In this document: positions 1 to 64,000 of the stretch, piece after piece | Position numbering within the stretch: the first letter of the stretch is position 1 | Layout: each line of letters opens with the position of its first letter | The notes under the pieces: generated by a model | Told to the model about the DNA's origin: nothing | Databases searched by the model: none | The model's input: the letters and a program-made list of their open reading frames with translations, nothing else | Made by a program: the position numbers and the translations under genes | Assembly (NCBI GenBank): GCA_031265685.1 | Contig: JAISCI010000102.1 | Coordinates: 339-64,338, forward strand | Direction of reading: 5' to 3' | DNA length: 64,000 nt | Source: Clostridiales bacterium | GTDB lineage: Bacteria > Bacillota > Clostridia > Lachnospirales > WRAX01

Positions 1-135
1 ATGTTTGTGCCGCCGACTATCAGAGCGTCCGCGCAATCTCGCGGATCGACCCGGCGATAACCTCCTATCCCGCTCTTCGCCGTAAAGGACGACGTCCGGG
101 CGGACGATCCCGCCGCAGACGCGGCACACCCGATA
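1..135 (-). pseudogene. Sir2/CobB-family NAD-dependent deacylase fragment (partial at window edge, frameshifted)
   Basis: Minus-strand translation of ~60-135 reads VYRVCRVCGGIVRPDVVLYGEE, the sirtuin CxxCGG-x-RPDVV-x-GE signature. The expected continuation is split over two other frames (EVIAGSIREIA, then ADALIVGGTN). No start codon is present. Confidence 0.4.
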
Positions 136-253
136 CACCATTGCCGCGCGTCGAAAAGGCGTGTGCAAATCCCGCCGCCAAGAGGTTGTCGAAAGTAAGA
201 AAGTGCGTGTCTTTTACTTCACGCTTCGTTGTGTTCTCACCAAAAAGCCCCAA
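125..253 (-). pseudogene. PgeF/YfiH (DUF152)-like N-terminal fragment (~43 aa)
   Basis: ORF 65..253 begins MGLFGENTTKREVKDTHFLTFDNLLAAGFAHAFSTRGNGVSG, which carries the H-x-FSTR-x-GGVS motif of the family. It then runs into Arg/Pro-rich sequence that is the sirtuin remnant read out of frame. Confidence 0.4.
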
Positions 254-584
254 TAATGTGATTCACCGCGCATTCGCCGTGCAACTCGTCGAGCACCTCA
301 ATCACATCGAAACGATACGGCTGCTCTGACGGCAGATCGGTTGCGTACACCAGCGCCGCGCGCTTGATCCGCGCGGTCTGCGCCGGGGTAAGGCATTCGC
401 GCGGCAGGCCGAACGCGCCGTTTTTGCGGCGTTTAACCTCTACAAATACGATGTATTCGCCGTCTCGCGCGATTATATCGATCTCGCCGCCCCGGACGGC
501 GTAGTTTCGCGCGAGAATCGCGTATCCGCGCCGCTCCAAGTGGAACGCCGCGACATCCTCGCCGACGCGCCCAGTTGCGTTCAA
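237..584 (-). CDS. YraN-family endonuclease (UPF0102)
   Basis: 115 aa. GEDVAAFHLERRGYAILARNY...GEIDIIA...IVFVEVKRR is the typical YraN/PD-(D/E)xK core. Confidence 0.85.
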   Translation of the reverse strand: MNATGRVGEDVAAFHLERRGYAILARNYAVRGGEIDIIARDGEYIVFVEVKRRKNGAFGLPRECLTPAQTARIKRAALVYATDLPSEQPYRFDVIEVLDELHGECAVNHIIGAFW

Positions 585-835
585 CGAACCGACGCCCGAT
601 CCAGCCTGTCGATGTAAACCAGCACTTGCGCGACCACTTCATACAATTCTTTCGGAATATACCGCTCCAAGTCGATTTTTTCGAGCGACTCGGCCAGCGC
701 GGCGTCCTCGTGGATGGGTACGCCGGAAGACGCGGCGTTTTCCAATATTTTTTCCGCTATATTACCCGCGCCTTTGGCTATCACCTTCGGCGCGGCTTCC
801 TCCGGGTTGTAGCGCAGCGCCACGGCCTTCTTCAT
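581..835 (-). CDS. FlhB C-terminal-domain-like protein (YlqH/EscU-YscU family)
   Basis: I trimmed the track ORF 581..922 to the ATG at 835, which is preceded by GGAGG. MKKAVALRYNPEEAAPKVIAKGAGNIAEKIL...GVPIHED..LA matches the small FlhB-C-like proteins. It overlaps the YraN start by 4 nt. Confidence 0.8.
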   Translation of the reverse strand: MKKAVALRYNPEEAAPKVIAKGAGNIAEKILENAASSGVPIHEDAALAESLEKIDLERYIPKELYEVVAQVLVYIDRLDRASVR

Positions 836-1084
836 AATAAACCTCCAATGCGGCTGACGCCGGCACAAATAGTTGATGAAAGTCGTGCCGGCCAGCCTAT
901 TTATTGTCGATAATCTCCGCAAGGGAGGAGATTATACTACAAAGAATGGGGCAGGTCAGTTGCGGATTGCCTCCGGGGTAAGAAACAGTATGTAAACCAG
1001 AATCACTCCCACCCCACGACCGACGTTTTAACGGCTCGTTAACTTGCTGACGATTCAGTCCATATCGTCCCCGATTTTTGGATG

Positions 1085-1150
1085 GATTTTGCGTCAACCT
1101 CGCAAAACTTGTCCAAGTGATAACGCGACGCGAACTTCGCCCACACAAAA
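1085..1150. repeat. GATTTTGCG-N7-CGCAAAAC hairpin plus degenerate GCAAAATTC-family motifs
   Basis: The hairpin is gattttgcg tcaacct cgcaaaac, followed by gataacgcg and caaaattc motifs. It sits directly downstream of the rnhB stop. Confidence 0.5.
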
Positions 1151-1154
1151 TTCA

Positions 1155-1739
1155 TCAATACAGCCGGAATGTTTTGCGGTGTATCGGGCACGGCCCCATA
1201 CTGCGGATCGCGGCGTAGTGCGCGGCGGTGGGGTATCCCTTGTGCGCGGCGAAACCGTAGCCCGGATATACCGCGTCATATTCTTCCATAATCCTGTCGC
1301 GCGTCACTTTCGCGATGATCGAGGCCGCCGCGATAGAGAGACACTTGGCGTCGCCCTTCACAATCCCCTCTCCCGGCGCGGCTAACCCTGGAATGGCGAA
1401 ACCGTCCGAAAGCACCGCTCCGGGGGCTGGGCAAAGTCCCGCTACGGCCCGGCGCATCGCCTCAAACGAGGCTTGTCTTATATTTATTTCGTCAATAACG
1501 TCCTCCGGCACAACACCCACGGCATACTCCGCCGCGCGGGTTATCTCGGCGAAGAGCGCGGATCGGACCTTCGGCGAGAGCTTCTTCGAGTCGTTGATTC
1601 CGGTTATTTCCAAGTCGGCGGGCAGCACGACCGCCGCCGCCACGACCGGGCCGGCCAGCGGCCCGCGCCCCGCTTCGTCCACCCCGGCTATACGCGCGAA
1701 TCCCAGCCTCCGCCATTTCTCCTCGTACGCCCTGTCCAT
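1155..1739 (-). CDS. rnhB: ribonuclease HII
   Basis: 194 aa. IAGVDEAGRGPLAGPVV...INDSKKL...DAKCLSIAAASIIAKVTRD are canonical RNase HII motifs. Confidence 0.95.
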   Translation of the reverse strand: MDRAYEEKWRRLGFARIAGVDEAGRGPLAGPVVAAAVVLPADLEITGINDSKKLSPKVRSALFAEITRAAEYAVGVVPEDVIDEINIRQASFEAMRRAVAGLCPAPGAVLSDGFAIPGLAAPGEGIVKGDAKCLSIAAASIIAKVTRDRIMEEYDAVYPGYGFAAHKGYPTAAHYAAIRSMGPCPIHRKTFRLY

Positions 1740-3058
1740 CAGCCTTGCCCCCGCAGGCGCTCGAGCCGTTCCTTGATCGCTTTTTCCGCGCCGTTTTCAG
1801 TTGGATTGTAATAGATCCGGCCCGCTAATTCATCCGGCAGGTACTGCTGCGGCACATAATTGCCGGGATAATCGTGCGCGTATTTGTAGCCGATTCCGTT
1901 GCCGAGCCGGACGCTTCCGGGATAGTGCGCGTCGCGGAGGTGACGCGGCACGCCGGAGATATTAACGCCCACGACGTCGCTCCGCGCGGACGTCACTGCC
2001 ATGACCGCGCAGTTCGACTTCGGCGCGGACGCGACATAGAGTACGGCCTGCGAAAGCGGTATCTGCGCTTCGGGGAATCCGACAAACCGCGCCGCCTCCG
2101 CCGCCGAAGCCGCGACGACGAGCGCCATGGGGTCGGCGTTGCCGACGTCTTCGGCGGCGCATATCACGATACGCCGCGCGATAAACTCGGGATCCTCCCC
2201 GGCGTAGATCATACGCGCGAGATAATACACGGCGGCGTCGGGGTCGGAGCCGCGCATGGACTTGATGAACGCGGAGACGACGTCATAATGGCTGTCGCCG
2301 GAGTCGTACACAACATGCTTTTTCTGGATACATTCGGAAGCCTCGTCAAGGCCGACGCGTATAACCCCCGCGTCGTCGGGCCGGGTGGTCAGCACGGCCA
2401 GCTCAAGCGCGTTGTAGGCGTTCCGAGCGTCGCCGCCCGCCGCCTCCGCGAGAAACGCGAGCGCCTCCGCCGATATTTCCAGAGGCAATTTGCCGAAGCC
2501 GCCGCGCTCGTCCGTTACGGCGCGCTCGAGCAACGCGCGGATCGCTTCGGCGGAGAGCGGGTGGAGCTCGAATATGATCGAGCGCGATACGAGCGCTTTG
2601 TTCACCTCAAAAAACGGGTTCTCGGTCGTCGCGCCGATCAGGACGAGCGTGCCGTCCTCGACATGCGGGAGCAGGGCGTCCTGCTGCGCCTTGTTGAAAC
2701 GGTGGATCTCGTCGATAAAAAGGGTCGTCCGGCGCCCGCCCAACGCCAAAAGACCGTTCGCCTCGTCCGCGACGGCCTTGATGTCTTTCACGCCGGCCGT
2801 CGTCGCGTTCAGGCGCACAAACGCCGACTTGGTGGCGTTCGCGATGATGGCGGCCAGCGTCGTCTTGCCCGTTCCGGGCGGTCCGTAGAATACCGCGCTC
2901 GTCAGCTTGTCCGCCTTGATCGCGCGCCAAAGCAGCTTGCCGGGCGCCACGATGTGCTCCTGACCGACAAACTCTTCCAGCGTCTTCGGACGCATCCGCG
3001 CCGCCAGCGGCGATCCGGTCTCGAGCGCCCGGTCGCGAGCCATATCATACAGGTTCAT
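1739..3058 (-). CDS. rarA: replication-associated recombination protein A (AAA+ ATPase)
   Basis: 439 aa. Walker A GPPGTGKTT, Walker B LFIDEIHRFNK, and a MgsA C-terminal domain (YDVVSAFIKSMRGSDPDAAVYYLARM). Confidence 0.95.
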   Translation of the reverse strand: MNLYDMARDRALETGSPLAARMRPKTLEEFVGQEHIVAPGKLLWRAIKADKLTSAVFYGPPGTGKTTLAAIIANATKSAFVRLNATTAGVKDIKAVADEANGLLALGGRRTTLFIDEIHRFNKAQQDALLPHVEDGTLVLIGATTENPFFEVNKALVSRSIIFELHPLSAEAIRALLERAVTDERGGFGKLPLEISAEALAFLAEAAGGDARNAYNALELAVLTTRPDDAGVIRVGLDEASECIQKKHVVYDSGDSHYDVVSAFIKSMRGSDPDAAVYYLARMIYAGEDPEFIARRIVICAAEDVGNADPMALVVAASAAEAARFVGFPEAQIPLSQAVLYVASAPKSNCAVMAVTSARSDVVGVNISGVPRHLRDAHYPGSVRLGNGIGYKYAHDYPGNYVPQQYLPDELAGRIYYNPTENGAEKAIKERLERLRGQG

Positions 3059-3462
3059 ATCGCGCCGATCCGCGCCGCCAGCCGATTCAGCTCATCTCCG
3101 GGGACCTCCGCCGGACGCCAGCCGAATCTGTAGCTGTCACCGTCGAAGCGCGGAACAACGTGCAGGTGATAATGCATGACGCTCTGGCCGACAGCGGCGC
3201 CATTATTCTGCAGAATGTTGATACCGACCGGCGCAAGCGCCTTGTCGAGCGCGGCGGCGACGCGCTTCGCCAGCGGGAGAACGCCCGCCGCCGTCTCGTC
3301 CGGCAGGTCCAGCAGGTTCTCGGCGTGTTCTTTCGGGATGACAAGCGCGTGGCCCGGATTGCCCGGAAATTTGTCCAAGATAACTACAAACTTGCCGTCC
3401 TCGTAGAGCTTGCGCGACGGGATCTCCCCGCGGATTATTTTGCAGAAAACGCAATCCCTCAT
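3055..3462 (-). CDS. HIT-family (histidine triad) protein
   Basis: 135 aa. CVFCKII..EIP and the HYHLHVVPR histidine triad. Confidence 0.9.
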   Translation of the reverse strand: MRDCVFCKIIRGEIPSRKLYEDGKFVVILDKFPGNPGHALVIPKEHAENLLDLPDETAAGVLPLAKRVAAALDKALAPVGINILQNNGAAVGQSVMHYHLHVVPRFDGDSYRFGWRPAEVPGDELNRLAARIGAI

Positions 3463-3492
3463 CAGATAAGCCCCTCCATCAAATAACCTCCG

Positions 3493-5292
3493 TCAGATAA
3501 GCGTTTCCATCTCGTCCACCAGCCCGGCGAACACCGACAACGCGGCGCGGATCGGCTCGGGCGAGGACATATCTACGCCCGCTCGCGCGAGCTGCGCTAT
3601 CGGGTAGTCCGACGACCCGCCGGCAAGAAATTCCAAGTATCGCGCCCGGGCGGATTCGCCCTCGGTAAGCAGCGCTCGCGCGATAGCGATAGCCGCCGAG
3701 TAGCCCGTGGCGTATTTATAAACATAGTACGCGTTGTAGAAATGCGGTATCCGCGCCCACTCGTCCGCGATACGCGCGTCGGTTTCGGCTCCGCCGCCGT
3801 AATACTTGCGGTTTAGCCCGGCGTACATCTCGGACAGGACGTCGGCGGTCAGAGGCTTGTCGTTTTGCGCGGCTTCGTGCGCCAGCAACTCGAATTCGGC
3901 GAACTGTGTCTGCCGGAATAGCGTTCCGCGGAACTCCTCGAGGTAGTAATTGATGAAATAGGCCCGTTTCGCCTTGTCGGAGGTGTCGGCGAGCAAGCGC
4001 TCGATCAGCAGCGCCTCGTTGACGGTGCTGGCGACTTCCGCGAGGAAGATCGGGTAGTCGGCGTAAGTGAACGGCTGGCGCCCCCACGTCAGCAGGCTGT
4101 GCATGGCGTGTCCCATCTCGTGCGCCAGCGTGAACATATCCTTCACGCGCCCCTCGTAGTTGAGGCTGACGAACGGGTGGCAGCCATACGCGCCCCACTG
4201 AAACGCGCCGGAGCGCTTGTTCTCGTTCTCGTAAACGTCGATCCAGCCGCCGTCCATACCGCGCCGCGTCTTCTCGGCGTAATCCGCGCCGAGCGGCTCA
4301 AGGCTCGCCAGAAACAGCCGCTTCGCTTCGTCATAACTGACGCGGGCGTCCGCTTCCGGCACGATCGGAACATACATGTCGTACATCTCAAGCTTATCGA
4401 CGCCCAGCGCTTTTTTGCGGATAGCCATATATTTATGCAGCGCGGGCAGGAAATCCCCCGCCGCCGCGATCAAATTGCGATACACCTCATCCGGCACGTT
4501 GTCGCCGGAGAGAGCCATCTCAAGCGCGGACGCGTAGCCGCGGGTTTCGGCGTAGAAATTATCGCCGGTAACGCTGGCCTGATACAATCCGGCGTATGTG
4601 TTGCGGAACCGCCCGATCGTATCGTACATCGCCTCGTAAGCGCGGCGGCGGACATCCCTGTCGCGCGACTCCATGAACGATGTGTAGTTGCCGAGCGTCA
4701 GCCGGGCGAGCGAGCCGTCCTCGCCGATTATCTCCGGGAATTTGGTGTCGGCTTCGTGGAGTATGTCGAAAACAGCTTCCGGAGTACGCGCCAAATCCGC
4801 CGTCCGCGCCAGAAGCGCCTCGCGCGGAGCGTCGAGGACATGCTCGCTCCTGCGCAGAAGGTCGTCAAGCAGATGCGCGTAGACCGTCAAGTCCGCGCTC
4901 TCCCGCGTGAAGCGCGCGATAGTGTCCTTGCCCAGCGCGATTATCTCGGGCGACAGGAAACTCTCCGCCGCCGCCAGCTTCGCGGCCATCGCGTCGGCGC
5001 GGTCGGCCATCGCTTTGTAGCGTTGGTTCCCTGTATCCTCGTAATAACGCAAGTGCGCGTATACATACAATCTCGTGAACCGCTCGCCGACCTCGTCGGA
5101 CAGGCGGAGCGCGGAGACGAGCCGCTCGGCGGACTCGCCCAGGCTGCCGGCGTATTCGGCGAACCGCGCCATATCCGCGGGCACCGCCGCGAAACCCCTC
5201 TCCCAGTCGCCGTCCGTCGCGAACAGATCCTCTGTCTTCCATTTATACCGCGGGTCGGCCTCCGCGCGTTTCGGTATTTCTTTCATCGGCAC
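3493..5292 (-). CDS. pepF: oligoendopeptidase F (M3B metallopeptidase)
   Basis: 599 aa with the HEMGHAMH zinc motif and PepF-like length. The track start at 5292 is GTG. The ATG two codons later (5286) is equally plausible. Confidence 0.9.
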   Translation of the reverse strand: MPMKEIPKRAEADPRYKWKTEDLFATDGDWERGFAAVPADMARFAEYAGSLGESAERLVSALRLSDEVGERFTRLYVYAHLRYYEDTGNQRYKAMADRADAMAAKLAAAESFLSPEIIALGKDTIARFTRESADLTVYAHLLDDLLRRSEHVLDAPREALLARTADLARTPEAVFDILHEADTKFPEIIGEDGSLARLTLGNYTSFMESRDRDVRRRAYEAMYDTIGRFRNTYAGLYQASVTGDNFYAETRGYASALEMALSGDNVPDEVYRNLIAAAGDFLPALHKYMAIRKKALGVDKLEMYDMYVPIVPEADARVSYDEAKRLFLASLEPLGADYAEKTRRGMDGGWIDVYENENKRSGAFQWGAYGCHPFVSLNYEGRVKDMFTLAHEMGHAMHSLLTWGRQPFTYADYPIFLAEVASTVNEALLIERLLADTSDKAKRAYFINYYLEEFRGTLFRQTQFAEFELLAHEAAQNDKPLTADVLSEMYAGLNRKYYGGGAETDARIADEWARIPHFYNAYYVYKYATGYSAAIAIARALLTEGESARARYLEFLAGGSSDYPIAQLARAGVDMSSPEPIRAALSVFAGLVDEMETLI

Positions 5293-5315
5293 ACATCCTG
5301 TCTATTGATTTAAGC

Positions 5316-5380
5316 GGGATTAGTATAAACTAATTCCATTCTAAAGGACGGATAAAAATCTAAATGGAATTAGTATAAAC
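5316..5380. repeat. family-A palindromic element, short form
   Basis: actaattccatt (5329-5340) pairs with aatggaattagt (5364-5375) around ggataaaaatct. There is also a partial direct copy of the terminus (attagtataaac occurs twice). Confidence 0.75.
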
Positions 5381-5406
5381 CCCATATGTTAGCATATGGG
5401 GTTTTC
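5378..5406 (-). terminator. rho-independent terminator (usable in both directions)
   Basis: aaccccatatg-ttag-catatggggtt hairpin with T/A runs on both sides, immediately downstream of the 5413 stop. Confidence 0.7.
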
Positions 5407-5412
5407 GGATAG

Positions 5413-6582
5413 TTATTCAGCGGCGGCCGCTTCCGTCGGTTCATCCGTAACCGCGGACTCGCTCGGGATCGCGCCTTCGGGTACGTCCAGCGGCGGCGTC
5501 GGAGAGGGCGACGGCTTGATCTCGGCCACGCCCGGTATCGAGGCGAACTGATAGGCGACGGGGTTTGACCAGACGTCGGCGCTTTCGCTCAGAGAACTCA
5601 GAACGCCGTCGAAAGCCTCGTCCCGCGTCTGCGTCTTGAACGCCTCGAGCTGCTCGGCGCGGAGAACGTCTTTGTCCGCCGGGATCTTCGACGCTATTTT
5701 AATGATATAATACCACGTTGTGCCGGATCCGTCCTCGTCCTCGACGGCGATAACGTCCGACGTCTCGCCGACGGCCAGTTCATAGGCCGCGTCGATGATC
5801 TCCTGGCTGGACCCGGCGTCGATGAGCTGTGGTTCCTCGTAGCCCATGCCCTCCTCGAATGTCTCCTGCTCCCTGATCAGCTGAACAAAGTCCGTACCGG
5901 CGTCAAGAAGCGCCTTCGCCTGATTCGCGGCGTCCTCGCTCCCCTCGAACCGGAGCATATAGACCTCGGTCTCGTCGAGAGTCTTCTCATTCTCGGTCAG
6001 GTAATTAGCCATATACTCCTCGAACCTGGCGTCGAAATCCGCGCCCGATACCTGCGTGTCCTTCAGCTTGACGACGTCCTCAAGCAGGGAGTAATATTTA
6101 TCGTCGAGCGCTTGCTGGCGAACCCACTTCTCGTTTATGCCGTATGTTTTCTTTTCCTCGTCGGTGAAATCCGCCATTCGCTCGGCCACCTCTTTGCCGA
6201 TCTCATCGTAATCGGAATCGACGAGCCGGATGCCTCGGCGCGCGGCTTCCTGACGAACCATCGCGGATGTGATAAGGCCGTTGAGCACGGAACTCTTGAC
6301 GGAATCAAGCGTCGCCGCGGACGTGCCGTCCTCGCCGTACCATACGTCCTCGCCGCCGTAAGCCTCGTACATCAGTTTCATGTTGACAAGCTGGAAATCA
6401 AAATACTGCCGGCTTACGCCCTCGCCGTTCACGGTCGCGATATTGGGCGACAGCGCGTACGCCGCGTTGACCCAGCCATTCCATCCAAGTACCACCAGGG
6501 CGCCAATAATGACGGCGATCGTTACAATCACGGTCGCCCAATCGGTTTTTCGCGCGGCTTGCTTCTTTGCCATTCCATCCAC
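5413..6582 (-). CDS. membrane-anchored SurA N-terminal-domain / PrsA-like foldase
   Basis: 389 aa. One N-terminal TM helix (WATVIVTIAVIIGALVVLGW), then a SurA-N-like chaperone region and a degenerate parvulin-like part. The start may instead be the ATG at 6573. Confidence 0.65.
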   Translation of the reverse strand: MDGMAKKQAARKTDWATVIVTIAVIIGALVVLGWNGWVNAAYALSPNIATVNGEGVSRQYFDFQLVNMKLMYEAYGGEDVWYGEDGTSAATLDSVKSSVLNGLITSAMVRQEAARRGIRLVDSDYDEIGKEVAERMADFTDEEKKTYGINEKWVRQQALDDKYYSLLEDVVKLKDTQVSGADFDARFEEYMANYLTENEKTLDETEVYMLRFEGSEDAANQAKALLDAGTDFVQLIREQETFEEGMGYEEPQLIDAGSSQEIIDAAYELAVGETSDVIAVEDEDGSGTTWYYIIKIASKIPADKDVLRAEQLEAFKTQTRDEAFDGVLSSLSESADVWSNPVAYQFASIPGVAEIKPSPSPTPPLDVPEGAIPSESAVTDEPTEAAAAE

Positions 6583-6649
6583 CCAATCCGTTTAATTTAT
6601 ACACCCGAATATTATACAACAGAACCCCGGCGTTTTTCAACAGAAATTT

Positions 6650-7042
6650 TTAGTCTCCGCCTTTTTGGGAAGGTTCGCGCCCGAACGTTATGATGATCGC
6701 GGCCGCCGCCGTGATCGCCGTAAACGGCACAGCGTAATAAAACACCGTGAGCTGGGGTACCATGCCGCGAAACGCCCCCGGCGACACCGTGTCCCAGATG
6801 AAGACTCCCACGGGCGACACCCAGAAACTTATCGGCAGCAGCGCGATCCTGTCCAGCCGGAACCGGGCGAAAATATACGCGTACAGCGCGGACAGCAGGT
6901 ATATGAACCCAAGCAGCGCCAGCGGCGTAACCGCCGGGCTGTTCGACGACATGCCCTCGAGGGCCGCCCCTACGACAAACATCAGGAACGCGAACACGGA
7001 CGGCGCCGCCAGAAACAACGCGCTCTTATACCATCTTTTCAT
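6650..7042 (-). CDS. small integral membrane protein (4 predicted TM helices)
   Basis: I trimmed the track ORF 6650..7333 to the ATG at 7042, which has an AGGGGGA RBS. MKRWYKSALFLAAPSVFAFLMFVV... The longer N-terminus is Arg-rich antisense junk overlapping tmcAL. Confidence 0.65.
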   Translation of the reverse strand: MKRWYKSALFLAAPSVFAFLMFVVGAALEGMSSNSPAVTPLALLGFIYLLSALYAYIFARFRLDRIALLPISFWVSPVGVFIWDTVSPGAFRGMVPQLTVFYYAVPFTAITAAAAIIITFGREPSQKGGD

Positions 7043-7055
7043 GACGATCCCCCTT

Positions 7056-7105
7056 ATACCAATCCCATTTAGATTTTTATCCGTCATTTGGAATGGAATT
7101 AGCAT
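7056..7105. repeat. family-A palindromic element, short form (inverted relative to 5316..5380)
   Basis: ataccaatcccatt tagatttttatccgtcattt ggaatggaattagcat is nearly identical to the reverse complement of the 5.3-kb copy. The tmcAL TAA stop (7099-7101) lies inside its terminus. Confidence 0.8.
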
Positions 7106-8283
7106 TGTCCCCGCTCCACGGCGACCCCTCGGTAAAACTCTTCTCTCCGGCGGCATCCGCCAGTATACATATAGTACAGATCCGACGCGCGCAGCTCGGT
7201 TTCGAGCGTATCCGAGAAACCGCGCCTCCCCACGACGACGGGAACGGTCGCCCGCCGCGACATCTCCCCGACAAGCCGCTCCGCTCCGCTCCGGAAGCCC
7301 AATACGCGGATGTAATCCGGCTCTCTGCGGCACTCGTCCGGACCGATCCCAATCAGCGCCCGCAGCATCGCCCGGCGCACCGCCCCCTCGGACTGTGTAC
7401 GGGATTTGGCGGCGCTCACGATACCGTCTGCGTCGCGCGCGAAAGCCGCCGCGCTGATACGCCTCTCCAGTCCGCCGTCCGGCTCGGACCTTGTCAGGGC
7501 GTAGCGTATCGCGTCCGAGAACAGCGACAGCCGCCCCAATACCTTCGCACCCCCGATCGCCGCGAAGCTCTCCGCGGGGACCATTTCCCGGTACTGGGCT
7601 CCGGACAGCGCCGCGCGGCGCACGTCCGACGCGCTAGCGAAATCCCCGCGCCTGAGGGCGAACGGCTCCAGTTGACGCGCGCAAAATTCGCTGACCCGCC
7701 GGATAGCTTTCAGGTACTCCACGCCCAGCGTGTCGTTGGGATGGCCTCGCGGGGGAAACCGGCTTCCGTGGAATTTGGCTTGACTCGAAGCGTTATCGAG
7801 TGAGCCGCGCGGTAACGCGGCGCAAAACTCATCGCAGACTTCTCCGTAGGCGGCGGCGTATGGTATGCCCTCGCGGATCAGCCGCCGGAGCTTCTCGGGT
7901 AAACCGGGGTCGGCTTCGGCCCGGAGCGCCGCGTCCGCCGCCTCGGCTATCGGCTCGATCGCGCCCGTCTCGCTGCCGAAAGCGAACACGTCGCAGACGC
8001 CCGTGGCCGCGACGACCGACACGGACCCCCGCGCGAAAAACTCGGCGGAAGAGAGCGCGTACCGCGCCGGAAGCTCCAGCAGAACGTCCGCGCCAAGGCG
8101 CAGCGCGGTCTGGGCGCGGCTGAACTTGTCGATAAGCGCCGGTTCTCCGCGCTGGACGAAATTGCCGCTCATAACCGCGACAAGCGGCTTGCCCGGGAAC
8201 CGGTCTCGGAGCGTATCCAGAAAATACTTGTGCCCGTTATGGAACGGATTGAACTCCGCCGCGAAGCCGACCGCGCCGGTCAT
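7099..8283 (-). CDS. tmcAL: tRNA(Met) cytidine acetate ligase (YlbM/UPF0348 nucleotidyltransferase)
   Basis: 394 aa. N-terminal EFNPFHNGHKYFL...VAVMSGNFVQRGEPA is the TmcAL signature. Confidence 0.85.
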   Translation of the reverse strand: MTGAVGFAAEFNPFHNGHKYFLDTLRDRFPGKPLVAVMSGNFVQRGEPALIDKFSRAQTALRLGADVLLELPARYALSSAEFFARGSVSVVAATGVCDVFAFGSETGAIEPIAEAADAALRAEADPGLPEKLRRLIREGIPYAAAYGEVCDEFCAALPRGSLDNASSQAKFHGSRFPPRGHPNDTLGVEYLKAIRRVSEFCARQLEPFALRRGDFASASDVRRAALSGAQYREMVPAESFAAIGGAKVLGRLSLFSDAIRYALTRSEPDGGLERRISAAAFARDADGIVSAAKSRTQSEGAVRRAMLRALIGIGPDECRREPDYIRVLGFRSGAERLVGEMSRRATVPVVVGRRGFSDTLETELRASDLYYMYTGGCRRREEFYRGVAVERGQC

Positions 8284-9158
8284 TCCGCGGCCAGCGCGGC
8301 TACCGCCCGCCCCTTGTCGCTGTCCGCGTCAAACCCGCCTATGGCGTCACTTCCCATCAGCAGTACCTGATATTGGGCGGATAAGAGCGTCGCCTCGCCC
8401 GTTTCGGGATCGAAAGCGCGGCGCGTGAGCAGCTTGAGGCAGCCGTCGGCGGAGTCCGACAAAGAGGGCAGGTCGCCGATGCCGGGCACGACCGCGGTCA
8501 GGTCGGCGCGCGTAACCGTATCCGGGAAGTCCACCCACCGCGACACGGCGTCCTCAAACAGAACGAGTTCGCCGCCGGCGTACTCGAACCGCTCGTATAT
8601 ATCCGCGCCCGCTTCCTCGCGGTAGGCTGATACGCTTTTGTTCTCGGCGTCAAAGTCGCAATGCAGGTAGGCCGAGAGCGCGGCGTCAAACTCGAAGACG
8701 CCACTGGCGTTCTTCCAGACATAATACGCGTAGTGCGGTTGGCTCGAGCTGATCATCCTGTCACACACGCGCAAATCGTTATAACCGTCGAAGTTTACGT
8801 CCAGCGCGCCCGCGTTGAACACCTCCGCCTCGATACGGTTTCCGTCCGCGGTCAGCGCCAGCAGGTCGATACGGTTGACGACGGAGCCGTCCGCCGCGGC
8901 GACGACCAGCGTGTCGAAGCCAAAACCTTTCCCGTCGGCGGGCGGTTCCGCGCCGTAAACGTATTCGCGGCCTGTCGCCGTCAGCGTGACCGTCCCGACG
9001 TCGCCGCCGACGGACATGGTTCTATCGACCGATACGGCGGACGCGTCGTCCGTGGGCGCCGGCGGTAAAGACGGCTCTGTCGCCGTCTCTTCCGGGGCGG
9101 GGCTAGCCGCGCAACCGGCCAGCGCCAGGCAAATGAACAATATTATCCACAACCGCAT
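8280..9158 (-). CDS. lipoprotein, function unknown
   Basis: 292 aa. Signal peptide plus lipobox MRLWIILFICLALAGC. Overlaps the tmcAL start by 4 nt. Confidence 0.7.
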   Translation of the reverse strand: MRLWIILFICLALAGCAASPAPEETATEPSLPPAPTDDASAVSVDRTMSVGGDVGTVTLTATGREYVYGAEPPADGKGFGFDTLVVAAADGSVVNRIDLLALTADGNRIEAEVFNAGALDVNFDGYNDLRVCDRMISSSQPHYAYYVWKNASGVFEFDAALSAYLHCDFDAENKSVSAYREEAGADIYERFEYAGGELVLFEDAVSRWVDFPDTVTRADLTAVVPGIGDLPSLSDSADGCLKLLTRRAFDPETGEATLLSAQYQVLLMGSDAIGGFDADSDKGRAVAALAAE

Positions 9159-9172
9159 ATATCGAGCCTCCG

Positions 9173-10117
9173 TTAATTCTCAATGGGATACGGCGTCGCG
9201 CCCATACGCTCCAGTATCTGGATCCAGCGCTCCGGACTGTCAACTTTCTCCATCTCGTCTTGGGTTATGCCGTGGTTTGCCGGGCTGTATTTGCTCGTGA
9301 TCGTCCTCCACACCTCGCCTTTCCAGCTCTCCATAACCGACGGAGCCGGAACGGTCGAATCATCTTCCACGAACACGAAGCGCCGCGCGGAGGGGTCATA
9401 TCTGTAGACCGCGCGGTCCGCGCCGCGTAGTACGGGTCTATAGTCAAGATTAAAATCCGTCCAGTATGTCACCACGACGGAGACACCGTCCGGTGAGTTG
9501 CCGAGCGACGAGCGCGACTGAATATCCATATCCGCCCAGATCGGCGTTTCCCCACCGCCCGACGCGAAGATTGTGGAGTAACCGCCGGACTCGTACTGCA
9601 ACGCCTGACTTCCGTCCACATTATACCATATCTCTCCGTCGACGCTGACTCCCGAGCCGTGCGCCAACTCTCCCTCAACGACAAGCCAGCACGCCTCGCC
9701 GTAGTCTCCGGAGCGAACGTCGTAGCGCGGCTTATCGCGCTCGCTTCGGATCACCAGACCGGACAGGTTCCAATCTTCGCCGTAGCCGCGCTCATATATA
9801 AGGAAGGTATACGCGTGGCCGCGAGCGATGAACACGACCGATACGTTCTTGCGCCAGAAAGCGTAGTCGCGCCGCTCCAATTCATGGAACGCCGCGCTCT
9901 CACCCAACTCCGCTTCCGGGAACCGCTTCGCGAATTCGTCCGTGAACTGGCCGGGGAAATAAAACAGCGCGTCCAGCCCGCCTATCGCCGACATGAGCGC
10001 ATCCATGACGCTGTCCGGCGTGCCGAGAATCGGAGGGGCGGAAGGTTCCGGAACCGGCGCGCAGCCAGCCAGCGCCAGACACAAAACGACGATTATCAGC
10101 GGACGCAACTCAGTCAC
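9173..10117 (-). CDS. lipoprotein, function unknown
   Basis: The track ORF reaches 10216, but its first 33 aa are encoded by a palindromic repeat. A GTG at 10117 gives VTELRPLIIVVLCLALAGC (signal peptide plus lipobox). The start is uncertain. Confidence 0.6.
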   Translation of the reverse strand: MTELRPLIIVVLCLALAGCAPVPEPSAPPILGTPDSVMDALMSAIGGLDALFYFPGQFTDEFAKRFPEAELGESAAFHELERRDYAFWRKNVSVVFIARGHAYTFLIYERGYGEDWNLSGLVIRSERDKPRYDVRSGDYGEACWLVVEGELAHGSGVSVDGEIWYNVDGSQALQYESGGYSTIFASGGGETPIWADMDIQSRSSLGNSPDGVSVVVTYWTDFNLDYRPVLRGADRAVYRYDPSARRFVFVEDDSTVPAPSVMESWKGEVWRTITSKYSPANHGITQDEMEKVDSPERWIQILERMGATPYPIEN

Positions 10118-10124
10118 CCCAACA

Positions 10125-10222
10125 AATTTTCGCGTAACAAAAGCTCGCTTCGCGTTATCGCGTGACGGAATTTTGCTTGGGCGAAGTTTGTTTAGGTTCA
10201 CGCGAAATTCGCCCAAGCAGAC
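10125..10222. repeat. family-B composite palindrome (GAATTTTGC / TTATCGCGTGA motifs)
   Basis: aaattttcgcgtaac...gttatcgcgtgac ggaattttgcttgggcgaa ... ttcacgcg aaa ttcgcccaagca. The inverted repeats are interleaved. Confidence 0.65.
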
Positions 10223-10489
10223 TTCCGTAGATGTTCAGTAATCATTATAATCCCTTTCGGTTCGGAACGCAACGCAAAATTCATTTATCTATTTTATAAA
10301 CGTGTTTCATTGCGGCCGCCTGGAATCCATATTATTAGTATAAAGCGGTCATAACGGAGGTTTTCCTATATATCGTCCTGTATTGAGGGGAGGTTCGCGG
10401 GTCGGGCTGGCGGAGTGAAATATTGTAAATTATATCTTTTCACAGCTTCGTTATCTCGAATATACTGCTTATTATGCCATCACCTTCCC

Positions 10490-10511
10490 CGCGCCGATTG
10501 GCGCGCTTTTT
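10490..10511 (+). terminator. possible orphan rho-independent terminator
   Basis: cgcgcc-gatt-ggcgcg stem followed by cTTTTT. I see no convincing upstream ORF. Confidence 0.35.
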
Positions 10512-10760
10512 AATTACAGCGTGTTTGGATGTATCTGGCAATACGCCGAGGTTTCCGCCTCCCTTTCCCTGTTAAGACTTGCTTCAATCTTGCAGATACT
10601 CCGAATCAAGTGAAGATAAAAACTTTTTAACAATCCCTTGCAGCCGCTTGAATATTGCGGGCTGTCTGTGGTAAGATGGTTTAAGACGGATTAGCGCCTA
10701 AAACCATTGCAATACCTGTTTGGGTATTTATCAATGACCTGAACACGAATTATTTTTGTT

Positions 10761-10770
10761 GGGGGGGGGG
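10761..10770 (+). repeat. G10 homopolymer occupying the Shine-Dalgarno position of the XRE gene
   Basis: ttgtt-GGGGGGGGGG-c-ATG. The run ends 1 nt before the ATG at 10772. Confidence 0.9.
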
Positions 10771-10771
10771 C

Positions 10772-11107
10772 ATGTCCATCAACAGCAGAATAATTGATGG
10801 GTTGGAATCCCGCAACCTGAAGCAAAGAGAACTCTGTGCGGCTATCGGCATAGCTGCGTCCGCTCTGAACAACTGGCTTAAGCTCGGAAGGAGTATTCCA
10901 TCCGAATATATAATCCCTATATCCAAATTTATAGAGGTGAACATCCACTGGATGCTGACCGGCGAAGGCGAGATGAGCCGGAACGCCGCCGCGCGGCCTG
11001 TTATTGATGCGCCATCCCCCGAAGAATCCGCCGAACTGCGCCGCTATTTCGACCGTCTGCCCGCTTTCAGCGTGGCAAAGGGTGGCTTATGCCCAATTGC
11101 TGGCTGA
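10772..11107 (+). CDS. XRE-family helix-turn-helix transcriptional regulator
   Basis: 111 aa. LKQRELCAAIGIAASALNNWLKLGRSIPSEYIIPISKFIEVNIHWMLTGEG is a phage-repressor-like HTH_3. Confidence 0.8.
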   Translation: MSINSRIIDGLESRNLKQRELCAAIGIAASALNNWLKLGRSIPSEYIIPISKFIEVNIHWMLTGEGEMSRNAAARPVIDAPSPEESAELRRYFDRLPAFSVAKGGLCPIAG

Positions 11108-11216
11108 TGAGGCCACGGAGTGAAGCGCGCCTCACCCGCGTTTCCGTTTTGGCTCCCAGTTGCTCGAAAGATACCGCTCGTTGCCTTTGCGCCCTTCGCG
11201 CCATTGTGCAGCAAGG

Positions 11217-11305
11217 GATTTTGCGTGACAGAATTTTGCGTAAATCGAAGCATTATCATGTGGTTCAAATGAAAATGCTATGCAAACTTCAGTCACGCAA
11301 ACTTC
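11217..11305. repeat. family-B long element (60-nt core 11231..11290) nested in a GATTTTGCGTGAC/GTCACGCAAACTTC stem
   Basis: gattttgcgtgac a [gaattttgcg taaatcgaagc attatcatg tggttcaaat gaaaatgc tat gcaaacttc] a gtcacgcaaacttc. Confidence 0.7.
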
Positions 11306-11394
11306 AGTGGCGCAAGCCCCACGCCGAGGCTTGCTGCGGTTATGGTCTTACCCACGCCGCCTTTTCCCATGTCAATAAAGATTGTTTTGCCCAT
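11293..11394 (-). pseudogene. ParA/MinD-type ATPase, N-terminal 29-33 codons only
   Basis: GGAGGA-N7-ATG, then MGKTIFIDMGKGGVGKTITAASLGVGLAPLKFA-stop. It has the deviant Walker A KGGVGKT. The reading frame runs into the repeat at 11217..11305, which supplies the last codons and the TGA. Confidence 0.6.
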
Positions 11395-11770
11395 TATGGT
11401 TTCCTCCTTCATTTTCGGGGCAAAACTTTTAGCGTTTCAGCCCCATTTTGGTTCGGGAATAGAATGGAAAAAGAATAATGCCAAACCCGCAAACCCTTGA
11501 TATTGCTGGGTTCTTGGATTTAGCGTTATTATGCCATAAGGGCGGCCAAAAAGCGCGGCGGTCAGGCAAGTGGCGGAAATGTCGAGCGGCAAATGCATCT
11601 GTCTGTATTGCGTAAACGGATTTATGTTGTCTATGAGAGCGTTCCGTATGTATGATTGTTAATCGCGCATATGGAACGTTTTTTCATTCATCCGACAGCG
11701 AAAAAAGTTGTTACTACGCGTAAAAATTTTTGAAGCTCTTGATAAACGTTTACGGCGACTCCCCATTAAC

Positions 11771-11799
11771 TTGACAAATTCCCGGAAACCATATAAGAT
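11771..11799 (+). promoter_or_regulatory. sigma-70-type promoter of the Rrf2-met cluster
   Basis: TTGACA (11771-76), 17 nt spacer, TAAGAT (11794-99), located 33 nt upstream of the ATG at 11832. Confidence 0.55.
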
Positions 11800-11831
11800 A
11801 TACAATAATATCGGCAAAAGGGGCGGTAAAT

Positions 11832-12272
11832 ATGCGTATTTCGGCAAAAGCGCGGTACGCGCTCGCCTGCGCGGTGACGTTGGCGCGAAAATTCGATACC
11901 GGGGATTTCGTCACTGCGGTCAGCTTGGCGGACGACCTCCAAATATCCAAGATATACTTGGAGCAGGTTTTCGCCCTTCTCAAACGCGCCGGGGTAGTCG
12001 TCTCCAGCAAGGGCGCCGGCGGCGGGTACCGGCTTTCGGATCGGCCTGCCGCGCTCACGGCTCTCGACGTGCTCTCCGCGACGGACGCTCTTCTGACCGA
12101 GAGCGCCGAGGAGACCGTGGCGCGGACGGCGCCGGGGATTGAGACCGTCATGCGCGGTATGGTGTTCGACGCGATGGACCGCGCGATCGCCGAGGCGTTA
12201 GGCGGCGTGACGCTGCAAGCGCTGGCGGAGACGGCCGCCGGGCTTGACGGCGAGTATATGTACTATTTATAG
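11832..12272 (+). CDS. Rrf2-family transcriptional regulator
   Basis: 146 aa. MRISAKARYALACAVTLA...SLADDLQISKIYLEQVFALLKRAGVVVSSKGAGGGYRL. Confidence 0.9.
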   Translation: MRISAKARYALACAVTLARKFDTGDFVTAVSLADDLQISKIYLEQVFALLKRAGVVVSSKGAGGGYRLSDRPAALTALDVLSATDALLTESAEETVARTAPGIETVMRGMVFDAMDRAIAEALGGVTLQALAETAAGLDGEYMYYL

Positions 12273-13975
12273 TGGGTGATGAAATGACGCGTATTTTCGA
12301 CGGCGCTTTCGGGACGTATTTCGCGGAGATCGGCGGGGACTGCCTGCCATGCGAGGCGGCAAACCTGTCCGCGCCCGAGTCCGTCCGCGCCGTCCACCGG
12401 GAGTACCGGGCGGCGGGGGCGGATTGCCTTCTTACCAACACGTTCGCGGCTAATCCCGACGTGTTTCCGAACGCGGACGAGCTGTCCGCCGTGATTCGCG
12501 CGGGATACGCGCTGGCGCGGGAAGAATCCGCCGGAGCGCGGGTGTTCGCGAGTATCGGGCCGATAGCCGGCGACGGGGAGTATGCCCGCGTCGCGTTTTA
12601 TTTTTTGTCCGCCGGAGCGGACGCGTTCATGTTCGAGACCCTGCCGGATTTGACGGGTATCGCCGAAGCCGCGCGGCAAATAAAGTCCGTGCGGCCCGAC
12701 GCGACGGTCTCCGTGTCATTCGCGGTCGGCCCGGACGGCACATCGCGGACGGGAGCGGATTTTCGGCAGCTCGTCCTCGCCGCCGCCGACTGCCCTCACG
12801 TGGACATAGTCGGCCTGAACTGCGTCTGCGGCCCGACGCACATGCTGAAAATGGCTCCGGCGCTCGCTGGCGTCCGAAAGCCGCTGTGCCTCCGCCCGAA
12901 CGCCGGTTATTCCGCGGCGCGCGGCGGGGCGACCGGCTTCACGCAGAACGCGGACTACTTCGCGGCGCGCCTGGCCGAGCTGGCCGCCCTGCCCGTCATG
13001 AAAAACGGATATGTCGGCGGTTGCTGCGGCACGACGCCCGCGCACATCCGCGGCGTTGTCCGCGCGATAGCAGCGGGCGCGGGTTCGCCGGGATGGCGCC
13101 GGACGGGGCGGGTTCGAGCGCCGGGCGCGGCGCGTCTGCCGTCCAAACCGATCGCCGTTGAGCTTGATCCGCCCTCGGACGCGGACATATCCCCGCTGAT
13201 TTCCGGCGCGAACCGACTGAAAGCGTGCGGCGCCACGACGATAACTCTGTCGGACTCGCCGCTGGCGCGGTCCCGCGCGGACAGCTTCCTGACGGCGGTA
13301 AAGCTGAAGGCCGAGACGTCCATGGACGTACTGCCGCACATCACGTGCCGCGACCGCAATCTTAACGCCGTGCGCGGCGCGGTGCTGGGCGCGTCGTTCT
13401 TCGGCGTCAACAAGGTGCTGTGTGTGACGGGCGACCCGTCGTCCTTCGCCGACGCGAGAAACCTGCGCGACGTGTACCATTTCTCGTCCGCAGACATGAT
13501 CCGGTTCGTCGGCGAGCTTAACGCCGGGGCGCTTTCGCGCCGGCCCGTCACGATAGGCGCGGCACTCAACGTCAACGCGGCGAACTTCGACGCGGAGCTT
13601 CGGCGCGCGAAGCGCAAAGCCGACGGCGGCGCGACTATGTTTTTCACGCAGCCGATTTTCTCGGAGCGCGGCGCGGCTAACCTTCGGGCGGCGAAGGAAG
13701 AGCTTGGCGTTATGATCTTCGCCGGCATAATGCCTGTCGCGGGGTATCGCAACGCGCTGTTTCTCGCGAACGAGGTGCCGGGGATAGAGATACCCGATCG
13801 GCTGATCGCGTCGCTTGAAGGGCTTAGCCGCGACGCCGCGCTGGACATATCCCTGGCTTACGCCGCCGAGACCGTCGCCGAATGCTGCGACGACGCCTCC
13901 GGCTTCTATCTGATGACGCCGATACGGCGCGTCGATCTGATCGAGGGCCTGATCGGAAGGTGTTTCGATGTTTGA
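12272..13975 (+). CDS. bifunctional homocysteine S-methyltransferase / 5,10-methylenetetrahydrofolate reductase (YitJ-like)
   Basis: 567 aa. The N-terminal Hcy-binding domain has Zn-ligand cysteines (GLNCVCGP, GGCCGTTPAHI). The C-terminal MetF domain has PHITCRDRN and VLCVTGD. The start may be the ATG at 12284. Confidence 0.85.
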   Translation: MGDEMTRIFDGAFGTYFAEIGGDCLPCEAANLSAPESVRAVHREYRAAGADCLLTNTFAANPDVFPNADELSAVIRAGYALAREESAGARVFASIGPIAGDGEYARVAFYFLSAGADAFMFETLPDLTGIAEAARQIKSVRPDATVSVSFAVGPDGTSRTGADFRQLVLAAADCPHVDIVGLNCVCGPTHMLKMAPALAGVRKPLCLRPNAGYSAARGGATGFTQNADYFAARLAELAALPVMKNGYVGGCCGTTPAHIRGVVRAIAAGAGSPGWRRTGRVRAPGAARLPSKPIAVELDPPSDADISPLISGANRLKACGATTITLSDSPLARSRADSFLTAVKLKAETSMDVLPHITCRDRNLNAVRGAVLGASFFGVNKVLCVTGDPSSFADARNLRDVYHFSSADMIRFVGELNAGALSRRPVTIGAALNVNAANFDAELRRAKRKADGGATMFFTQPIFSERGAANLRAAKEELGVMIFAGIMPVAGYRNALFLANEVPGIEIPDRLIASLEGLSRDAALDISLAYAAETVAECCDDASGFYLMTPIRRVDLIEGLIGRCFDV

Positions 13976-14564
13976 TCCGTCGGACAATTCGGATATTGAA
14001 TCGTATATAAGAAAGTTAGATAAAATATTAACGTTAAAATCGGTGTGGCGCGAGTCGGCGGTCCGGCTGTCGGACTCGGGGGTATATGCGGACGGGCTGT
14101 TTCTGCCGGGGCGGGACATCGCCCGCTTCCTCGCGAGAGACGAAAGATGTATCCTCGCCGCCGTCACGCTGGGCGCGGAAGCCGACAGGCTCATCGAGTC
14201 GGCGCGGATCGTTTCCGTCTACGAGGGCTACATGACCGACGCGGCGGCTTCCGTTCTTGCCGAGCGGCGGTTAGACGCCTCCGTTCTCGCGGGTTCAGGC
14301 GAGAACGCGGCGGGTTCAGGAAAAAACCGGCCCAGGTTCTCCCCCGGATACGGCGACTTGCCGCTGTCGGTTCAGACGGAGTTTCTCAGCTTCCTCGACG
14401 CCGGCCGGCGGATCGGGCTGTTCGCGTCCCAGGACGGCCTTCTGACCCCGAGGAAATCCATAACGGCGGTTATCGCGAAAAACGCCGCTCCGCCCGGCTG
14501 CGAAACGTGCCGCCTGTCCGGGGATTGCGAACGGAAGAAGAGGGGGATGACCTGTGGATCTTAG
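13968..14564 (+). CDS. stand-alone methionine synthase reactivation (AdoMet-binding) domain protein
   Basis: 198 aa. RFSPGYGDLPLSVQTEFLSFLDAGRRIGL...LLTPRKSITAVIA resembles the MetH C-terminal activation domain. The C-terminus has a Cys cluster, CETCRLSGDC. Confidence 0.75.
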   Translation: MFDPSDNSDIESYIRKLDKILTLKSVWRESAVRLSDSGVYADGLFLPGRDIARFLARDERCILAAVTLGAEADRLIESARIVSVYEGYMTDAAASVLAERRLDASVLAGSGENAAGSGKNRPRFSPGYGDLPLSVQTEFLSFLDAGRRIGLFASQDGLLTPRKSITAVIAKNAAPPGCETCRLSGDCERKKRGMTCGS

Positions 14565-16935
14565 GGAGTACGCTCGCGGGAACATACTGCTGCTCGACGG
14601 CGGGATGGGCACGGAGCTTCAGAAGCTGGGCGCGGCGCCCGGCCAGAACCTGGAAGCCCTCAGCGTCGCGAACCCGGATATGATTTTCGGTGTGCACAAG
14701 GCCTACGCCGACGCCGGGGCGGACGTAATCCTGACAAACACATTCGGGGCGAACCGGCTTAAGCTCGCGCGGACGGGTCTGAATCCCGCCGAGGTGATAG
14801 CCGCCGGCGTCGCTCTGGCGAAGAGAGCGTCGGAGGGCCGCGCGTTCGTCGCCTTGGACGTCGGGCCGCTGGGCGAGCTGCTCTCGCCGAACGGCACGCT
14901 CGGCTTCGGCGAGGCTTACGGGCTGTTCGCGGAGCAGGCGCGGCTGGGCGCGGAAAACGGCGCGGACGCGATATTCGTCGAGACGATGACCGACCTTGGC
15001 GAGGTACGCTGCGCAGTCCTCGCCGCCAAGGAGAACACGGACTTGCCCGTGTTCGCGTCCATGTCGTTCGAGGCCGACGGCAGGACGTTCATGGGGACGC
15101 CGATCTCCGCCGCCGCGCTGACGCTGTCCGGACTGGGTGCGGACTTCGTCGGTCTCAACTGTTCGGTCGGCCCCGCGGAGGCCGCCGCTTTCGCCGAGGA
15201 ATTCGCGAGGTGGACCGACACGCCGGTTACGGTAAAGCCGAACGCGGGGCTTCCGCGCCAGCTGGACGGCAGGACGTTCTACGACGCCACGCCGGAGGAA
15301 TTCGCGCGGAACATGGAGCGTATCGCGCGCGCGGGCGCGGCGGCGGTCGGCGGTTGCTGCGGCACGACGCCCGAATACATCGCTCGGCTGGCCGCCCTTA
15401 TTAAGGGGCTGAAGCCCGCGCGCGTACCGCGGACGTTTCCGGCGGCGGTATGCTCGGCCCTCAAAACGGTCGTTATCGACGGGCCGCGGATGGTCGGCGA
15501 GAGGATAAACCCGACGGGCAAGCCCCGGCTGCGCGAGGCGCTGGCGGCGGGGGACGCCGATGCCGCCGCGCGCGTCGCGCTGCTGCAAATCGGCGCTGGC
15601 GCGGATATTCTCGATGTAAACGTATCCGGCGCGGGCATAGACGAACGGGTGATGATGGCGAAGGTGGCGGCAAAGCTGGCTTCCGTCGCCCCGGCCCCGC
15701 TCATGCTCGATTCCTCCGCCGCCGCCGCGCTTGAGTCGGGACTGCGCGCGTATCCCGGCAAAGCCATAATCAACTCGGTGAACGGGGACGCCGCCAGTCT
15801 GTCGTCCGTACTGCCGCTGGCGCGGAAGTACGGCGGCGCGGTAATCGGCCTGACGCTGAGCGCGGGCGGCATACCAAAGACAGCCGCCGAGCGCGTCGCC
15901 ATAGCCGCGCGGATCGTGTCCGCGTGCGACGAGTACGGCATACCCCGCCGCGACATATTTATCGACTGCCTGACGCTGACGGCGGGCGCGGAGCCGGGTT
16001 CGTCCCGGGAGACGCTGGCCGCGCTGCGCGCGGTCAAGGAGCGATTCGGCGTGGGCGCGGCGCTGGGCGTCTCCAACGTGTCGTTCGGGCTTCCGGCGCG
16101 GGGCAGGCTGAACCAGGCGTTCCTGACGCTGGCGCTCGGCGCGGGGCTGGATCTCGCCATCGTCAACCCGAACGCGCCCGGTACCGCCGAGACTTTCAGC
16201 TGCCACAACCTGCTGATGGGGCGCGCCGGGGCTTCGGAAGAATACGTAGCGCTCTTCGGCGGAGCGCCGAAAGAATCTCCCAGGGAATTGCCCGAGAGCA
16301 AGTCCGCGCCGTCGCTGGCGGAGTGCGTTTCGCTGGGGCTGCGCGGGGAGGCCGCCGCCGCCGCCCGGCGCGAACTTGAGACGCGCGGCGCTATGGAGCT
16401 TATCGACGATGCCGTTATTCCGGCGCTTAACGCTGTCGGGGAGCGGTTCGAGCGCGGGGAGGCGTTTCTGCCGCAGCTTATCGCCGCCGCCGAAGCCGCC
16501 GAGCTTGCCTTCGGGGAGATCCGCGGCAGGCTGTCCGCGGCGGGCGCGCAAAAGGGCGAACCCATCGTGCTGGCGACGGTCAAAGGTGATATTCACGACA
16601 TAGGCAAGAATATCGTCCGCACTATCCTTGGCAACTACGGCTATGACGTGGTGGATCTGGGACGCGACGTGCCGAAGGAGGACGTAGCCGCCGCCGTGGA
16701 GCGGACGGGCGCGCGGCTCGTCGGTCTGTCCGCGCTGATGACGACGACGGTCCGCAACATGGCCGAGACGATCGCGCACCTGCGGTCGATGTGCCCAGGC
16801 GTAAAGGTTATGGTCGGCGGCGCGGTACTGACGGAGGACTATGCCGCCGCGATCGGCGCCGACTATTACGCGAAGGACGCGGTGGCCGGGGTAGGCATAG
16901 CCGAAGCCGCTTTGAGAACGGGAGGTCGGAAATAA
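14554..16935 (+). CDS. metH: methionine synthase (Hcy-, pterin- and B12-binding modules; no fused activation domain)
   Basis: 793 aa. GGCCGTTPEYI (Hcy domain), a pterin-binding region, and the B12-binding DIHDIGKNIV...GLSALMTTT motifs. Confidence 0.95.
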   Translation: MDLREYARGNILLLDGGMGTELQKLGAAPGQNLEALSVANPDMIFGVHKAYADAGADVILTNTFGANRLKLARTGLNPAEVIAAGVALAKRASEGRAFVALDVGPLGELLSPNGTLGFGEAYGLFAEQARLGAENGADAIFVETMTDLGEVRCAVLAAKENTDLPVFASMSFEADGRTFMGTPISAAALTLSGLGADFVGLNCSVGPAEAAAFAEEFARWTDTPVTVKPNAGLPRQLDGRTFYDATPEEFARNMERIARAGAAAVGGCCGTTPEYIARLAALIKGLKPARVPRTFPAAVCSALKTVVIDGPRMVGERINPTGKPRLREALAAGDADAAARVALLQIGAGADILDVNVSGAGIDERVMMAKVAAKLASVAPAPLMLDSSAAAALESGLRAYPGKAIINSVNGDAASLSSVLPLARKYGGAVIGLTLSAGGIPKTAAERVAIAARIVSACDEYGIPRRDIFIDCLTLTAGAEPGSSRETLAALRAVKERFGVGAALGVSNVSFGLPARGRLNQAFLTLALGAGLDLAIVNPNAPGTAETFSCHNLLMGRAGASEEYVALFGGAPKESPRELPESKSAPSLAECVSLGLRGEAAAAARRELETRGAMELIDDAVIPALNAVGERFERGEAFLPQLIAAAEAAELAFGEIRGRLSAAGAQKGEPIVLATVKGDIHDIGKNIVRTILGNYGYDVVDLGRDVPKEDVAAAVERTGARLVGLSALMTTTVRNMAETIAHLRSMCPGVKVMVGGAVLTEDYAAAIGADYYAKDAVAGVGIAEAALRTGGRK

Positions 16936-18545
16936 CGAAAAAGAGAATCTTCATTATAATAGGCGCCGTCGCGGCCATAGCCGTGACGCTCGCGGCGCTC
17001 AGGTCTTGTTCCGCCGGCGCGGAGACCGACGTGGAGTACCGGTCCGTAACGCTCGCCAAAACGACGCTGACCGACATAGTGTCGGCTTCGGGCGCCGTGC
17101 GCAGCGGCGAGACGACCAACGTATACGCCCGGCAGAACTATCCCGTGGCCGCGCTGCTCTATGACGTCGGCGACGAGGTGCGGGAGGGCGATATCCTCGC
17201 TCTGCTTGACACGGGTACGCTTGAGATCGACATCGAGATCGCCGAGAACTCGCTTAGGCAGTCCGAGGACGGCATAACCGACGAGGAGCGCGCTTCGGCG
17301 TCGTCGTCCGAGAGCGCGCGGATTCAGCTGGAATCGGCCAAGGTTCAGCTTGATAAGGCGCGGACGTCCTACGAGACGCAGCAATCGGAACTCGACGCCA
17401 GGACGGCGGGCCAGCTGGTTTCGTCGAAGAACGCGGTTGATTCGGCGTCGGACGCGGTACAGAGCGCGCGGTCGGCGCTGTCGGTCGCGAAGATCGCGCT
17501 GGATTCGGCGGATCGCTCGCTGGCGAACGCCAAAACGGAGCTGACAAACCGCGAGGGCGACTATTCGGTGAGCCAGACGCTGTTCGGGGCGGGTGTGATC
17601 TCAAAAAACGAGCTGGACAACGCAGATAAAGCCCTGACGCAAGCGGGCGACGCGGTAAAAAGCGCCGAGGACGCCCTGGAGCGCGAGCGCTCGAACTACG
17701 ATAAGGCGCAATCCGCGCTGTCGCAGGCCGAACGGAGCCTTGCGAACGCCGAGGAAAATTATAACAGCACCGAATCCCAGCTCAGCAATTCGCTCGCGAG
17801 CGCCCGCAAGGACGTGACGAACGCCGAGCTTTCCGTCGCGAACGCCCAGAACGCTTATGACACGGCGCTCTCAAAGCGCCCGCCGTCCATGATCGGCATA
17901 GAGAATCAGAAGCTGCAGCTCGAGAAACTCCGCGAGACTTTCGCCGACCGCGAGGTCAGGGCCGCTGCCAGCGGCGTCGTTACCCAGCGCGGCGCCACGG
18001 TCGGCGCGCCGGCCAGCGGGGCGATGTTCGTGATAGAGTCGCGGGACGACTTGTATGTGTCCGTCCGCGTGAAGGAGTACAACCTGCCGCGTCTCTCCGT
18101 CGGGCAGAAGGCCGTGATTGGTCTGGACGCGGCGGGCGACCGCGCGCTTGACGGGGAATTGACCTATATAGCGCCCAAGGCCGCGACGGAGGCGGGATCC
18201 GCCGCCGTGGAGTTTGACGCGAAGATCCGTATAATCGACGACGACCCCGCCGTCCGTATCGGCATGACCGCCTTCGTCAGCATTGTCACCGACGAGCTGA
18301 AGGATGTTTACGCCGTGCCGTATGACGCCGTATCCTACGATGACGACGGCGGCTTTGTATACAGGCTCGCGGACGGAGCGCCGGAGCGCGTTTCCGTCAA
18401 GACGGGGCTGCAGACGGCGCAGCTGGTGGAAATAACGGGGGACGGGCTGTCCGAGGGCATGGAGATCGCGCTGAGCGCTGAGGAAGTGACCGGAGCCGGC
18501 GACGCTGCCTCGGGCCTTCGGATTGTGGGGGGCGTTCGCCAGTGA
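16932..18545 (+). CDS. efflux transporter periplasmic adaptor (HlyD/MacA-like)
   Basis: The track ORF 16791..18545 overlaps metH for 145 nt with Arg/Gly junk. The real protein starts around ITKKRIFIIIGAVAAIAVTLAAL (TM anchor), followed by a long coiled coil and beta-barrel domains. No ATG/GTG/TTG is available there; an ATA at 16932 lies 5 nt after GGGAGGT. Confidence 0.75.
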   Translation: MTKKRIFIIIGAVAAIAVTLAALRSCSAGAETDVEYRSVTLAKTTLTDIVSASGAVRSGETTNVYARQNYPVAALLYDVGDEVREGDILALLDTGTLEIDIEIAENSLRQSEDGITDEERASASSSESARIQLESAKVQLDKARTSYETQQSELDARTAGQLVSSKNAVDSASDAVQSARSALSVAKIALDSADRSLANAKTELTNREGDYSVSQTLFGAGVISKNELDNADKALTQAGDAVKSAEDALERERSNYDKAQSALSQAERSLANAEENYNSTESQLSNSLASARKDVTNAELSVANAQNAYDTALSKRPPSMIGIENQKLQLEKLRETFADREVRAAASGVVTQRGATVGAPASGAMFVIESRDDLYVSVRVKEYNLPRLSVGQKAVIGLDAAGDRALDGELTYIAPKAATEAGSAAVEFDAKIRIIDDDPAVRIGMTAFVSIVTDELKDVYAVPYDAVSYDDDGGFVYRLADGAPERVSVKTGLQTAQLVEITGDGLSEGMEIALSAEEVTGAGDAASGLRIVGGVRQ

Positions 18546-19237
18546 TCGACGCCGAGAACATAACGAAAAGCTATTTCACCGGAACGCCTAACGAACTTAC
18601 CGTTCTCAAAAACGTCAACTTCCATGTGGAAAAGGGCGAGTTCGTCGCCGTGGTCGGGGCGTCGGGATCCGGCAAATCGACGCTCATGAATATCCTGGGG
18701 GCGCTTGATAAACCCACGAGCGGCGGGTACGCGCTGGACGGCGAACCGCTTGAGAAGCTGAGCGACAACCAGCTCTCCGCGATCCGGAACCGCAAGATCG
18801 GCTTTGTGTTCCAGAATTTCAACCTGATTCCGCGCGTTACGGCGCTCAAGAATGTCGAGTTGCCGCTGTTCTATATGGGCGTAGGCGGGGCGGAGCGGGA
18901 GAGGAAGTCGCGTGAGCTGCTCGAGCTTGTCGAGATGGCGGACCGCGCGAAGCATGTGCCGAACGAGCTTTCCGGCGGGCAGAAGCAGCGCGTGGCGATC
19001 GCGCGGTCCCTCGCCAATGATCCCGCGATAATACTCGCGGACGAGCCGACCGGAGCGCTTGACTCGAAGACGGGGCTGATGGTGATGGATATATTCACCA
19101 GAATCAACCGTGACGGTCGTACGATCGTCCTCATCACCCACAACCCGGAGCTGGCCCGGATGGCCGGGCGCGTCATAACGCTCTCGGACGGGGAGATCAT
19201 CTCCGACGAGCGTGTGAAAGGAGGCGCCATCGCGTGA
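18542..19237 (+). CDS. ABC transporter ATP-binding protein (MacB/LolD type)
   Basis: 231 aa. [38 protein letters not shown] start overlapping the adaptor stop. Confidence 0.95.
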
Positions 19238-20556
19238 TATTTGAGAACATACTGCTCGCGATAGGATCTCTGCGCGCGAACAAGATGCGGTCGCTTCTGA
19301 CAATGCTGGGTATTATCATCGGCATAACGAGCGTAATCGCGATCATGACCGTCGGCAACTCGATGTCCGCGTCGGTGTCCGACCAGCTGTCCGTGTTCGG
19401 CACGGGCAATATATCCGTATATATCCAGGAGAAGAGCGAGGATACGGGCAATACGCCGCTGTTCATGCGATCCGCGACTCTTAGCGAATCGGGCGGGATA
19501 GTCCCCGATTCGAGAAGCTCGTCCAAAGCGCCCGATTCCGAGGATCTTATGACGCAGGATATGATAGACGCATTCGCGGAAGCCTTCCGCGGCAGGATCG
19601 ACGGCGTGAGCCAGGCGCGGCCCGTCGCGGATTCGGCTCAGGCGCGCGACGGAGAGCTGTACGCTAACGTCTCGGTATACGGCGTAAACGCGGCGTTCGA
19701 GAACGCCAACCGCATAGAACTTGTCGCCGGCAGGTTCATCAACGCTTCCGACGTGGCCGGAAACCGAGGCGTTGCGGTCGTTTCCGAAAAAGCGATTCAG
19801 AACATGTTCGCGGGAGAAACCCCCGAGGGGGCGCTCGGGCGGCAGCTCAAGACATACGCCAACGGCGGGATAAACGTATACACGATCGTCGGCGTATACA
19901 AATATACGCGTTCAGTATTGTCGGTCTCCTCCGTCGCCGAGAAGGACATACGCACAAATCTGTACATCCCGGTATCCGTAGCGATGATGGATTCGGTCGA
20001 GAAGAATTTCTCGTCCGTGACCGCCGTCGCGGCGAAAGGCGTGAACGTCGTGTCGCTGACGAGCGAGATCGAGAATTATTTCCGGTCGGTCTACGCGCGC
20101 AACGAGGACTTCGGCGTCGCGGCTAACAACATGGAGTCCGAGCTTTCCGCGATTACCAACGCGCTGGATCAAATCTCCATGGCGATAGCGCTGATCGCGG
20201 CCATATCGCTGCTGGTCGGCGGGATCGGCGTCATGAACATTATGCTGGTCTCCGTCACGGAGCGCACGCGGGAGATCGGCACGCGTAAGGCGCTGGGCGC
20301 GCGCAATTCCCACATCCGTCTGCAATTCGTCACCGAGGCGGCGATAATCGCCGTAATCGGCGGGGTAATCGGGATTATCCTGGGCGTTTCCGGCGGAACG
20401 GCGCTGGTGTCGTTCCTCGACGTGCCCATGATAATCGACCCGCTGACCGTGTTCGGCACGATTGTTTTCTCGATGTGCATCGGGATATTCTTTGGATACT
20501 ATCCCGCGAACAAGGCCGCGAAGCTGAACCCGATCGACGCGCTGAGGTATGAGTGA
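19234..20556 (+). CDS. ABC transporter permease (MacB/FtsX family)
   Basis: 440 aa. N-terminal TM helix, large periplasmic domain, and a C-terminal FtsX 3-TM bundle ([15 protein letters not shown]). Confidence 0.9.
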
Positions 20557-20728
20557 TACCAATTCCATTTTGATTTGTGGATAAAAAATTTTCAAGCTTC
20601 AGCGCGTCCGCGCGGTTCTGAATTTTGCTTGGTTCGAAGCATTATCGCGTGAACCAAGCGATAATGCGACGCAAAATTCTAGGCGCGGGTCGTTTAGACT
20701 GAAAATTTTTATCCAATGGAATTAGTAT
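20556..20728. repeat. family-A palindromic element, full length, carrying a 60-nt family-B core (20620..20679)
   Basis: ataccaattccatt / ggataaaaaattttcaag / GC-rich core plus B core / ctgaaaatttttatcc / aatggaattagtat. It starts on the A of the permease TGA stop. Confidence 0.85.
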
Positions 20729-20797
20729 GAAAATCTTGGGGCTCCGCCCCAAACCCCGGCAGGGCTTTGCCCCGCACCCGCGCTGTGGATGGATTGA

Positions 20798-20886
20798 AAA
20801 AGCCGCGCAACGGAAGTTTGCGTGGTTTGGAGCATTATTGATTGAACCACTCAATAATGCGGAGCAAACTTCCGTTGCGCGGCTTT
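20798..20886 (-). terminator. 23-bp-stem hairpin enclosing a 60-nt family-B core (20813..20872); probable divIVA terminator
   Basis: aaagccgcgcaacggaagtttgc ... gcaaacttccgttgcgcggcttt. On the minus strand it is followed by a T run and begins 4 nt after the divIVA stop. Confidence 0.65.
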
Positions 20887-20889
20887 GGG

Positions 20890-21537
20890 TCAGTCCAGGC
20901 CGGACAGAAGGCTGTCGGCGCTGTTTTTCGCCGCTCCCACCGACTCGGCGGGGCGGCGGGGCGACTCTCCGATTGAACCGGCGGGCGCGCCGTCCGGTAC
21001 CGCTCCGCGCTGACGCTGCGCGGCTGCCAGCAGACGGTTGCGGCTCGTGTCGCTCTCCTGCGGACGGCGGATTGGGCGCGGCTGACCGCCGACCGCTCCC
21101 GCCGTCTGCTTGGGCGCGGGCCGCGGCGGAGCGGCAGCCTCTTTCGGCGGCTCGGCGAAACGGTCGAAGAACGCTTCCAGCTCGTTTATCTTTTTGAGAA
21201 CTACGTCGAAGTCCTCCGACCTTACCCTGTGCATATATTTGTCCAGCAGCTGCGTGTATTCGCGGTGAAACTCGTTGAGGAGGGCGCGCTGAGTCGAAAC
21301 GGACGCGCGTATCTCGTTTACGTGCTGCAACGCGTTTTCGCGGATCGCCCGCGACTCGTTCTTGGCGTTCAGGATGATGCTGTCGGCGGCGATCTGCGCG
21401 TTGAGGATCGCGTTGCGAATAGAGTTGTCTTTTTCTTTATAGCTTTTCAGCTCGCGCTCCAGCGTCTCGATATAGAGATCGGTTTCCTCGGGGTCGTATC
21501 CCCGCTTGACATAGCTGAACCTGTCCGTCATAAACAC
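20890..21537 (-). CDS. DivIVA-domain protein
   Basis: 215 aa. FSYVKRGYDPEETDLYIETLERELKSYKEK is the DivIVA N-terminal domain, followed by a coiled coil and a Pro/Ala-rich tail. Confidence 0.85.
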   Translation of the reverse strand: MFMTDRFSYVKRGYDPEETDLYIETLERELKSYKEKDNSIRNAILNAQIAADSIILNAKNESRAIRENALQHVNEIRASVSTQRALLNEFHREYTQLLDKYMHRVRSEDFDVVLKKINELEAFFDRFAEPPKEAAAPPRPAPKQTAGAVGGQPRPIRRPQESDTSRNRLLAAAQRQRGAVPDGAPAGSIGESPRRPAESVGAAKNSADSLLSGLD

Positions 21538-21645
21538 TCACCTTCCGACTAGTTTGACGCGCAAACAAAAAATATACGTTCCCACTGATATATATTAGCA
21601 CGGCTTTACGACAAGCGCAAGCATAAATTAGGGAGAAAACCGAAA

Positions 21646-22119
21646 ATGCGTGATAAATTTTTCATGTCTCTCGCTTTGGCCGAGGCGCGGGCCGCCGCCG
21701 CCGCCGGCGAGACGCCCATTGGCTGCGCGATAGCCTTCCGGGGGCAGCTGATCGCCCTGGGGCGCAACACGCGCAACGCCGCGAAGAACGCCCTGGGACA
21801 CGCCGAGATAGCCGCTATCGGCGCGGCGTGCGCCTTTATGGGCGACTGGCGACTCGAGGGGTGCGAGCTGTTCGTGACGGCAGAGCCTTGCCCGATGTGC
21901 GCCGGGGCGATCATTCAGGCGCGGATACCGCGCGTCGTATTCGGCGCGGCGAATAAAAAAGCCGGCTGTGCCGGCTCCGTGATCAATATCCTCGACTGCC
22001 CCGGGTTTAACCACCGCTGCGCGGTCGCGGGCGGAGTGCTGGAGTCGGAGTGCTCCGCGCTGATGACGGGATTTTTCACTGACTTCCGCCGCCGAGCGAG
22101 CCTTCAAGCTCCGCGATGA
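21646..22119 (+). CDS. tadA: tRNA adenosine(34) deaminase
   Basis: 157 aa. HAEIAAI and PCPMCAGA zinc motifs. The 3' end overlaps the convergent gene 22076..23425 by 44 nt. Confidence 0.9.
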   Translation: MRDKFFMSLALAEARAAAAAGETPIGCAIAFRGQLIALGRNTRNAAKNALGHAEIAAIGAACAFMGDWRLEGCELFVTAEPCPMCAGAIIQARIPRVVFGAANKKAGCAGSVINILDCPGFNHRCAVAGGVLESECSALMTGFFTDFRRRASLQAPR

Positions 22120-23425
22120 GCGCGGTCAGCTCGTCCTCGGACATGTCTCTGGTCAGTTCATCCCAGTATTTGTCAGCGTCGCTGTCGCTCATATTATCCC
22201 AGTCCATGCCGCCGAGAGGGGGTATCGCGGCGGGTTCCGCAACCAAGCTGTCCGTCAGGCCGGACGCGGGATCCTCGCGGTACCGATCGGCGGAGAAATC
22301 CTCCGATAAGTCTTCCGCGCCGCCGGAGAGAGCGTCCGTCCAATCGCCGCCGAAGCTCTCGTCCGGCATGTCCGCCTGAAACCCGTCATAGACGCCGGGC
22401 GCTTCCGGCTCGGGCGGGGCGGCGGGTTCCGCTTCGGTATACAGCGCTTTTGGGTCATAATCATCATAATCGTCGTAACTCTGATAGCCGTAGTCGTCGA
22501 GCGGGGCTGTATCGTCCTCCGGGGCGGCGCTTATCGGCTCGTCCCAGTCGAGAAGAGGACGCCCGACGCCGGAGAGCGGCGGTTCCGCCGGAGGAGACGC
22601 CTCGAGCCGGGCGGATGGCGGCTCGTCCCAGTCGAGCGACAGGCCGGACACGGCGGCCACCGCTCTCGCCGCGGGTTTCGGCGTCGCGGGCGGGCGGCTC
22701 AGATCCAGATTACTCAAGCCGTCCGAATTATCCAGATTATACAGATCGCCGAACCGACCGCTCTCGCGGGACGCGCCGCGCGGAACTATATCGTCCTCCG
22801 GGGCGGCGCTTATCGGCTCGTCCCAGTCGAGAAGAGAACGCCCGACGCCGGAGAGCGGCGATTCCGCCGGAGGAGACGCCTCGAGCCGGGCGGATGGCGG
22901 CTCGTCCCAGTCGAGCGACAGACCGGACACGGCGGCCACCGCCCTCGCCGCGGGTTTCGGCGTCGCGGGCGGACGGCTCAGATCCAGATTATTCAAGCCG
23001 TCCGAATTATCCGGATTATACAGATCGCCGAACCGACCGCTCTCGCGGGCCGCGCCGCGCGAAACTTTCCGATGGCCAGTCTCATCCTTCTGCGCTTGGG
23101 AGCGCCCTGTGGAACCTTTCGCGCCGACGCGTTTCACCACGCCCTTGATCGTCAGCCCGCCCGTCGCGATCAGCATAAGGTTGAACGCCGGAAACGCGAA
23201 TACGGATATCGCGAAGATGGCGGGCAGCGCCGCCGCCGTCCGGATCGCGTTATCCGCGATGACAATCCCCGCCTGGCCCAGCGCCGAGCCGAGCGCCGGG
23301 ATTTGCAGCAGGTACGACAGCCCGTAAACCAGAGCCAGCAGCACGCCCGACGACACCGCCAATGTCAGCGACATCAGTATATATGAACCCAGTCCCATAC
23401 GTTTTATAGAAAATTTCCCCTTCAT
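22076..23425 (-). CDS. membrane protein with a long acidic, Trp-rich disordered tail containing a 93-aa tandem duplication
   Basis: 449 aa. The N-terminal ~100 aa are hydrophobic (2-3 TM helices). The tail carries LDWDEP x4 plus MDWDNM, GDWTD and KYWDEL. Confidence 0.7.
   Translation of the reverse strand: MKGKFSIKRMGLGSYILMSLTLAVSSGVLLALVYGLSYLLQIPALGSALGQAGIVIADNAIRTAAALPAIFAISVFAFPAFNLMLIATGGLTIKGVVKRVGAKGSTGRSQAQKDETGHRKVSRGAARESGRFGDLYNPDNSDGLNNLDLSRPPATPKPAARAVAAVSGLSLDWDEPPSARLEASPPAESPLSGVGRSLLDWDEPISAAPEDDIVPRGASRESGRFGDLYNLDNSDGLSNLDLSRPPATPKPAARAVAAVSGLSLDWDEPPSARLEASPPAEPPLSGVGRPLLDWDEPISAAPEDDTAPLDDYGYQSYDDYDDYDPKALYTEAEPAAPPEPEAPGVYDGFQADMPDESFGGDWTDALSGGAEDLSEDFSADRYREDPASGLTDSLVAEPAAIPPLGGMDWDNMSDSDADKYWDELTRDMSEDELTALIAELEGSLGGGSQ
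22510..23062. repeat. tandem duplication, 2 x 279 bp, inside the CDS
   Basis: The unit starting tatcgtcctccggggcggcgcttatcgg recurs exactly 279 nt (93 codons) later, at 22510 and 22789. The encoded copies differ at 7 of 93 residues. Confidence 0.9.
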
Positions 23426-23436
23426 CGCTCAATCCC

Positions 23437-23745
23437 CTAATCCAGATGCTCGATTATTTTTACCGCCAGAAAATAAAACGGGTACATAAGCAGCGCGGCG
23501 GCGGCGGAGACGAGCGTGAAGCCGACCGGAAACATAACCACGTTGATCAAGCCGCCGATTATCCCGTCAAAGGTCGAGTTGCCGATCAGCCCCTGCGTCG
23601 ATTCGCCGAGGGAACCGAGAGTGAGCTGCATAAGGCCGAAGAACACCCCCGCCGGAAACCCCGACATAACAAACACCTTGACATAGTCCTTGAAGCCGAG
23701 CTTGACGAACCCCAAGACCTTACGCATAGCCGCGCTCCCAGTCAT
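23437..23745 (-). CDS. small membrane protein (2-3 TM helices)
   Basis: 102 aa. The track ATG at 23745 abuts the repeat terminus (ggaattagtATG). An alternative start is Met7 (23727). The stop is 11 nt upstream of the next gene's start. Confidence 0.6.
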   Translation of the reverse strand: MTGSAAMRKVLGFVKLGFKDYVKVFVMSGFPAGVFFGLMQLTLGSLGESTQGLIGNSTFDGIIGGLINVVMFPVGFTLVSAAAALLMYPFYFLAVKIIEHLD

Positions 23746-23853
23746 ACTAATTCCATTAGATTTGCGCCGAATATTTTTTCGAGCTTGCGTGTCCGCAAGG
23801 TTTCAATCGCGGAACCAGAAAATATTCGGCGTCTTTTAGAATGGAATCAGTAT
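23744..23853. repeat. family-A palindromic element
   Basis: atactaattccatt / ccgaatattttttcgag / GC-rich core / agaaaatattcgg / agaatggaatcagtat. Confidence 0.85.
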
Positions 23854-23966
23854 CAAAAGATACTACATTATTAATCGGCTGAACAGCCGTCTGATTTGAT
23901 ACAAAAAGAGCATACACTATCGTTATAAGAAAATCAATTAAAAACCGTAGCAAAAAAGCAGGCCTT

Positions 23967-24059
23967 ATACTAATCTCCGTCTAATTGAGAGAAAAGATTT
24001 TTCAAGACGATCCGCGCGGGCTTGAAAAATCTTTTCATACCTATAAACGGAGATTAGTA
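23967..24059. repeat. family-A palindromic element (CTCCGT terminus variant)
   Basis: atactaatctccgt / gaaaagatttttcaag / acgatccgcgcggg / cttgaaaaatcttttc / acggagattagta. Confidence 0.85.
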
Positions 24060-24070
24060 CCGCGGCCCGC

Positions 24071-26140
24071 CTATAACCGGATCAGCTCCGCTATGCTCAT
24101 AGCAATACTATCCAATATATCATAAAACTTATCATTCAGATCGTAATACTTCCCGTCGGGCTTCGTCAGCGGGTCGTAGGATTCGATCGACTCGCGATCC
24201 TTCCGCGCGACTACGTAGCACGTCACGCCGTTTTCGCGCAACATATCGCGGATATCCTCGACCGAGCGGCCCGAGCGCGTCGGCACGTGCGGCGGCGCGT
24301 CGGTTATCAGTATAAATATCGCGCGTTCGCCCGGGGCGCTCTCCGACGAGCGCAGCAGACCGACCGCCGTCTCCAGCGCATCCAGCGACGATTCGGGGAT
24401 GTCGCCGCCGTATGTGCGCGGGATGTTTTTCACCTGTTTCTGGAACTTTTCCACGTCCGACGTGAAGCTGTATACCGAGGGCTTCTCCTTCTCGTACAAG
24501 TCGCCGAAACCGATCAGCCCCAGACTGGCGCCCGCTCCCTTGCCGCGCACTATCTCCGAGAACTCGATCGCGCGCTCCTTGACGCCGTTAATATATGTGT
24601 CCATGCTGCCCGTCGTGTCGATGACGAACACGATCCTGACGCTGCCGATGCCGGACGGTCGGCGCGGCGGCGCGGACGTCTTCGAGCGGTCAAACATCGC
24701 CCGTTCGCTCCGCCCGGTGGAAAGGTCGCGCACGTATACCTCGAACAGGTTGTCGGCGGAGATGGCGTAGGTTATCTCCAACTGCGTCGTGCCGCGCAGA
24801 CCGCCGAACTCGACGCTGCCGATATACTTGCGCTCGGCCTCGGCGCCCGCCGCCCACTGGTACACGTCCACGCTGACGGTCGTAGCCCCGGACATAGACG
24901 CGAAGTTGGAGTCCGAAAAACTGGACGGGATCTGGCTGCCCATCGGGATGATCGGTATCAGCGACTTCTCGCGCGTTGCGATATTGGTTACGGCCTCGGT
25001 GCCGAATATCTGCCGCGTTATCTGACCGACGGACACCTTGCGCTCGGGCAGGTGGATCAGGTAATTGTATATCGCCGCGCCCATCGCGACGCTCTTCGCC
25101 GGGTCGGTCGCGCGGTAGGGATCCTTCAAAAGCCCGGCCACCATACGTCTCACCATCGGGATGAGCGTCGATCCGCCGACGAGTATAACCTTCGATATAT
25201 CGTCCGCGTCGCGCCCCGAACGCTTAAGCGCTTCCGTGACAATCTCTCGGCTGCGGTCGATATACTTGCGTATCATGGACTCGAATTCCTCGCGGGTTAT
25301 CTCCAGCGAAAGGCTCTTCGGCTCGCCGCCCACGATGACGAGCGGGCTTACGCGCACCACGGCCTTGCTCGTTCCGGAAAGCTTCTTCTTCGTCTCCTCG
25401 GCGACTGCCTTTAGTTTCTGGAGGACGCGCCGCGCGTCGGCTCCGGGCAGATCGCTTAAGTCGATGCCTTCGGATTCCATGAACTTCGTCTTGAAGTGGC
25501 GTATCAGCTCGGAATCGAAATCGTCGCCGCCCAGTTCCATATCTCCGACGTCGGACAGTTCCTGGAAAATTTCCTGTCCGCTTTCGTCCTTCGATACTTT
25601 GAGCACGCACGCGTCGAACGTTCCGCCGCCAAGATCGTAAACGAGTAACGTCTGCGCCAGCCCCTGCCGGTAGCCATACTCGATCGCGGCGGCCAGCGGC
25701 TCGGAAAGCAGGTGGACGGTCGCGAACCCTGCCAGCAGCCCCGCCTGCCGCGTCGCGTATATCTGTCGGTCGTTGAAATACGCCGGGTGCGTTATAACTA
25801 CCTCGCCGAAGGCCTCGCCGGACGCTTCCTCGGCGGCGGCCTTGAGCCGGCGCAGTATGTCCGCGCTAACTTCCTCGGGGGTTTTGCGGACCGCTCCCAG
25901 TTCCAGCGCCTCGCCCGAACCCATCCGCCGCTTGACGGATATGACCGTCGATTCGGGGTAGATGATCGCGCCGGACTTCGCCTCCTCGCCGACGATAACG
26001 GATCCGTCCTCGGCGTAATGGACGACGGACGGAAGTATCTCCGAGCCGTCGATGGGAACGGCGGCGACGCCGTCCGTCCGGTCGCTGTAGATAACGGCGC
26101 ACGAGTTTGTCGTGCCCAGGTCGATGCCCAAGTATCCCAT
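24071..26140 (-). CDS. Hsp70-family ATPase fused to a C-terminal von Willebrand factor A domain
   Basis: I trimmed the track ORF to the ATG at 26140 (AGGAGA RBS), giving 689 aa. Motifs are LGIDLGTTNSCAV, VYDLGGGTFDACVL and ILVGGSTLIPMV. An SBD-beta is present (VSVDVYQW...LEITYAISADNLFEVYVRD) but no helical lid. The vWA domain has a MIDAS motif (VFVIDTTGSM ... ILITDAPPH). Confidence 0.85.
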   Translation of the reverse strand: MGYLGIDLGTTNSCAVIYSDRTDGVAAVPIDGSEILPSVVHYAEDGSVIVGEEAKSGAIIYPESTVISVKRRMGSGEALELGAVRKTPEEVSADILRRLKAAAEEASGEAFGEVVITHPAYFNDRQIYATRQAGLLAGFATVHLLSEPLAAAIEYGYRQGLAQTLLVYDLGGGTFDACVLKVSKDESGQEIFQELSDVGDMELGGDDFDSELIRHFKTKFMESEGIDLSDLPGADARRVLQKLKAVAEETKKKLSGTSKAVVRVSPLVIVGGEPKSLSLEITREEFESMIRKYIDRSREIVTEALKRSGRDADDISKVILVGGSTLIPMVRRMVAGLLKDPYRATDPAKSVAMGAAIYNYLIHLPERKVSVGQITRQIFGTEAVTNIATREKSLIPIIPMGSQIPSSFSDSNFASMSGATTVSVDVYQWAAGAEAERKYIGSVEFGGLRGTTQLEITYAISADNLFEVYVRDLSTGRSERAMFDRSKTSAPPRRPSGIGSVRIVFVIDTTGSMDTYINGVKERAIEFSEIVRGKGAGASLGLIGFGDLYEKEKPSVYSFTSDVEKFQKQVKNIPRTYGGDIPESSLDALETAVGLLRSSESAPGERAIFILITDAPPHVPTRSGRSVEDIRDMLRENGVTCYVVARKDRESIESYDPLTKPDGKYYDLNDKFYDILDSIAMSIAELIRL

Positions 26141-26167
26141 ACCAATTCTCCTGTCTGTTAAAGCTCC

Positions 26168-26338
26168 GCGCCAATCTCCATTTAAGAATATAGAAAAGAT
26201 TTTCAAGTCCGCGCCTGAAGCAGGGTAATTTTCGCGTGATGAATTTTGCGCGGCTTACGCAAAATTCCATCACGCGAAAATGCGATCGAAACTCGTCCAT
26301 ACAAAAATTTACTTCCGCCAATCTAACGGAGATCAGTA
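26168..26338. repeat. family-A-like composite element with a long family-B hairpin (26227..26280)
   Basis: ccaatctccattt / gaaaagattttcaag / ... aattttcgcgtgatgaattttgcg cggctta cgcaaaattccatcacgcgaaaa ... / acggagatcagtat. It fills the whole gap between two Hsp70 genes. Confidence 0.8.
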
Positions 26339-27934
26339 TTACACCCGCGTCTTCTTCCCCCGCTGGGGCGTGAAGTTTCGCTTATAGCCGCCGCCGGCGT
26401 CCTCAACCATGCCGGAGACTACCCCGCCCTCCTCGGCGGCGGACAGCGTGATTCGCAGCCTTGTCCCGCCGCTGGGGCGCGGAGGAAGTCCCGTTACCTC
26501 TATGTCGCCGATCAGCCGGCAGTCCTCCACGGGATCGTCCCGGTTGATCCGCTCCAGAACGCGCAGATCGAAACGCGTCATGTCTTCGGGGCGGCTTCCG
26601 GAGAGCGTGAACACGGCGTCTTTGCGCGCCAGAGCGTAAGGCGTGCCGCGCCGGATCAGCGTATAGAAAACCTTTTTCGCGCCGTTTGTCACCTCCAGCC
26701 CGATGTCGTGCGGAACGCTGCCGGAGAACGCAACGGCGCGGCGCTCGGCGGAGAACTCCCGCCCGGCGAGAAGCCCCATCTTCATCGCCGCGTAGTACGC
26801 CGCGCCGACCGATATGTCCAGCGCGGGGCGCTCGGACTGATATATCTTCGATTCGTCGCCGAACACGCCGTTCAACATATCCCGCACCCAGGGCGCGGCC
26901 GACGATCCGCCCTCCAACAGCACGCGGCTGATGTCCCCGGGAGCCAGAGCGCCCTTGTACGCGCCGCGCAGCGCCTTTTGCGTAAGCTGACGCGTCTTCT
27001 CGATAAACGCCGCCGCCAGTCCCTCATAGCGCTCGCGCGTCAGGTTCTCGATAAACGGCGGTATCATAAACGTGAACGGCACGCGGAACGACTTCGCGCC
27101 CGAGAGCCGTTCCTTCGCCTCGCGCGCGCGGATCTCCACTTCGGCGCGGTTTTCCGGGACGATCGATTCGCGGGTCTGGCCGGTTTTCGCCTCTATCCAG
27201 TCGTAGCACTGTTCGGTAAGAATAGCGTCGAGCGCGTCTCCGCCGTGGGCCGCGTCTCCGCCCTCGGATATGACCGTCAGCCGCGTCAGTCCCGGCGGTT
27301 CCTCCGTCACGCTGAAAACGGTTATATCGAGCGTGCCGCCGCCGAAGTCGAACACCAGCACGCGCTCGCCGTCCTCAAGCTCGCGCTTGAAATTCATAGC
27401 GAGCGCGGCGGCCTTCGGCTCCTCGATCAGGCAGATCAGGCCGCCGCCCAGCCCCGCCAGCTCGCAGGCGCGGATTGTCGCCTTCTTCGCGGCGTCGTCG
27501 AACCCATAAGGCACTGATACGACCAGTCCGGCTATCTCGGCTTTCGGGTTTATCGCTCGCGCGCGCGACGCCAGTTCTTCCAATATCTTCGCGGATATTT
27601 CCTCCGGCGCGTAGTCCTTGCCGCCCAGCCGGAACGTCTTGTCCGTGCCCATATACCGCTTCGCCGAACGCACCGTGGAATCGGGGTACAGCTTTATCGA
27701 GCGGTAGGCCTCCTCGCCGACGACCCACTCGCCGCCGTCGCGCCACTGCACAACGGAAGGCAGCGGTATCTTGCCGAACCCGTCCGAAACGTCGATGGTT
27801 TCGGGCGCGCCGGACGACGGCGAATAATAACTGACGACGGAGTTGGTCGTGCCTAAGTCTATGCCGAGCACGAACCAGTCCTCGGGCAGGGACCCGCGCC
27901 GGTCTATATCTTTTTTGCAATCTTCCCACTTCAT
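26339..27934 (-). CDS. Hsp70-family ATPase, lidless paralogue
   Basis: 531 aa. LGIDLGTTNSVVSYY, VFDFGGGTLDITVF, LLEGGSSAAPWV. It ends just after the beta-sandwich SBD. Confidence 0.85.
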   Translation of the reverse strand: MKWEDCKKDIDRRGSLPEDWFVLGIDLGTTNSVVSYYSPSSGAPETIDVSDGFGKIPLPSVVQWRDGGEWVVGEEAYRSIKLYPDSTVRSAKRYMGTDKTFRLGGKDYAPEEISAKILEELASRARAINPKAEIAGLVVSVPYGFDDAAKKATIRACELAGLGGGLICLIEEPKAAALAMNFKRELEDGERVLVFDFGGGTLDITVFSVTEEPPGLTRLTVISEGGDAAHGGDALDAILTEQCYDWIEAKTGQTRESIVPENRAEVEIRAREAKERLSGAKSFRVPFTFMIPPFIENLTRERYEGLAAAFIEKTRQLTQKALRGAYKGALAPGDISRVLLEGGSSAAPWVRDMLNGVFGDESKIYQSERPALDISVGAAYYAAMKMGLLAGREFSAERRAVAFSGSVPHDIGLEVTNGAKKVFYTLIRRGTPYALARKDAVFTLSGSRPEDMTRFDLRVLERINRDDPVEDCRLIGDIEVTGLPPRPSGGTRLRITLSAAEEGGVVSGMVEDAGGGYKRNFTPQRGKKTRV

Positions 27935-27935
27935 A

Positions 27936-29381
27936 TTATATTGTCTCCAGTTTTACTTTTGTCCGCGCCGACCCGCCGGCGGACGGAAACTGCTCGCCGA
28001 ACCCGACGTCCCGGACGGCGACGTCCAGCGTGTCGGCCGCCGAAAAAGCCAGCGACACGCCAACGACAGTCGTCCCCGCGGGACGTCTCGGAAGGCCGGT
28101 CAGCGTCAGATCAGTCAGTTTCACGCCGTCCCGCCCGCCCGAATAAATCTCGACGACCGGCGGCGCGTCTGTCGGCTCGGTCAGCAGAAATGTTCCTTCC
28201 GGGAATTTATCCCACCAATACGCCCCTTCCGGCGCTATCGGGAAGAACCGCGCCGCGTTCCCCGCGCGCACGCGCACGCCCACTCCGCGAGAAAGGCGGT
28301 TAACGTCTCGCAGTTTCGGAAAGGCGGGCGCCAGACCCAGCCCAGCCGCCGCTATCAGACACGCACCCTCGGCCAGAGCGACGGCGGGAACCTTCGGGCA
28401 GATAAGCTCCGCGCGCGGGAACGCCTTTGCCGCGGCCGCCCTCGCGAACGGGTACTCAAACCCGCCGCCCATAAGACATACCGCCGAGACCGCGGCGCGC
28501 TCCCCCGCCGCCGTGACCGCCGCTCTGATCCCCTCGGCGAAAGGTTTTGTCACGGCACGGATATCGGCGTCGCGGGCGGTCATCGCGAAAGGCGGGTACG
28601 CGAAAGATACGTAGAGTTTCACGTCCTTGGCGGACTGCCTCCCCAGAAGCAGCCGCCGGTGCGAACGGCAGAACCGCTCAAGCTGACGGACGTCCCGCGC
28701 GGAAGGCTCCCCGGCGGACTTCTCGTATAGTCCGGCCACAAAAGAGTCGGCCGCCCTGCCCAGAGCGTCCGCACCCAGATCGGGGTACGACACGCTCGAC
28801 AGGCAATCCACAAACCCGCCGCGCCTCTCGTACAGCCCGACGCGAAACGCCCCGGCTCCGAAGTCCGCGATAATGGTCGGCTGGCCATCACGCCCCGCGA
28901 GCAGCCGGGCGGCTGCGCATTCCCGAGCGTCGCGTATGTCCGCGAGCGCGGAGCCGTATCCGGCGTGGACGAACGCCGCGCGAAGATCCTCGGCGGCGGC
29001 GGCCGGCCAATCGGCGGGGGACGCCGCCACTATCGCCTCGACGCCGGCTTTCGGATCCGCGCCTTTCACGAAAGCGATCATGTCGCGGATATATTCGCCG
29101 GTTATCTCGCGTATCGGCGTAGGGCGGCCCCCGGCGCTTGCGTACTCTCCCTTGCCCAGTCGCTCGGGAAGACGCGTAAAAACCGCGCCGTCTTCTCCGC
29201 CGGAGAGCGCGTATTCCCCGAACACCCATTCGCCGTTCGCGTATTCGACCACCGTCGGAGAGGACGGCACACCGTACCCTCCGGATATGTCCACCGCGGC
29301 GGCCTCGCCGCGGACGGCGTCGTAATACGCCACGGCGGATGAATCCGCTCCGATGTCGATCCCGAGAACGAACCCGCTCAT
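27936..29381 (-). CDS. Hsp70/actin-fold protein with degenerate nucleotide-binding motifs
   Basis: 481 aa and colinear with the neighbouring Hsp70s, but GIDIGADSSAVAYY replaces GTTNS, ADFGAGAFRVGLY replaces DFGGGTFD, and CLMGGGFEYPFA replaces the adenosine motif. Confidence 0.7.
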   Translation of the reverse strand: MSGFVLGIDIGADSSAVAYYDAVRGEAAAVDISGGYGVPSSPTVVEYANGEWVFGEYALSGGEDGAVFTRLPERLGKGEYASAGGRPTPIREITGEYIRDMIAFVKGADPKAGVEAIVAASPADWPAAAAEDLRAAFVHAGYGSALADIRDARECAAARLLAGRDGQPTIIADFGAGAFRVGLYERRGGFVDCLSSVSYPDLGADALGRAADSFVAGLYEKSAGEPSARDVRQLERFCRSHRRLLLGRQSAKDVKLYVSFAYPPFAMTARDADIRAVTKPFAEGIRAAVTAAGERAAVSAVCLMGGGFEYPFARAAAAKAFPRAELICPKVPAVALAEGACLIAAAGLGLAPAFPKLRDVNRLSRGVGVRVRAGNAARFFPIAPEGAYWWDKFPEGTFLLTEPTDAPPVVEIYSGGRDGVKLTDLTLTGLPRRPAGTTVVGVSLAFSAADTLDVAVRDVGFGEQFPSAGGSARTKVKLETI

Positions 29382-30169
29382 CTTGCCGCTATGACGTTCG
29401 CGCGGACCAGCGCCTTATCGCCCTCGCGCCAGCCGCGCCCGCATACCGCGATTATCTCGCCGCGCTTTCGCTCCGGGTGCGGCTCGGCGGCCAGCGCCAC
29501 GTGCCAGCGTCCGGAGAACATCTCTCCCGGCTGCGGCTCGACTGGGAATATACCCGCTTCGGCCAGCAGTCTCTCGATTCCAAGCGACGTGCCCGCGCAA
29601 AGGCCCGCTAGCTTCCGGGCGGCGGGATCGCCGGACTGCGCCAGGCGCGGAACGGAGTAGTACATCATCTCGTCGAAGGTGGACACCTCGAACAGCAGCG
29701 CGTCTTTCAGGAAAGCCGCGCGGGATTTTTCCGCCGCCGCGAGTACGCGCGCTCGCTCGGCAGCGCGTTTCTCACGGATCAGCTTCGCGGAGCGCCCGTC
29801 CGGCGAGGTTATGGGCGAAACGCCTTCCAGCGTCTTTTCGGAAGCTTCGCGCGCACCCTCGGCGGACTGGCGCAGACTGTCCGCCTTGATGGCTATGGCC
29901 TCCGCGACGCCCCGCGCGATTGTTTCGGTCTCGTTGGTGAATTCGGCGGACGACACGAAAGCCGAAACGCCGTCGAGCAGTTCCGCGAAAGCCAGCGCCA
30001 TGTCGGCGGGCTTCGCGAGCAATCGCGCCGCGTCGGCGAGCGTCCGGCGATAGTCCGCGTCCCAGCGGGAGAAGGCGGATTCCCTCGCGCGGAACCTGCG
30101 GGCTTCCTCCGCCGCGCGCCGGTTCTGGTAATGGAGTTTTAAGCGCTCATGTTTTTCTCTGGATGGCAT
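29378..30169 (-). CDS. GrpE-like nucleotide exchange factor
   Basis: I trimmed the track ORF to the ATG at 30169 (GAGGGA RBS), giving 263 aa. A long helical N-terminal part is followed by a C-terminus LLAEAGIFPVEPQPGEMFSGRWHVALAAE...GEIIAVCGRGWREGDKALVRANVIAAR, which follows the GrpE beta-domain pattern (G-x-x-x-I-x-x-x-G-x-x-FDP-x-x-H-x-A...G-Y...R-x-A-x-V). Confidence 0.6.
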   Translation of the reverse strand: MPSREKHERLKLHYQNRRAAEEARRFRARESAFSRWDADYRRTLADAARLLAKPADMALAFAELLDGVSAFVSSAEFTNETETIARGVAEAIAIKADSLRQSAEGAREASEKTLEGVSPITSPDGRSAKLIREKRAAERARVLAAAEKSRAAFLKDALLFEVSTFDEMMYYSVPRLAQSGDPAARKLAGLCAGTSLGIERLLAEAGIFPVEPQPGEMFSGRWHVALAAEPHPERKRGEIIAVCGRGWREGDKALVRANVIAAR

Positions 30170-30177
30170 TTTATCCC

Positions 30178-31860
30178 TCAATACAGATCGTCCACAGTCA
30201 GTTCCGTGACCAGCCCGCCCGCCGACAGCGATTCCGCCATGACGCGCAGCATGTTGTCCTGCCCGACACTGAACACGACGCGCACGCGCTCTTGCCCCTT
30301 CGGTCCCTGCGGTATCCCGCGGAGGCTCGTGCCCGAGAGCCGCTTCATGCCGTCGCGGTAGACGTAATCCGGCGAGCCGTCCGTCGCGGGCGCGGTGTTT
30401 TCGTATACGACTATCGCCATGCTGGACAGGTTGTCGAAACCGGTCGTCAGCGTCTCGGGGCATTCCACCGTGAGGCCCTCGGGCGGGATGTCCATGCCGG
30501 AATCCACTATTTTAAGGAATCGTCGCCCATGAAGCTCCAGCCCCAGCGGGTGAATCGTTCTCTCTTTGACCTTGACGATGGGTTCCGCTATGTCGGGCAT
30601 CATGATCATTTCGCAATAAACGGCCGCCCCGCGCGAGATAGAGAGGGCGGGGCTGACCTTGGACTTATACGGCGCCCTGCCGAACTTCTCCTCGACGCGA
30701 TTGGCCGCGAGCGGTATCGCCGAGCTTCCCCCGACGAGGAACACCTCGTCGATGTCCCCGGCGGAAAGCCCTGCCGCCTCGAGACATTTATCAACGCATG
30801 CCAGCGTGGAATCCACCATGTCCGACAGAGTCTTTCCCTCAAACTTCCCAAACGAAACGTCGTCCTGACCCAGGCGGTTGACGCGCGCGTGCGTCTCGAG
30901 CTGTTCGCGGGTTATTTCCATATTTATGCTGACGACGATTGGTTCCTGCAGGAACGGGCTGAGCGTGACCTTGGCGCTCTTCGCCTGACTGAGCCGTTCC
31001 TTGGCGACGTTCGCGGCCTGGCGCAGACGCGCCTGAGCCGTCTTTTTCTGACGCCTCGACACGCCGTCGTCCACTTGCTCGTCGAAGATGTCTATTTCGC
31101 CGTTTGTAAGGTTCTTGAACTCTTCGTAAATAATATCCATGACCAGCGCGTCCGCGTCGTCGCCGCCCAGCCGGTTGTCGCCGTAGGTGGACGCTACCGA
31201 GATGACCGGCTCGTCGCCGGGTTTCGCGTCTATATCGAGTATGCAGGCGTCGAACGTTCCGCCGCCAAAGTCGTATATGAGGACCTTCTTGGCGGAGGAT
31301 TCGCCGATGGCGTAGCTGATCGCGGCGGCGGCGGGTTCAAGCCGAAGATACACGCTGTCCTCGTCGAATCCGGCGAGCACGGCGGCCTCTTTCGTCACGC
31401 GCTTCTGCTTGTCCGTGGAATTGGCGGGCACGGTTATAACGCAGCCCGAAAACTCGCCCGGTATGCCCAGTTCTTCCCGCGCGTACTCGTCGGCTTTGCG
31501 CTTCAGGCAGCCGAGTATCTCCCCGGCGATCTGCGCCGGCGTGAAGGCGTGTTCCTCGCCGCCCGCCTCGACTACGATTTTTTCGTCCGAACCCAGCAGT
31601 CGCTTCACCGAAAGCACCGTGGACGCCGGGAATATCGCGGCGGCTTCCTTCGCTTCCGCGCCGAACACTCGGGAGAGCTTGCCCGGCTCGTCCGGGTCCG
31701 GCTCGAACTGAACCGCCGTCGGGAAGATATTGGCGCCGTCGATAGGGATAGTCTGCGCCTCCCCATCCTTAAAGTTAAATATGCTGACGACGGAGTTGGT
31801 TGTGCCGAAGTCCACGCCGAGATACAGCCCCCGCGCCGTGTCGAGACCGATTGTTCCCAT
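30178..31860 (-). CDS. Hsp70-family ATPase, lidless paralogue
   Basis: 560 aa. LGVDFGTTNSVVSIF, IYDFGGGTFDACIL, FLVGGSSAIPLA. It ends just after the beta-sandwich SBD. Confidence 0.85.
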   Translation of the reverse strand: MGTIGLDTARGLYLGVDFGTTNSVVSIFNFKDGEAQTIPIDGANIFPTAVQFEPDPDEPGKLSRVFGAEAKEAAAIFPASTVLSVKRLLGSDEKIVVEAGGEEHAFTPAQIAGEILGCLKRKADEYAREELGIPGEFSGCVITVPANSTDKQKRVTKEAAVLAGFDEDSVYLRLEPAAAAISYAIGESSAKKVLIYDFGGGTFDACILDIDAKPGDEPVISVASTYGDNRLGGDDADALVMDIIYEEFKNLTNGEIDIFDEQVDDGVSRRQKKTAQARLRQAANVAKERLSQAKSAKVTLSPFLQEPIVVSINMEITREQLETHARVNRLGQDDVSFGKFEGKTLSDMVDSTLACVDKCLEAAGLSAGDIDEVFLVGGSSAIPLAANRVEEKFGRAPYKSKVSPALSISRGAAVYCEMIMMPDIAEPIVKVKERTIHPLGLELHGRRFLKIVDSGMDIPPEGLTVECPETLTTGFDNLSSMAIVVYENTAPATDGSPDYVYRDGMKRLSGTSLRGIPQGPKGQERVRVVFSVGQDNMLRVMAESLSAGGLVTELTVDDLY

Positions 31861-31872
31861 AATTTATCCTCC

Positions 31873-34800
31873 TTAGAGTAGTATCGCCCTGGCCCGCGGG
31901 ACAGGCGAGAGAGCCTTTTCGGCGGAGCGTTCGGCAAGCTCCTCCCGCCCGCGCGCGAGATGAACCGCGGCGTCGTTGACGGCCTGCCAGCCGCCCTCGC
32001 CAAGCCCAAGCTCCGCCTTCGCGACGGCAAGCGTCCGGCTGGCGGTCTCGGTTTCCCCGCCCGCACCGCGCTCGACGAACCGATACCTGATCCTGTCGCC
32101 GTGGAACGCGCGGATATTCGCGGCATACACGCCGAAGCGGACGTATTTCGCCGGGACGCCGCGTTCGGGGCCGCCCGCCGAATACACCAGGGAGACGTTC
32201 CTCCCGCGCCGCCCTCTGTGCTCAAGCGGCTGGTTTTCCTCTATATACGGCGTCCGCGCGGATTTGTCTTTGATCGTTTCCAGTGCCGGCGGGATAACGC
32301 CCAGTTTTTCGGCAGTGGCCGCCGCGCGCGCGACGACCTCGCCGGACGGCTTGACACCTCTGGCGTATACCGCGCAGAGAGCGAAAACGGTCGTATCTTC
32401 CGGATCCGCCCCGGACAGGCAAAGGCCCTCCAGCGCCGCTACCGCTTCCAGCGCGGGTTCCAGACCGTCAAGCTCAATCCCCCTGCACAGCGCCGCCGCG
32501 TATGCCCGGACATGAGCCGATTTCGCCGCCCGCGGCGCTTCCCGCGCGAACGCCGCCTGAGCCGCCCCGGACATATCACGCGTCAGCGCCGCCGAATCCA
32601 GTATCTCCCTGTCGAGCGCGGCGGAGCCGCCGCCAGCGCGGATCGCGGCCTCGGCCAGCCGAGCCATGTCCGCGACACTGCCCGCGCTGCCGGCGGCGGC
32701 TTTCGCCACGCCCGCGTCATACCATCCGCCCAGCGTCAGCTCGCGGCAGACCGGCCCTATCACGGCGCGATCCGCCGCCGACCCCGACCCGGCGACAGCT
32801 CTCGCCGCCGCGAACTTCGTCTCGTCGTCAATCGCCGGAGATTTGGACGCGAGCAGCTTCGCGAGGCGCTCCATGTCGCCCGCCGCCGCCAGCGCCGCGG
32901 CTATAGGCGCCGCGAACACCGCCGGAACGCTTCTCGCGTCCGTCCCGGCGTATCTCTCCGCCGCTTCCGCCGTCAGTCCCGTTTTGGCGAGCAAGCCCGC
33001 CGCCGCCGCCGAAACCGCCCGCAACAGTTCGGGCGAGAGCGAGGGTTCTCGCAGAGCTTTCGTCAGCATCGACAGTTTATTGGCGGCCGATATGCCGCGC
33101 GTCCGGGGATCGTCGTCTATGATCCCCTTGGAGAGCGCCGCGAGCAGTCTCGGCGACGGGTTGCCGTCCAGAAAAAACCGCGTGTACAGACGTATCCCAG
33201 CGTTCTCGATCATGCGGACAGCCGTGAATCCGCCGCCGGCGGCCGCGCCCGCGCCGTCCAGAAACGCCGCCGAAAACCCGTGCCCCGCGGCTTCCGCGAC
33301 ACATGACGTGCCCGAGAAGGAGTAGTTTTCGGGAGCCGCCATCAGCGGGTCAAATACGCGAACCTGCCGAGCGGACTGATCCGCCGGCGACAGGCGGAAG
33401 CGGAACAGGTTGTCGCGCACAAGCCGTTCGGCCTTCTTATACAGCGGCGACGACCTGTCCGCGACGTCGAGGTAGAACGCGTACGCGCTCAGGAAGTATC
33501 GTCCCGTTTCGCCCGCCGTCAGCGACCGCTCGGCGAATTCCGCGATCCGGCGCGTCAGCGGGCCGACCGCCTGCTGGTTCTCGGGGCGGGTCAGCATCAG
33601 ATGGAACACGAAAGCGTCGTCCGCTCCCTCGGCGTACTCGCGCAGGGCGGCTGGCGGTACGTCCGGAACGGCCCGCCGCCGCGCCGACGTTATGACGGCG
33701 GCCGAAAGACCGGGTATGCTCAGGCCGGCGTTCAGCGCCGTGACATAATACCGGTAGGCCCGCTCGGAATAATCCGCCCGCGTGAGCGCCGACGAGCACA
33801 GCGCCGCCAGCAGCGACCGCTCCGGATACCGCCGGTAGACGCTGTCGGCGGCGGCCGGAGTCATGCGCGCCGCTATCGCCGCGCCATACATTCGGACGGC
33901 CCTCGAAATGTCCCGCCCCTTGGCCGCGCCCCACGCGACGGCTCCGAGAAAGAGCGAACGTCCCGGCGCGCCCGATATGTCCGTGTCCGGATCGGCGGCG
34001 CAAAGACAGTCGCACGCGCAATCAAGGAGCCGCCTCGAACGCTCCCCCAGCGCGAACGCTTCCGCGAGCGCCGCGAAGCCGCGAGCCGCGCCAAACGCCG
34101 TGAACGCCGCCATTCCCGCGTATGACGATTCGGACGAGCGAGCGAGCCGCCCCGCCTCGCGCCGCGCGGTGAACATCGAACCGCCGTCGGCCGCCGCGCG
34201 GCACCGCAGATATACGTACCGCGCCCATTCCTCCGGCGCCGTCTTTCTAAGCCGCCGGTCGCGCTTCGCGGCGGATTTGAGCTGCAGCCGGGCGCTCTCA
34301 AGTAGCCCGGCGGATATGTCGCGTTCTATCGTGTCGAGCGTGTCGGGCGGGATCGGGCTTTTGAGCTTAATCGACACGGCGACGCGCGTTACCCCAGCCG
34401 GGGTGATCAGATCGACGGCAGCTTCGGCCTCGGTCGTCTTACGCCCAAGTTCCGGCGCGACGGTGAACGGTATGCCCGCCTTGTCCGCGATGAGGTATCG
34501 CCGCGCCGAGAACCTCGTGAGCCGGTCCCTCGGCGCCGCCTCGACGAGCATGTCGCGGCGCGTCGAGTTGACGACGATTATCGAGCCGGATTCGCCGGGC
34601 GCGTATGTCTCGCGGTCCGTCCGCGCGGAGAGCGACCGGCGCCGCGCCGCCATGATCGTAACGCCCGAGCCGTCCGACAGATTGACGCGGGCGGCGGCGA
34701 AGCGCGATTTAAGCAGCCCGGGATATATGATGAAGCGTTTTTCGGCAAAGCCGTCTTTCGAGAAATCCGACGGCGAGACGACCGGTTCCAGCAACTTGAG

Positions 34801-35412
34801 CCACGGCGCGTCCGCGGTCAGCTTATCCGACGCGACGCCCCAGCCATTGAGACGCAACGGAATAACCCCAGTCGCCGAATCGGTCTCACCGGGATTGAAC
34901 TCGAAACGCAGCAGCCGTTCCGTGGGCGCGACGGCGGCGCGTTCCTTAAACCCCGACGTCACAAGGAAGCTGTCCAGTCCCTCGGCGCCGCCCCGCCGGA
35001 ACCGCTCGTACAGATCCATATGCCTGAAACCAATCTTTTGCAGCCACTCGCGGAACGTTTCCGCGCCGAACACCCTGGCAGCCCCGGCAAAGTCCGACCG
35101 GGCGTAATCGGCGAACTCGCCGACGGAACGGCAGCGCGTACCAGTCAAGACCGCGGAAGGGTCCCCCAAGACGCGCACGCGGCCCTCGCCGCCGCTCGTG
35201 ATCAGCGACACCGAAGCGGTCTCCGCCCCGGAACCGCCCCGATACGTCACGGCGACGCGGCAGTCTCCGTCGAACTCCGCCGGGGAGACGGTTATCCCGG
35301 GCGAATCGGCGGCGATCCCGCCAAACAACCGCCCTGTTCCGGCGTTTGTGATAGAAAAGAAGGCGGTGTCGCCCGCCCCTGACAGCCTGACTTCGCGGAG
35401 AGACAGCCGCAA
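31873..35412 (-). CDS. 1179-aa protein of unrecognised family (three N-terminal beta-rich modules plus ~800 aa Ala-rich helical region)
   Basis: Continuous ORF with coding-like composition. The track start is TTG at 35412. The frame stays open 19 more codons upstream (TTEAEYERVIDVLEDGKPE) with no canonical start codon. No HPD/J-domain, Walker or other motif is recognisable. Confidence 0.7.
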   Translation of the reverse strand: MRLSLREVRLSGAGDTAFFSITNAGTGRLFGGIAADSPGITVSPAEFDGDCRVAVTYRGGSGAETASVSLITSGGEGRVRVLGDPSAVLTGTRCRSVGEFADYARSDFAGAARVFGAETFREWLQKIGFRHMDLYERFRRGGAEGLDSFLVTSGFKERAAVAPTERLLRFEFNPGETDSATGVIPLRLNGWGVASDKLTADAPWLKLLEPVVSPSDFSKDGFAEKRFIIYPGLLKSRFAAARVNLSDGSGVTIMAARRRSLSARTDRETYAPGESGSIIVVNSTRRDMLVEAAPRDRLTRFSARRYLIADKAGIPFTVAPELGRKTTEAEAAVDLITPAGVTRVAVSIKLKSPIPPDTLDTIERDISAGLLESARLQLKSAAKRDRRLRKTAPEEWARYVYLRCRAAADGGSMFTARREAGRLARSSESSYAGMAAFTAFGAARGFAALAEAFALGERSRRLLDCACDCLCAADPDTDISGAPGRSLFLGAVAWGAAKGRDISRAVRMYGAAIAARMTPAAADSVYRRYPERSLLAALCSSALTRADYSERAYRYYVTALNAGLSIPGLSAAVITSARRRAVPDVPPAALREYAEGADDAFVFHLMLTRPENQQAVGPLTRRIAEFAERSLTAGETGRYFLSAYAFYLDVADRSSPLYKKAERLVRDNLFRFRLSPADQSARQVRVFDPLMAAPENYSFSGTSCVAEAAGHGFSAAFLDGAGAAAGGGFTAVRMIENAGIRLYTRFFLDGNPSPRLLAALSKGIIDDDPRTRGISAANKLSMLTKALREPSLSPELLRAVSAAAAGLLAKTGLTAEAAERYAGTDARSVPAVFAAPIAAALAAAGDMERLAKLLASKSPAIDDETKFAAARAVAGSGSAADRAVIGPVCRELTLGGWYDAGVAKAAAGSAGSVADMARLAEAAIRAGGGSAALDREILDSAALTRDMSGAAQAAFAREAPRAAKSAHVRAYAAALCRGIELDGLEPALEAVAALEGLCLSGADPEDTTVFALCAVYARGVKPSGEVVARAAATAEKLGVIPPALETIKDKSARTPYIEENQPLEHRGRRGRNVSLVYSAGGPERGVPAKYVRFGVYAANIRAFHGDRIRYRFVERGAGGETETASRTLAVAKAELGLGEGGWQAVNDAAVHLARGREELAERSAEKALSPVPRARAILL

Positions 35413-35512
35413 TTCCGGCTTGCCGTCCTCCAGGACGTCTATAACGCGCTCATATTCGGCTTCGGTCGTCTAGATCACTCCGTTTCTAGAGGCTAGAAGC
35501 AAGAAAAACCTT

Positions 35513-37174
35513 TCAGCGAGGGCCTATGAATTCACGCAGTATGGAGTTTGCGGGCACCTCCGACGACGGCACGTTAAGGAAGCTGTCGAGAAACTTAATC
35601 AGGCGCTTCGCTTCCATATACTCGGGCACTTTCGGGCTTATGCCGAAAAGCAGCGGCTCGGCGTACTGTTTCAGCGCGCACAGCTCGTATACGAGCGCCG
35701 AATTGAAGATGGCGTCCGCGCCCTCTTCGTATGGGAACACGTGTTTCTGCTCGCCGCGCCCGACTGACGGCCATATGCGGATCGTCGTCAACGCGCCGAA
35801 GTTCCGCGACTGATGGTCGCGGACGATCCGGCGGATCAGACGCGCGTCGGTCGTCGCGATGCGGTTGTGATCGTCGATGTTCAGCTGTGTAAATACGCTT
35901 ATGAATATTTTGAATTTATCGTTGTCGGATATACCCACGGCCAGCCGGTCATTCAGCGCGTGCAACCCCTCGACTATGAGGACGTCGTTCTTGCCCATCG
36001 CGAACGGCAGCGCCTTCGGACTCCTCATGCCGGTCGTGAAGTCGAACTCCGGCACTTCGACCGTATCCCCCGCCAGCAGCGCGCGGATATCGGCGTTAAC
36101 GCGATCCATCTCTATGGCGTCGGGACTCTCATAGTCCGGCTCGCCGAACTCGTCTACGGGCAGCGTTTCCCGCGAGACAAAATAATCGTCGAGCGAGATG
36201 ATGTGCGCGTGATAACCCGAGACGCGCAGCTGTATCGCGAGCCGCTTCGCGAACGTCGTCTTGCCCGACGACGACGGACCCGATACGAGCGCGAGCCGCC
36301 GCCCCCGCGACACGATCATGTCCGCGATCTGGGCGACGCGCTTCTCATGCAGCGCTTCGTTAGTCTGGATGAACTCGCCGGCGCGCCCGGCGCAGATAAT
36401 GTCGTTCAGCGCGCCGACGCTGCCCGCCGAAAGGATGTCGCCCCAGCGCTTGGCCTCGCGGAACACGACGGCCACTTTCGTGGCCACGGCGGGTTCGGAA
36501 GGCTCCGACGGGTCGGAAGCCATCGGGAAACGCAGCAGCAACCCCCCGGCCGGCGTCCGCGACAGCCCGAACACCGTTACGGCGCCCGTCGAGCGCGCCA
36601 TCGGGCCGTAGAAATAATCATAGTACCCATTGAGCCTATAGAAATTAACTCCGCTGGTACGGCGGTATTTCAGCATATCCACTCTGTCCCACGCGCCCAT
36701 CTCCTCGCAAAGGCGCACGCCCTCGTCGAGCGTCATGGAAAGCTTATCGATTACAATATCGTCGTCCACGATCTCGCGCATCCGAGACTCGATCCGCGCG
36801 AGAAGCGCCGCCGTAACGCGGATCTGATCGCCCTCGGCCGTGAGCAGTTCGCACACATAGTTATTGTTTATAGAATGCCGTATGACTACCCGCGCCGTAC
36901 CGCCCAGCGCGTCGCGAGCGGCGCATATCATGACGAACGACGCCGTCCGTTGATACACTAGAAACCCGGCGCGGCTCGTAATGTCCAAGAACTCGGCCTC
37001 GCAGTCGCGGATAAGCCGGGCGTTTAATTCCAACAGTTCATTGTTGACACGTGCCACCAGTATCGGAAAGCTCAATAGTTCCGGATACGCCCGCGCGATT
37101 TCGTACAGCCTGATACCGTAATCGGCTTTTATCTCGTCGCCGCCGGACACCCGGATGTTGATCATTTCCTGCAT
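35513..37174 (-). CDS. uridine/nucleoside kinase-family P-loop protein, long form with N-terminal extension
   Basis: I trimmed the track ORF to the ATG at 37174, giving 553 aa. GPSSSGKTTFAKRL P-loop, ISLDDYF, and a PRK/Udk-like C-terminal half. Confidence 0.75.
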   Translation of the reverse strand: MQEMINIRVSGGDEIKADYGIRLYEIARAYPELLSFPILVARVNNELLELNARLIRDCEAEFLDITSRAGFLVYQRTASFVMICAARDALGGTARVVIRHSINNNYVCELLTAEGDQIRVTAALLARIESRMREIVDDDIVIDKLSMTLDEGVRLCEEMGAWDRVDMLKYRRTSGVNFYRLNGYYDYFYGPMARSTGAVTVFGLSRTPAGGLLLRFPMASDPSEPSEPAVATKVAVVFREAKRWGDILSAGSVGALNDIICAGRAGEFIQTNEALHEKRVAQIADMIVSRGRRLALVSGPSSSGKTTFAKRLAIQLRVSGYHAHIISLDDYFVSRETLPVDEFGEPDYESPDAIEMDRVNADIRALLAGDTVEVPEFDFTTGMRSPKALPFAMGKNDVLIVEGLHALNDRLAVGISDNDKFKIFISVFTQLNIDDHNRIATTDARLIRRIVRDHQSRNFGALTTIRIWPSVGRGEQKHVFPYEEGADAIFNSALVYELCALKQYAEPLLFGISPKVPEYMEAKRLIKFLDSFLNVPSSEVPANSILREFIGPR

Positions 37175-37185
37175 TTGGAGCCCTC

Positions 37186-37983
37186 CTATACCAGTAATTG
37201 GGGATCTGAAATCATAAAAACCTGACCGTCCGCTGCGGACTCGATAAACTCGGCGTCCGGAACCAGCTCGCGGAGTCTTGCCGCCAGCGGCGGGATCACA
37301 ATGTTTTCCGTGGCGTAGTGCGTCGCGTCGATCAGGCATAGCCCCATGTCGATAGCGTCCTGCGCCTCGTGGTATCGGACGTCGCCGGTTATGAATACGT
37401 CCGCGCCCTGAGAGAGCGCCCGCCGGAACAGTTTGCGGTCGGAACCCGAACCCGTAACCACGGCGGCGCGTTTTACAATCCGCCTCGGATCGCCCGTGAA
37501 GCGCAACGCGTCCGTCCCGAGCGCCCGTGAGGCCGCGCCGGCGAAGCCCCGGAGCGGCAGCGGTTCCGGAATGTTCCCCACGCGCCCCATCGCGGGCGGA
37601 TCGCCGAGCGAGTCGATAGCCGTAAGCCCCAGAAGCCGGGCAAGCGTGTCGTTTGTGCCGCCATCCGCCGCGTCGAGATTCGTGTGCATGGCATAGACCG
37701 CTATACCGTTCTCGATCAGAAACAGCAGTTTATCACCGAGGGCGTCACAGTCGGCGACGCGCTGTATCGGTTTGAATATCGGCGGGTGGTGCGTCACGAT
37801 AAGACCCGCGCCGACCGCCGCCGCCTCGCGGCAGACCTCCCGCGTCGCGTCCAGCGCCACGAGTACGCGCCCGGCGTCCGCGCCCGCGCGTCCGACGATA
37901 AGACCCGAATTATCCCATTCGGCGGATAGCTCCGGAGGAGCTATCGTCTCGGCGGCGCGGATTATGTCCGCCGCTTTCGGCAT
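37186..37983 (-). CDS. Nif3-like dinuclear metal centre protein (YqfO family)
   Basis: 265 aa. WDNSGLIVG, LIVTHHPPIF, VYAMHTNLD, FITGDVRYHEA. Confidence 0.9.
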   Translation of the reverse strand: MPKAADIIRAAETIAPPELSAEWDNSGLIVGRAGADAGRVLVALDATREVCREAAAVGAGLIVTHHPPIFKPIQRVADCDALGDKLLFLIENGIAVYAMHTNLDAADGGTNDTLARLLGLTAIDSLGDPPAMGRVGNIPEPLPLRGFAGAASRALGTDALRFTGDPRRIVKRAAVVTGSGSDRKLFRRALSQGADVFITGDVRYHEAQDAIDMGLCLIDATHYATENIVIPPLAARLRELVPDAEFIESAADGQVFMISDPQLLV

Positions 37984-38004
37984 TTGCCCATCTCCTTACT
38001 TTAT

Positions 38005-38496
38005 TTATTGGATACTATTCTCTATTCTTAAAATATTATATATTTTCTTGCCTTCAATAACCCGCGCCGCCGCCGTTACGATTCGGCCGTTCACCGCCGC
38101 CCATTCCGCCACTCTATCCCAGTCGCGGTGCGGCACGAGCACGATCCCACTGAACGCCCGCGCAGTCTCGGGAGCGGCTTCCAGAATTTCAATAATATTC
38201 AGTCCGCCCATTCCCGCGATTACACATTCCTCGAACTCTCCCGGAGCCACGGCGCGAAGCCCGTTGCCCAAGCGCGTCTCCACGACGCCGCCAAGGCTCC
38301 ACGCGTCAATCTTGCGCCGCGCCGCGGCGAGCGGCCCGGGGGCTATGTCGCAGGCCGCCGCGCGGTCGATCCGCCCTGTCGCGGCCAACCATACCGGCAG
38401 CATAGCGTGATCGCAGCCGACGTCGCACATCGACCGCGCACGCAGCATGTCCGCGACCGCGCGCAGCCGCGGCGCCAGCGCGAAGAGCCGCTTCAT
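38005..38496 (-). CDS. trmK: tRNA (adenine(22)-N1)-methyltransferase, short form
   Basis: I trimmed the track ORF to the ATG at 38496, giving 163 aa. DVGCDHAMLPVWL...AAACDIAPGPL...IAGMGG. Only the methyltransferase domain is present. The start codon directly abuts a repeat terminus (ggagattagtATG). Confidence 0.75.
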   Translation of the reverse strand: MKRLFALAPRLRAVADMLRARSMCDVGCDHAMLPVWLAATGRIDRAAACDIAPGPLAAARRKIDAWSLGGVVETRLGNGLRAVAPGEFEECVIAGMGGLNIIEILEAAPETARAFSGIVLVPHRDWDRVAEWAAVNGRIVTAAARVIEGKKIYNILRIENSIQ

Positions 38497-38636
38497 ACTA
38501 ATCTCCACACCAAAGGATACCGAATATTTTTTCGATCCGCGACTGATAAGTTTGCGTGGTTCATGCAAACTTCAGAAGCCGCGCGGATGCGCAAGCTCGA
38601 AAAAATATTCGGCACAAATCTAAGTGGAATTAGTAT
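38495..38636. repeat. family-A palindromic element with an internal AAGTTTGC-N9-GCAAACTT hairpin (38548..38572)
   Basis: atactaatctccac / ccgaatattttttcga / core / tcgaaaaaatattcgg / aagtggaattagtat. It fits exactly between the stop of 38639..40885 and the trmK ATG. Confidence 0.85.
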
Positions 38637-38638
38637 CA

Positions 38639-40885
38639 TCAGAACATATCCCTTTCCATCAGACCTACGGCCATCTCGGCGTTGCGCCGCGCGGCCACCC
38701 GCGACCGCTCGGCGTAGCTCATCAGAGCCGACGAGATCGCCGCGCGGTTGAAGATAATGTAATCGGCGCAGGCGCGCAGCTTCTCGCCGTCGATCGCGCG
38801 CGCGTCCACGCAATAGGGCTGATTCGCGCCCTCCATCACCGCGCGGACTTTCGGGTCGTAAACCACGCCGATTGGCGGCGTACCGACGCTGATAGCGTAG
38901 ATAACGGAGTGCAGCCGCATCCCGACCACGAACGCCGCGCCGCGGATCAACTCGAGCGTCTCCCCGACGGATCGCGCGCCAAGGTACGCCCCGCCGCCCC
39001 GGACTCTCGCCGCCACGCGCCGTGAGACGGTCTCGTCGTTCTCAGGCTGCATCGGGATAAATAACGGAGCGAGGCCGTGCTTGAGTTTGCAATATTCGCA
39101 GAATTCCGATATCTCACGCTCGAAAGTTTCCGCTTCGACGCCTTTCAGGTATTTCCATGAACGGATCGAGACGAGGAAGTATCCGCCGGGTTTCAGTCCC
39201 AGTTCGGTCAGCTTCGCCGCCGCGGCGTCCGCGTCGCCGTCACGGGGCAGTATACCGAACGCCGCATCCGCCGTCACGGCCGATTCCGGGACGGTCACGC
39301 CGAGCGCTTCAGCTTCGCGCGCCGAATCCGCGTCGCGCAGCGTAATGAGATCGACGGCGTTCAGCGTCCGGCCCGCGCGCCTGCGGTTCTTCTCTCTCCG
39401 AACGGGTCCTATGCCGTTCGCGTACATCATAACCGCCGCCCCGCGCCGCTTCGCGAGACGGATTACGTACAGATAATACAACAGCGACTGCGTACTGGTT
39501 ATATCCTGAATCAGACTGCCGCCGCCGGATACAAGCACGTTGGTTTCCGCCATCAGCCTGGACAGCTTGAACACGTTGAACCGGAACACCGTGCTGACGC
39601 CGTATTCCCGCGCCGTTACGCCCGGCCTCCTGGAGAGCACCACGGCGTTCAGATCGGGCTTAAGAGCGCGAAGGTCGTCCAGAAGCGCTTTCAGCACCGC
39701 GTCGTCGCCGTTGTTGTTGAAGCCGTAGTATCCGGAGACGACCGCGTCCACGGGGCGCGACGATTTGAGCACGCGTTCGTACAGCGCCAGAGCGTCGTCC
39801 GCCATGCGCGACGAATCGTACAGCTTCCTTACAATGTCGCGGCCGTACCGCGATAACCGGTCCGCCTCTCCAGTCGGCATACGCAGCAGCGTCAGTATGT
39901 CCGTGCGCAGGCTCTTCTGGTCAAACGGAGCGCAATCTCGGCACGTGAAGTTCGTCGCTATAGCGCTCGGCAATTTATCCTCGCCGAATATGCCGAGCGA
40001 CCCAAAGTTTCCGGCAAGGATCACGCGTTTCCCGGATGACATGGCCTCGAGCGCCGCCCGGCTGATCGCGACGGCTATCTCCGCGTTCGCGACGATACGG
40101 TTCACGTCCACGCGCGGCCCCGTCATAATAATGGCTTTCGTCTCGAGACGGGCGTTTATATTCTGCGCCGCCTTACGCAGGCTCTCGGCTTCCGTTCCGC
40201 CGCCGACGACGACCAGCTCGATCTTCGGCACGAGCTGATGAAGCTCCTCCACGCATTGGAGCAGCGCGTACGCCACCGAACAATTCCCCTTGTCCAGACG
40301 GCTGACGTACACAATGCGGCGTTTATCCTTAGCCAAGCCAAACTCCAGCGCCACCCGCGACCCGTCCGTGCCGGGAGAGAATTTCTCCGTGTCGATGCCG
40401 TTTATCGTTATGTCTATGCCGTCTTCCGGCACGCCGTAATTGCTGGCGAGATAAGTTTTCAGATCCTCGCTCACGGCGAGCTGTTTTTCGCCCCAGTTTG
40501 ACAGCAGTTTCAGCAATGGGCTGATGTAAAACTCGCAGTGGCACGTGGTGACGAAACGGAAGTGCAGGCGCTTTTGGAGCATTCCGCACAAAAAAGCCGG
40601 AATCCGCGCGTGGGCGTGGACAAGTTTGATGCCGTTCTCCCGGATGATCCGCTCCAGCGCGAAATAGCTCGCTATCATGCTGCGCGGTCCGCGGCTGTTG
40701 AGCGGAACGGTGAAATGCCTGATCCCCGCCGCCTCCAGTTCGGGGACGTACGCGCCGCCTTTGGACGCGACGTAAACGTCCGCGCCGCGCGACTTCAGGC
40801 TTTTCGACAATTCCAGAACGTGGGTCTCCGCGCCGCCGATCTCCATGCCTTGAAGCGCCATCAGCACCTTGAAATCCGTTTTCAT
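38639..40885 (-). CDS. fusion of GT4-type glycosyltransferase and CsaB-type polysaccharide pyruvyl transferase
   Basis: 748 aa. The N-terminal half is GT-B/GT4-like (MEIGGAETHVLELSK...). The C-terminal half reads VVSGYYGFNNNGDDAVLKALLDDL, the CsaB pyruvyl-transferase signature. Confidence 0.75.
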   Translation of the reverse strand: MKTDFKVLMALQGMEIGGAETHVLELSKSLKSRGADVYVASKGGAYVPELEAAGIRHFTVPLNSRGPRSMIASYFALERIIRENGIKLVHAHARIPAFLCGMLQKRLHFRFVTTCHCEFYISPLLKLLSNWGEKQLAVSEDLKTYLASNYGVPEDGIDITINGIDTEKFSPGTDGSRVALEFGLAKDKRRIVYVSRLDKGNCSVAYALLQCVEELHQLVPKIELVVVGGGTEAESLRKAAQNINARLETKAIIMTGPRVDVNRIVANAEIAVAISRAALEAMSSGKRVILAGNFGSLGIFGEDKLPSAIATNFTCRDCAPFDQKSLRTDILTLLRMPTGEADRLSRYGRDIVRKLYDSSRMADDALALYERVLKSSRPVDAVVSGYYGFNNNGDDAVLKALLDDLRALKPDLNAVVLSRRPGVTAREYGVSTVFRFNVFKLSRLMAETNVLVSGGGSLIQDITSTQSLLYYLYVIRLAKRRGAAVMMYANGIGPVRREKNRRRAGRTLNAVDLITLRDADSAREAEALGVTVPESAVTADAAFGILPRDGDADAAAAKLTELGLKPGGYFLVSIRSWKYLKGVEAETFEREISEFCEYCKLKHGLAPLFIPMQPENDETVSRRVAARVRGGGAYLGARSVGETLELIRGAAFVVGMRLHSVIYAISVGTPPIGVVYDPKVRAVMEGANQPYCVDARAIDGEKLRACADYIIFNRAAISSALMSYAERSRVAARRNAEMAVGLMERDMF

Positions 40886-42426
40886 TTGCCGCGCCCCCTT
40901 TTAATAAACCCGTACGCCATCCGCGCTTCCTTTATCCCGAGAGCGTACGCCCCCGCCATAAACGCCGCGCATCCTACCGCCACGGCGCCGGCCAGAGCCG
41001 CCAAACGGCCGGCGAACCCGTTCGGGGTGAGCATACCGCTCAGCCGCCAGACCAATCCGCCCATCGCCGCCGAAAGCAGCACGGATTTTATGAGATCAAG
41101 CCCATCCGATTTATCCAGTATATCCGGATGCTTCTTCTTAACCACAAACACTGTTACAGCCGCCGTCAGCGTAATCGAAACAGTGGCCGCCAGCGCCGCT
41201 CCGCCCACGCCCATCGCGCCCGCCAGCGGAAACGCCAGCGCCGCGTTGGCCGCTACCGCCGCGACGCCCGTCAGGAGCGGCGCTTTGCCCGAACCTTCCG
41301 CGTAGAACGCGCGGCTTAAGATCGTCATTACGCCGAAGCCGAGCATACCCGGCACGTACATGACGAGCGCCGAAACGGTGAGTTCGGCGGAGCGTTCGTC
41401 GAAACTGCCGCGCTGGTAAAACAGCTCGACGATAGGCCGCCCGAGCGCCAGCATACCCGCCGTCATCGGCGGCAACAGGAAGAACAGCGCGCGAAGCGTC
41501 CCGCGAAGCGTCCCGCCGAAGCCGTCCTCGTCGGCATTCGCGGCGCTTCGGCTAAGCGCCGGGAACACCACGTTCGCTACAGACAGTATAAACACGCCCG
41601 TAACCACGCTGTACAGCTCGCCGGCGTAGCCCAGAGCCGATTGACCCGACTCAATCGCGGAAACGGCGCTGTTTCCGACCAGCGTGTTGATCGGAAACAC
41701 CCACGAACTGACCATAACGGGCAGCGCCAGACGCCCGATCCGTTTCATGCCGTCGTCCGCGAACGCGAACCGCGGCCTGGGGACATATCCCCGCGCGAAC
41801 AGCGGCGGCAGCTGTATCAGCAGCTGCGTACCCCAGCCGATCAAAAACGCCCACGCCAGCCCGACGACACCGAAGCGATCCATAAACAGGAACATATACG
41901 CGATAACGATAACGTTCGAGACGACGCTCATCGCGGCGGGCACGTTGAACTCCCCGAGCGACTGCAGCACGCCGGTGACAGAAAACGCCAGCGCCGTAGC
42001 GCAGATCGTCGGCAGCATGACGCGCAGCAGATCCGCCGTAAGCGCGATTTTATCGTCGGAGAATCCGGGCGCGAACATCCGCGCGAGCGGCTCCGCGAAT
42101 AATATCATGATCACCGAAGCCGCCGCCGACAGCGCGAATATAAGCGTTACGAACGAGTCCGCGAGACGCAGCGCCCCGTCGCGTCCCCGGTTCTCGAGAT
42201 AATCGCTGAAGACGGGAATAAAGCTGGAGCTGATGGCCGACGCGAACGCGAAGTCGAGGAAGCCGCGCGGGATGAGGCTGGCCTGCGTAAAGGCGTCCAT
42301 CTCCGCGGACGTGCCAAGGAAGCTCGCCGTCGTCACCGTTCGCGCCAGCCCCAGCAATTTGCCAGCCAGCATTATTATCATCACCGTGCCGACCGTCCTT
42401 GCCGGGCGGGACTCGCTCATCCGCAT
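40882..42426 (-). CDS. murJ: lipid II flippase MurJ (MOP superfamily)
   Basis: 514 aa, polytopic. The N-terminus ...MLAGKLLGLARTVTTASFLGTSAEMDAFTQASLIPR is typical of MurJ/MviN. Confidence 0.85.
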   Translation of the reverse strand: MRMSESRPARTVGTVMIIMLAGKLLGLARTVTTASFLGTSAEMDAFTQASLIPRGFLDFAFASAISSSFIPVFSDYLENRGRDGALRLADSFVTLIFALSAAASVIMILFAEPLARMFAPGFSDDKIALTADLLRVMLPTICATALAFSVTGVLQSLGEFNVPAAMSVVSNVIVIAYMFLFMDRFGVVGLAWAFLIGWGTQLLIQLPPLFARGYVPRPRFAFADDGMKRIGRLALPVMVSSWVFPINTLVGNSAVSAIESGQSALGYAGELYSVVTGVFILSVANVVFPALSRSAANADEDGFGGTLRGTLRALFFLLPPMTAGMLALGRPIVELFYQRGSFDERSAELTVSALVMYVPGMLGFGVMTILSRAFYAEGSGKAPLLTGVAAVAANAALAFPLAGAMGVGGAALAATVSITLTAAVTVFVVKKKHPDILDKSDGLDLIKSVLLSAAMGGLVWRLSGMLTPNGFAGRLAALAGAVAVGCAAFMAGAYALGIKEARMAYGFIKRGRGK

Positions 42427-45009
42427 CTACTCCAGCGCGTATTTCAGGTCGTTTCCGTAATAGGCGAACCGCGCGGTATGCCCGTCCGCCAGCGTGATAT
42501 AGCGCACGCCGTCCAGCACGGACACGCCCGTCGCGCCCGCAACCACGTAGTACACGTTGCGCCCCTGCCGCCGGACGTCCGACAGCAGCTTGCGCAGAAG
42601 GTCCGCCTCGGCGCTCCTGGCGAACGCGGACGGCGGCAGCGGCGCGGTTATAACGACATTCTTGGCGGAACTCGCCGCGAGGCCCGAGCTGAGCCACCGC
42701 CATTGCGGCGCGTAAGTCTCGGTAAGCCCGCCCCTTGATGTGTCCAGCGTGATAAACAGCGTCTGGCCGTAAACGGACGCGGAATAACCGTAGGCGCTTT
42801 GTGGGGCGGCCGAGAACGCCCACTCGCCGGTCGCGCCGCCGTATATATCATAAAACGCCGCCGCGTCCGGAACGTCCGCCGGAGGCGTGTCGTCGAACAC
42901 GCCCGTTATGACGTCGATCAGCACAGCGCCCGAGACAGGTTCCGCCGTGCCGAGCGACACAACGTAGATACGCTCTATCTTAATAGGAAACTTCGCCCCC
43001 GCGGGTACGGCGGCGGTACAGAGCCGGTAGCCTGTCCAATCAAGCGTCCGAGCGAAGTCCAGAGTGTACTCGCGCCCGTCGGCGTCCGATATCCGCCCGC
43101 GCAGCCACAGCCCCGATCCGACGCCGTTCGCCTGAACCGACAGCGCGGACGTGCGCGGCGCTATCGTTATCGGCGGATCGAATACGGCATAGGCCGCCTG
43201 CGTTCCGCCCGAAGCCGGGAACGCGTATGACAGCCGGAGCGCCGTTTGGCCCTCGGCCGCCCATGGCGCGTAGTCCGCCGCCGCCGCGCCCTCCGGATAG
43301 GCGATGGCGGCGACGCCCGGCCTGCCCTCGAAGCTCGTCACGACGCGCGGCGAAATATCCGCCGTGACGCGTATATAACAGACCGCTCCGCCCGACCGGC
43401 ACTCGATATAGCCGTTGGCCTTCGCCGCCGCCGTGAACGTTCCGTCCGAAACCGTACCAAGCCATTCGGGAACCACGCGGCACTCCGGCGACACGGGCAC
43501 CAGCTGATTGTCGGTAGTCCGCGCCCACACGGAAAACGCCGCGCTCTGCCCCGCGCCCAGCCGAAGCTCGCCCGACGACGGCGTAAGCCCCGCCGCCTCG
43601 TACACAAACACCTCGGCCTGAGCCGTGATCCCGGCGTATTCGGCGGTTATGACAGCCTTCCCCGTCTTGTCCGGAATGAACCAATTACCGTCAAAACCGC
43701 CGCCGTCCGACGAAAGCCTTATGTCGGATACCGGCGCCTCGATCCTGCGGTTATACGCGTCGGCGCCGTAAACCGTCAGCCCGACGGCGTTCCCGCGTAT
43801 CGCGTCCTTTACCCACGGCGATACAACGAGTCTTGTCATAGGGCCGACCGGCGCGTTCACGAATATGCCCAGAGCGTTGATAACGGGCCGCTCCGCTCCG
43901 TCCGACGGCTTGTTGACGAGCGCCGCCGAATCCGCGCCGGTCTTACGGACGGCCATGGCCGTCGATCCGCCGCCGTCCATCGCGAGCGCCTCATACGCGC
44001 CGTACTCCAGCATCAGCGCCGCCAGATCCTCCCTGTCCGCGCCTACGCTCGCCCCGCGTCCGTCCACCGCCATCAAAATCAATTTTTCGCGGTCCGCCGT
44101 TATGCCGACGGCGGTGCGCGGGTTAAGTCCCGAGGGTATCTCGCCGCCGTCGCTAACTATAGCGCCGCGTTCGAGCAGCTTACCGCCGCCCGTTATCGCC
44201 GATTCGATCCCGGACATATCCACGGAGGCGGAGACGCCCAGCACGCCGCGCTGACCGACGGCAAAATACCGCAGGTACCGTTCGGCGGTCAGCGTGTCCA
44301 TAGCGACGACGAAGCCGTCCGAAGGCACCGCGACGCTCTCGCCCTCACCGGATATGTACGTTATGATCTCGCCCTGGCAAACGATCTTATATATTCCCGG
44401 AATCCGCGCGTCCAGCGATTTTGTGTCGTCCATCGCCGCGCGGGTTATCACCGTCGGGTAGTTAAGGTTCGCGCCCGCTATGTTTATGTTGTCCACGTCC
44501 AGCGTTATCTGGCCGTTGTTGAAAAACGACACCTTGGAGCTTATGTATGATATGAGCGGACTTTCGTCTTTATCTATAACGAGCGAAGCGTTTGCGCCCG
44601 CGTCCCGGTTCGAGTTCTCGGTCAGCGAGAGTATCTCCCCGCCGGAGACCGTCAGCCCCATCGGAATCGAGTATTTACCCGCGGTTCCGAAGAAATCGCC
44701 GTTTACCGCCGCCGCCGCGCCGCTCTGATTCGCCAGCGCCGTCACGGTCTCTTTCAGGTCCCAGTCCTTCCCGGACATTATCGGCCTCGCCGATATGTAC
44801 GGATCGCTTATGTCCGCCGTCAGCGTGTATACATAGAGTATGCCGGCGTCGGTGGCGCGCTCGGTCTTCTCGTAGACCAGCCCCGCGCCCGGCGCGTCGG
44901 TCTCGGCGCGCTTGTAATATGTAGTACCGGCGAAAGCCGGGGGCGCCGCCGCGAATACCGCCGCGAACGCCAGCGCGAAAGCCGCCGCAAGGCCGGAGAG
45001 CTTATTCAT
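42427..45009 (-). CDS. secreted phosphodiester glycosidase (NAGPA-domain) family protein
   Basis: 860 aa. Signal peptide, then AAVNGDFF and ALAMDGGGSTAM motifs of the NAGPA/exopolysaccharide uncovering-enzyme family, followed by Ig-like repeats. Confidence 0.75.
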   Translation of the reverse strand: MNKLSGLAAAFALAFAAVFAAAPPAFAGTTYYKRAETDAPGAGLVYEKTERATDAGILYVYTLTADISDPYISARPIMSGKDWDLKETVTALANQSGAAAAVNGDFFGTAGKYSIPMGLTVSGGEILSLTENSNRDAGANASLVIDKDESPLISYISSKVSFFNNGQITLDVDNINIAGANLNYPTVITRAAMDDTKSLDARIPGIYKIVCQGEIITYISGEGESVAVPSDGFVVAMDTLTAERYLRYFAVGQRGVLGVSASVDMSGIESAITGGGKLLERGAIVSDGGEIPSGLNPRTAVGITADREKLILMAVDGRGASVGADREDLAALMLEYGAYEALAMDGGGSTAMAVRKTGADSAALVNKPSDGAERPVINALGIFVNAPVGPMTRLVVSPWVKDAIRGNAVGLTVYGADAYNRRIEAPVSDIRLSSDGGGFDGNWFIPDKTGKAVITAEYAGITAQAEVFVYEAAGLTPSSGELRLGAGQSAAFSVWARTTDNQLVPVSPECRVVPEWLGTVSDGTFTAAAKANGYIECRSGGAVCYIRVTADISPRVVTSFEGRPGVAAIAYPEGAAAADYAPWAAEGQTALRLSYAFPASGGTQAAYAVFDPPITIAPRTSALSVQANGVGSGLWLRGRISDADGREYTLDFARTLDWTGYRLCTAAVPAGAKFPIKIERIYVVSLGTAEPVSGAVLIDVITGVFDDTPPADVPDAAAFYDIYGGATGEWAFSAAPQSAYGYSASVYGQTLFITLDTSRGGLTETYAPQWRWLSSGLAASSAKNVVITAPLPPSAFARSAEADLLRKLLSDVRRQGRNVYYVVAGATGVSVLDGVRYITLADGHTARFAYYGNDLKYALE

Positions 45010-45019
45010 CCGATCCCCC

Positions 45020-45547
45020 CTAATCCGCTATCGTATACCCGCCCTTTACCAGGAACCACGCGTCGGTCATAGCGGTTACGCCGCGCCCGTCGCCCCTGGG
45101 CACTATTATGATGTTGTTGATCTCGACCTCCGTGCCGTTCATGATCTCCGATCCGTCCGTGGCGTTGACCAAGCCGTTCGCGCCCGGCGCCCGGCCGACC
45201 GCTTTGCCCGAGCGGAGCAGAATCTCCGCGCCCTCCGCGCCCAGTATCGTCTGACCCGCCGAAGCGAATACGGGCGTATACGCCGCGGCCTGAATCCTGG
45301 AGCCGTAGATCTGCTCGACGCGTCCCAAGATTTCGGAGAGCAGCGCGTCATTATCCGCCGAGCCGGACGTTCCGCCGCCCTGCCCCGCGATCGCCTTGAC
45401 TTCCTCGATGCGTTTGTCCACGTAACTCTTAGAGACGAGCGGGTCGCTCGAATCGCCCGGCGCGCTCCATACGCTTGCCGCCGCCAGCGCCGAAACCGAC
45501 ACCGTCATGGCCACGGCTACGGCCGCCGCCGTTTTTTTATACCTCAT
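45020..45547 (-). CDS. secreted hypothetical protein
   Basis: I trimmed the track ORF to the ATG at 45547, giving 175 aa. The signal peptide is MRYKKTAAAVAVAMTVSVSALAAAS. Confidence 0.6.
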   Translation of the reverse strand: MRYKKTAAAVAVAMTVSVSALAAASVWSAPGDSSDPLVSKSYVDKRIEEVKAIAGQGGGTSGSADNDALLSEILGRVEQIYGSRIQAAAYTPVFASAGQTILGAEGAEILLRSGKAVGRAPGANGLVNATDGSEIMNGTEVEINNIIIVPRGDGRGVTAMTDAWFLVKGGYTIAD

Positions 45548-45593
45548 AGTAAATCCTCCCGTGTTTCTGACTTCCGCGGCGTCCTGCCCGCCG

Positions 45594-46472
45594 CTAGATG
45601 GATGCGCCGCCAAAATCAATGGTACCCTGGAGCGAACAGACGCCCATGAAGCGCATACCGTTCATCGGCATCCCCACCAGGTCGTGCGCGTTGACAAGGG
45701 CGCTCAGAGGAACGCCCGTAACGTTCAGCTTGAGTGAGTATACATATTCCCGCGTTATGCGGTTCCGCTTCTTCTCGAAGGAAATAATGTCGCCCAGCGC
45801 CGCGAACGCGCTGTCCTTGTCGCCGAACGGCAGCAGGTACCCCTCGAGCACGGACAGTATGTCTTCGTCGCGGAAACGCTCGCGGACGGCTTCGGCCATG
45901 GCCTCGGCGCGGGCGTACAGCTCGCGTTCGGCGTCCTCATCGCCTTCGCGCGCGCGGCGGATCAGATCTCGTTTGATCTCGGCTTCGGATTCGCGCTCCC
46001 TCTCGGCGTCCTCGTCGCGAAGCACCGGGAAGAGCACGCTGCCGACCTCGCACAGCCCGGCGACGTTCGCGCGGCAGGAGGCTAGTTCGCGGCGGCCGGT
46101 GCCGCGGATAAAGGCGTTGTACTCGGTTACGTTATTCAGTCGGAACTCGAACTCCTGACCGGAATCGGAGTGCTCGCAATAGGCGAATACGTCGCCGTTC
46201 GGGAAGCGCTCAAAATCGACCCGCTCGATGGAGATGGCCTCGTCGCTGCGCGCGAAAGCGTTCCAGCGGCGCACCTTTACGGTATCGTTCTCCTGCCGCG
46301 TGCCGTAGACGATCAGTCCGAAGTCGTCGCCGGCGTAGCCGTACTGCTCGACCAGGTTCTTATGGCAGAAGAAACTGTCCGGCAGCATGGTTATGCGACG
46401 CAGAATCTCGCTGATGTCCTTGCGGCGCTTCTCAATGGATTTGAAGCCGACGGCGCTCAAGTTTCTGGTCAA
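45594..46472 (-). CDS. hypothetical protein with a central acidic coiled-coil
   Basis: 292 aa with coding-like composition. I do not recognise a motif with confidence. Confidence 0.6.
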   Translation of the reverse strand: MTRNLSAVGFKSIEKRRKDISEILRRITMLPDSFFCHKNLVEQYGYAGDDFGLIVYGTRQENDTVKVRRWNAFARSDEAISIERVDFERFPNGDVFAYCEHSDSGQEFEFRLNNVTEYNAFIRGTGRRELASCRANVAGLCEVGSVLFPVLRDEDAERERESEAEIKRDLIRRAREGDEDAERELYARAEAMAEAVRERFRDEDILSVLEGYLLPFGDKDSAFAALGDIISFEKKRNRITREYVYSLKLNVTGVPLSALVNAHDLVGMPMNGMRFMGVCSLQGTIDFGGASI

Positions 46473-46483
46473 TGGAATCAGTC

Positions 46484-47752
46484 CTAACGGATTTCGTCAA
46501 TGCCCATATAGGGTATCAGCGCGTCCGGCACGCGTATCGAGCCGTCCTCGCGCTGGAAATTCTCGATTATCGCAGCCGTCGTCCGCCCCGCCGCCAGCCC
46601 CGAGCCGTTGAGCGTGTGGACGAGCGCCGTCCTGCCGCCCGCGTCCCGGTACCTTATCTGGGCACGCCGCGCCTGGAACGACTCGAAGTTGGAGCAGCTC
46701 GAAATCTCGACATAGCGGTTGTAGCTTGGCATCCATACCTCGATGTCATACGTCTTGGCGGACGAGAAACCCAGATCGCCGCCGCACAGGCAAACCACGC
46801 GGTACGGCAGGCCGAGCAGCCGCAGTATATCCTCGGCGTCGCCGGTCAGGCTCTCCAGCTCGGCGTAGGAATCCTCCGGCCGCGCGAACTTGACCAGCTC
46901 GACCTTGTTGAACTGGTGCTGACGGATCAGGCCGCGCGTGTCGCGCCCGGCGGAACCGGCCTCCGCGCGGAAACACGCCGAATACGCGCAGTATTTAATG
47001 GGAAGCCTCGCCCCGTCCAGTATCTCCTCGCGGTGCATATTGGTGACGGGCACCTCCGCCGTCGGGATGAGGAAGTAGTCCGTCCCGGCCACCTTGAACG
47101 CGTCCTCCTCGAACTTCGGAAGCTGACCGGTGCCCTGCATCGAGCGCCGGTGCGCCATATACGGCGGGAACACCTCGGTGTAGCCGTGCTTCCGCGAGTG
47201 CGTGTCCAGCATGAAGTTGACGATGGAACGCTCGAGACGCGCGCCCAGCCCTTTGTAGAACGTGAACCGCGCGCCGGTGACTTTTGCGGCGGCTTCGGCG
47301 TCGATTATGCCCAGTTCCCTGCCGAGATCCCAATGCGGCTTCGGCTCAAAGGCGAACGCGGCCGGATCGCCGACCCTGCGCAGCTCGGTGTTGTCCGCGT
47401 CCGAAGCCCCGGCGGGAACAGACGCGTGCGGCGCGTTGGGGACGTTCAGCAGAAAGTCCTCGGCGGCGGCCTCGACTTCGCGCAGCCGGACTCCGAGCAT
47501 CGCGGCTTCGTCCGAGATCACCTTCATCTCGGCCAGCAGTTCCGAAACGTCCTCCCCGTCTTTGCGCATCCGCGGTATCCGCTTGCTGGCCTGATTCTGC
47601 CGCGCCTTAAGCGCGTCGGCCCGGACAATAATCTCCCGTCGCTCCCGCTCAATGTCCAGGAACGCCTCCAGCCCATAATCCTTGCCGCGCTTATCAAGCG
47701 CCGCTTTGACGCCGTTGAAATTGCTCCGTAATTCTTTTATATCAATCAAATT
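46484..47752 (-). CDS. serS: serine--tRNA ligase
   Basis: I trimmed the track ORF to the TTG at 47752 (GGGAGG-N7-TTG), giving (M)IDIKELRSN..., the normal SerS N-terminus. Class II motifs include [25 protein letters not shown] and ENFQRE. Confidence 0.9.
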
Positions 47753-47777
47753 ATATGCCTCCCGATTGTTTATTGGC

Positions 47778-47806
47778 ATTATAGCATTCAATTAGGAAAG
47801 ACGCAA
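47778..47806 (-). promoter_or_regulatory. sigma-70-type promoter of serS
   Basis: On the minus strand: TTGCGT, 17 nt spacer, TATAAT (with TGC immediately upstream), about 25 nt upstream of the TTG start. Confidence 0.5.
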
Positions 47807-47848
47807 GAGGGAAGAGATGAGTTTGTCACGGCAAAAAGCCCAAACAAC

Positions 47849-47879
47849 AAAAAGCGCCCGCCGACACTCGGCGGGCGCT
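47849..47879 (-). terminator. rho-independent terminator of trpS
   Basis: On the minus strand: agcgcccgccg-agtg-tcggcgggcgct followed by TTTTTGTTGTTT. Confidence 0.8.
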
Positions 47880-47908
47880 TACGGCATTGCGCCGTAATAC
47901 CGGACCTT

Positions 47909-48913
47909 TCACGCGCTGAACCCCACGGCTCTCTTGACCCTCGCTATCGTGGGCGCGGCCAGCGCGGCGGCCCGTCCGGCGTTCGCGCGGATGATCCCGT
48001 CCAAATACCCCTGATCCGCCAGAAGCCGCTCGAACTCCTCCCGCAGCGGCTTAAACGCGGCCACGACGCTCTCCCCGACGGCGGCCTTGAACGCGCCGTA
48101 GCCGAATCCGGCGAACTCGGCCTCGGCCTCGGGTATCGTCCTGCCCGTCATCGCGGCGTAGATCGTCAGCAGGTTCGAGACGCCGGGCTTGTCCGCGGCG
48201 TAGCGCACATCCGCGCCCGAGTCGGTCACGGCGCGCTTGAATTTCTTCATTATAATATCCGGCGGGTCCAGCAGCGAGACGACGTTGCCGGGGTTCGCCG
48301 TATCGGACTTGGACATCTTCTTATCCGGCTCCTGCAGGCTCATTATCCGCGCGCCCACCTCGAGGATATATCCCTCCGGGATCGTGAAGATATCGCCGTA
48401 GAGGTTGTTGAACCGCTCGGCCACGTCGCGCGTCAGCTCAATGTGCTGCTTCTGATCCTCGCCGACGGGCACCAGATCCGCCTGATAGAGCAGTATATCC
48501 GCCGCCATCAGCACGGGATACGTGAACAGCCCGGCGTTGATGTTGTCGGCGTGGCGCGCGGATTTGTCCTTAAACTGCGTCATGCGCGACAGCTCGCCCA
48601 TGTAGGTGTGGCAGCCGAGTATCCAAGCCAGCTCGGCGTGCGCCGGAACATGCGACTGGAAATAGACGACATGCTTCTCGGGGTCGATGCCCGCCGCCGC
48701 GAGAAGCGCGAACATCTCGACGGCCTTCCGGCGCAGTTCGTCCGGGTTCTGGCGCACCGTCACCGCGTGCATGTCCACGACGGAGAATACACATTCAAAC
48801 CGCCGCGACAGCGCCGCCCAGTTTTTTATAGCGCCCACATAATTGCCCAGCGTCGGGTATCCGGAAGGCTGTATGCCCGAGAATATCCTCTTTTTGTCAG
48901 ACAATCCCATCAA
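47909..48913 (-). CDS. trpS: tryptophan--tRNA ligase
   Basis: 334 aa. GIQPSGYPTLGNY (HIGH-region equivalent) and KMSKS. Confidence 0.95.
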   Translation of the reverse strand: MMGLSDKKRIFSGIQPSGYPTLGNYVGAIKNWAALSRRFECVFSVVDMHAVTVRQNPDELRRKAVEMFALLAAAGIDPEKHVVYFQSHVPAHAELAWILGCHTYMGELSRMTQFKDKSARHADNINAGLFTYPVLMAADILLYQADLVPVGEDQKQHIELTRDVAERFNNLYGDIFTIPEGYILEVGARIMSLQEPDKKMSKSDTANPGNVVSLLDPPDIIMKKFKRAVTDSGADVRYAADKPGVSNLLTIYAAMTGRTIPEAEAEFAGFGYGAFKAAVGESVVAAFKPLREEFERLLADQGYLDGIIRANAGRAAALAAPTIARVKRAVGFSA

Positions 48914-48917
48914 TCCT

Positions 48918-50750
48918 CTACTCTTTGATATACCACTCGGCCACGTTGTCGAACAGACCGCCCGGCACTCGGCGTATATCCGCGGCGACGCGCGAATTCA
49001 TCACCACGGCGGATCCGCGGAACGCCAGCGGCACGAAAGCGCGGCTTTCCCCAATATACCCCATTACGGCGCCGACCGCCTCCTCCCGGCCCGCTATCGG
49101 CGCGGAGAACGCTTCCTTAAGCAGCCTGTCCAGATCAGCGTCAACCAAGTCGGAATAATTCGTCCCATCCTTGGAATTGCGCGAATGGAGCAGGAACGAC
49201 AGGTCCGGGTAGACGCTCATATTGATACCGGCGATATACATATCAAACTCGCGCGCGCGCAGCCGCGTTTCAAACTGGGCGAACGGCAGTTTCACGACGA
49301 GTACGTCGAAACCCGCCTGACGCATATTGTCCGCTAACCCGGCGGCGACGGCGGCGCGCTCGGCGTTCTCCTCGTTGACGATCAGCGTCAGCGAGAGCGT
49401 CGCCGCGACATTTTCCGGCTCGGGCGGCTCGGATGACGGCGGCACGGCGGTCTCTTCCGGCGCTTCGGCCTCTTCCGGAGCTTCAATCGGATCCGGAGTC
49501 TCGGACGGTTTCACCACCTCGGTTTTGGGGACGATCTTGGAGCGCGCGCCGGATTCCCCCGGTGTCCAGCCATCGGCGTCGAGTATGGCAGCCGCGCGGG
49601 ATATATCCGGCGCGGTGGGAGCGTCGCCCGAATACAGCCACGAACCTGGATTGACGGGTATGGACACGACGCTCGCTCCGCCCGAATAGTCCGCCGGCAG
49701 CGCGTCGAACGGCACGCACAGCGCGACGGCTTCCCGCACGGGCTTATCGGCGAATACGGGATTGTTGTAGTTGAAGCCGATCATATCAAAATACTGCGTC
49801 GTATACTCATAAACGCTGTAATCGGGCTTGCCGGTATAGCGCCCCCAATCGGCTATGCCGCCGTCGCAGACGTCGATAAGCCCCGCCGTAAGCGCGTCGT
49901 AATCCGTCTCCGCGTCCGGCGTTATTATGACCTCGACCTCCGGGATATATGGCCGCGACCCTCCCAGTTCCGCGGCGGCGAGTCTCATGCCCTCGCCCGC
50001 CGTGTACGAAACGAACGTGTAGTACCCGATTCCGACGGGGTTCATGTCCGCCTCGGTTACGGGCGCTGGCGTCTCGGCGGGTTCGGGGGGAGGGGATTCG
50101 CCCGGCTCGGGCGTCGGGGTCGGCGCGGGGGTGGCGGGGGCGTTTTTCCCGTAGTAATGCGCCGGGATTACGGGAAAGCGCAGGTCATAATCCGCGCCCG
50201 AATACGCCGAAACCAGCCCGATGGCGACGGTCAGCGAGTCCAGCTTGTCGTATGATTTGACGTTGCGCGCACCGGACTTGTAGATCGCTCCGGCGGGCGC
50301 GCGCTTAAGCGCGTCGAGCGTATAGATCAGATCGTCGGCGCTCAGCGGCTTGCCGTCCGACCACGCCGCGCCTTCCCGGAGCGTGAGCGTGACGGTGCGC
50401 CCGTCCTCGGAATACTCGACGGAACTGACGAGACGGCTGTTGGGATACGGCTTCAGGTTCTCGTCCAGCAGCATGAGCTTCTGGAACACAAGAGAGAGAG
50501 CCGCGTCCACAGTCTCGTCGGTATTGTTGATCGGGTTCAGCGTCTTGGGCGCGCGCATGGACAGCCGCAACGCGCCGCCCCGGACGGGTCCGGCCGGCGC
50601 GGCCGGCGCGGTCGTCACCTCGGGCGGCGGCGAAGCGGCGGCTGACGGCGAAGGGGACGCGTCCCCAATAACCGCGGGCGCCTGGCAAGCCGACAGCGTC
50701 GCCGCCAACGCCAGCAGCAATGCGGGGAATACTTTCCTCATTGACTTCAT
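48918..50750 (-). CDS. ABC transporter substrate-binding lipoprotein (peptide/nickel family 5-like)
   Basis: 610 aa. Lipobox LAATLSAC, a Pro/Ala linker, and an SBP_bac_5-like body with an internal Pro/Glu-rich insert. Confidence 0.75.
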   Translation of the reverse strand: MKSMRKVFPALLLALAATLSACQAPAVIGDASPSPSAAASPPPEVTTAPAAPAGPVRGGALRLSMRAPKTLNPINNTDETVDAALSLVFQKLMLLDENLKPYPNSRLVSSVEYSEDGRTVTLTLREGAAWSDGKPLSADDLIYTLDALKRAPAGAIYKSGARNVKSYDKLDSLTVAIGLVSAYSGADYDLRFPVIPAHYYGKNAPATPAPTPTPEPGESPPPEPAETPAPVTEADMNPVGIGYYTFVSYTAGEGMRLAAAELGGSRPYIPEVEVIITPDAETDYDALTAGLIDVCDGGIADWGRYTGKPDYSVYEYTTQYFDMIGFNYNNPVFADKPVREAVALCVPFDALPADYSGGASVVSIPVNPGSWLYSGDAPTAPDISRAAAILDADGWTPGESGARSKIVPKTEVVKPSETPDPIEAPEEAEAPEETAVPPSSEPPEPENVAATLSLTLIVNEENAERAAVAAGLADNMRQAGFDVLVVKLPFAQFETRLRAREFDMYIAGINMSVYPDLSFLLHSRNSKDGTNYSDLVDADLDRLLKEAFSAPIAGREEAVGAVMGYIGESRAFVPLAFRGSAVVMNSRVAADIRRVPGGLFDNVAEWYIKE

Positions 50751-50792
50751 CCTATCTATTATGTCTATATCAAACAGGCCGCGTGGCGACCG

Positions 50793-51368
50793 CTACGCCT
50801 CATCACCCAGTATAAACCTGTAAATCTCCAAATTAAACCGCACGCGCCGCAAATAATTCTCTGTCTCGCGGAAGGGCGCGGACGTCAGCCGAACGCCGTC
50901 GGCGGAATACGCCGGATTTTTCAGCCATTTCGACACGTTGCCGCTCCCGGCGTTGTACGCGGCCAGCGCCGTGTCCGTGTCCCCGAACTGCGCCGTCAGC
51001 CGCGCCAGCAGCCAGCAGCCGATCCGTATATTGATCTCCGGCTCGCGGACGCGCGAGTAGTCGTAGCCCGGGATACCGATCTCTGCCGCCGCCCAGTCCG
51101 CCGAACCGCGCACGATCTGCATAAGCCCGCTGGCGCCCTTCCGTGACAGCGCGGCTTCGTCAAATTTCGACTCGGCGTGGATGACGGCGCACACGAGCGA
51201 CGGAGCCAGCCCGTATTCGGCGGCGTACTTCCGTATAATCCCGATGTGTTTCAGCGGGTAGTACCACGAAAACGCCCAGCACGCCAAAAGCAGCAGCGCG
51301 GCTATGACGGCGGCCGCGGCGGCGGGCTTCCGAAGCCTCCGCAGATCTATGACTTTAGACATTCTCAT
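50793..51368 (-). CDS. lytic transglycosylase (SLT-domain) protein
   Basis: 191 aa. N-terminal TM helix, catalytic AVIHAESKF, GLMQI, AYNAGSGNV. The start codon abuts a repeat terminus (ggaattagtATG). Confidence 0.85.
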   Translation of the reverse strand: MRMSKVIDLRRLRKPAAAAAVIAALLLLACWAFSWYYPLKHIGIIRKYAAEYGLAPSLVCAVIHAESKFDEAALSRKGASGLMQIVRGSADWAAAEIGIPGYDYSRVREPEINIRIGCWLLARLTAQFGDTDTALAAYNAGSGNVSKWLKNPAYSADGVRLTSAPFRETENYLRRVRFNLEIYRFILGDEA

Positions 51369-51475
51369 ACTAATTCCATTCTAAAGTTTCTGAAATGTTT
51401 CAGCCCGCGCGTGAATCGCCGAGCGGACACGAAGTATCTTGAAAAAATTTCAGCGCTGTCTAAGTGGAATTAGTA
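51367..51475. repeat. family-A palindromic element
   Basis: atactaattccatt / tctgaaatgtttcag / GC core / ttgaaaaaatttcag / aagtggaattagtac. The coaE reading frame ends inside it (…SGTNST-stop). Confidence 0.85.
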
Positions 51476-52062
51476 CCGCTCGCGAGCAGTCTCATAACCT
51501 TCTCCGCCAATTCGCCGACGCCTCCGTTATTATTGATAATCACCGCGCCCCGCGCCCTTGGCGCCGTTTCCGGGGACTGCCGCGCGTCGATCGTCTCGGC
51601 GCGTTCCGCCCCCGTGCTGTCGCGCCGCGCCGCGCGCTCGATCCGGACGCCGCGCTCGGCGGTGATAACCCACACCTCCGCGCAGACGGCGTCAAGCCCG
51701 CTCTCGTAAAGAAGCGGCGCGTCGATTACGAACAGGCTGACCGCCGGATCGTCTTTCGCGGAGCGGAGCAGTTCGAGTATACGGGCCGTGATATGGCCGT
51801 GCGTAAGCCCCTCGAGCTTTTTAAGCGCGGAGACGTCGCGGAATACGATTTCGCCCAGCCCGAGCCGGTCGATCTCTCCGCCCGGCAAGAGTATCCCCTG
51901 CCCGAACGCCGCCGCGACGCCGGCGTATGCCGCTCCGCCCGGCGCCGTAACCTCCCGCGCGATCTTATCCGCGTCCGCTATAACCGCGCCGCGCCCGGCC
52001 AGCATCGCCGCGACGGTGCTCTTGCCGCCGCCTATACCCCCGGTCAGTCCGATAACCCGCAT
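51460..52062 (-). CDS. coaE: dephospho-CoA kinase
   Basis: 200 aa. N-terminal GLTGGIGGGKST P-loop. The last ~5 codons are repeat-encoded. Confidence 0.9.
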   Translation of the reverse strand: MRVIGLTGGIGGGKSTVAAMLAGRGAVIADADKIAREVTAPGGAAYAGVAAAFGQGILLPGGEIDRLGLGEIVFRDVSALKKLEGLTHGHITARILELLRSAKDDPAVSLFVIDAPLLYESGLDAVCAEVWVITAERGVRIERAARRDSTGAERAETIDARQSPETAPRARGAVIINNNGGVGELAEKVMRLLASGTNST

Positions 52063-52087
52063 TATTTGCTCCTCTGCTGAAACAATG

Positions 52088-53749
52088 TCATAAACTCACT
52101 ATAATGTCGTCCATGCCCGAACCCGGCGGCACCATCGGCAGCACTTTCTCGTCCGGGCTTATCTCGAGAACGACCACGGCGGGGCGTCCCGATTCAATCG
52201 CCGTCCGCATGGCCGCTTCCGCGCCGGCCTCGGTGGAAGCGCTCACCGCCGCTATGCCGTGCGCCTCCGCCAGCTTCACGTAGTCAGTCACGGGCGGGAT
52301 CGACGTTTCGGAGTGCCGCCCGCCCATGAACATGGTCTGCCACTGCCGCACCAGCCCCAGCGAATGGTTGTTCATAACAATCACGACGATGGGTATATCA
52401 TACGCCGCCACAGTCGCCAGCTCGGTATTGTTCATGCGGAAACAGCCGTCCCCGGCCACAACAGCTACCACCGCCCCGGGCCGCGCCAGTTTGGCGCCGA
52501 CCGCCGCCGGCAGTCCGAAGCCCATCGCCCCCAGCCCGCCGGAGGTGATCAGCTCGCGCGGGTTCTCAAACGCCATGTATTGGCAGACCCACATCTGGTG
52601 CTGTCCAACCTCCGTGACGATAACCCGGTCCCCGCGCGTGACGGCGTCCAGCCGCTCGAGCACGCGCCTCGGGCTAAGAGAATCCGGGCGGACGCCGATC
52701 GGATACCTGGCCCGGGATACGGTCGTCCGGCGCACCCAATCCGCGTTGCTCCGACGTCCGGCCGCCGCTGTCAGCGCCGCCAGCGCCAGGCGCGCGTCGC
52801 CCACTATCGGCGCGTCGGCGCGGAGGCTCTTGCCGATCTCCGCGCGGTCAACGTCGATATGGATGAGGCGCGCGCCCGGAGCGAACCGACCGAGACGCGG
52901 CGACACGCGGTCCGAGAATCGGCACCCGACGGCGACGAGCAGGTCGCAGCTGGTCGCGGCCAGCGCCGCCGCCTGGCTGCCGTGCATACCGATCATACCG
53001 ATGAAACGCCTGTCCGAGGACGGGAACCCGCCCAGCCCCATCAGACTGGACGCGACGGGAGCGTCCAGCGCGTCCGCGAAAGCGCGAAGCTCCGCCGCCG
53101 CGCCGCCCGAAACCACGCCGCCGCCGCAGATGATCAGCGGGCGCTTGCTGTCGGCGATCAGCTCCGCCGCCATGGCAATGTCACCTTCGCCAAAAGCCGC
53201 CGAGGGCGCGGGCATATCGGGCCGGCGCGGCTCATAAGTGCAGGAAGCCGCCGTCACATCGTTCGGGATGTCCACGAGAACGGGTCCGGGGCGGCCCTCC
53301 CGAGCTATATAGAAAGCCCGCCGCAGCGTATCCGCCAGCCGCGACACGTCCCTGACGATAAAATTATGCTTGGTTACGGGCATTGTTATCCCGGCTATGT
53401 CCACTTCCTGAAAACTGTCGCGTCCCAGAGAACCGACCGGAACGTTGGCCGTTATCGCGACCATCGGCACGGAATCCATATACGCCGCCGCTATGCCCGT
53501 GACGAGGTTTGTGGCGCCGGGTCCGCTCGTGGCCAGGCAGACGCCGACTCCGCCGCCCGCCCGCGCGTATCCGTCGGCGGCGTGGGCCGCGGCCTGCTCA
53601 TGCGCGGTCAGGATATGCCGTATCTCGGAGCGGCGGGAATACAGCGCGTCATAAATATTAAGGACGGCCCCGCCGGGCAAACCGAAGACCGTGTCCACAC
53701 CCTGCTCCAGCAGACATTCCATTACGATCCGCGCGCCGGTGAGCGTCAT
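52088..53749 (-). CDS. ilvB: acetolactate synthase large subunit (biosynthetic type)
   Basis: 553 aa. ThDP enzyme with GGLGAMGFGLPAAVGA and GDGCFRMN motifs and an N-terminal GA(R)IVMECLLEQGVDTVFGLPGGAVL. Confidence 0.9.
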   Translation of the reverse strand: MTLTGARIVMECLLEQGVDTVFGLPGGAVLNIYDALYSRRSEIRHILTAHEQAAAHAADGYARAGGGVGVCLATSGPGATNLVTGIAAAYMDSVPMVAITANVPVGSLGRDSFQEVDIAGITMPVTKHNFIVRDVSRLADTLRRAFYIAREGRPGPVLVDIPNDVTAASCTYEPRRPDMPAPSAAFGEGDIAMAAELIADSKRPLIICGGGVVSGGAAAELRAFADALDAPVASSLMGLGGFPSSDRRFIGMIGMHGSQAAALAATSCDLLVAVGCRFSDRVSPRLGRFAPGARLIHIDVDRAEIGKSLRADAPIVGDARLALAALTAAAGRRSNADWVRRTTVSRARYPIGVRPDSLSPRRVLERLDAVTRGDRVIVTEVGQHQMWVCQYMAFENPRELITSGGLGAMGFGLPAAVGAKLARPGAVVAVVAGDGCFRMNNTELATVAAYDIPIVVIVMNNHSLGLVRQWQTMFMGGRHSETSIPPVTDYVKLAEAHGIAAVSASTEAGAEAAMRTAIESGRPAVVVLEISPDEKVLPMVPPGSGMDDIIVSL

Positions 53750-54228
53750 TTCTTCTTCTCGCTGACGAAGCGGACCGGCCGCAGTATAACCATCGTGAGT
53801 TCTTCCTCGGGAACGTCCGGGCCGTTAAGACACGCCTCGACATAGCCGCCCGCCGGCGCGAAGGCGTTCTCGGACATCCACGCGTCCATCTCCCCGCGCA
53901 GAGGGGCGATACCGGCGTACGGCCCGCGGTAGAGCGCGTAAGCGGCCATGTCCGCCGAGTACGTCCCGGGAGTTATCCCGCCCTCGCCGGGCAGTTCCGC
54001 CGCTACGGGGAAACACAACTCGTAAGCGGATTCCGCCGCCGTTTGGCGTATCACGCGGATGAACGGCGCCCCGGCCAGTATCTCGCCCCGCGACTTGACG
54101 TACTCGCCCAGCGCGAAGAAACCCTCGCCGATCGCCGCCGGCATGTCCCCGAGCGCCGTCTCGCGCGTCACGCCGACGTATTTTACGGGCGGCACCCTCA
54201 TTAACTCTATGCTTGATATTCTCGGCAA
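53746..54228 (-). CDS. GyrI-like / AraC-effector-binding-domain small protein
   Basis: 160 aa with the two-repeat beta-alpha-beta-beta pattern (VKYVGVTRE...; PGTYSADMAAYALYRGPY...). It overlaps the ilvB start (ATGA). Confidence 0.6.
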   Translation of the reverse strand: MPRISSIELMRVPPVKYVGVTRETALGDMPAAIGEGFFALGEYVKSRGEILAGAPFIRVIRQTAAESAYELCFPVAAELPGEGGITPGTYSADMAAYALYRGPYAGIAPLRGEMDAWMSENAFAPAGGYVEACLNGPDVPEEELTMVILRPVRFVSEKKK

Positions 54229-54249
54229 AGCCCAGCACTCCCTGGATTA

Positions 54250-54306
54250 GAAGTTTGCCTGAATCCGCAGACTTTCAAGAAATTTCGCCTGGATCCGCGA
54301 AATTTC
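54250..54306. repeat. two tandem family-B-like hairpins
   Basis: gaagtttgc ctgaatcc gcagactttc, then gaaatttcgc ctggatcc gcgaaatttc (a perfect 10-bp stem). The second encodes the last 10 codons and the stop of ilvE. Confidence 0.75.
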
Positions 54307-55372
54307 GTACACGCGTCACCCAGTTGAATATATCCGGCGCGTTTCCGTACTGGATCGCCGTAAGCTCGTCATACAGACGCTTCGACAGCGCCCCGGTCCT
54401 TCCGCCGGACACATCAATCTTCTGGCCGCCGAAGTTGAGTTCGCCGATCGGCGAGATGACGGCCGCCGTGCCGCTGCCAAAGGCTTCCTCCAACGATCCG
54501 TCCTTAGCCGCCGTCAGCAGCTCGTCCGCCGTAATCCGGCGCTCGGATACGGGGACGCCCCAGTGTTTGGCCAGCCGTATCACCGAATCGCGCGTTACGC
54601 CCGGCAGTATGCTGCCGGCAAGAAGCGGGGTAACCAACTCGCCGCTTATTTTGAAGAACGCGTTCATAGTTCCGACTTCCTCGACGTATTTGCGCTCTAC
54701 GCCGTCGAGCCACAGCACCTGCGTGTACCCGAGCCGCTCGGCCTTGACCTGCCCCGCGAGCGAGCTGGCGTAGTTCGCGGAGGCCTTCGTGTAGCCGATA
54801 CCGCCTCGCACCGCGCGGACATACTCGTCCTCCACATAGATCCTGACGGGGTTAAGCCCTTCTTTATAATACGCGCCGACCGGCGACAGGATTATCATGA
54901 ATTTATACGTGGCCGACGGATGCACGCCCAGTCCCGCGTCCGTCGCGATCACAAACGGCCTGATATACAGCGACGTGCCCGCGGCCCGAGGTATCCAGTC
55001 ACGCTCGATCTTGAGCAGCTCGATCAGCGCGTCCAGCGCCGTGTCAACGTCTATGCGCGGTATGATCATGCGCTCGTCCGAGCTGTTCAGCCGCTCGAAG
55101 TTCTTACGCGGCCTGAAAAGGAGTATATCGCCGTTTTTCGCGCGGTACGCCTTCAGCCCCTCGAACACGGACTGCCCGTAGTGGAACACCATGCACGCCG
55201 GATCGAACGGGATCGGGCCGTAGGGCGCTATCCGCGCGTCCCGCCACTCCCCGCCCGAATAGTCCATGACGAACATGTGATCGGTAAACACCTTGCCGAA
55301 AGTCAGCGTATCGTCGGCCGGCTTCGGCTTCCGGGATTTAGACAGCTCAATAGTCATTTCCATAATATTCAC
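54275..55372 (-). CDS. ilvE: branched-chain amino acid aminotransferase
   Basis: 365 aa, class IV aminotransferase (FEGLKAYR..., [21 protein letters not shown]). The C-terminal [10 protein letters not shown] is repeat-derived. Confidence 0.9.
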
Positions 55373-56445
55373 CTCAGCGCCGTTATTTTATTCGCTATCG
55401 CTTCACCCATCTCTTCGGTCGTAACAGCCGGGCCGCCCGGAGCGGCTATGTCCGCCGTCCGTATACCGTCCTCCAGCGCGGCGTACACGGCGATTTCCAA
55501 GGCGTCGGCCTCCCGAGTCAACCCGAACGAATACCTCAGCATCATTCCCGCCGAGAGTATCGCCGCGCACGGGTTGGCGATATTTTTGCCCGCGATATCC
55601 GGAGCGGAGCCGTGGACAGGCTCGTACAGCCCGAAACCGTCCGCGCGGAGGCTGGCCGAGGGCAGCAGTCCGATGGAACCCGTTATCTGCGCGGCTTCGT
55701 CCGAGAGTATGTCGCCGAACATATTGCTCGTCAGCAGCACGTCGAACCGCGACGGATCGCGGATCAGCTGCATGGACGCGTTATCGACGTACATATGCTC
55801 AAGCTCCACGCCCGGGTAATCCCGCGCCGCCTCGATAACCGTCTCGCGCCAGAGCCGCGACGACTCCAGTACGTTGGCCTTGTCCACGCTGGTCACGCGC
55901 CCGCGCCGCCCGGCGGCCAATCCGAACGCCACGCCGGCGATACGCCGCACCTCCCCGCGCGAATAACGCTCCACGTCATACGCCGAGTCGCCGTCTCGGC
56001 CCTTCTCGCCGAAATATATGCCCCCGGTCAGCTCCCGCGCGACGAGTATATCAATATCCCCGGTCGCTTTGAGCGGGCAGGCCGAGGCGAGCGCCGGTAT
56101 GAGCTTCGCGGGGCGGAGGTTCGCGAACAGGCCAAGCCCCGCTCGCAATCCCAGCAACCCCGCCTCAGGGCGCTTGTCCCCCGGCAGGCCGTCCCACCGC
56201 CATCCGCCCACCGCTCCCAGAAGCACGCCGTCGGCGGCGCGGGCCGTCTCGAGCGTCTCGGCGGGCAGCGGCTCACCCGCGGCGTCTATAGCCGCGCCTC
56301 CGGCAGGCAGTTCCGTATATTCAAACACACGCCCGAAACTACCGCCCACGGCGTTCAGAACGCGGACGGCCTCGCGAGTAACCTCCGGGCCTATGCCGTC
56401 CCCGGGGATCAGGGCGATTTTATACTTTTTACCGCCGCCGCTCAC
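55369..56445 (-). CDS. leuB: 3-isopropylmalate dehydrogenase
   Basis: I trimmed the track ORF to the GTG at 56445, which overlaps the leuD TGA, giving 358 aa. [55 protein letters not shown]. Confidence 0.9.
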
Positions 56446-56942
56446 CCGATCACCCCGTTCAGTTTGGCGCGCGTCCGGTTCACAAGCCCGCCGTACTCGA
56501 TGATCTCGCGCATAAACGGCGGGAACGGCTCCGCCCGGAACGTCCCGCCCGTCGTGTGATCGGTGATAACGCCGCCGTCCGTATCGACGGACACGCGGTC
56601 GCCCGCGCGTATCGCGGCGGCGGCCTCGGGGCACTCGACTATCGCCAGTCCGATGTTTATCGCGTTGCGGAAGAATATCCGCGCGAACGTGGCCGCTATG
56701 ACGCACGATACGCCCGAAGCCTTGATCGCCAGCGGCGCGTGTTCCCGGCTGGAACCGCAGCCGAAGTTCCTCCCGCCCACGATTATGTCGCCGGGACGGA
56801 CGGCGCCCGCGAAACCCGGGTCGATGTCTTCCATACAATGCGCCGCCAGCGCCGCCGGATCGGACGAGGCCAGATACCGCGCCGGGATGATCACATCCGT
56901 GTCCACGTCGTCGCCGTATTTGAAGACCGTCCCCGCGCTCAC
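56442..56942 (-). CDS. leuD: 3-isopropylmalate dehydratase small subunit
   Basis: 166 aa. [31 protein letters not shown]. Confidence 0.9.
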
Positions 56943-57478
56943 CTTCCGCCGCCCCCTCGGATTACGCTGATGTGCAGCCCGGCGAGAACGTCGAGCGCCT
57001 TTTCGCCCAGCGCCGCGTCATAGCTGGCGGTAAGCGCGGCGTCCACTATTATCGGCGTGTCGGGCGCGGCCGTCTTCGCCAGAACCGCGTTCGCCGCGAC
57101 GCAGATGTTGGAAACAAGCCCGCAAAGCTCGATAGAATCAAAGCTCTCGCGGCGCAGATAGTCAAACAGATCCGCCGAGCCGAACGTATCCTTGACAAAC
57201 ACGGGGTCGCCCGAGCGAACGGCGCCGGCCACTTCCCCAAACAGTTCCCAGCCGCGCGTACCGCGCGTACAATGCGCTACAGGCAGAAACCGCCCCTCGA
57301 TAGTATCCGCGTAGCCGTCGCCATGCGTGTCATAAGTAAACGCCACGGTATCGCCGTCATCGCGGTAAGAGCGGATACGTTCCGCGATAGGCGCCGCCAG
57401 CGTCTCCGCCCCGTCAAACCCCAGCGACCCGTCCACAAAATCATTCTGATAATCCACAACAATCAAAAGTTTAGCCAC
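56939..57478 (-). CDS. isochorismatase-family cysteine hydrolase (nicotinamidase/PncA-like)
   Basis: 179 aa, GTG start with a [38 protein letters not shown] (catalytic Cys). Located between leuC and leuD and overlapping the leuD start by 4 nt. Confidence 0.8.
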
Positions 57479-57536
57479 AATCCATCCTCCAATACAGTTC
57501 TTTTGCTTCTTTTCTTTTAAGAAAAGAAGCGGGACT

Positions 57537-57612
57537 GAATTTGCCGGCTTCAGGGCAAATTCAAAGCCGGCTTCAGGGCAAATTCAAAGCTGGTTTCAGG
57601 GCAAATTCAACG
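57537..57612. repeat. 3 x 23-bp tandem array of GGCAAATTC-type hairpin arms
   Basis: gaatttg + ccggcttcagggcaaattcaaag (57544-66) + an identical copy (57567-89) + ctggtttcagggcaaattcaacg (57590-612). Just upstream, at ~57505-57530, is a separate 10-bp-stem hairpin gcttcttttc/gaaaagaagc. Confidence 0.85.
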
Positions 57613-57618
57613 GTAATC

Positions 57619-58872
57619 TTAATACGCTGGCCTGATATACCCCGCCAGAGCGCTGGCCGCCGCCGTCTCCGGAGAAGCTAAGTACACCTCGGACTCCGGG
57701 TGTCCCATGCGCCCGACAAAATTGCGATTGGTAGTCGAGACGCACACCTCGCCTTTCGCCAGCACGCCCATGTGCCCGCCCAGACACGGACCGCACGTCG
57801 GCGGCGAGAACACGAAACCCGCCTCGACGAACGCCTCCGCGATTCCCTCGCGCAGCGCGCCGAGATAGATACGCCGCGTGCCGGGCAGCACTATCCCGCG
57901 CACGCCTTCCGCCAGGCGCCGTCCCCGGATTATGTCCGCCGCCTTTCGCAGGTCGGAGAGCCGGCCGTTCGTGCAGGAGCCTATCACGACCTGATCAATC
58001 CTCACGCCGGAACATTCGGACGCGGCCGCCGTGTTGGACGGCAGGTGCGGACGCGATACCATCGCGTCCACGCGCGACATGTCGATGTCGTAAGTTTTCT
58101 CGTACTCCGCGTCGCCGTCCGGCGAGTACTCAGTATAGGGTGCGATCCTGCGCCCGGCCAGATATTCGCGCGTAACGCCGTCCACCGGGAACACGCCGTT
58201 TTTCGCGCCGCATTCGACCGCCATGTTGGCTATCGTAAACCGGTCGTCCATGGTGAGATTGGCGACGCCTTCCCCGGAGAACTCCATCGACTTATAAAGA
58301 GCGCCGTCCACGCCTATCATTCCGACGACGGCGAGAATTACGTCCTTGCCCGACACTCCGGGGCGCGTCGCCCCCGTGAGCCTGAATCGCAGTGTCGGCG
58401 GAACTTTCAGCCAAACTTTGCCGGTGGCCATCGCGCAGGCCAGGTCGGTCGAGCCGACGCCCGCGGCGAAAGCGCCGAGAGCGCCGTATGTGCACGTGTG
58501 CGAATCCGCTCCGATGATAAGCTCGCCGGGCGCGGCCAAACCCTCCTCCGGGACAAGACAGTGCTCGATGCCGGCGAAACCCACCTCATAGTAATGGATT
58601 ATGCCTTGCTCCCGAGCGAATTCGCGTACTATCCGAGCGTTTTCGGCGGATTTGATGTCCTTGTTCGGCGTAAAATGATCCGGAATAAGCGCGATCTTCG
58701 ACTTGTCGAACACCCCGCCCGCGCCGAGCCGCCCGAACTCCCGGATCGAGACCGGCGCGGTTATGTCGTTGGCGAGAGCCAGATCCACGCCGGCCTCTAT
58801 GAGCCGCCCGGGGGCGACGGCGGCAAGCCCGGCCTTCGCCGCCAGTATCTTCTCCGTTATCGTCATTCCCAT
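57619..58872 (-). CDS. leuC: 3-isopropylmalate dehydratase large subunit
   Basis: 417 aa, aconitase family. [22 protein letters not shown] and PPTCGPCLG are the Fe-S ligand motifs. Confidence 0.95.
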
Positions 58873-58897
58873 GCGATCACCCCAATCTCAGTAAAAC

Positions 58898-58933
58898 ATT
58901 ATAAAGTATACAACTTTTGCGGAAGGAACGCAA
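58898..58933 (-). promoter_or_regulatory. candidate promoter of the leu/ilv operon
   Basis: On the minus strand: TTGCGT, 17 nt spacer, TATACT, overlapping a second TATAAT. It lies 25-35 nt upstream of the leuC ATG. Confidence 0.4.
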
Positions 58934-59261
58934 GAGCTGTATTTGTCATGGAGTGCCGGAACGCAAGTTAAATATGACCTATGGGTGATAACAGGATATG
59001 CCCGCGACGCGGAGCGACCGTGCGTATAACACCTGCCGTAACACGCGAACCGCGTCAAATCCGAGGGATTTAAGGTTACAAAAACACTTCGGCCCGGGCA
59101 AACGCGAGGTTTGACAGACAGTTCGTCTTTGGCGCGTACAAGCCCAGCCACAGACCGGCAAGTAAATCCCGCACGCGCAAATACTCCGGTCTTCCCCTCG
59201 CTCTCATCAATTTCAAACGACCGCGGCTTGAATTTTGACACGCTCTCCGCAAAAATAACTA

Positions 59262-59290
59262 TTGACATTACTCATCCAAAGCGATATACT
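59262..59290 (+). promoter_or_regulatory. promoter of the tRNA cluster
   Basis: TTGACA (59262-67), 17 nt spacer, TATACT (59285-90), about 45 nt upstream of tRNA-Pro. Confidence 0.6.
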
Positions 59291-59333
59291 GTCGTTACGG
59301 TTTCGATGGCCGTCGTTTGCGCGTTCGGTCAGT

Positions 59334-59407
59334 CTGGGTGTAGCGTAGTTTGGTAGCGCGCCAGAATGGGGTTCTGGAGGTCGCAGGTTCAAATCCTGTT
59401 ACCCAGA
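59334..59407 (+). tRNA. tRNA-Pro (anticodon GGG)
   Basis: Hand-folded cloverleaf. Acceptor CTGGGTG/TACCCAG, D arm GCGT..GCGC, anticodon stem CCAGA/TCTGG with loop ATGGGGT, T arm GCAGG-TTCAAAT-CCTGT. CCA is not encoded. Confidence 0.9.
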
Positions 59408-59425
59408 TTTTGGTTTTGCGGTTTT

Positions 59426-59499
59426 GGCGGAATAGCTCAGCTGGCTAGAGCATGCGGTTCATACCCGCAGTGTCGGGGGTTCGATTCCCTCTTCCGCTA
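59426..59499 (+). tRNA. tRNA-Met (anticodon CAT; elongator type by anticodon stem, Ile2 not excluded)
   Basis: Acceptor GGCGGAA/TTCCGCT, D arm GCTC-AGCTGGCTA-GAGC, anticodon stem TGCGG/CCGCA with loop TTCATAC, T arm GGGGG-TTCGATT-CCCTC. Confidence 0.85.
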
Positions 59500-59513
59500 T
59501 GTTTCATATGTTT

Positions 59514-59585
59514 TGGGCTGTCGCCAAGCGGTAAGGCAATGGACTCTGACTCCATCATTCGAAGGTTCGAATCCTTCCAGCCTAG
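59514..59585 (+). tRNA. tRNA-Gln (anticodon CTG)
   Basis: Acceptor TGGGCTG/CAGCCTA (U1-A72, as in Gln tRNAs), GCCAAGCGGTAAGGCA D arm, anticodon stem ATGGA/TCCAT with loop CTCTGAC, T arm GAAGG-TTCGAAT-CCTTC. Confidence 0.9.
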
Positions 59586-60280
59586 TAAACCTTTGGAATC
59601 GTTAATGATTGAAAATCAATTAACATCGCCCGCCCCATTTTCAAGGTTCGCTTAATGTATTGCTCGTTGAATTTCCGTAACTCATTATAACTGCGCTCCG
59701 CCACCCTCTGTTTACAGTTTGCCTGATCACGGCGCTTTGTTTGGCTCGCGGATTTTTCAATTATAAAATGACTTTTAGTTCGCTTGTGAACCGCGCAACG
59801 GGTTTAATATCAGACCGCGCAAAAACTCCCAAAGCCATAGCAAAAGCCTTCGAAATATGGTACAATTAAAGCAACGCAAACGATTGCGGAGGCGACGACC
59901 ATGCCATACAAACAGGGCGAAAGCCGAAACCAACTGACGCTGACCCCAATATGTCTTGACGACTATATCGGAGAGGACAGCATATGCCGCGTGATCGCGG
60001 CGTACGTGGGCAGCCTTGACATGTCGGCCCTTGGTTTCAAATACGCGGAGACGAAAGACACAGGCCGCCCGCCGCACGACCCGGCGTCGATGCTCGCGCT
60101 GTATCTGTACGGCTACCTAAACCGCGTCCACTCGTCGAGGCGGCTTGAAGCGCAAACTCGCCGCAACGTCGAAGTCATGTGGCTGATGGAGAAGCTGACC
60201 CCGGACGACAAAACGATCTGCAACTTCCGCAGGGACAACGCCGCCGCGCTGAAAGGCGTGTTCCGGCAGTTCAGCTTGAA

Positions 60281-60307
60281 GAATTTTGCTTGAACCACGC
60301 AAAATTC
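60281..60307. repeat. 27-nt family-B hairpin, copy 1 in the transposase
   Basis: gaattttgc ttgaaccac gcaaaattc. Its internal TGA ends ORF 59901..60293, and the frame shifts by +1 across it. Confidence 0.9.
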
Positions 60308-60486
60308 CATGGTGCAATCGGCAAGGTTTGTACGGCAAAGAGCTTGTGGCGGTTGACGGCACGAAAATCCGCGCAAGCAGTTCCCGCCGGAACATTCACA
60401 CGCAAAAGGGCACGGAAAAGGAGCTTGCATCCGTCGAGAAGAAAATCAGCGAATATCTGAGCGAGTTGGAGTCGAACGACGCATAT

Positions 60487-60513
60487 GAATTTTGCGTGAA
60501 CCAAGCAAAATTC
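60487..60513. repeat. 27-nt family-B hairpin, copy 2 in the transposase
   Basis: gaattttgc gtgaaccaa gcaaaattc. It starts on a codon boundary and is read through as EFCVNQAKF. Confidence 0.9.
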
Positions 60514-60668
60514 CTTACCGAAGCCGGCGACGCGAGGCTCGACGCTGCTGCGCTCCATGAAGCGTTAAAACGTCTGCAAGAGAAAAAGGACAAGCTTGCA
60601 GATTGGCTGACCCGGATTGAGGCGAACGGCGGCGCGGAGATTTCGACCGTCGACCCGGACGCCCAAGT

Positions 60669-60695
60669 GAATTTTGCTTGGTACACGCAAAATTC
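60669..60695. repeat. 27-nt family-B hairpin, copy 3 in the transposase
   Basis: gaattttgc ttggtacac gcaaaattc. It is read through in frame as NFAWYTQNS. Confidence 0.9.
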
Positions 60696-60817
60696 CTTTA
60701 TGCACTCCGGCGGCGACGCGCGTCCGCTCGACGCTTGTTACAGCGTGCAGGCCGTTGCGGACGCGAAGCACAAGCTGATCGTTGATTTCGACGTTTCAAC
60801 ATGTCCCGAAGACAAAG

Positions 60818-60844
60818 GAATTTTGCTTGAACCACGCAAAATTC
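60818..60844. repeat. 27-nt family-B hairpin, copy 4 in the transposase
   Basis: gaattttgc ttgaaccac gcaaaattc, identical to copy 1. It is followed by ataag, and the transposase continues in another frame from ~60849. Confidence 0.9.
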
Positions 60845-61599
60845 ATAAGGGGCGTTGCGTCAAATGACGCAAGCCGCGAAAGAGATTATGGGCGTCGAGA
60901 CAATCTCCGTCGTCGCAGACAAAGGTTACTACGACGCGACCGATATCTCAAACTGCGAGCAATCCGGCACAACCTGTTATGTGGCGGTTGTTGACAGCTA
61001 TTCCCACGCGCCCGATCCTAGATATGACCGCAAAAATTTCAGATACGACGCCGAAAATGACTGCTATATATGCCCCGACGGGCAAATATTACCATTCAAC
61101 AGACTTCAAAAGCGCGAAGACGGCGGCGCTGACAGACGTTACCAGAACAGAAGAATTTGTAAAAACTGTGCAAACAGAGAAAAATGCACCATTAATAAAG
61201 CCGGACGGATTATCAGCCGCAACCCGAACCAAGGCGGTCTTGATACGATGAACGCCCGAATGAAAACCGAAGCGGGCAGGGAAATTTTCCGCCAGCGCAA
61301 GAAAATTATAGAACATCCGTTCGGAACGACCAAAGCGGTTTGGGGTTTCAAACAGTTTCTCTGCCGAACGCGGGAGAAAGTGACCGGCGAACAGTCGCTG
61401 GCCTTCTTGGCGTATAATTTTCGGCGGGTCTTTAGCATTTTCAGGCAAAACGGTAAGAGCATGGCGGCGGCAGTGCTGTGATAAACGCCGCTTTTTGTTT
61501 TTTTGCCGCAAAGGCTGACCAATAAAAGGAAATTACGGCGCTCCGCCTGATTTCCCAGTGCGCGCTGCCGCCCTATAAGGCGGCTTTTTGCGCGGTCTG

Positions 61600-61982
61600 T
61601 CTTGGACGACGTCTGGAAGGCGCTTGGCCGGTACGCGCGTGATGTCCGCCTTGAGGGTCTGGCGGGTCTTGTCGAGGGCGGTTCCAATGGAGACACGATA
61701 GCAGGGGCAGTCCGATTCCGCGGATTTCTAAGCCGCGCAGCGTGAACTCCGCGCCGTCGTCTATCGGTGTGCGAGGATTTCCTCAACGATGGCTGTGATT
61801 TCAGGCGCGGTCAGCGTCTGTCCCTTTATGGTTGCGTCCATGTCCATAGTGCCGCGGGTGTCGATGCCGACCATCGCCGAGATGAGCATACCGACCTTGA
61901 GGATGCGGGCGGCCGATTTTTCGCTTGACGTATACACGTATAAGTAAAAACATTCAAAGTCACCATATCGAGGTGTTAGCAT
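61600..61982 (-). pseudogene. gene debris abutting the IS right end (unidentified)
   Basis: Coding-looking minus-strand peptides lie in three frames: ...GIDTRGTMDMDATIKGQTLTAPEITAIVEEILAH / TPIDDGAEFTLRGLEIRG / CPCYRVSIGTALDKTRQTLKADITRVPAKRLPDVVQD. The last runs straight into the IS terminal repeat. Confidence 0.3.
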
Positions 61983-62121
61983 AAATTGATATTAAGATTA
62001 TGGAATGATCCTTGGTCTTGTCTGAAAACTCTTACGACTGCCCCGCGGTATTCTATCGCGCAAGCCGGCCGAAAGCGGTTTTAAGACGAGACCTAAACAG
62101 CGAAGGTGAGGAGAGTTAACT

Positions 62122-62820
62122 ATGTCAATGCCCACCATTTCCCTTTCTGACATAAGCTCGGATATTGTCAGAAATAATATCGCCGCTTCTATCGCGCTGC
62201 AGGAAGCGGCGCTTGCCCATATCCTGAACGCGGAGGGCGAGAAATTACAGGCGGTTATCGCAATAGAAGACGTAACCATCGAGCAGCTTACGCAAGTCAA
62301 CACATCCGTCGTTGATCTGATGGAGCACGCGGCGTCTTTTGAATTGGCGCTGCAGGAAAAACTGCAGCACGTTTTTCCCTCCGCCAGGCCGGTGGAGCCT
62401 ATTATGGTTATGGCGGTTGGTACTAAGTCGTTATTCGGCGGATCTCCGGCCGGAGGCGTCGTGGCGTTTCGCGAAAGCTTGTATGCTTATGGTTCCGCTG
62501 TTTCACACGCGGCGGATACGGTAGATTTTATAATCAACGAAGATGGTAATTACCGGATTAACTATCAATCGGTGATATCCAACGAAGCGTTGTCTCCGGG
62601 GCAACCTATAAACGAAGATCTCTCTCTTACCTCGGGCAGGTACGGCATTTTAGCGACAAATACCATTACGATAAACACTACGTTTGTACAGAATAGCACG
62701 ATTGCATCCTTGCCCGCGGGAGACGTACTGCGCTTGAGTCTTGTGGATAATAGTGGATCCCTCGAAATATCAGCGATCGCATCCGCAATATCAATCGAAA
62801 AAGTGAACTTAGTATTGTAA
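62122..62820 (+). CDS. hypothetical protein with an N-terminal SIALQEAALAHILNAEGEKLQ helix; possible spore-surface (BclA/BxpB C-terminal-like) protein
   Basis: 232 aa with a GGTGAGGAGAG RBS. The C-terminal half alternates short beta-strand-like segments (GNYRINYQSVI, GDVLRLSLVDN, AISIEKV), reminiscent of C1q/TNF-like exosporium domains. The functional call is a recollection, not a search result. Confidence 0.55.
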   Translation: MSMPTISLSDISSDIVRNNIAASIALQEAALAHILNAEGEKLQAVIAIEDVTIEQLTQVNTSVVDLMEHAASFELALQEKLQHVFPSARPVEPIMVMAVGTKSLFGGSPAGGVVAFRESLYAYGSAVSHAADTVDFIINEDGNYRINYQSVISNEALSPGQPINEDLSLTSGRYGILATNTITINTTFVQNSTIASLPAGDVLRLSLVDNSGSLEISAIASAISIEKVNLVL

Positions 62821-62830
62821 AATGGCGCTG

Positions 62831-62995
62831 ATACTGTTTCAGAAGTAAGGTTGATATTTGTTTTGTAAGATTCGCGCTAAGGTAATTTCGCATCGCATTT
62901 TCGCTTGAACGAATTTTGCCTAAAGCCGCAAAATTCTGTCACGTGAAAATTACCTTCTTATAAAACAAATGTCACTATCTAACCTGAAACAGTAT
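62831..62995. repeat. composite nested palindrome (ATACTGTTTCAG termini) with a family-B hairpin 62911..62936
   Basis: atactgtttcag ... taaggtaatttcgc ... attttcgcttgaac gaattttgcc taaagcc gcaaaattc tgtcacgtgaaaat tacctt ... ctgaaacagtat. Confidence 0.8.
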
Positions 62996-63232
62996 GAAGA
63001 CCAACAGGAAACAGCCGGCAATAGACTTTCCGTACACCCCCTGACGGGAACTGTGCGGGAAGTCTAATAACAGCGGTGACTGCCGAGGGCTTTTCGCGCG
63101 CGGCAAGGAAGCTCGCTCCGCGTAATCGCGAATACTTTACGCAAGCAGAGTCCGTTAGACCTGTTCCGAAATCTATTAGTTATGTCAATCAGGTTTTGAT
63201 AAAATAATTTGAATGAGGGGCTTCGTCCCCCC

Positions 63233-63394
63233 AGGGCGTGTTTGAAAACTAGCCCCGGCAGATTCGCGAGATGATTTTTCGATAATCAAAAAACTAAAAG
63301 TAGACGCTCAGCAACGCTACGCTAGACTTTTAGTGACACAGAGCAGCGGAAAATCAGCCGCGAAAATGTCGCGCCTAGTTTTCAAACACGCCCT
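63233..63394. repeat. composite nested palindrome with 20-bp perfect termini
   Basis: agggcgtgtttgaaaactag ... actaaaagt ... acttttagt ... ctagttttcaaacacgccct. There are inner arms gatttttcg/cggaaaatc. CCCCAGGG occurs on both flanks. Confidence 0.8.
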
Positions 63395-63441
63395 AAGTTC
63401 CCCAGGGCTGTTCAATAAGACCATAAATGGAGGAACGATAT

Positions 63442-63942
63442 ATGGCTAATAATGATTATCAGGATTATAACTATAACGCCGCCGCCAATCACGGCATAAA
63501 AGCATACAATCAGAGCGGGATTCCGCTGCCGCCATGTTCCAATCCGGTTGGAGACGACGGGCAATACGCGGATTACAGGTATTATTGCTGGTGTAAAAAA
63601 CGCGGCTGCCCTCACCATCAGAAAAATGAAAGATGTCCATACGATCATTGTCAGGAGAGCGGCAAAGAGATATCAGTTGACCGCGCAAAAGAAAACGACG
63701 TCCGGTCCTGCTGCGCGGATATCATCGCAAGCATAGCTCTGACAGAAACGTCTATAGCTTATATTCTAAACGCGGAGGGTGAAAAGATTCAAAAGATACT
63801 TGAAATATCATGTTGTCCGAACAAAATTTTAGAAGTCAACTGTAACGTAAAGGAAACCCTTTGCACAGCTACACGGCTGGAAGAGCTGTTGTGCAAAAAG
63901 CTGGAAATTGTAGCGGAACTGTTAAAATACGTTCGTTGTTAG
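63442..63942 (+). CDS. Cys-rich hypothetical protein sharing the SIAL-x-E-x-x-(L/I)A-x-ILNAEGEK(L/I)Q motif
   Basis: The track ORF starts at 63427, but its GGAGGA overlaps that ATG, so the ATG at 63442 is better placed. 166 aa with 14 Cys, including CWC, CPHH, CPYDHC, SCC, SCCP and CNVKETLC. The motif reads ASIALTETSIAYILNAEGEKIQ. Confidence 0.6.
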   Translation: MANNDYQDYNYNAAANHGIKAYNQSGIPLPPCSNPVGDDGQYADYRYYCWCKKRGCPHHQKNERCPYDHCQESGKEISVDRAKENDVRSCCADIIASIALTETSIAYILNAEGEKIQKILEISCCPNKILEVNCNVKETLCTATRLEELLCKKLEIVAELLKYVRC

Positions 63943-64000
63943 GAGGAATGCGCGTCCTGTAAGCGCTAAACTAAAAACTAGGCCCAAAAACTCGGTAATA

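Follow-up and report, generated by a model that had tools for sequence, protein, structure and literature searches.

Within the window, a 64,000-nucleotide stretch of an uncultured Clostridiales genome, we identified a set of short palindromic elements (family A) that we regard, with a probability of roughly 0.8, as a MITE family not described before, which most resembles a non-autonomous partner to a transposase of IS1031 type (IS5 family). Five features by which we recognize a MITE are present: the elements are small and non-coding, end in terminal inverted repeats, are bounded by a duplication of fixed length, occur in multiple copies, and have in one case a corresponding empty site. As far as nucleotide sequence can tell, comparison of filled and empty sites shows insertion at T-N-A with duplication of the triplet. 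The original prediction had offered a MITE-like mobile fold-back family as one possibility and had named three outcomes that would count against its reading of the elements, namely confinement to the window, absence of significant covariation, and a match to a known repeat or Rfam model. We found copies in other metagenomes, covariation above that of shuffled controls, and no Rfam family, plasmid or phage match or described repeat corresponding to the family-A terminal sequence in the collections and literature searched.

We first give the copies present in the window. The terminal 14-mer ATACTAATTCCATT, allowing up to two mismatches, has 11 matches in the window against 0.12 expected (a ~90-fold excess; 0/100 dinucleotide shuffles reached 11). 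These matches pair up as inverted repeats at all of the locations originally proposed except 63233-63394, which we rejected as a family member as it is a different palindrome bearing none of the family-A ends. A wider end scan of the window resolved 8 canonical copies, 1 relative with a variant repeat and 1 solo end, for a density of ~1 element per 7 kb:

5316-5325, no strand assigned: solo end, a remnant of the terminal repeat (GGGATTAGTA) directly beside the 5329 copy's TAA duplication
5329-5375, minus strand: short copy of 47 nt, internally deleted, one terminal repeat lacking its first T; flanks TAA 5326-5328 / TAA 5376-5378; fold z = -4.65
7057-7104, plus strand: short copy of 48 nt; flanks TTA 7054-7056 / TTG 7105-7107
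20557-20727, plus strand: long copy of 171 nt; duplication TGA/TGA, the left one at 20554-20556; z = -6.4
23745-23852, plus strand: copy of 108 nt; duplication TCA 23742-23744 / TCA 23853-23855; z = -6.6
23968-24059, minus strand: copy of 92 nt with the type-2 terminal repeat TACTAATCTCCGT; flanks TTA / CCG, no match; z = -9.1
26168-26338, minus strand: copy of 171 nt with the type-2 repeat, left end degenerate, family-B hairpin nested within; right flank TTA 26339-26341
38496-38635, minus strand: copy of 140 nt; duplication TCA 38493-38495 / TCA 38636-38638; z = -7.1
51368-51475, minus strand: copy of 108 nt; left flank TCA 51365-51367, right flank CCG, no match; z = -4.1
62832-62994, minus strand: variant of 163 nt with terminal repeat TACTGTTTCAG; duplication TGA 62829-62831 / TGA 62995-62997

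The segment 5316-5380, originally taken as a single copy, therefore resolves into a copy and a separate solo end, while the stretch at 62831-62995 is indeed a variant, with its own terminal repeat and duplication and a subterminal TTAGA motif of the same kind as in the canonical copies. The window has a G+C content of ~62% and its genes are Clostridia-like (PepF, a PrsA-like protein, a PRK13670 nucleotidyltransferase and CsaB), with its PepF 100% identical to MDR1210058.1. Logan contigs from SRR14710922, an independent assembly, are identical to the window over the stretches covered, including contig L119, which matches window positions 1631-10801 at 100% (blastn) and carries the 5329 copy; the copies at 5329 and 7057 are thus not assembly artefacts. 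The nearest PepF relative in the protein database is 57% identical, and family-A repeats are absent from that locus.

All copies share a layered architecture, spanning 47-171 bp and non-coding throughout, with ORFs that cross them representing read-through from flanking genes. The outermost layer is a ~13-bp terminal inverted repeat, TACTAATTCCATT / AATGGAATTAGTA or the variant TACTAATCTCCGT. Next comes a subterminal segment that is conserved and asymmetric, reading TTAGATTT on one side and CCTTTAGA on the opposite side; it does not pair when the element folds, and alignment columns 15-20, corresponding to this internal loop, are unpaired in every copy. Inside it lies an inner stem, A/T-rich and 16-26 bp long, which differs from one subfamily to another, and the innermost layer is a GC-rich apex. 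Within the window, the inner-arm sequences are confined to family-A copies. Both short forms (5329 and 7057) retain, as had been proposed, their termini and a single arm, TTTTTATCC, which is one arm of the 20557-like long form, and they are best read as internal deletions. Family A is also layered with a second hairpin family (B), itself insertional; the suggestion that the GC-rich centre sometimes holds a family-B hairpin holds for the copies at 20557 (in whose apex the hairpin occupies ~20620-20679), 26168 and 62832.

To look for family A outside the window, we scanned metagenomes with a 21-nt end pattern and obtained 10 loci, two of which, L122 (Ga0123353_10848346) and L123 (Ga0082212_10304542), contain complete 101-nt elements. 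Like the window copies, both have the 13-nt ends, and subterminally they carry TTAGATTT on one side and CCTTTAGA (or CCTTAAAA) on the opposite side. Their inner stems, of 25-26 bp with near-perfect pairing and fold z-scores of -12 and -18, are wholly unlike those of the window. Loci L124-L130 were rejected as chance matches, each having a single end with neither a partner end in the locus nor a transposase, and the bare 14-mer likewise gave at least 118 singletons in the genome collection, among the matches listed, that we attribute to chance. Scans of viral contigs for family-A ends returned chance matches or none, and BLAST searches of plasmid and phage collections returned no family-A match.

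The most direct evidence of insertion comes from L122, whose element sits inside an IS4-family transposase ORF. When the joined L122 reading frame is used as a query, intact 417-aa relatives align across the junction, the best of them on contig L142, which is continuous at the insertion point and whose DNA is 87-91% identical to L122 on both flanks (L142 position 1334 aligns with position 96 of reverse-complemented L122, and 1336 with 202). The empty site in L142 reads ...CGCTTGTT-T-AAGCTT and the filled site in L122 reads CGCTTGT[TCA]TACTAATTCC...GGAATTAGTA[TCA]AACTT, such that the net insertion of 104 nt comprises a 101-nt element, TAC...GTA, plus a 3-nt direct repeat at T-N-A. This is the one direct DNA-level empty site, and it is a paralogue from another sample rather than from the window's own genome. 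As a weak second case, excising the L123 copy with one TAA would join stretches that read ...IGLTYKK(K)TLHPVEQQRED..., in different frames across an A8 run. We take the joined motif IGLTYKK(K)TLHPVEQ to be that of an IS630-type transposase; this short fragment has no match in Pfam.

Flanking triplets extend this pattern to other copies. Identical TNA triplets border seven of them (5329 TAA, 20557 TGA, 23745 TCA, 38496 TCA, 62832 TGA, L122 TCA and L123 TAA), and 7057 agrees at two of three positions (TTA/TTG), so that 8 of the 10 copies with two recognizable ends are accounted for; the flanks of 23968 and 51368 are mismatched, and one end of 26168 is degenerate. With identity of a flanking 3-mer expected by chance at 1/64 per copy, and all of the matches being of TNA form, these matches cannot be chance. 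Beyond the TNA, flanks are not conserved. A 3-bp duplication with TAC ends and a 1-bp duplication with ATAC ends are indistinguishable by sequence; on the strength of the L122/L142 register and the TNA flanks, we read the conserved ATAC...GTAT termini of the original prediction as one duplication base plus the true end, which would place the true ends at TAC...GTA and assign the outer A and T to the 3-bp TNA duplication.

This target preference bears directly on where the copies lie. Because TGA and TAA are themselves TNA sites, copies sit on stop codons or stop/start overlaps. For instance, the left TGA of the 20557 copy (20554-20556) is the stop codon of a MacB-like permease gene, after which the predicted pre-insertion sequence would be ...GAGTGAAAATC, and TTA 26339-26341, flanking the 26168 copy on the right, is the TAA with which the upstream Hsp70-like gene terminates on the minus strand. 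The minus-strand sequence across 38496-38635 is ...TTC TGA / TGA / TAC...GTA / TGA AGC GG, and removal of the element with one TGA yields TTCTGATGAAGCGG, in which the stop of a csaB-like gene overlaps the ATG of a trmK-like gene (TGATG). This copy thus appears to have inserted into a former TGATGA stop/start overlap between the two genes (38493-38641). The csaB-like stop is retained at 38639-38641, and the trmK-like start codon (38496-38494) now consists of the element's last A and the TG of the duplication. Other copies have shifted the ends of neighboring genes: at 7057, the duplication copy following the nucleotidyltransferase gene is now CAA and the stop falls two codons on, at TAA 7099-7101 in the terminal repeat (TGC TAA), while coaE extends 13 nt into the 51368 element and stops at TAG 51460-51462 in its subterminal region.

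These arrangements suggest how an insertion could spare both neighboring genes. An element ending in ...GTA and followed by TGA recreates an ATG, and one starting TAC-TAA supplies an in-frame back-up stop; copies on stops or stop/start overlaps spared both genes and were kept. Since the tolerated copies are those on stops or stop/start overlaps, family-A elements make up whole intergenic gaps, in keeping with the original description of copies that fill such gaps and explaining a conspicuous feature of this genome. More broadly, a TNA target preference can guide a transposon to stop codons and to overlaps of stop and start, where it uncouples genes and does not destroy them.

We also considered a general "Shine-Dalgarno plus ATG terminus" and rejected it as mostly a by-product of the ...GTA + TGA junction and of listing ORFs from whichever ATG comes first after a stop. 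For SLT, the gene caller's start lies two codons past the terminus ATG, and the 102-aa ORF at 23745 has a better start six codons downstream, preceded by its own ribosome-binding site, GGGAG. Only in the trmK-like case does such a terminus look real: the variant terminal repeat of the 38496 copy places GGAG 7 nt upstream of the trmK-like ATG, and the Pfam TrmK and methyltransferase domains begin at residue 7 of the reading from the rebuilt ATG. For annotation, starts called at a ...GTA/TGA boundary and C-terminal tails running into TAC-TAA are best treated as insertion artefacts or consequences.

The predicted fold of every copy is a single long hairpin (z-scores -3.4 to -18). In an alignment of 9 copies with the variable centre trimmed, 25/34 stem pairs change on both sides, and 82.5% of cells are paired, compared with 65% in partner shuffles (none of 500 as high as observed) and no more than 46% after offsetting the partners by 1-3 columns. 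The compensatory covariation of the arms is therefore real, as had been claimed. The accompanying claim that arms differ between copies needs correction, however, as copies 23745 and 38496 have identical inner arms: inner arms differ between subfamilies, not between every copy. Covariation alone does not show a functional RNA, and it cannot decide on an RNA role here, since near-perfect palindromes also lie in dead transposase genes; for the same reason, the fold-back belongs to the element itself. It seems to be a property of transposition-competent copies, given that lineages in different hosts keep perfect yet different stems. The fold-back probably helps to bring together the ends of a very short element, or else persists through intrastrand template switching, that is, by quasipalindrome correction.

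A bolder version of this idea, which we regard as speculative and on balance unlikely, is that the substrate of the transposase is the hairpin, extruded or single-stranded, with the 13-bp stem and the 7x7 loop TTAGATTT/CCTTTAGA as its recognition site, and that the design of the ends (TNA-TAC-TAA... / ...GGA(G)ATTAGTA-TNA) is adapted to sit on stops and stop/start overlaps in operons without polar damage, regenerating stop, GGAG and ATG. A required hairpin would explain why inner stems in different hosts are perfect but different. If the hairpin is needed for mobilization, or if the element modulates operon expression, family A would be a useful model; otherwise it is one more bacterial MITE family.

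Less probable still, in our assessment, is that family A consists primarily of cis-acting structured-RNA modules in polycistronic mRNAs (RNase III/stability hairpins or translation coupling), maintained for that role, with mobility incidental or absent. Such modules would account for the strong compensatory covariation and the very stable folds, and for the trmK-like gene receiving GGAG and ATG from the terminal repeat at 38496, but the best hairpins of all (L122 and L123) lie inside disrupted transposase genes, where an operon function is not plausible, and the target-site duplications and the empty site prove insertion. Most copies do occupy co-transcribed gaps, largely as originally stated, with the exception of 20557-20727, which lies between convergent genes, but orientation relative to transcription is mixed, at 6 to 3. 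Likewise, the sense strand folds better than the antisense strand in 8/9 copies, but this asymmetry is background, being found in 68% of random genic windows (mean -3.5 kcal/mol). At that rate, the probability of at least 8/9 sense-favored copies is ~0.16, and since composition skew explains the asymmetry, sense-strand stability is no sign of RNA-level selection. Promoter-like and terminator-like signals in family-A copies are also not above chance. Rfam finds 3 tRNAs only in the window, with no family-A match at the gathering threshold, and for L122/L123 only generic miRNA-precursor hairpin matches at ~30 bits, against thresholds of 90-195. Any effects of family-A copies on mRNA are likely to be secondary.

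For the mover of these MITEs, the TNA duplication suggests an IS5-family DDE transposase of IS1031 type, most likely supplied in trans. The IS1031 subgroup of the IS5 family prefers 5'-TNA-3' and makes exclusively 3-bp direct repeats (PMC12016507). The sole published IS1031-type end that we compared, GAACCTGTCTAGTATCT of ISLrh (GAACCTG...), is unlike TACTAATTCC (PMC12016507), so that family A, to judge by target and duplication, works like an IS1031-type element while differing from it in end sequence. We found no IS1031-like transposase in the window or the metagenome loci, and no autonomous IS with family-A repeats in the window, the 10 metagenome loci or the viral, plasmid and phage collections. 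ORFs scanned beside the copies and in two low-GC regions encode housekeeping genes, a CI-type repressor, a BclA_C protein and an IS1182 transposase. The last of these, the only transposase in the window and the product of a degraded gene, was rejected as a partner (its 15-nt inverted repeats are unrelated and its duplication differs in size), and the contigs of its relatives (68-73% identical) carry neither family A nor family B. The IS4 of L122/L142 and the IS5 (DUF772) of L123 were rejected on similar grounds, with ends unlike those of the MITE and duplications of a different size.

Among other routes of mobility, we consider it highly improbable that family A comprises REP/BIME-like or IS200/IS605-type palindromes that an HUH Y1 transposase (RAYT/TnpA) mobilizes in single-stranded hairpin form. 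REP/RAYT and IS200/IS605 elements insert beside a fixed tetra- or pentanucleotide; they lack terminal inverted repeats and do not duplicate their target. Family A does resemble them in folding as a hairpin over its full length and in the asymmetry of its ends, but it has 13-bp terminal inverted repeats, no GTAG-type head, and a duplicated TNA whose middle base varies and whose surroundings are not conserved. With no Y1 gene in the window either, the REP-like part of the original prediction, with its RAYT or IS200/IS605 partner, is not supported.

We give even less credence to IS630/Tc1-type MITEs (Correia/RUP/ERIC-like) with a TA duplication and an element CTAATTCC...GGAATTAG. TA is present at both ends (TA-CTAATT...AATTAG-TA), and size and hairpin are like those of Correia and ERIC (PMC3184786), but this reading needs a junction TA in both the L142 empty site GTTTAAGC and the reconstructed L122 site GTTCAAAC, and the L122 lineage has TCA there. 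The reconstructed L122 site is TCA where the homologous L142 site is TTA, and the duplicated unit includes this variable base; the TCA of the L122 lineage implies that the TA dinucleotides are carried by the element and that the base outside them is duplicated. The original prediction did not recognize the family as RUP, ERIC, Correia or REP; the duplication is TNA and not TA, and the family lacks the defining features of REP/RAYT elements. Integron attC sites, in which R''/R' core sites (RYYYAAC / GTTRRRY) bound gene cassettes, were rejected, as the TAC...GTA termini lack a GTTRRRY core and the flanking genes are housekeeping genes.

Compared with known systems, family A shares with the IS1031 subgroup and with IS5- and PIF/Harbinger-derived (Tourist-like) MITEs a T-N-A target and an exclusive 3-bp duplication (PMC12016507), the eukaryotic PIF/Harbinger target being TWA (PMC4482050). 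Short terminal inverted repeats, A/T-rich sites and small non-coding derivatives are further points of likeness. To our knowledge, a whole-element hairpin with a conserved asymmetric subterminal loop is not a feature of that group. The Correia elements of Neisseria (CREE/NEMIS) are, like family A, dense intergenic MITEs, ~100-160 bp in length and co-transcribed, with long and internally deleted short forms (PMC3184786). They have a TA duplication, 26-bp repeats, an IHF site and outward promoters, whereas family A has a TNA duplication, 13-bp repeats, promoter signal not above chance, and far more self-complementary arms. ERIC/IRU and RUP are likewise imperfect palindromes (~107-127 bp) in transcribed intergenic sequence with compensatory changes that keep the hairpin, but have TA flanks (PMC3184786), reside in Enterobacteriaceae and pneumococci, and show no sequence similarity to family A. 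REP/BIME with RAYT are also abundant extragenic palindromes in operon gaps, but their units of 20-40 nt lack terminal repeats and duplication and depend on a Y1 HUH transposase.

Finally, the Chunjie element of Geobacter uraniireducens has reportedly inserted into an operon without breaking it. As with family A, this MITE is rich in A+T while its host genome is rich in G+C, its RNA is predicted to form a very stable hairpin, and several copies overlap protein genes (PMC3184786); at 178-235 bp it is larger, and it has repeats of 21 bp and direct repeats of 9 bp. In this comparison, family A is nearest in kind to bacterial MITEs of the Correia, ERIC, RUP and Chunjie sort, from which it is set apart by their TA or 9-bp duplications. 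What makes it more unusual is that its TNA target leads it to occupy stop and start codons, that its asymmetric loop is conserved, and that it is layered with family B.

The apical loops of four copies of family A, a hairpin MITE family with TAC...GTA ends and a 3-bp TNA target-site duplication, hold a nested hairpin of a second family, family B, at these window positions:

20620-20680, family-B hairpin
26228-26281, family-B hairpin
38553-38585, family-B hairpin
about 62880-62950, family-B hairpin

A third hairpin, GCATTAT...ATAATGC, sits within family B at 20620-20680 and 20799-20886, and this three-deep layering of palindromes (family A, family B, GCATTAT...ATAATGC hairpin) suggests, from sequence, insertion into hairpin apices. 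The palindrome at 63233-63394 (162 nt, with 36-nt arms, AGGGCGTGTTTGAAAACTAGCCCC...), listed in the original prediction as a variant of family A, has neither TAC ends nor TNA flanks and is therefore a separate element outside that family.

Nesting was also analyzed in a metagenome locus (L123, Ga0082212_10304542) carrying a complete 101-nt family-A element. Positions 1-395 hold a minus-strand ORF, frame-shifted across an A8 run, which we take to resemble an IS630-family transposase and which had no Pfam match; an IS5-family insertion sequence has its transposase at 396-1448. The MITE (TAA/TAA) appears to have inserted into the IS630-like ORF before the IS5-family element did, and the locus would be a stack of these nested insertions.

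Among the neighbours of family-A copies in the window are two adjacent, divergent Hsp70/DnaK-like paralogues (24071-26206 and 26339-27934) with one copy alone between them. Both score well below DnaK and HscA cut-offs, and the C-terminal part of the former weakly matches a VWA-domain model, below cut-off. A terminator-like hairpin (CCCATATG-TTAG-CATATGGG, then GTTTT) at 5381-5405 directly adjoins the copy at 5329-5375, with prsA-like and pepF genes on either side.

Family-B repeats are abundant in two low-GC islands (10200-12200 and 58000-64000; GC 47-55% vs. about 62%), which encode:

10772-11107, CI-type repressor (first island)
62122-62820, protein with a BclA C-terminal domain (second island)

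Perfect 15-nt inverted repeats (CAGACCGCGCAAAAA / TTTTTGCGCGGTCTG, 59811-59825 and 61585-61599) flank a degraded IS1182-like gene and are probably the ends of that element; a tRNA Pro-Met-Gln cluster (59333-59586) lies just upstream. This IS1182-family transposase gene is interrupted by four 27-nt family-B hairpins (GAATTTTGCKTG...CAMGCAAAATTC), all of them within 59901-61481:

60281-60307, family-B hairpin
60487-60513, family-B hairpin
60669-60695, family-B hairpin
60818-60844, family-B hairpin

Judged by alignment, family B is itself an insertion element, since the protein without the B-encoded peptides (479 aa) aligns over 100% of its length, at 73% identity, to intact 484-aa transposases.

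Follow-up and report, generated by a model that had tools for sequence, protein, structure and literature searches.

The window, which is the whole 64,000-nucleotide stretch of DNA analyzed here, contains a six-gene cassette that is a real, strictly conserved operon of Clostridia and is inherited chromosomally in a group of these bacteria. It encodes four Hsp70-fold proteins, a GrpE-like protein, and a large protein of the DUF5717 family. The reading to which we give about an even chance is that these products form a dedicated, J-independent Hsp70 remodelling complex organized on a scaffold.

The cassette occupies positions 24071–35412 of the minus strand, and its six genes are co-directional. 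In the order of the operon, they encode the DUF5717 protein (31873–35412, 1179 aa, TTG start), Hsp70-A (30178–31860, 560 aa), the GrpE-like protein (29378–30169, 263 aa), the DUF5716 protein, a predicted pseudo-Hsp70 (27936–29381, 481 aa), Hsp70-B (26339–27934, 531 aa), and the Hsp70-vWA fusion (24071–26140, 689 aa counted from its ATG). Starting from the DUF5717 end, the intergenic gaps are 12, 8, −4, 1, and 198 nt, and the description in the first-pass annotation of six minus-strand genes with near-zero spacing holds almost to the base. An independent gene call gives the GrpE-like protein 267 aa, with a 4-nt overlap, instead of 263 aa. An independent Logan assembly contains the same 14.9 kb at 100% identity, which means that the fused 1179-aa ORF is no assembly artefact. 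Each of the six proteins is predicted to be soluble. Of 18 loci, 12 have sigma-A-like −10 elements 5′ of the first gene.

The 198-nt spacer between the genes for Hsp70-B and Hsp70-vWA (26141–26338, no strand) is an insertion. It carries a hairpin repeat element of the REP/MITE type, one copy of a dispersed repeat that recurs in related form at positions 10155 and 62927; in most relatives the two genes lie 0–70 nt apart. The spacer had been described as entirely palindromic, which overstates the case, as it has only a central hairpin of ~27 bp flanked by complementary outer arms (fold of −65.8 kcal/mol, z = −4.45). A repeat search also locates a 39-nt inverted repeat at 23968–24059 (no strand), directly 3′ of the Hsp70-vWA stop codon. 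This repeat is 82% complementary with a 14-nt loop, and it probably marks the end of the operon as a terminator-like or repeat element.

Gene order, the conservation check set beforehand, does not vary among all related Clostridia loci that are long enough to reveal it, including that of the complete genome of cultured Anaeropeptidivorans aminofermentans (OW711693.1); the choice of search patterns biases the taxonomic survey of the cassette. Most relatives carry an additional membrane gene (transmembrane segment plus coiled coil) upstream and a TPR gene downstream. Neither is present in the window, and the membrane partner is also missing from the other loci with a fused DUF5717 gene. As the window has neither of these two partners, the core mechanism does not require them. 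The cassette proteins fall into two rate classes: the three active Hsp70s are 60–73% identical across lineages, while their partners (DUF5717, DUF5716, and the GrpE-like protein) are only 24–31% identical. Hsp70-vWA is 74% identical to its relatives, compared to at most 55% for MetH of the same organism against anything else. Judged by these identities, the cassette ATPases appear to be under very strong purifying selection and to be conserved like core genes.

Hsp70-A matches Pfam HSP70 at 4e-69 over profile positions 2–488 of 599, Hsp70-B matches it at 2e-54 and also gives a weak DUF5716_C match, and Hsp70-vWA matches it at 5e-88 together with VWA_4, VWA, and VWA_2. In alignments to E. coli DnaK, D8, K70, E171, D194, T199, and D201 are invariant in these three paralogues and in all of their orthologues. 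The catalytic residues of Hsp70-A are kept across 19 orthologues (median identity 66.5%), and the motifs of Hsp70-B across 13 (60% identity). Hsp70-A, Hsp70-B, and Hsp70-vWA are therefore predicted to be active, lid-less Hsp70 ATPases that keep every ATPase residue, as had been proposed for three of the four paralogues from their motifs. The lid-less form was likewise read correctly for all four: each protein ends 10–17 residues after SBD-β or runs straight into the vWA domain. In the three strong paralogues the HSP70 profile matches end at position 480–500 of 599, leaving no helical lid and no C-terminal tail. Neither the J-domain contact residues R167, N170, and T173 nor the hydrophobic VLLL interdomain linker is conserved in these three when aligned to E. 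coli DnaK. With the VLLL linker and the SBD arch residues lost, the SBD could be without any allosteric peptide binding. Hsp70 NBDs share the actin-like ASKHA fold, and MreB/FtsA profiles give weak matches.

The fourth paralogue, DUF5716, matches DUF5716_C at 8e-16 and HSP70 only weakly in Pfam. Compared to E. coli DnaK it has lost K70, T11/T12, and T199, and it carries R in place of D201; this R is invariant in 16 orthologues. These substitutions indicate a lid-less, catalytically dead Hsp70 paralogue, or pseudo-Hsp70. Its closest paralogue is Hsp70-B (3e-18), with which it has a C-terminal DLGFGE motif in common, and it appears to be the sister of that protein.

Hsp70-vWA consists of a lid-less Hsp70 part (aa 1–~490), a conserved linker, and a vWA domain (aa ~516–689, nt 24074–24595), within which the Pfam VWA match spans aa 525–675. 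It aligns to Geobacillus DnaK over residues 5–468 only. The protein is represented by more than 120 clusters at 71–77% identity, and the motifs DTTGS, GGDIPES, and LITDAPPH do not vary across 128 orthologues, which suggests that its vWA domain keeps intact MIDAS-type residues.

The 263-aa protein is, by its sequence, a GrpE homologue and a predicted nucleotide-exchange factor. Its Pfam GrpE match (27.2 bits, cut-off 25.8) covers only the C-terminal part, aa 198–260, where the GrpE signature can be aligned with E. coli GrpE; one orthologue (L028) scores 43.9 bits over profile positions 15–162. It is a short form compared to its orthologues, which have a long N-terminal extension and a length of ~620 aa; orthologue identity is 28.5%. 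The absence of a J-protein in or beside the cluster, already remarked on in the first-pass annotation, extends well beyond it: the HPD tripeptide is absent from all six cassette proteins, no window ORF of at least 90 aa matches a J-domain, and neither a J-domain nor a conserved HPD motif is found in 27 related loci or in any cassette family. A J-protein from elsewhere in the genome could serve the cassette Hsp70s.

The 1179-aa protein had been regarded as an orphan, but it belongs to a Pfam family, with matches to DUF5717_N (3.7e-16) and DUF5717 (9e-10) above the Pfam thresholds. Its 303 representative relatives (clusters) are mostly split into two genes, and the protein arises from a lineage-specific fusion of the DUF5717_N (~390 aa) and DUF5717 (~900 aa) genes, which usually stand apart. 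In AlphaFold2 models (pLDDT 91.8 and 92.2), the N-module (aa 1–340, nt 34393–35412) comprises three ASH/Ig-like β-sandwiches and a helical bundle, and the C-module (aa 390–1179, nt 31873–34245) comprises a TPR/HEAT-like α-solenoid and two β-sandwiches; the protein has no transmembrane segment. Foldseek returns generic solenoid scaffolds, and for the N-module the best matches are ASH domains of ciliary central-pair proteins, with CEP192 also matched, although this likeness is at the level of the fold only (TM about 0.3). The modelled architecture is compatible with a scaffold. Of the two roles initially offered for the protein, client or scaffold, the ASH/Ig and solenoid organization favors the scaffold and makes the client less likely.

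It is very improbable that the cassette simply supplies extra or replacement DnaK/GrpE copies for general folding. DnaK and HscA are the best database matches, the source annotations read “molecular chaperone DnaK” or “Hsp70 family protein”, and the cassette shares with canonical DnaK-DnaJ-GrpE an Hsp70 NBD with all catalytic residues, a β-sandwich SBD, and a GrpE-family factor alongside. However, identity to DnaK is only ~36%, and the scores are below half of the DnaK/HscA equivalog cut-offs, the NCBIfam figures being 333 vs 648 bits. In place of a single Hsp70 the cassette has three active paralogues plus a dead one, without the α-helical lid and tail, J-protein, conserved J-contacts, or VLLL linker, and invariably linked to DUF5717, DUF5716, and a vWA domain. 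These features bear out the initial view of a dedicated, self-contained multi-Hsp70 set distinct from the housekeeping DnaK. A conflict or anti-phage sensor is also unlikely, if less so. Here an NTPase-vWA-TPR system, comparable to the MoxR-vWA ternary systems or to the HSP70-GrpE theme of GAP1-N2 GTPase systems, would sense an invader protein through DUF5717, with Hsp70 oligomerization as the threshold or effector step. The mix of NTPase, vWA, TPR, and β-sandwich repeats is reminiscent of systems in Kaur et al. 2020 (PMC7159879), the rapid divergence of DUF5717, DUF5716, and the GrpE-like protein is compatible with an arms race, and ParE and PIN toxin-antitoxin genes lie inside the cassette in some termite-gut MAGs. 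These inserted genes, however, are lineage-specific cargo and no conserved members of the cassette. The cassette proteins contain no effector domain of any kind, whether GTPase, nuclease, protease, TIR, or pore-forming, and PADLOC yields nothing significant, its sole match being to a candidate model at 1e-3. The flanks are housekeeping genes in four different lineages, with flanking genes that differ between lineages and no defence island, and the cassette is absent from IMG/VR viral contigs and PLSDB plasmids. Together with the purifying selection on the ATPases, these observations make a phage or conflict role the less likely of the two candidates first put forward, and the context favors the other, a cellular assembly or remodelling role.

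A further rival reading is a cytoskeleton-like or structural assembly, in which the Hsp70 paralogues and their dead relative would form a stable hetero-oligomer on the ASH/TPR scaffold, held at the membrane through the coiled-coil protein in most lineages and serving cell architecture or division rather than folding. The ASKHA fold, the MreB/FtsA matches, the ASH likeness of DUF5717, and the membrane coiled-coil partner of relatives all point in this direction, as do a DivIVA-like gene 2.5 kb downstream of the cassette in the window and the central-pair entry 7n6g (“C1 of central pair”), which contains an HSP70A chain (7n6g_6K). The presence of a GrpE-type exchange factor and the strict conservation of the hydrolysis residues argue instead for a cycling chaperone and against a polymer; moreover, Hsp70 NBDs have no known polymerization interface, the membrane partner is lacking in the window and other fused-DUF5717 loci, and the ASH resemblance is confined to the fold. 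This polymer-like reading is doubtful, less probable than the conflict sensor but well above general folding.

No characterized system with the composition of the cassette was found in the literature, as the first-pass annotation had supposed. Non-hydrolyzing or divergent Hsp70s act as stable partners or exchange factors of an active Hsp70 in Ssz1-Zuo1 (RAC) and Hsp110-Hsp70. The DUF5716/Hsp70-B sister pair would be the analogue in the cassette, although the origins are independent and there is no J-protein such as Zuo1. In MoxR-vWA and BchI/BchD-type pairs (RavA-ViaA, CbbQ-CbbO, NorQ-NorD), an AAA+ ATPase works with an adaptor that captures its specific client through a vWA/MIDAS domain. TPR proteins often accompany such pairs, the Bat operon being one example, and the pairs are machines dedicated to maturation or remodelling, not general folding chaperones. 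The cassette likewise couples an ATPase to a vWA/MIDAS module, but its ATPase is an Hsp70 instead of AAA+, the vWA domain follows the Hsp70 SBD in a single fused protein, and a GrpE-type exchange factor would be needed. The HSP70-GrpE theme of GAP1-N2 (DO-GTPase) conflict systems, present in firmicutes and actinobacteria, combines HSP70, GrpE, a second HSP70, and a protein in which FNIII repeats are fused to DnaJ or TPR (Kaur et al. 2020, eLife 9:e52696, PMC7159879). This theme resembles the cassette in its linked HSP70, GrpE, and further atypical HSP70 in firmicutes, in a β-sandwich-repeat protein joined to TPR (scaffolds compared by architecture, not homology), and in the occurrence of vWA domains in the wider class (PMC7159879). 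It differs in that the cassette has no GTPase, GAP1 component, DnaJ fusion, or effector and sits in a housekeeping context, and all cassette paralogues keep SBD-β, while the second HSP70 of GAP1-N2 systems lacks the SBD (PMC7159879). CnuD of CoCoNuT systems, an Hsp70-like NBD/SBD protein, is also among the closest known relatives in design, but it has degenerate ATPase motifs and McrBC GTPase/nuclease components (PMC11090510), unlike the cassette with its three intact paralogues and no McrB, McrC, or HEPN.

In the proposed remodelling complex, DUF5717 would serve as an assembly platform for the four Hsp70-fold proteins and a GrpE-like dimer. Targeting and activation of Hsp70s are normally the role of J-proteins, for which tethering to the scaffold would substitute. 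The dead DUF5716 may pair with Hsp70-B, its sister, in a regulatory or exchange role like that of Ssz1 or Hsp110, and the GrpE-like protein would reset the ADP state. The vWA MIDAS site may bind an acidic residue on either a specific client or the scaffold, a capture step modelled on the MoxR-vWA and BchI/BchD-type chaperone pairs. Fast on/off peptide binding is expected of the lid-less Hsp70s, whose ATP cycles would then remodel or assemble the captured client. The transmembrane coiled-coil protein probably anchors the complex to the membrane in most lineages, with the TPR protein as partner, and the organism of the window would represent a minimal six-gene version that does without both.

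The six genes of the cassette all lie on the minus strand and are tightly packed. In order, they encode DUF5717 (1179 aa; 31873-35412), Hsp70-A (560 aa; 30178-31860), a GrpE-like protein (263 aa; 29378-30169), DUF5716 (481 aa; 27936-29381), Hsp70-B (531 aa; 26339-27934) and Hsp70-vWA (689 aa; 24071-26140). Successive genes are separated by 12 nt, 8 nt, a 4-nt overlap, 1 nt and 198 nt, and the ORF table reproduces exactly the gene list and spacing of the first-pass annotation. An independent Logan assembly matches the window over 14,858 nt at 100% identity with identical gene calls, which rules out an assembly artefact as the origin of the fused 1179-aa ORF. The 198-nt spacer (26141-26338), previously described as entirely palindromic, is not a pure palindrome; it has a strong central hairpin between complementary arms (fold z = -4.45). 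This hairpin is a REP/MITE-type dispersed repeat with the core TTTTCGCGTGATGGAATTTTGCG, two diverged copies of which are found within the window at 10155-10177 and 62927-62949. The spacer is an insertion, since the usual distance between Hsp70-B and Hsp70-vWA in relatives is 0-70 nt. A different 39-nt inverted repeat occurs directly beyond the cassette (23968-24059).

Hsp70-A, Hsp70-B and Hsp70-vWA match the Pfam HSP70 profile at 4e-69, 2e-54 and 5e-88, respectively, and all three matches stop at profile position 480-500 of 599. Alignment of a cassette Hsp70 to Geobacillus DnaK likewise stops at residue 468. In all four paralogues, the β-sandwich substrate-binding subdomain (SBD-β) is followed by 10-17 residues and then the end of the protein, or directly by the vWA domain. 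By Pfam extents and DnaK alignments, the α-helical lid (SBD-α) and the C-terminal tail are absent from the cassette Hsp70s, as had been proposed from the sequence. Moreover, all DnaK and HscA equivalog scores in NCBIfam reach about half of the cut-off or less, the best DnaK score being 332.8 bits against a cut-off of 648 (NF001413), with 323.9 bits against 822.55 for TIGR02350.

Alignment to E. coli DnaK, for which the reference sequence was checked at 21 landmark positions, separates the four paralogues into three with intact motifs and one without, in agreement with the initial reading. D8, K70, E171, D194, T199 and D201 (E. coli numbering) are invariant in Hsp70-A, Hsp70-B, Hsp70-vWA and their orthologues. 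In DUF5716, K70, T11/T12 and T199 are gone, and position 201 is an invariant arginine. This 481-aa protein matches Pfam DUF5716_C (8e-16; 58.2 bits against a cut-off of 34.7) and gives only a faint HSP70 signal; from its residues, it is predicted to be a catalytically dead Hsp70. Its closest paralogue is Hsp70-B (3e-18), and the two have a C-terminal DLGFGE motif in common. The vWA domain occupies aa 525-675 of Hsp70-vWA (Pfam), and its MIDAS-type DTTGS (DxTxS), GGDIPES and LITDAPPH (LITD aspartate) motifs are invariant in 128 orthologues.

The 263-aa protein matches Pfam GrpE in its C-terminal part only (27.2 bits against a cut-off of 25.8), and an orthologue from a relative scores 43.9 bits. 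It can be aligned to the four-helix-bundle and β-domain signature of E. coli GrpE. Its NCBIfam GrpE equivalog score is 18.6 against a cut-off of 266, and it is therefore a divergent member of the family. The window copy is a short form: its orthologues measure about 620 aa and carry a long N-terminal extension.

The absence of a J-protein in or beside the cluster, noted in the first-pass annotation, is borne out across the 64-kb window and 27 related loci. None of the six window cassette proteins contains an HPD motif, none of the cassette families conserves HPD at any position, and a J-domain query (E. coli DnaJ) matches no ORF of 90 aa or more from either the window or those 27 loci. Representatives of the accessory families adjoining the cassette in most relatives give TPR profiles or nothing in Pfam. 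In addition, the J-contact residues R167, N170 and T173 and the hydrophobic VLLL linker are replaced in all four Hsp70 paralogues (DnaK alignment).

The 1179-aa protein had been regarded as an orphan. This description does not hold, because it matches Pfam DUF5717_N (58.6 bits) and DUF5717 (38.6 bits; cut-off 25), and an exhaustive HMMER search recovers 303 representative relatives. A word-index search returned only the protein itself since its Ala-rich composition defeats the index, and the exhaustive search was therefore required. In most relatives, DUF5717 is divided into two genes, one of ~390 aa (corresponding to residues 1-320) and one of ~900 aa (residues ~390-1179); a few are fused as in the window. 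The AF2 model of the N-module (pLDDT 92.2) comprises a small helical bundle and three Ig-like sandwiches, and it is matched best by the SPD-2 domain of CEP192 and by chains of the ciliary central-pair apparatus, which we read as sandwiches of ASH/PapD type. The C-module model (pLDDT 91.8) is an α-solenoid with one β-sandwich interrupting it and a second at its end; Foldseek finds only generic TPR/HEAT scaffolds (transportin-3, Ctr9, Ski3, Naa15, IFT-A) at TM ~0.2. No TM segments are predicted in the six window cassette proteins. The modelled architecture of DUF5717 is that of a soluble protein-protein interaction platform, and does not resemble an enzyme or an obvious client.

The order DUF5717_N - DUF5717 - Hsp70-A - GrpE-like - DUF5716 - Hsp70-B - Hsp70-vWA is conserved in the window and in every related locus long enough to display it, which answers the question of neighbourhood conservation raised at first pass. 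Neighbourhoods were obtained by gene-position look-ups and a genome scan seeded with a 16-sequence subset of a 63-sequence alignment, and the loci are accordingly biased towards Defluviitaleaceae-like sequences. Carriers are Clostridia: Epulopiscium, and MAGs of Defluviitaleaceae, Eubacteriales and 'Clostridiales', of which many come from termite guts. Anaeropeptidivorans aminofermentans (OW711693.1) is a cultured carrier with a complete chromosome.

Two accessory genes directly adjoin the cassette in most relatives. The upstream gene (16 loci) encodes a protein of ~440 aa that combines 2-3 TM segments with a long coiled coil, and the downstream gene, present in 7/7 loci reaching that far, encodes a TPR protein of ~387 aa. 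HMMs of both families have no match in the window, and the cassette there is therefore a minimal six-gene core; the upstream gene is also absent from the other loci with fused DUF5717. Downstream of the window cassette, a 449-aa protein (22076-23425, minus strand) with two TM segments and two near-identical ~96-aa acidic repeats (LDWDEP motif) has no Pfam match. The gene for a 102-aa membrane protein (23437-23745, minus strand) precedes it, and the pair is co-directional with the cassette, about 325 nt beyond its end. These two proteins were considered as stand-ins for the absent membrane partner and were set aside for want of homology.

In three termite-gut MAGs, co-directional cargo genes lie between cassette members, and the cassette order is unchanged. 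They are found at 6469-7562, 11462-12183 and 13798-14705 in locus L011, at 11801-13207, 14879-16459 and 18341-19328 in L015, and at 12875-14576 in L016. The insertions were rejected as accessory components, as they are an unrelated assortment of a ParE toxin, a PIN protein, a SAM methyltransferase, two MBL hydrolases and an S41 peptidase. An Hsp70 in locus L023 (15623-17314), considered as a co-occurring canonical DnaK, was also rejected, being HscC-like with a short helical lid; it is 563 aa, keeps R167 and lies 4.5 kb downstream of a truncated DUF5717 gene. No other cassette gene is visible in L023.

The cassette is flanked by housekeeping genes that differ from lineage to lineage. In the window these are NIF3, TrmK, a uridine-kinase-like gene, MurJ, MetH, a MacB-type ABC transporter and a DivIVA-like gene. 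Three related loci have AddAB-type helicase-nuclease, LeuRS, SMC and RlmL (L028), ThrC and an aminotransferase (L030), or nusA-infB and spoIIAA-AB-sigF (L031). The 608-aa ORF at 35513-37339 (minus strand; 553 aa by an independent gene call) has a uridine-kinase (PRK) domain only at residues 352-546, after an unassigned N-terminal extension of ~350 aa. Elsewhere in the window, two adjacent plus-strand genes with homocysteine S-methyltransferase domains (12272-13975 and 14554-16935) comprise one with an MTHFR fusion and one of MetH type with pterin-binding and B12-binding domains. G+C is 0.47-0.55 at 10001-12000 and 58001-64000, compared to ~0.62 elsewhere, and a tRNA-Pro/Met/Gln cluster (59333-59586) lies inside the latter stretch. 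Of 18 related loci (L002-L031), 12 have a TAWAAT hexamer in the 180 nt upstream of the first cassette gene, in many cases with an extended TG and at positions of about -45 to -78 relative to the start codon. Shuffled sequences had 4.8 such loci on average and never more than 10, and the hexamers therefore hint weakly at vegetative expression of σA type.

The components of the cassette fall into two classes by rate of evolution. Median identity to the window protein is 72.5% for Hsp70-vWA, 66.5% for Hsp70-A and 60% for Hsp70-B, compared to 31% for DUF5716, 28.5% for the GrpE-like protein, 26% for DUF5717_N and 24% for the DUF5717 C-module. Among ~127 Hsp70-vWA orthologues, median pairwise identity is 79%, with the window protein at 74%. 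No other protein exceeds 55% identity to the MetH of the window organism, the nearest names being Oscillospirales. The organism is evidently poorly sampled, and its ATPases are more conserved than this core enzyme. The partner proteins share so little identity with their counterparts that recent transfer of the cassette as a whole is disfavoured. In many Clostridia, selection to retain the cassette is very strong.

In the current view, Hsp70 targeting and ATPase activation depend on J-domain proteins, and substrate holding depends on the lid. The cassette shares with the DnaK-DnaJ-GrpE system a catalytically competent NBD and an exchange factor of the GrpE family. It differs in having no lid, tail, linked J-protein or J-interface, and in scoring below the equivalog cut-offs. 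Because the tests of lid, J-protein, J-interface and equivalog score all fail, it is not a DnaK-DnaJ-GrpE system, and plain proteostasis is highly improbable. Among published descriptions, that of the HSP70-GrpE theme of GAP1-N2 GTPase systems in firmicutes and actinobacteria comes closest; this theme combines HSP70, GrpE, an atypical HSP70 and a beta-sandwich-repeat (FNIII) protein fused to DnaJ/TPR (PMC7159879). Like this theme, the cassette links HSP70, GrpE and an extra atypical HSP70, although its atypical copy keeps the SBD. As to the FNIII-DnaJ/TPR protein of that theme, the AF2 models of DUF5717 have Ig-like sandwiches, which match ASH/PapD-type domains, and a TPR-like solenoid; no DnaJ is present. 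Neither a DO-type GTPase nor a GAP1 component occurs among the cassette proteins or their immediate neighbours. Like MoxR-vWA ternary systems, the cassette has a vWA domain with MIDAS residues; Pfam finds no AAA+ domain, and hence no MoxR-type ATPase, in the cassette. By analogy, AAA+-vWA maturation chaperones would be its nearest functional counterpart.

In the general model, which we consider about evenly balanced between right and wrong, the cassette encodes a dedicated J-independent Hsp70 remodelling complex on a DUF5717 scaffold. DUF5717 would hold the four Hsp70-fold proteins and a GrpE-like dimer, with tethering in place of J-protein targeting and activation. DUF5716 may pair with its sister Hsp70-B, in the manner of Ssz1 or Hsp110, as suggested by their paralogy and shared DLGFGE motif, and the GrpE-like protein would reset the nucleotide state. 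As in the MoxR-vWA and BchI/BchD pairs, the MIDAS site may capture a client or partner by one of its acidic residues, and the lid-less Hsp70s would then remodel or assemble the captured client. In most lineages, the membrane coiled-coil and TPR partners could localise or extend the complex. A more specific form, somewhat short of an even chance, is a previously unrecognised, lineage-specific cellular machine of Clostridia that serves one dedicated client or structure. The three active Hsp70s without lids, the pseudo-Hsp70, the cassette's own GrpE and the MIDAS adaptor would assemble on the ASH/TPR scaffold and cycle with no J-domain protein involved.

Other roles can be set against this remodelling complex. 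A variant of the lineage-specific machine may act as a conflict sensor. Among known systems, CoCoNuT CnuD proteins are Hsp70-like, with degenerate ATPase motifs, and are located with McrBC components (PMC11090510). PADLOC-DB v2 gives no significant match: two of the cassette Hsp70s hit only PDC-M61B, at E = 1e-3 to 3e-4, and the other four proteins match nothing. IMG/VR contains no DUF5717 relative, and PLSDB plasmids contain no Hsp70-vWA orthologue, the best matches being DnaK at up to 37% identity. A cellular role is more likely than an anti-phage one, which is improbable. Structural or cytoskeletal assembly, for which the ciliary matches of DUF5717 might be cited, is a little less probable again, and the general remodelling model is preferred.

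The cassette is real and reproducibly conserved. Literature searches on DUF5716/DUF5717, on Hsp70 with vWA, on bacterial Hsp70s that lack a lid or act independently of J-proteins, and on anti-phage systems with Hsp70-like proteins gave no description of it, nor any relevant mention of DUF5716 or DUF5717. The component families are already known; what is new is an Hsp70/GrpE chaperone system of unprecedented composition, without J-protein logic. Pfam DUF5716 and DUF5717 thereby gain a concrete context and testable hypotheses, and A. aminofermentans is a carrier open to experiments. The cassette lacks a J-protein, lid, J-contact surface and allosteric linker, yet is strongly maintained in many Clostridia. 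Should it prove to be a functional machine, the cassette would represent an alternative, scaffold-based Hsp70 logic, a natural bacterial enzyme/pseudo-enzyme Hsp70 pair and an Hsp70 counterpart of AAA+-vWA maturation chaperones. If the J-free scaffold machine is true, it would constitute a new mode of Hsp70 activation and targeting.

What the first reader, a model, noticed from the sequence alone, without database searches (positions are those of the whole stretch)
24071..26140. Hsp70 NBD+SBD-beta fused directly to a vWA (MIDAS) domain in place of the lid
Seen: after the SBD-beta signature (VSVDVYQWAAGAEAERKYIGSVEFGGLRG...LEITYAISADNLFEVYVRDLSTGRS) the protein continues into VRIVFVIDTTGSMDTYINGVKERAIEF...GFGDLYEKE...TYGGDIPESSLDAL...AIFILITDAPPH. 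That is a complete vWA fold with a D-x-T-x-S ... T ... D MIDAS pattern. Established: in DnaK the helical lid closes over bound substrate. Inference: replacing the lid with an adhesion module suggests the chaperone is tethered to a specific partner or polymerises. This gene is separated from the upstream five only by a structured repeat, so its stoichiometry could be set separately.
Basis: partly seen in the sequence, partly recalled or inferred. Interest (0 to 1): 0.6.

Follow-up and report, generated by a model that had tools for sequence, protein, structure and literature searches.

The report
Lidless Hsp70 fused to MIDAS domain
This gene encodes a real, highly conserved and so far unstudied chaperone: an Hsp70 lacking its lid and carrying an integrin-like metal-dependent binding domain, as one subunit of a conserved gene cluster of several lidless Hsp70s found in three bacterial phyla.

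Summary
Window 24071-26140 on the minus strand encodes a 689-aa protein. It has an ATPase-competent Hsp70 NBD and SBD-beta (aligning to DnaK 5-501), a Pro-containing linker of about 15 residues, and a complete vWA domain.

Three corrections:
- The MIDAS is integrin-beta type (D508-x-T-x-S512 ... D580-x-P-E583 ... D614), not the D..T..D type.
- The vWA does not replace a lid. Every Hsp70 paralog in the cluster is lidless.
- The structured spacer upstream is lineage-specific. In most relatives the gene abuts or overlaps the preceding Hsp70 gene.

The protein is the best-conserved member (70-77% identity) of a syntenic cluster: DUF5717 (TPR-like), Hsp70a, GrpE-like, DUF5716 (a pseudo-ATPase Hsp70), Hsp70b, Hsp70-vWA, and usually a TPR protein. 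A motif scan found it in 187 of 185,579 representative species. Diverged Hsp70-vWA fusions sit in multi-Hsp70 clusters in cyanobacteria (with a GrpE-like gene) and in a Deinococcus MAG.

I found no J-domain, no defence-system match, no plasmid or phage copy, and no paper on it.

Most likely the vWA is a built-in MIDAS adaptor that holds a specific partner for a dedicated, J-protein-independent multi-Hsp70 machine, analogous to MoxR-vWA pairs. Its biological role is unknown. I rate it a new variant of a known kind, interest about 0.65.

The parts
24071..26140 (-). Hsp70-vWA coding sequence (689 aa plus stop). It is NCBI protein MDR1210076.1, 'Hsp70 family protein', from a Clostridiales MAG.
25055..26140 (-). 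Hsp70 nucleotide-binding domain (about residues 1-362). Catalytic residues are intact: the equivalents of DnaK D8, T11-N13, K70, E171, D194, G196-T199 and D201.
24689..25054 (-). Non-canonical interdomain linker (KVSVGQI in place of DVLLLDV) followed by SBD-beta (to about residue 484, aligning to DnaK 393-501). Pocket and arch residues are changed but conserved within the family (F426N, M404V, A429S, Q433A).
24644..24688 (-). Linker between SBD-beta and vWA (residues 485-499, 'RSKTSAPPRRPSGIG'). It is low-confidence in the model, and 'APP' is nearly invariant.
24074..24643 (-). vWA domain (residues 500-689), integrin-betaI-like.
24605..24619 (-). MIDAS loop 1, D508-T-T510-G-S512 (followed by invariant M513).
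24392..24403 (-). MIDAS/SyMBS-like loop D580-I-P582-E583. It aligns to integrin beta-3 D217-A-P-E220.
24287..24301 (-). MIDAS loop 3, D614-A-P-P-H618. It aligns to integrin beta 'DAxxH'.
26141..26338 (-). Structured intergenic spacer with nested hairpins. It shares arm sequence with the element downstream of the gene. It has no U-tract after the main stem, no Rfam match and no promoter-like site.
23960..24070 (-). Long hairpin (arms of 39 nt) followed by a U-run. This is the probable terminator of the Hsp70-vWA gene and a member of the same repeat family.
26339..27934 (-). Hsp70b: a lidless Hsp70 paralog with an intact ATPase site.
27936..29381 (-). DUF5716 protein: an Hsp70-like protein whose catalytic K70, E171, T199 and D201 equivalents are lost, making it a pseudo-ATPase.
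29378..30169 (-). GrpE-like protein, 263 aa here. The start is most likely the ATG at 30169, just after the Hsp70a stop. Only the C-terminal GrpE part is conserved, and relatives are roughly 490-660 aa.
30178..31860 (-). Hsp70a: a lidless Hsp70 paralog with an intact ATPase site and a conserved C-terminal tail ...VD(D/E)LY.
31873..35412 (-). DUF5717_N plus DUF5717 protein (1179 aa). It is helical-repeat/TPR-like in relatives, fast-evolving, and split into two genes in most relatives.

Best explanation
The gene encodes a cytosolic, ATP-hydrolysing but lidless Hsp70. Its C-terminal integrin-beta-like vWA domain acts as a built-in, metal-dependent (MIDAS) adaptor. The protein is one subunit of a dedicated multi-Hsp70 machine that does not appear to use a J-protein.

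The other subunits are two further lidless Hsp70s (Hsp70a and Hsp70b), a catalytically dead Hsp70-like protein (DUF5716), the cluster's own GrpE-like nucleotide-exchange factor, and large TPR-like scaffold proteins (DUF5717, usually plus a 387-aa TPR protein).

Proposed mechanism:
1. The MIDAS site clamps an acidic side chain of a defined partner, either a client or another subunit.
2. This holds the partner next to the open, lidless peptide-binding domains.
3. ATP cycles of the Hsp70s, reset by the GrpE-like factor, remodel or assemble that specific target. This differs from general folding.
4. The TPR-like proteins probably dock the conserved acidic-aromatic C-terminal tail of Hsp70a (...VDELY), as eukaryotic TPR co-chaperones dock EEVD.

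Shown: the domain anatomy, the intact ATPase residues, the invariant MIDAS residues, the loss of J-domain and allostery residues, and the conserved synteny.

Inferred: MIDAS-mediated partner binding, hetero-oligomeric action, TPR-tail docking, and the biological role, which remains unknown.
For: - Domains and boundaries are established.
- Catalytic NBD residues are kept in Hsp70-vWA, Hsp70a and Hsp70b but lost in DUF5716.
- Residues needed for DnaJ coupling and interdomain allostery are replaced in all paralogs: R167, N170, T173, the VLLL-D393 linker, K414 and N415.
- No J-domain was detected in any cluster protein, even at E<=1.
- The MIDAS set (D508, T510, S512, D580, E583, D614, H618) is invariant in 48 close homologs. 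It is also invariant in 9 diverged lineages at 30-37% overall identity.
- The gene order DUF5717, Hsp70a, GrpE-like, DUF5716, Hsp70b, Hsp70-vWA, TPR is conserved across most loci of Defluviitaleaceae, Epulopiscium, Tyzzerella and Anaeropeptidivorans relatives.
- Hsp70-vWA is tightly coupled to Hsp70b in most loci.
- The three Hsp70s are far better conserved (72%, 66% and 61% against Anaeropeptidivorans) than the accessory proteins (22-28%). This holds despite 62% GC here against what I recall, from general knowledge, to be low-GC relatives.
- Independent lineages in a cyanobacterium and a Deinococcus MAG also embed an Hsp70-vWA among lidless Hsp70 genes, with a GrpE-like gene in the cyanobacterial cluster. 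Reciprocal best BLAST hints at subunit orthology.
- The VDELY tail of Hsp70a occurs in the TPR-containing Clostridial clusters. It is absent from the cyanobacterial and Deinococcus clusters, where no TPR protein was detected.
- Established knowledge (recalled): ATPase plus vWA/MIDAS pairs act as motor plus substrate adaptor. Examples are MoxR-vWA (RavA-ViaA, CbbQ-CbbO), Mg-chelatase BchD (an AAA+ module, Pro-rich linker and integrin I domain in one chain) and the Rea1/midasin MIDAS domain.
Against: - No partner or client is identified, and no interaction was modelled.
- The full-length AF2 model is poor (pLDDT 69, pTM 0.36), so the position of the vWA relative to SBD-beta is unknown.
- Metal binding is not shown. 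T510 replaces the canonical Ser, and the ADMIDAS Asp pair of integrins is not conserved.
- The cyanobacterial fusions carry a different vWA subtype that lacks D-x-P-E. The MIDAS detail may therefore not be the unifying feature.
- The window's own cluster lacks the TPR gene and has a truncated GrpE-like protein, so those parts are dispensable.
- A canonical DnaJ elsewhere in the genome could still act on these proteins.
Confidence: 0.5

Rival explanations
1. The cluster is a biological-conflict (anti-phage or stress-sensing) system of the kind described for NTP-dependent chaperone plus vWA systems. Conserved Hsp70 engines would be coupled to rapidly diversifying TPR/DUF5717 sensors. The vWA would capture an invader-derived or effector peptide and trigger assembly.
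For: - Accessory proteins evolve fast (22-48% identity) while the engines are conserved.
- Distribution across phyla is patchy: 187 of 185,579 species in the motif scan, plus cyanobacteria and Deinococcus.
- The cyanobacterial cluster sits beside a trypsin-like peptidase and a TerF-like vWA.
- In Epulopiscium the cluster abuts a WYL regulator and CRISPR-Cas.
- The operon is often interrupted or fragmented in termite-gut genomes.
- Relatives of this vWA subtype occur in a vWA-FHA-PP2C-kinase cluster on Tolypothrix plasmids.
- Kaur et al. 2020 (PMC7159879) describe Hsp70 plus GrpE themes in GTPase-centred conflict systems.
Against: - There is no significant PADLOC match (best E about 1e-3, 16-18 bits).
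- No recognisable effector (nuclease, pore-former or toxin) lies in the Clostridial cluster.
- No copy was found on plasmids or phages.
- The Hsp70 subunits are very strongly conserved, their GC matches the host, and the neighbours are housekeeping genes.
- No GTPase, GAP1, FNIII or MoxR component is present.
Confidence: 0.22
2. The vWA acts within or between copies of the same protein. It could be a surrogate lid or regulator docking on its own SBD-beta. Alternatively, it could be a self-association module that polymerises the Hsp70 into a filament or lattice, which is the reader's 'polymerises' option.
For: - The vWA sits exactly where the lid would start and is joined by a short conserved linker.
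- Hsp70 has an actin-like fold, and weak MreB, ParM and FtsA profile matches are seen.
- SBD pocket residues are changed but conserved. This is compatible with a fixed intramolecular or inter-subunit ligand.
- Kaur et al. speculate on cytoskeleton-like assemblies for Hsp70-containing systems.
Against: - The other paralogs do without a lid or any substitute.
- The MreB-type matches are the generic actin-fold signal given by any Hsp70.
- No structural evidence exists, because the inter-domain placement in the model is unreliable.
Confidence: 0.15
3. The fusion is an annotation or assembly artefact (a lost stop codon or a chimeric contig), or a decaying pseudogene with no function.
For: None found. 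The only prompts are the repeat-rich flanks.
Against: - The same ~690-aa reading frame appears in all 120 listed clusters and in 80 retrieved genome loci, with 84% mean column identity.
- The protein carries an RBS.
- Exactly the same 689-aa protein is deposited in NCBI and JGI.
Confidence: 0.01

Closest known systems
DnaK / canonical Hsp70 (PF00012; E. coli DnaK, Geobacillus DnaK 2V7Y)
   Same: It has an actin-like NBD with all catalytic residues and an SBD-beta sandwich. It aligns to DnaK 5-501 at E 1e-77 to 1e-80. A GrpE-type exchange factor is encoded nearby.
   Different: - It has no alpha-helical lid and no acidic C-terminal tail.
- The hydrophobic VLLL linker and the J-domain and allostery residues are replaced.
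- Its score is far below the NCBIfam DnaK cut-offs (333 bits against 648).
- The substrate-pocket residues are altered.
- A vWA domain is appended.
ATPase plus vWA/MIDAS motor-adaptor systems: MoxR-vWA pairs (RavA-ViaA, CbbQ-CbbO, NorQ-NorD), Mg-chelatase BchD, Rea1/midasin
   Same: An NTP-driven remodelling module is combined with a MIDAS-bearing vWA that recognises the target. In BchD and Rea1 the ATPase-type module and the integrin-like domain lie in one polypeptide, joined by a Pro-rich or acidic linker. This comparison rests on recalled knowledge.
   Different: The motor here is an Hsp70, not an AAA+ ring. No MoxR gene lies in the cluster. Target and metal dependence are unknown.
Integrin beta-subunit betaI domain, and bacterial integrin-like vWA adhesins (CglD-type and T9SS-secreted proteins)
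   Same: - These are the best sequence matches in the PDB (integrin beta-6 and beta-3, E 5e-4).
- They give the highest structural TM scores (0.73-0.77).
- They share the DxSxSM ... DxPE ... (T/S)DAxxH motif set.
- A Bacteroidota T9SS protein shares 41% identity over the domain.
   Different: - The protein is cytosolic: it has no signal peptide and the NBD starts at residue 4.
- The specificity-loop insertion of betaI is absent.
- The ADMIDAS Asp pair is not conserved.
- The first Ser is replaced by Thr.
GAP1-N2 GTPase-centred systems with Hsp70, GrpE, an NBD-only Hsp70 and DnaJ- or TPR-fused FNIII proteins (Kaur et al. 2020, PMC7159879)
   Same: Hsp70 and GrpE genes are clustered with an extra degenerate Hsp70 and TPR proteins in Firmicutes. 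vWA domains recur in that family of systems.
   Different: The cluster has no GTPase, GAP1, FNIII or DnaJ component. An Hsp70-vWA fusion does not appear in the passages of that paper I read.
Atypical Hsp70 partners: Hsp110/Sse1 and Ssz1 of the ribosome-associated complex
   Same: These are sets of Hsp70 paralogs working as hetero-complexes. One member is a poor or dead ATPase, and DUF5716 parallels Ssz1. This comparison rests on recalled knowledge.
   Different: Those are eukaryotic, keep lid-type helical regions and depend on a J-protein (Zuo1). Homology does not go beyond the shared Hsp70 fold.

Membership tests
Hsp70/DnaK | Actin-like nucleotide-binding domain with catalytic residues (DnaK D8, K70, E171, D194, T199, D201) | tested here: met
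   Pfam HSP70 E 4e-88. All residues are conserved in the alignment to DnaK.
Hsp70/DnaK | Beta-sandwich substrate-binding domain | tested here: met
   It aligns to DnaK 393-501. The pocket and arch residues differ (F426N, M404V, A429S).
Hsp70/DnaK | Alpha-helical lid (DnaK ~508-605) | tested here: not met
   The Pfam profile is covered only to position 500 of 599. The PDB alignment ends at DnaK 501, and a vWA follows.
Hsp70/DnaK | Hydrophobic interdomain linker (VLLLD) and J-domain-responsive residues (R167, N170, T173, D393) | tested here: not met
   The linker is KVSVGQ. R167, N170 and T173 become H/gap, S and L. No J-domain protein is in the cluster.
Hsp70/DnaK | Score above the curated DnaK or HscA equivalog cut-offs | tested here: not met
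   It scores 333 bits against a cut-off of 648 (NF001413), and 276 against 709 for HscA.
vWA domain with MIDAS (integrin betaI type) | Rossmann-like alpha/beta vWA fold | tested here: met
   The AF2 model has pLDDT 85.8. Foldseek against the PDB gives E 4e-10 and TM up to 0.77. Three Pfam vWA families pass their thresholds.
vWA domain with MIDAS (integrin betaI type) | DxSxS loop, a middle ligand (Thr in alphaI, Glu in betaI) and a distal Asp | tested here: met
   D508-x-T510-x-S512, E583 (in DxPE) and D614 are present, invariant and aligned to beta-6 and beta-3. Thr replaces the first Ser.
vWA domain with MIDAS (integrin betaI type) | Adjacent metal sites (ADMIDAS Asp-Asp; SyMBS N215/D217/P219/E220) | tested here: inconclusive
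   The ADMIDAS positions are T515 and Y516. The SyMBS positions are partly kept (D580, P582, E583, but G578 in place of Asn).
vWA domain with MIDAS (integrin betaI type) | Divalent-cation-dependent ligand binding | not testable with these tools
   This needs biochemistry or a structure.
MoxR-vWA chaperone systems | A MoxR-class AAA+ ATPase encoded beside the vWA protein | tested here: not met
   No AAA+/MoxR hit appears in any cluster gene or neighbour.
GAP1-N2 GTPase-centred Hsp70/GrpE conflict systems (Kaur et al. 2020) | TRAFAC GTPase(s), GAP1 and an FNIII-repeat protein in the neighbourhood | tested here: not met
   Pfam finds none. The only extra P-loop protein (35513-37339) is uridine-kinase-like and was not found in any retrieved related locus, most of which do not reach that far upstream.
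Catalogued anti-phage defence systems (PADLOC-DB 2.0) | Significant match to a defence-system protein model | tested here: not met
   Only marginal hits were found, E about 1e-3 at 16-18 bits: PDC-M61B for Hsp70-vWA and Hsp70b, and mad8 for the neighbouring 608-aa protein.

The most novel reading that the evidence does not exclude
These clusters define a previously unrecognised class of bacterial Hsp70 machine. It would be a hetero-oligomer of three or four lidless Hsp70 paralogs, one catalytically dead and one carrying an integrin-like MIDAS clamp. It would have its own GrpE-like exchange factor and no J-protein, and would be ancient enough to be shared by Bacillota, Cyanobacteriota and Deinococcota. 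Substrate selection would be hard-wired through MIDAS and TPR contacts instead of J-domain proteins.
Probability: 0.35. Interest if true: 0.85.

Novelty: new variant of a known kind. Interest (0 to 1): 0.65.

Why it matters
Hsp70 function is thought to depend on three things: J-proteins that deliver clients, a lid that traps them, and allosteric coupling through a conserved linker. All three are missing or rewritten in this family. Yet it is under very strong purifying selection, at 70-77% identity between a 62% GC genome and genomes in which the few other shared proteins are only 40-53% identical.

If the MIDAS domain is the client or partner selector, this would be a natural example of Hsp70 targeting by a covalently attached adaptor. 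It would extend the 'ATPase plus vWA' logic, known only for AAA+ motors, to Hsp70.

It would also give a function to DUF5716 and DUF5717. And it would provide a compact, self-contained system for testing how lidless Hsp70s work.

Tried and rejected
- **Plus-strand reading.** It gives only stops. The gene is on the minus strand.
- **Longer ORF from TTG 26206.** Rejected: homologs start at MxYLGIDLGTT, and an RBS precedes ATG 26140.
- **Literature.** Seven searches (DUF5716/DUF5717, Hsp70-vWA, atypical or lidless Hsp70, defence plus Hsp70) found no description of this architecture or cluster. The CoCoNuT Hsp70-like CnuD proteins are unrelated in context.
- **PADLOC.** No significant hit.
- **The downstream 449-aa protein as the missing TPR partner.** No similarity. 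No TPR homolog anywhere in the window at E<1e-3.
- **The 608-aa P-loop protein, the 102-aa membrane protein and the 449-aa protein as system members.** None was found in any retrieved related locus; for the 608-aa protein most loci do not reach that far upstream.
- **Search for DUF5717 homologs to reach further upstream.** Only 3 hits, all on short contigs.
- **Upstream survey from Hsp70a-centred metagenome loci.** It found only an optional membrane/coiled-coil protein in 6 loci and an unrelated aminotransferase.
- **Full-length AF2 model.** Too poor for domain packing.
- **Plasmid and phage collections.** Only distant vWA proteins in unrelated clusters.
- **Rfam on the flanking structured elements.** No match.
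- **Neighbour-joining tree of the paralogs.** Unresolved; only reciprocal BLAST hints at orthology.
Full report
**1. What is there**

The finding's coordinates are those of a minus-strand gene. Read on the plus strand the interval is full of stops. On the minus strand it is an open frame. The most likely start is the ATG at 26140, which is preceded by AGGAG and matches the N-terminus of all homologs (MxYLGIDLGTT). That gives 689 aa and a stop at 24071-24073. The same 689-aa protein is deposited as MDR1210076.1, 'Hsp70 family protein', from a 'Clostridiales bacterium' MAG contig of 64,627 nt.

**2. Domain anatomy**

Pfam gives HSP70 over residues 4-487 (E 4e-88). The match covers profile positions 2-500 of 599, meaning NBD plus SBD-beta without the helical lid. 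From residue 503 three vWA families pass their thresholds: VWA_4 3e-12, VWA 2e-9 and VWA_2 4e-7. Against solved structures the Hsp70 part aligns to Geobacillus and E. coli DnaK at E 1e-77 to 1e-80. The alignment ends at DnaK residue 501, the last strand of SBD-beta.

Residues 485-499 form a short linker that is low-confidence in the model and contains a nearly invariant 'APP'. An AlphaFold2 model of residues 486-689 is confident (pLDDT 85.8, pTM 0.85) and shows alternating strands and helices typical of vWA. Foldseek against the PDB returns only vWA domains. The best hits are CMG2/ANTXR2 and the betaI domains of integrins beta-8, beta-6, beta-3 and beta-2 (E 4e-10 to 1e-8, query TM up to 0.77).

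**3. The metal site is integrin-beta type**

A profile of the vWA region finds integrin beta-6 and beta-3 betaI domains as its best sequence matches in the PDB (E 5e-4). The aligned motifs are:

| Integrin beta-6 | This protein |
|---|---|
| DLSASMDDD | D508-T-T-G-S512-M-D-T-Y |
| NIDTPEGGFDA | G-G-D580-I-P-E583-S-S-L-D-A |
| VSDADSH | I-T-D614-A-P-P-H618 |

The middle ligand is therefore the Glu of a DxPE motif, as in beta-3 E220. The ADMIDAS Asp pair of integrins is not conserved (T515, Y516), and the SyMBS residues are only partly kept.

D508, T510, S512, M513, G578, G579, D580, E583, D614 and H618 are invariant in 48 close homologs. They are also invariant in nine representatives of diverged Hsp70-vWA lineages that share only 30-37% identity overall. 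Conservation of this kind argues for a functional binding site. Metal binding itself cannot be tested here.

**4. The Hsp70 part is active-looking but rewired**

I aligned the cluster paralogs with E. coli DnaK. Hsp70-vWA keeps D8, T11-N13, K70, E171, D194, G196-T199 and D201.

It does not keep the residues that couple DnaK to DnaJ and to its own SBD. R167, N170 and T173 are replaced. The VLLL-D393 linker reads KVSVGQ. K414 and N415 read M and G. Several pocket and arch residues also differ, but the replacements are conserved within the family (F426N, M404V/I, A429S, Q433A). The protein scores far below the curated DnaK and HscA cut-offs.

**5. It belongs to a conserved cluster of lidless Hsp70s**

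Upstream on the same strand lie five genes:

| Window coordinates | Protein | Notes |
|---|---|---|
| 26339-27934 | Hsp70b | 531 aa, lidless, catalytic residues intact |
| 27936-29381 | DUF5716 protein | Hsp70-like; K70, E171, T199 and D201 equivalents lost, so a pseudo-ATPase |
| 29378-30169 | GrpE-like protein | 263 aa |
| 30178-31860 | Hsp70a | 560 aa, lidless, catalytic residues intact |
| 31873-35412 | DUF5717_N plus DUF5717 | 1179 aa; TPR-like in relatives |

The same order, usually followed by a 387-aa TPR protein, is found in Anaeropeptidivorans aminofermentans and Epulopiscium. It also holds in most of 80 genome loci and in metagenome loci.

Against Anaeropeptidivorans the identities are 72% (Hsp70-vWA), 66% (Hsp70a) and 61% (Hsp70b). 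They are only 28% (DUF5716), 28% (GrpE-like, C-terminal part) and 22% (DUF5717).

The window is about 62% GC throughout, cluster included. From general knowledge, the relatives are low-GC Lachnospirales-type organisms. The few other proteins shared between the window and those loci are 40-53% identical: a class IV aminotransferase, a HIT protein and an Rrf2 regulator. This is only a rough baseline, because orthology is not established. Even so, the Hsp70-vWA protein is evidently under very strong constraint and is native to this genome.

No J-domain is detectable in any cluster protein, even at E<=1.

**6. The lid is missing from all the paralogs**

Hsp70a, Hsp70b and DUF5716 all end shortly after the beta domain. 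The same is true of the four extra Hsp70s in the cyanobacterial cluster. The vWA was therefore appended to one member of an already lidless family. It did not take the place of a lid.

**7. How widespread it is**

A scan of one genome per species for the motifs IDTTGSMD or TYINGVK[DE] found 187 species out of 185,579. The 80 best loci returned are mostly Defluviitaleaceae and other Clostridia MAGs, many from termite gut. Defluviitalea phaphyphila, Tyzzerella and Candidatus Epulonipiscium also appear. The best hit is 78% identical, so the window's own species is not among the representatives.

A search of the vWA domain alone against 1.84 billion cluster representatives found 3,671 relatives at E<=1e-3 in many architectures. 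All the close family collapses into a single 50%-identity cluster. At least eight further ~690-aa representatives were identified as Hsp70-vWA: five by Pfam (P0128, P0140, P0147, P0159, P0170) and three by full-length alignment (P0173, P0211, P0255).

One of these is from a Deinococcus MAG, where the gene sits between other Hsp70 genes. A cyanobacterial lineage (Chroococcopsis, Pseudanabaenaceae) has the arrangement Hsp70, Hsp70-vWA, Hsp70, GrpE-like, Hsp70. There it lies next to a TerF-like vWA protein and a trypsin-like peptidase. Its vWA is a different subtype, lacking DxPE.

Reciprocal best BLAST hits hint at subunit-by-subunit orthology across phyla: Hsp70a with Cy_522, Hsp70b with Cy_521, and the Hsp70-vWA proteins with each other. 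A quick tree does not resolve this. Tandem arrays of four Hsp70 paralogs without a vWA also exist.

No close relative occurs on plasmids or phages.

The same vWA subtype (41% identity) is used in secreted Bacteroidota T9SS proteins and resembles CglD-type adhesins. Here, though, the protein is cytosolic.

**8. The structured repeat**

The 198-nt spacer upstream of the gene folds much better than shuffled controls (-65.8 kcal/mol, z -4.45). It shares arm sequence with a long hairpin just downstream of the gene. That hairpin is followed by a U-run and is the probable terminator. A further hairpin element lies at 23746-23860.

None of these elements matches Rfam. No promoter-like site lies in the spacer, and the only terminator-like match there is a short 7-bp stem at its upstream edge, 26314-26330; nothing follows the main hairpin.

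In related loci the distance from Hsp70b to Hsp70-vWA is at most 60 nt in 35 of 64 cases, with a 4-nt overlap in 7. It is 61-300 nt in 11 and above 300 nt in 18, and five loci have no Hsp70b upstream at all. The ancestral state is therefore tight coupling. The window's element is a lineage-specific insertion at a junction that has been hit repeatedly. It could still alter relative expression, as REP-type hairpins do in other operons (recalled knowledge), but it is not a conserved design feature.

**9. How it most likely works**

My preferred reading is that this is a subunit of a dedicated multi-Hsp70 machine. Its vWA/MIDAS domain holds a specific acidic residue of a partner or client next to open, lidless peptide-binding domains. 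ATP turnover would be reset by the cluster's own GrpE-like factor.

This follows the established logic of ATPase plus vWA motor-adaptor systems: MoxR-vWA pairs, Mg-chelatase BchD and the Rea1 MIDAS. Here an Hsp70 takes the place of an AAA+ motor.

One further inference concerns Hsp70a. In 41 relatives it ends in a conserved ...TELSVDELY (VDDLY in the window). This acidic-aromatic tail is found in the Clostridial clusters, which also encode TPR-like proteins. It is absent from the cyanobacterial and Deinococcus clusters, where no TPR protein was detected. That suggests EEVD-like docking to TPR scaffolds.

These mechanistic steps are inferred, not shown. I put about 0.5 on the adaptor-in-a-dedicated-machine model.

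**10. Rival readings**

- **Conflict or defence role (0.22).** It is favoured by the fast-evolving TPR/DUF5717 components, the patchy phyletic spread, the cyanobacterial neighbours and the thematic similarity to systems in Kaur et al. 2020. It is disfavoured by the lack of any effector, the lack of defence-database hits and mobile-element copies, and the extreme conservation of the engines.
- **Intramolecular pseudo-lid or self-polymerisation (0.15).** This cannot be excluded, because the full-length model is poor (pLDDT 69, pTM 0.36).
- **Artefact.** This is excluded by conservation.

**11. Comparison with known systems, and novelty**

The protein is an Hsp70 by its NBD and SBD-beta. It fails three defining DnaK features: the lid, the linker and J-coupling residues, and the equivalog score. 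Its vWA meets the fold and MIDAS criteria of the integrin betaI type.

It is not a member of the MoxR-vWA systems, since no AAA+ gene is present. It is not a member of the GAP1-N2 GTPase systems either, since no GTPase, GAP1 or FNIII component is present. It matches no PADLOC model.

Seven full-text searches found no description of the fusion, of DUF5716/DUF5717 biology, or of this cluster. Databases call it only 'Hsp70 family protein'. I classify it as a new variant of a known kind: Hsp70 chaperone systems, and ATPase plus vWA adaptors. The whole cluster may represent a new class of J-independent Hsp70 machine.

Noticed in passing
window 23746-24070 and 26141-26338: A small family of long nested-hairpin (MITE/REP-like) elements flanks the Hsp70-vWA gene. 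The outer stems are UACUNAUCUCCGU/ACGGAGAUUAGUA and the inner stem is GAAAAGAUUUUUCAAG. RNA fold z-scores are -8.2 and -4.45. There is no Rfam match, and only these copies occur in the window.
   Followed up: partly
window 30178-30204 (C-terminus of Hsp70a), and Hsp70a orthologs in L001-L086: Hsp70a ends in a conserved acidic-aromatic tail, ...TELSVDELY (VDDLY here). It occurs in clusters that also encode TPR/DUF5717 proteins and is absent from the cyanobacterial and Deinococcus clusters. This is reminiscent of EEVD-TPR docking in eukaryotes.
   Followed up: partly
window 27936-29381 (-): The DUF5716 protein is a diverged Hsp70-like protein. It has lost the catalytic Lys, Glu, Thr and Asp (DnaK K70, E171, T199, D201) and is therefore a probable pseudo-ATPase subunit.
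   Followed up: partly
window 29378-30463 (-): The mechanical ORF for the GrpE-like gene (361 aa) overlaps the end of Hsp70a by 285 nt. The likely start is the ATG at 30169, giving 263 aa. This is much shorter than the roughly 490-660 aa orthologs, and only the C-terminal GrpE part is retained.
   Followed up: partly
window 22076-23745 (-): Where relatives have a 387-aa TPR gene downstream of Hsp70-vWA, this genome has a 102-aa hydrophobic protein and a 449-aa protein with no family match. Neither occurs in any related locus.
   Followed up: partly
window 35513-37339 (-): A 608-aa protein has a C-terminal uridine-kinase/PRK-type P-loop domain and an unassigned N-terminal region of about 330 aa. 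It lies directly upstream of the cluster. It was not found in any retrieved related locus, but most of those loci do not extend that far upstream.
   Followed up: partly
L021, L027, L029, L033, L035, L038, L053, L058, L061, L073 (junction between Hsp70b and Hsp70-vWA): The Hsp70b to Hsp70-vWA junction has been split repeatedly in relatives, mostly uncultured Defluviitaleaceae/Clostridiales MAGs, by insertions of 0.4-7 kb. In five loci (L009, L037, L044, L047, L069) Hsp70-vWA stands without Hsp70b upstream. The inserted genes were not examined.
   Followed up: no
L098, L108, L112, L118, L121, L141 (gene just upstream of DUF5717_N): A 350-443-aa protein with N-terminal transmembrane helices and a long coiled-coil precedes the cluster on the same strand in six metagenome loci. 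It has no Pfam family and no homolog in the window. It may be an optional membrane anchor.
   Followed up: partly
L153 and L163 (metagenome loci): There are tandem arrays of four Hsp70 paralogs plus a 447-479-aa unknown protein, without any vWA. In L163 the array lies next to an M48 peptidase fragment. Multi-Hsp70 operons appear to be a wider, undescribed theme.
   Followed up: partly
L171 (Tolypothrix sp. PCC 7712 plasmid NZ_CP063787.1, 44-63 kb): A cluster of four vWA-domain proteins with FHA, PP2C phosphatase and Ser/Thr kinase genes carries a vWA of the same subtype (35% identity). It is not linked to any Hsp70.
   Followed up: no
window 10001-12000 and 58001-64000: These stretches have markedly lower GC (0.47-0.55) than the rest of the window (about 0.62). 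They may be foreign or non-coding segments.
   Followed up: no
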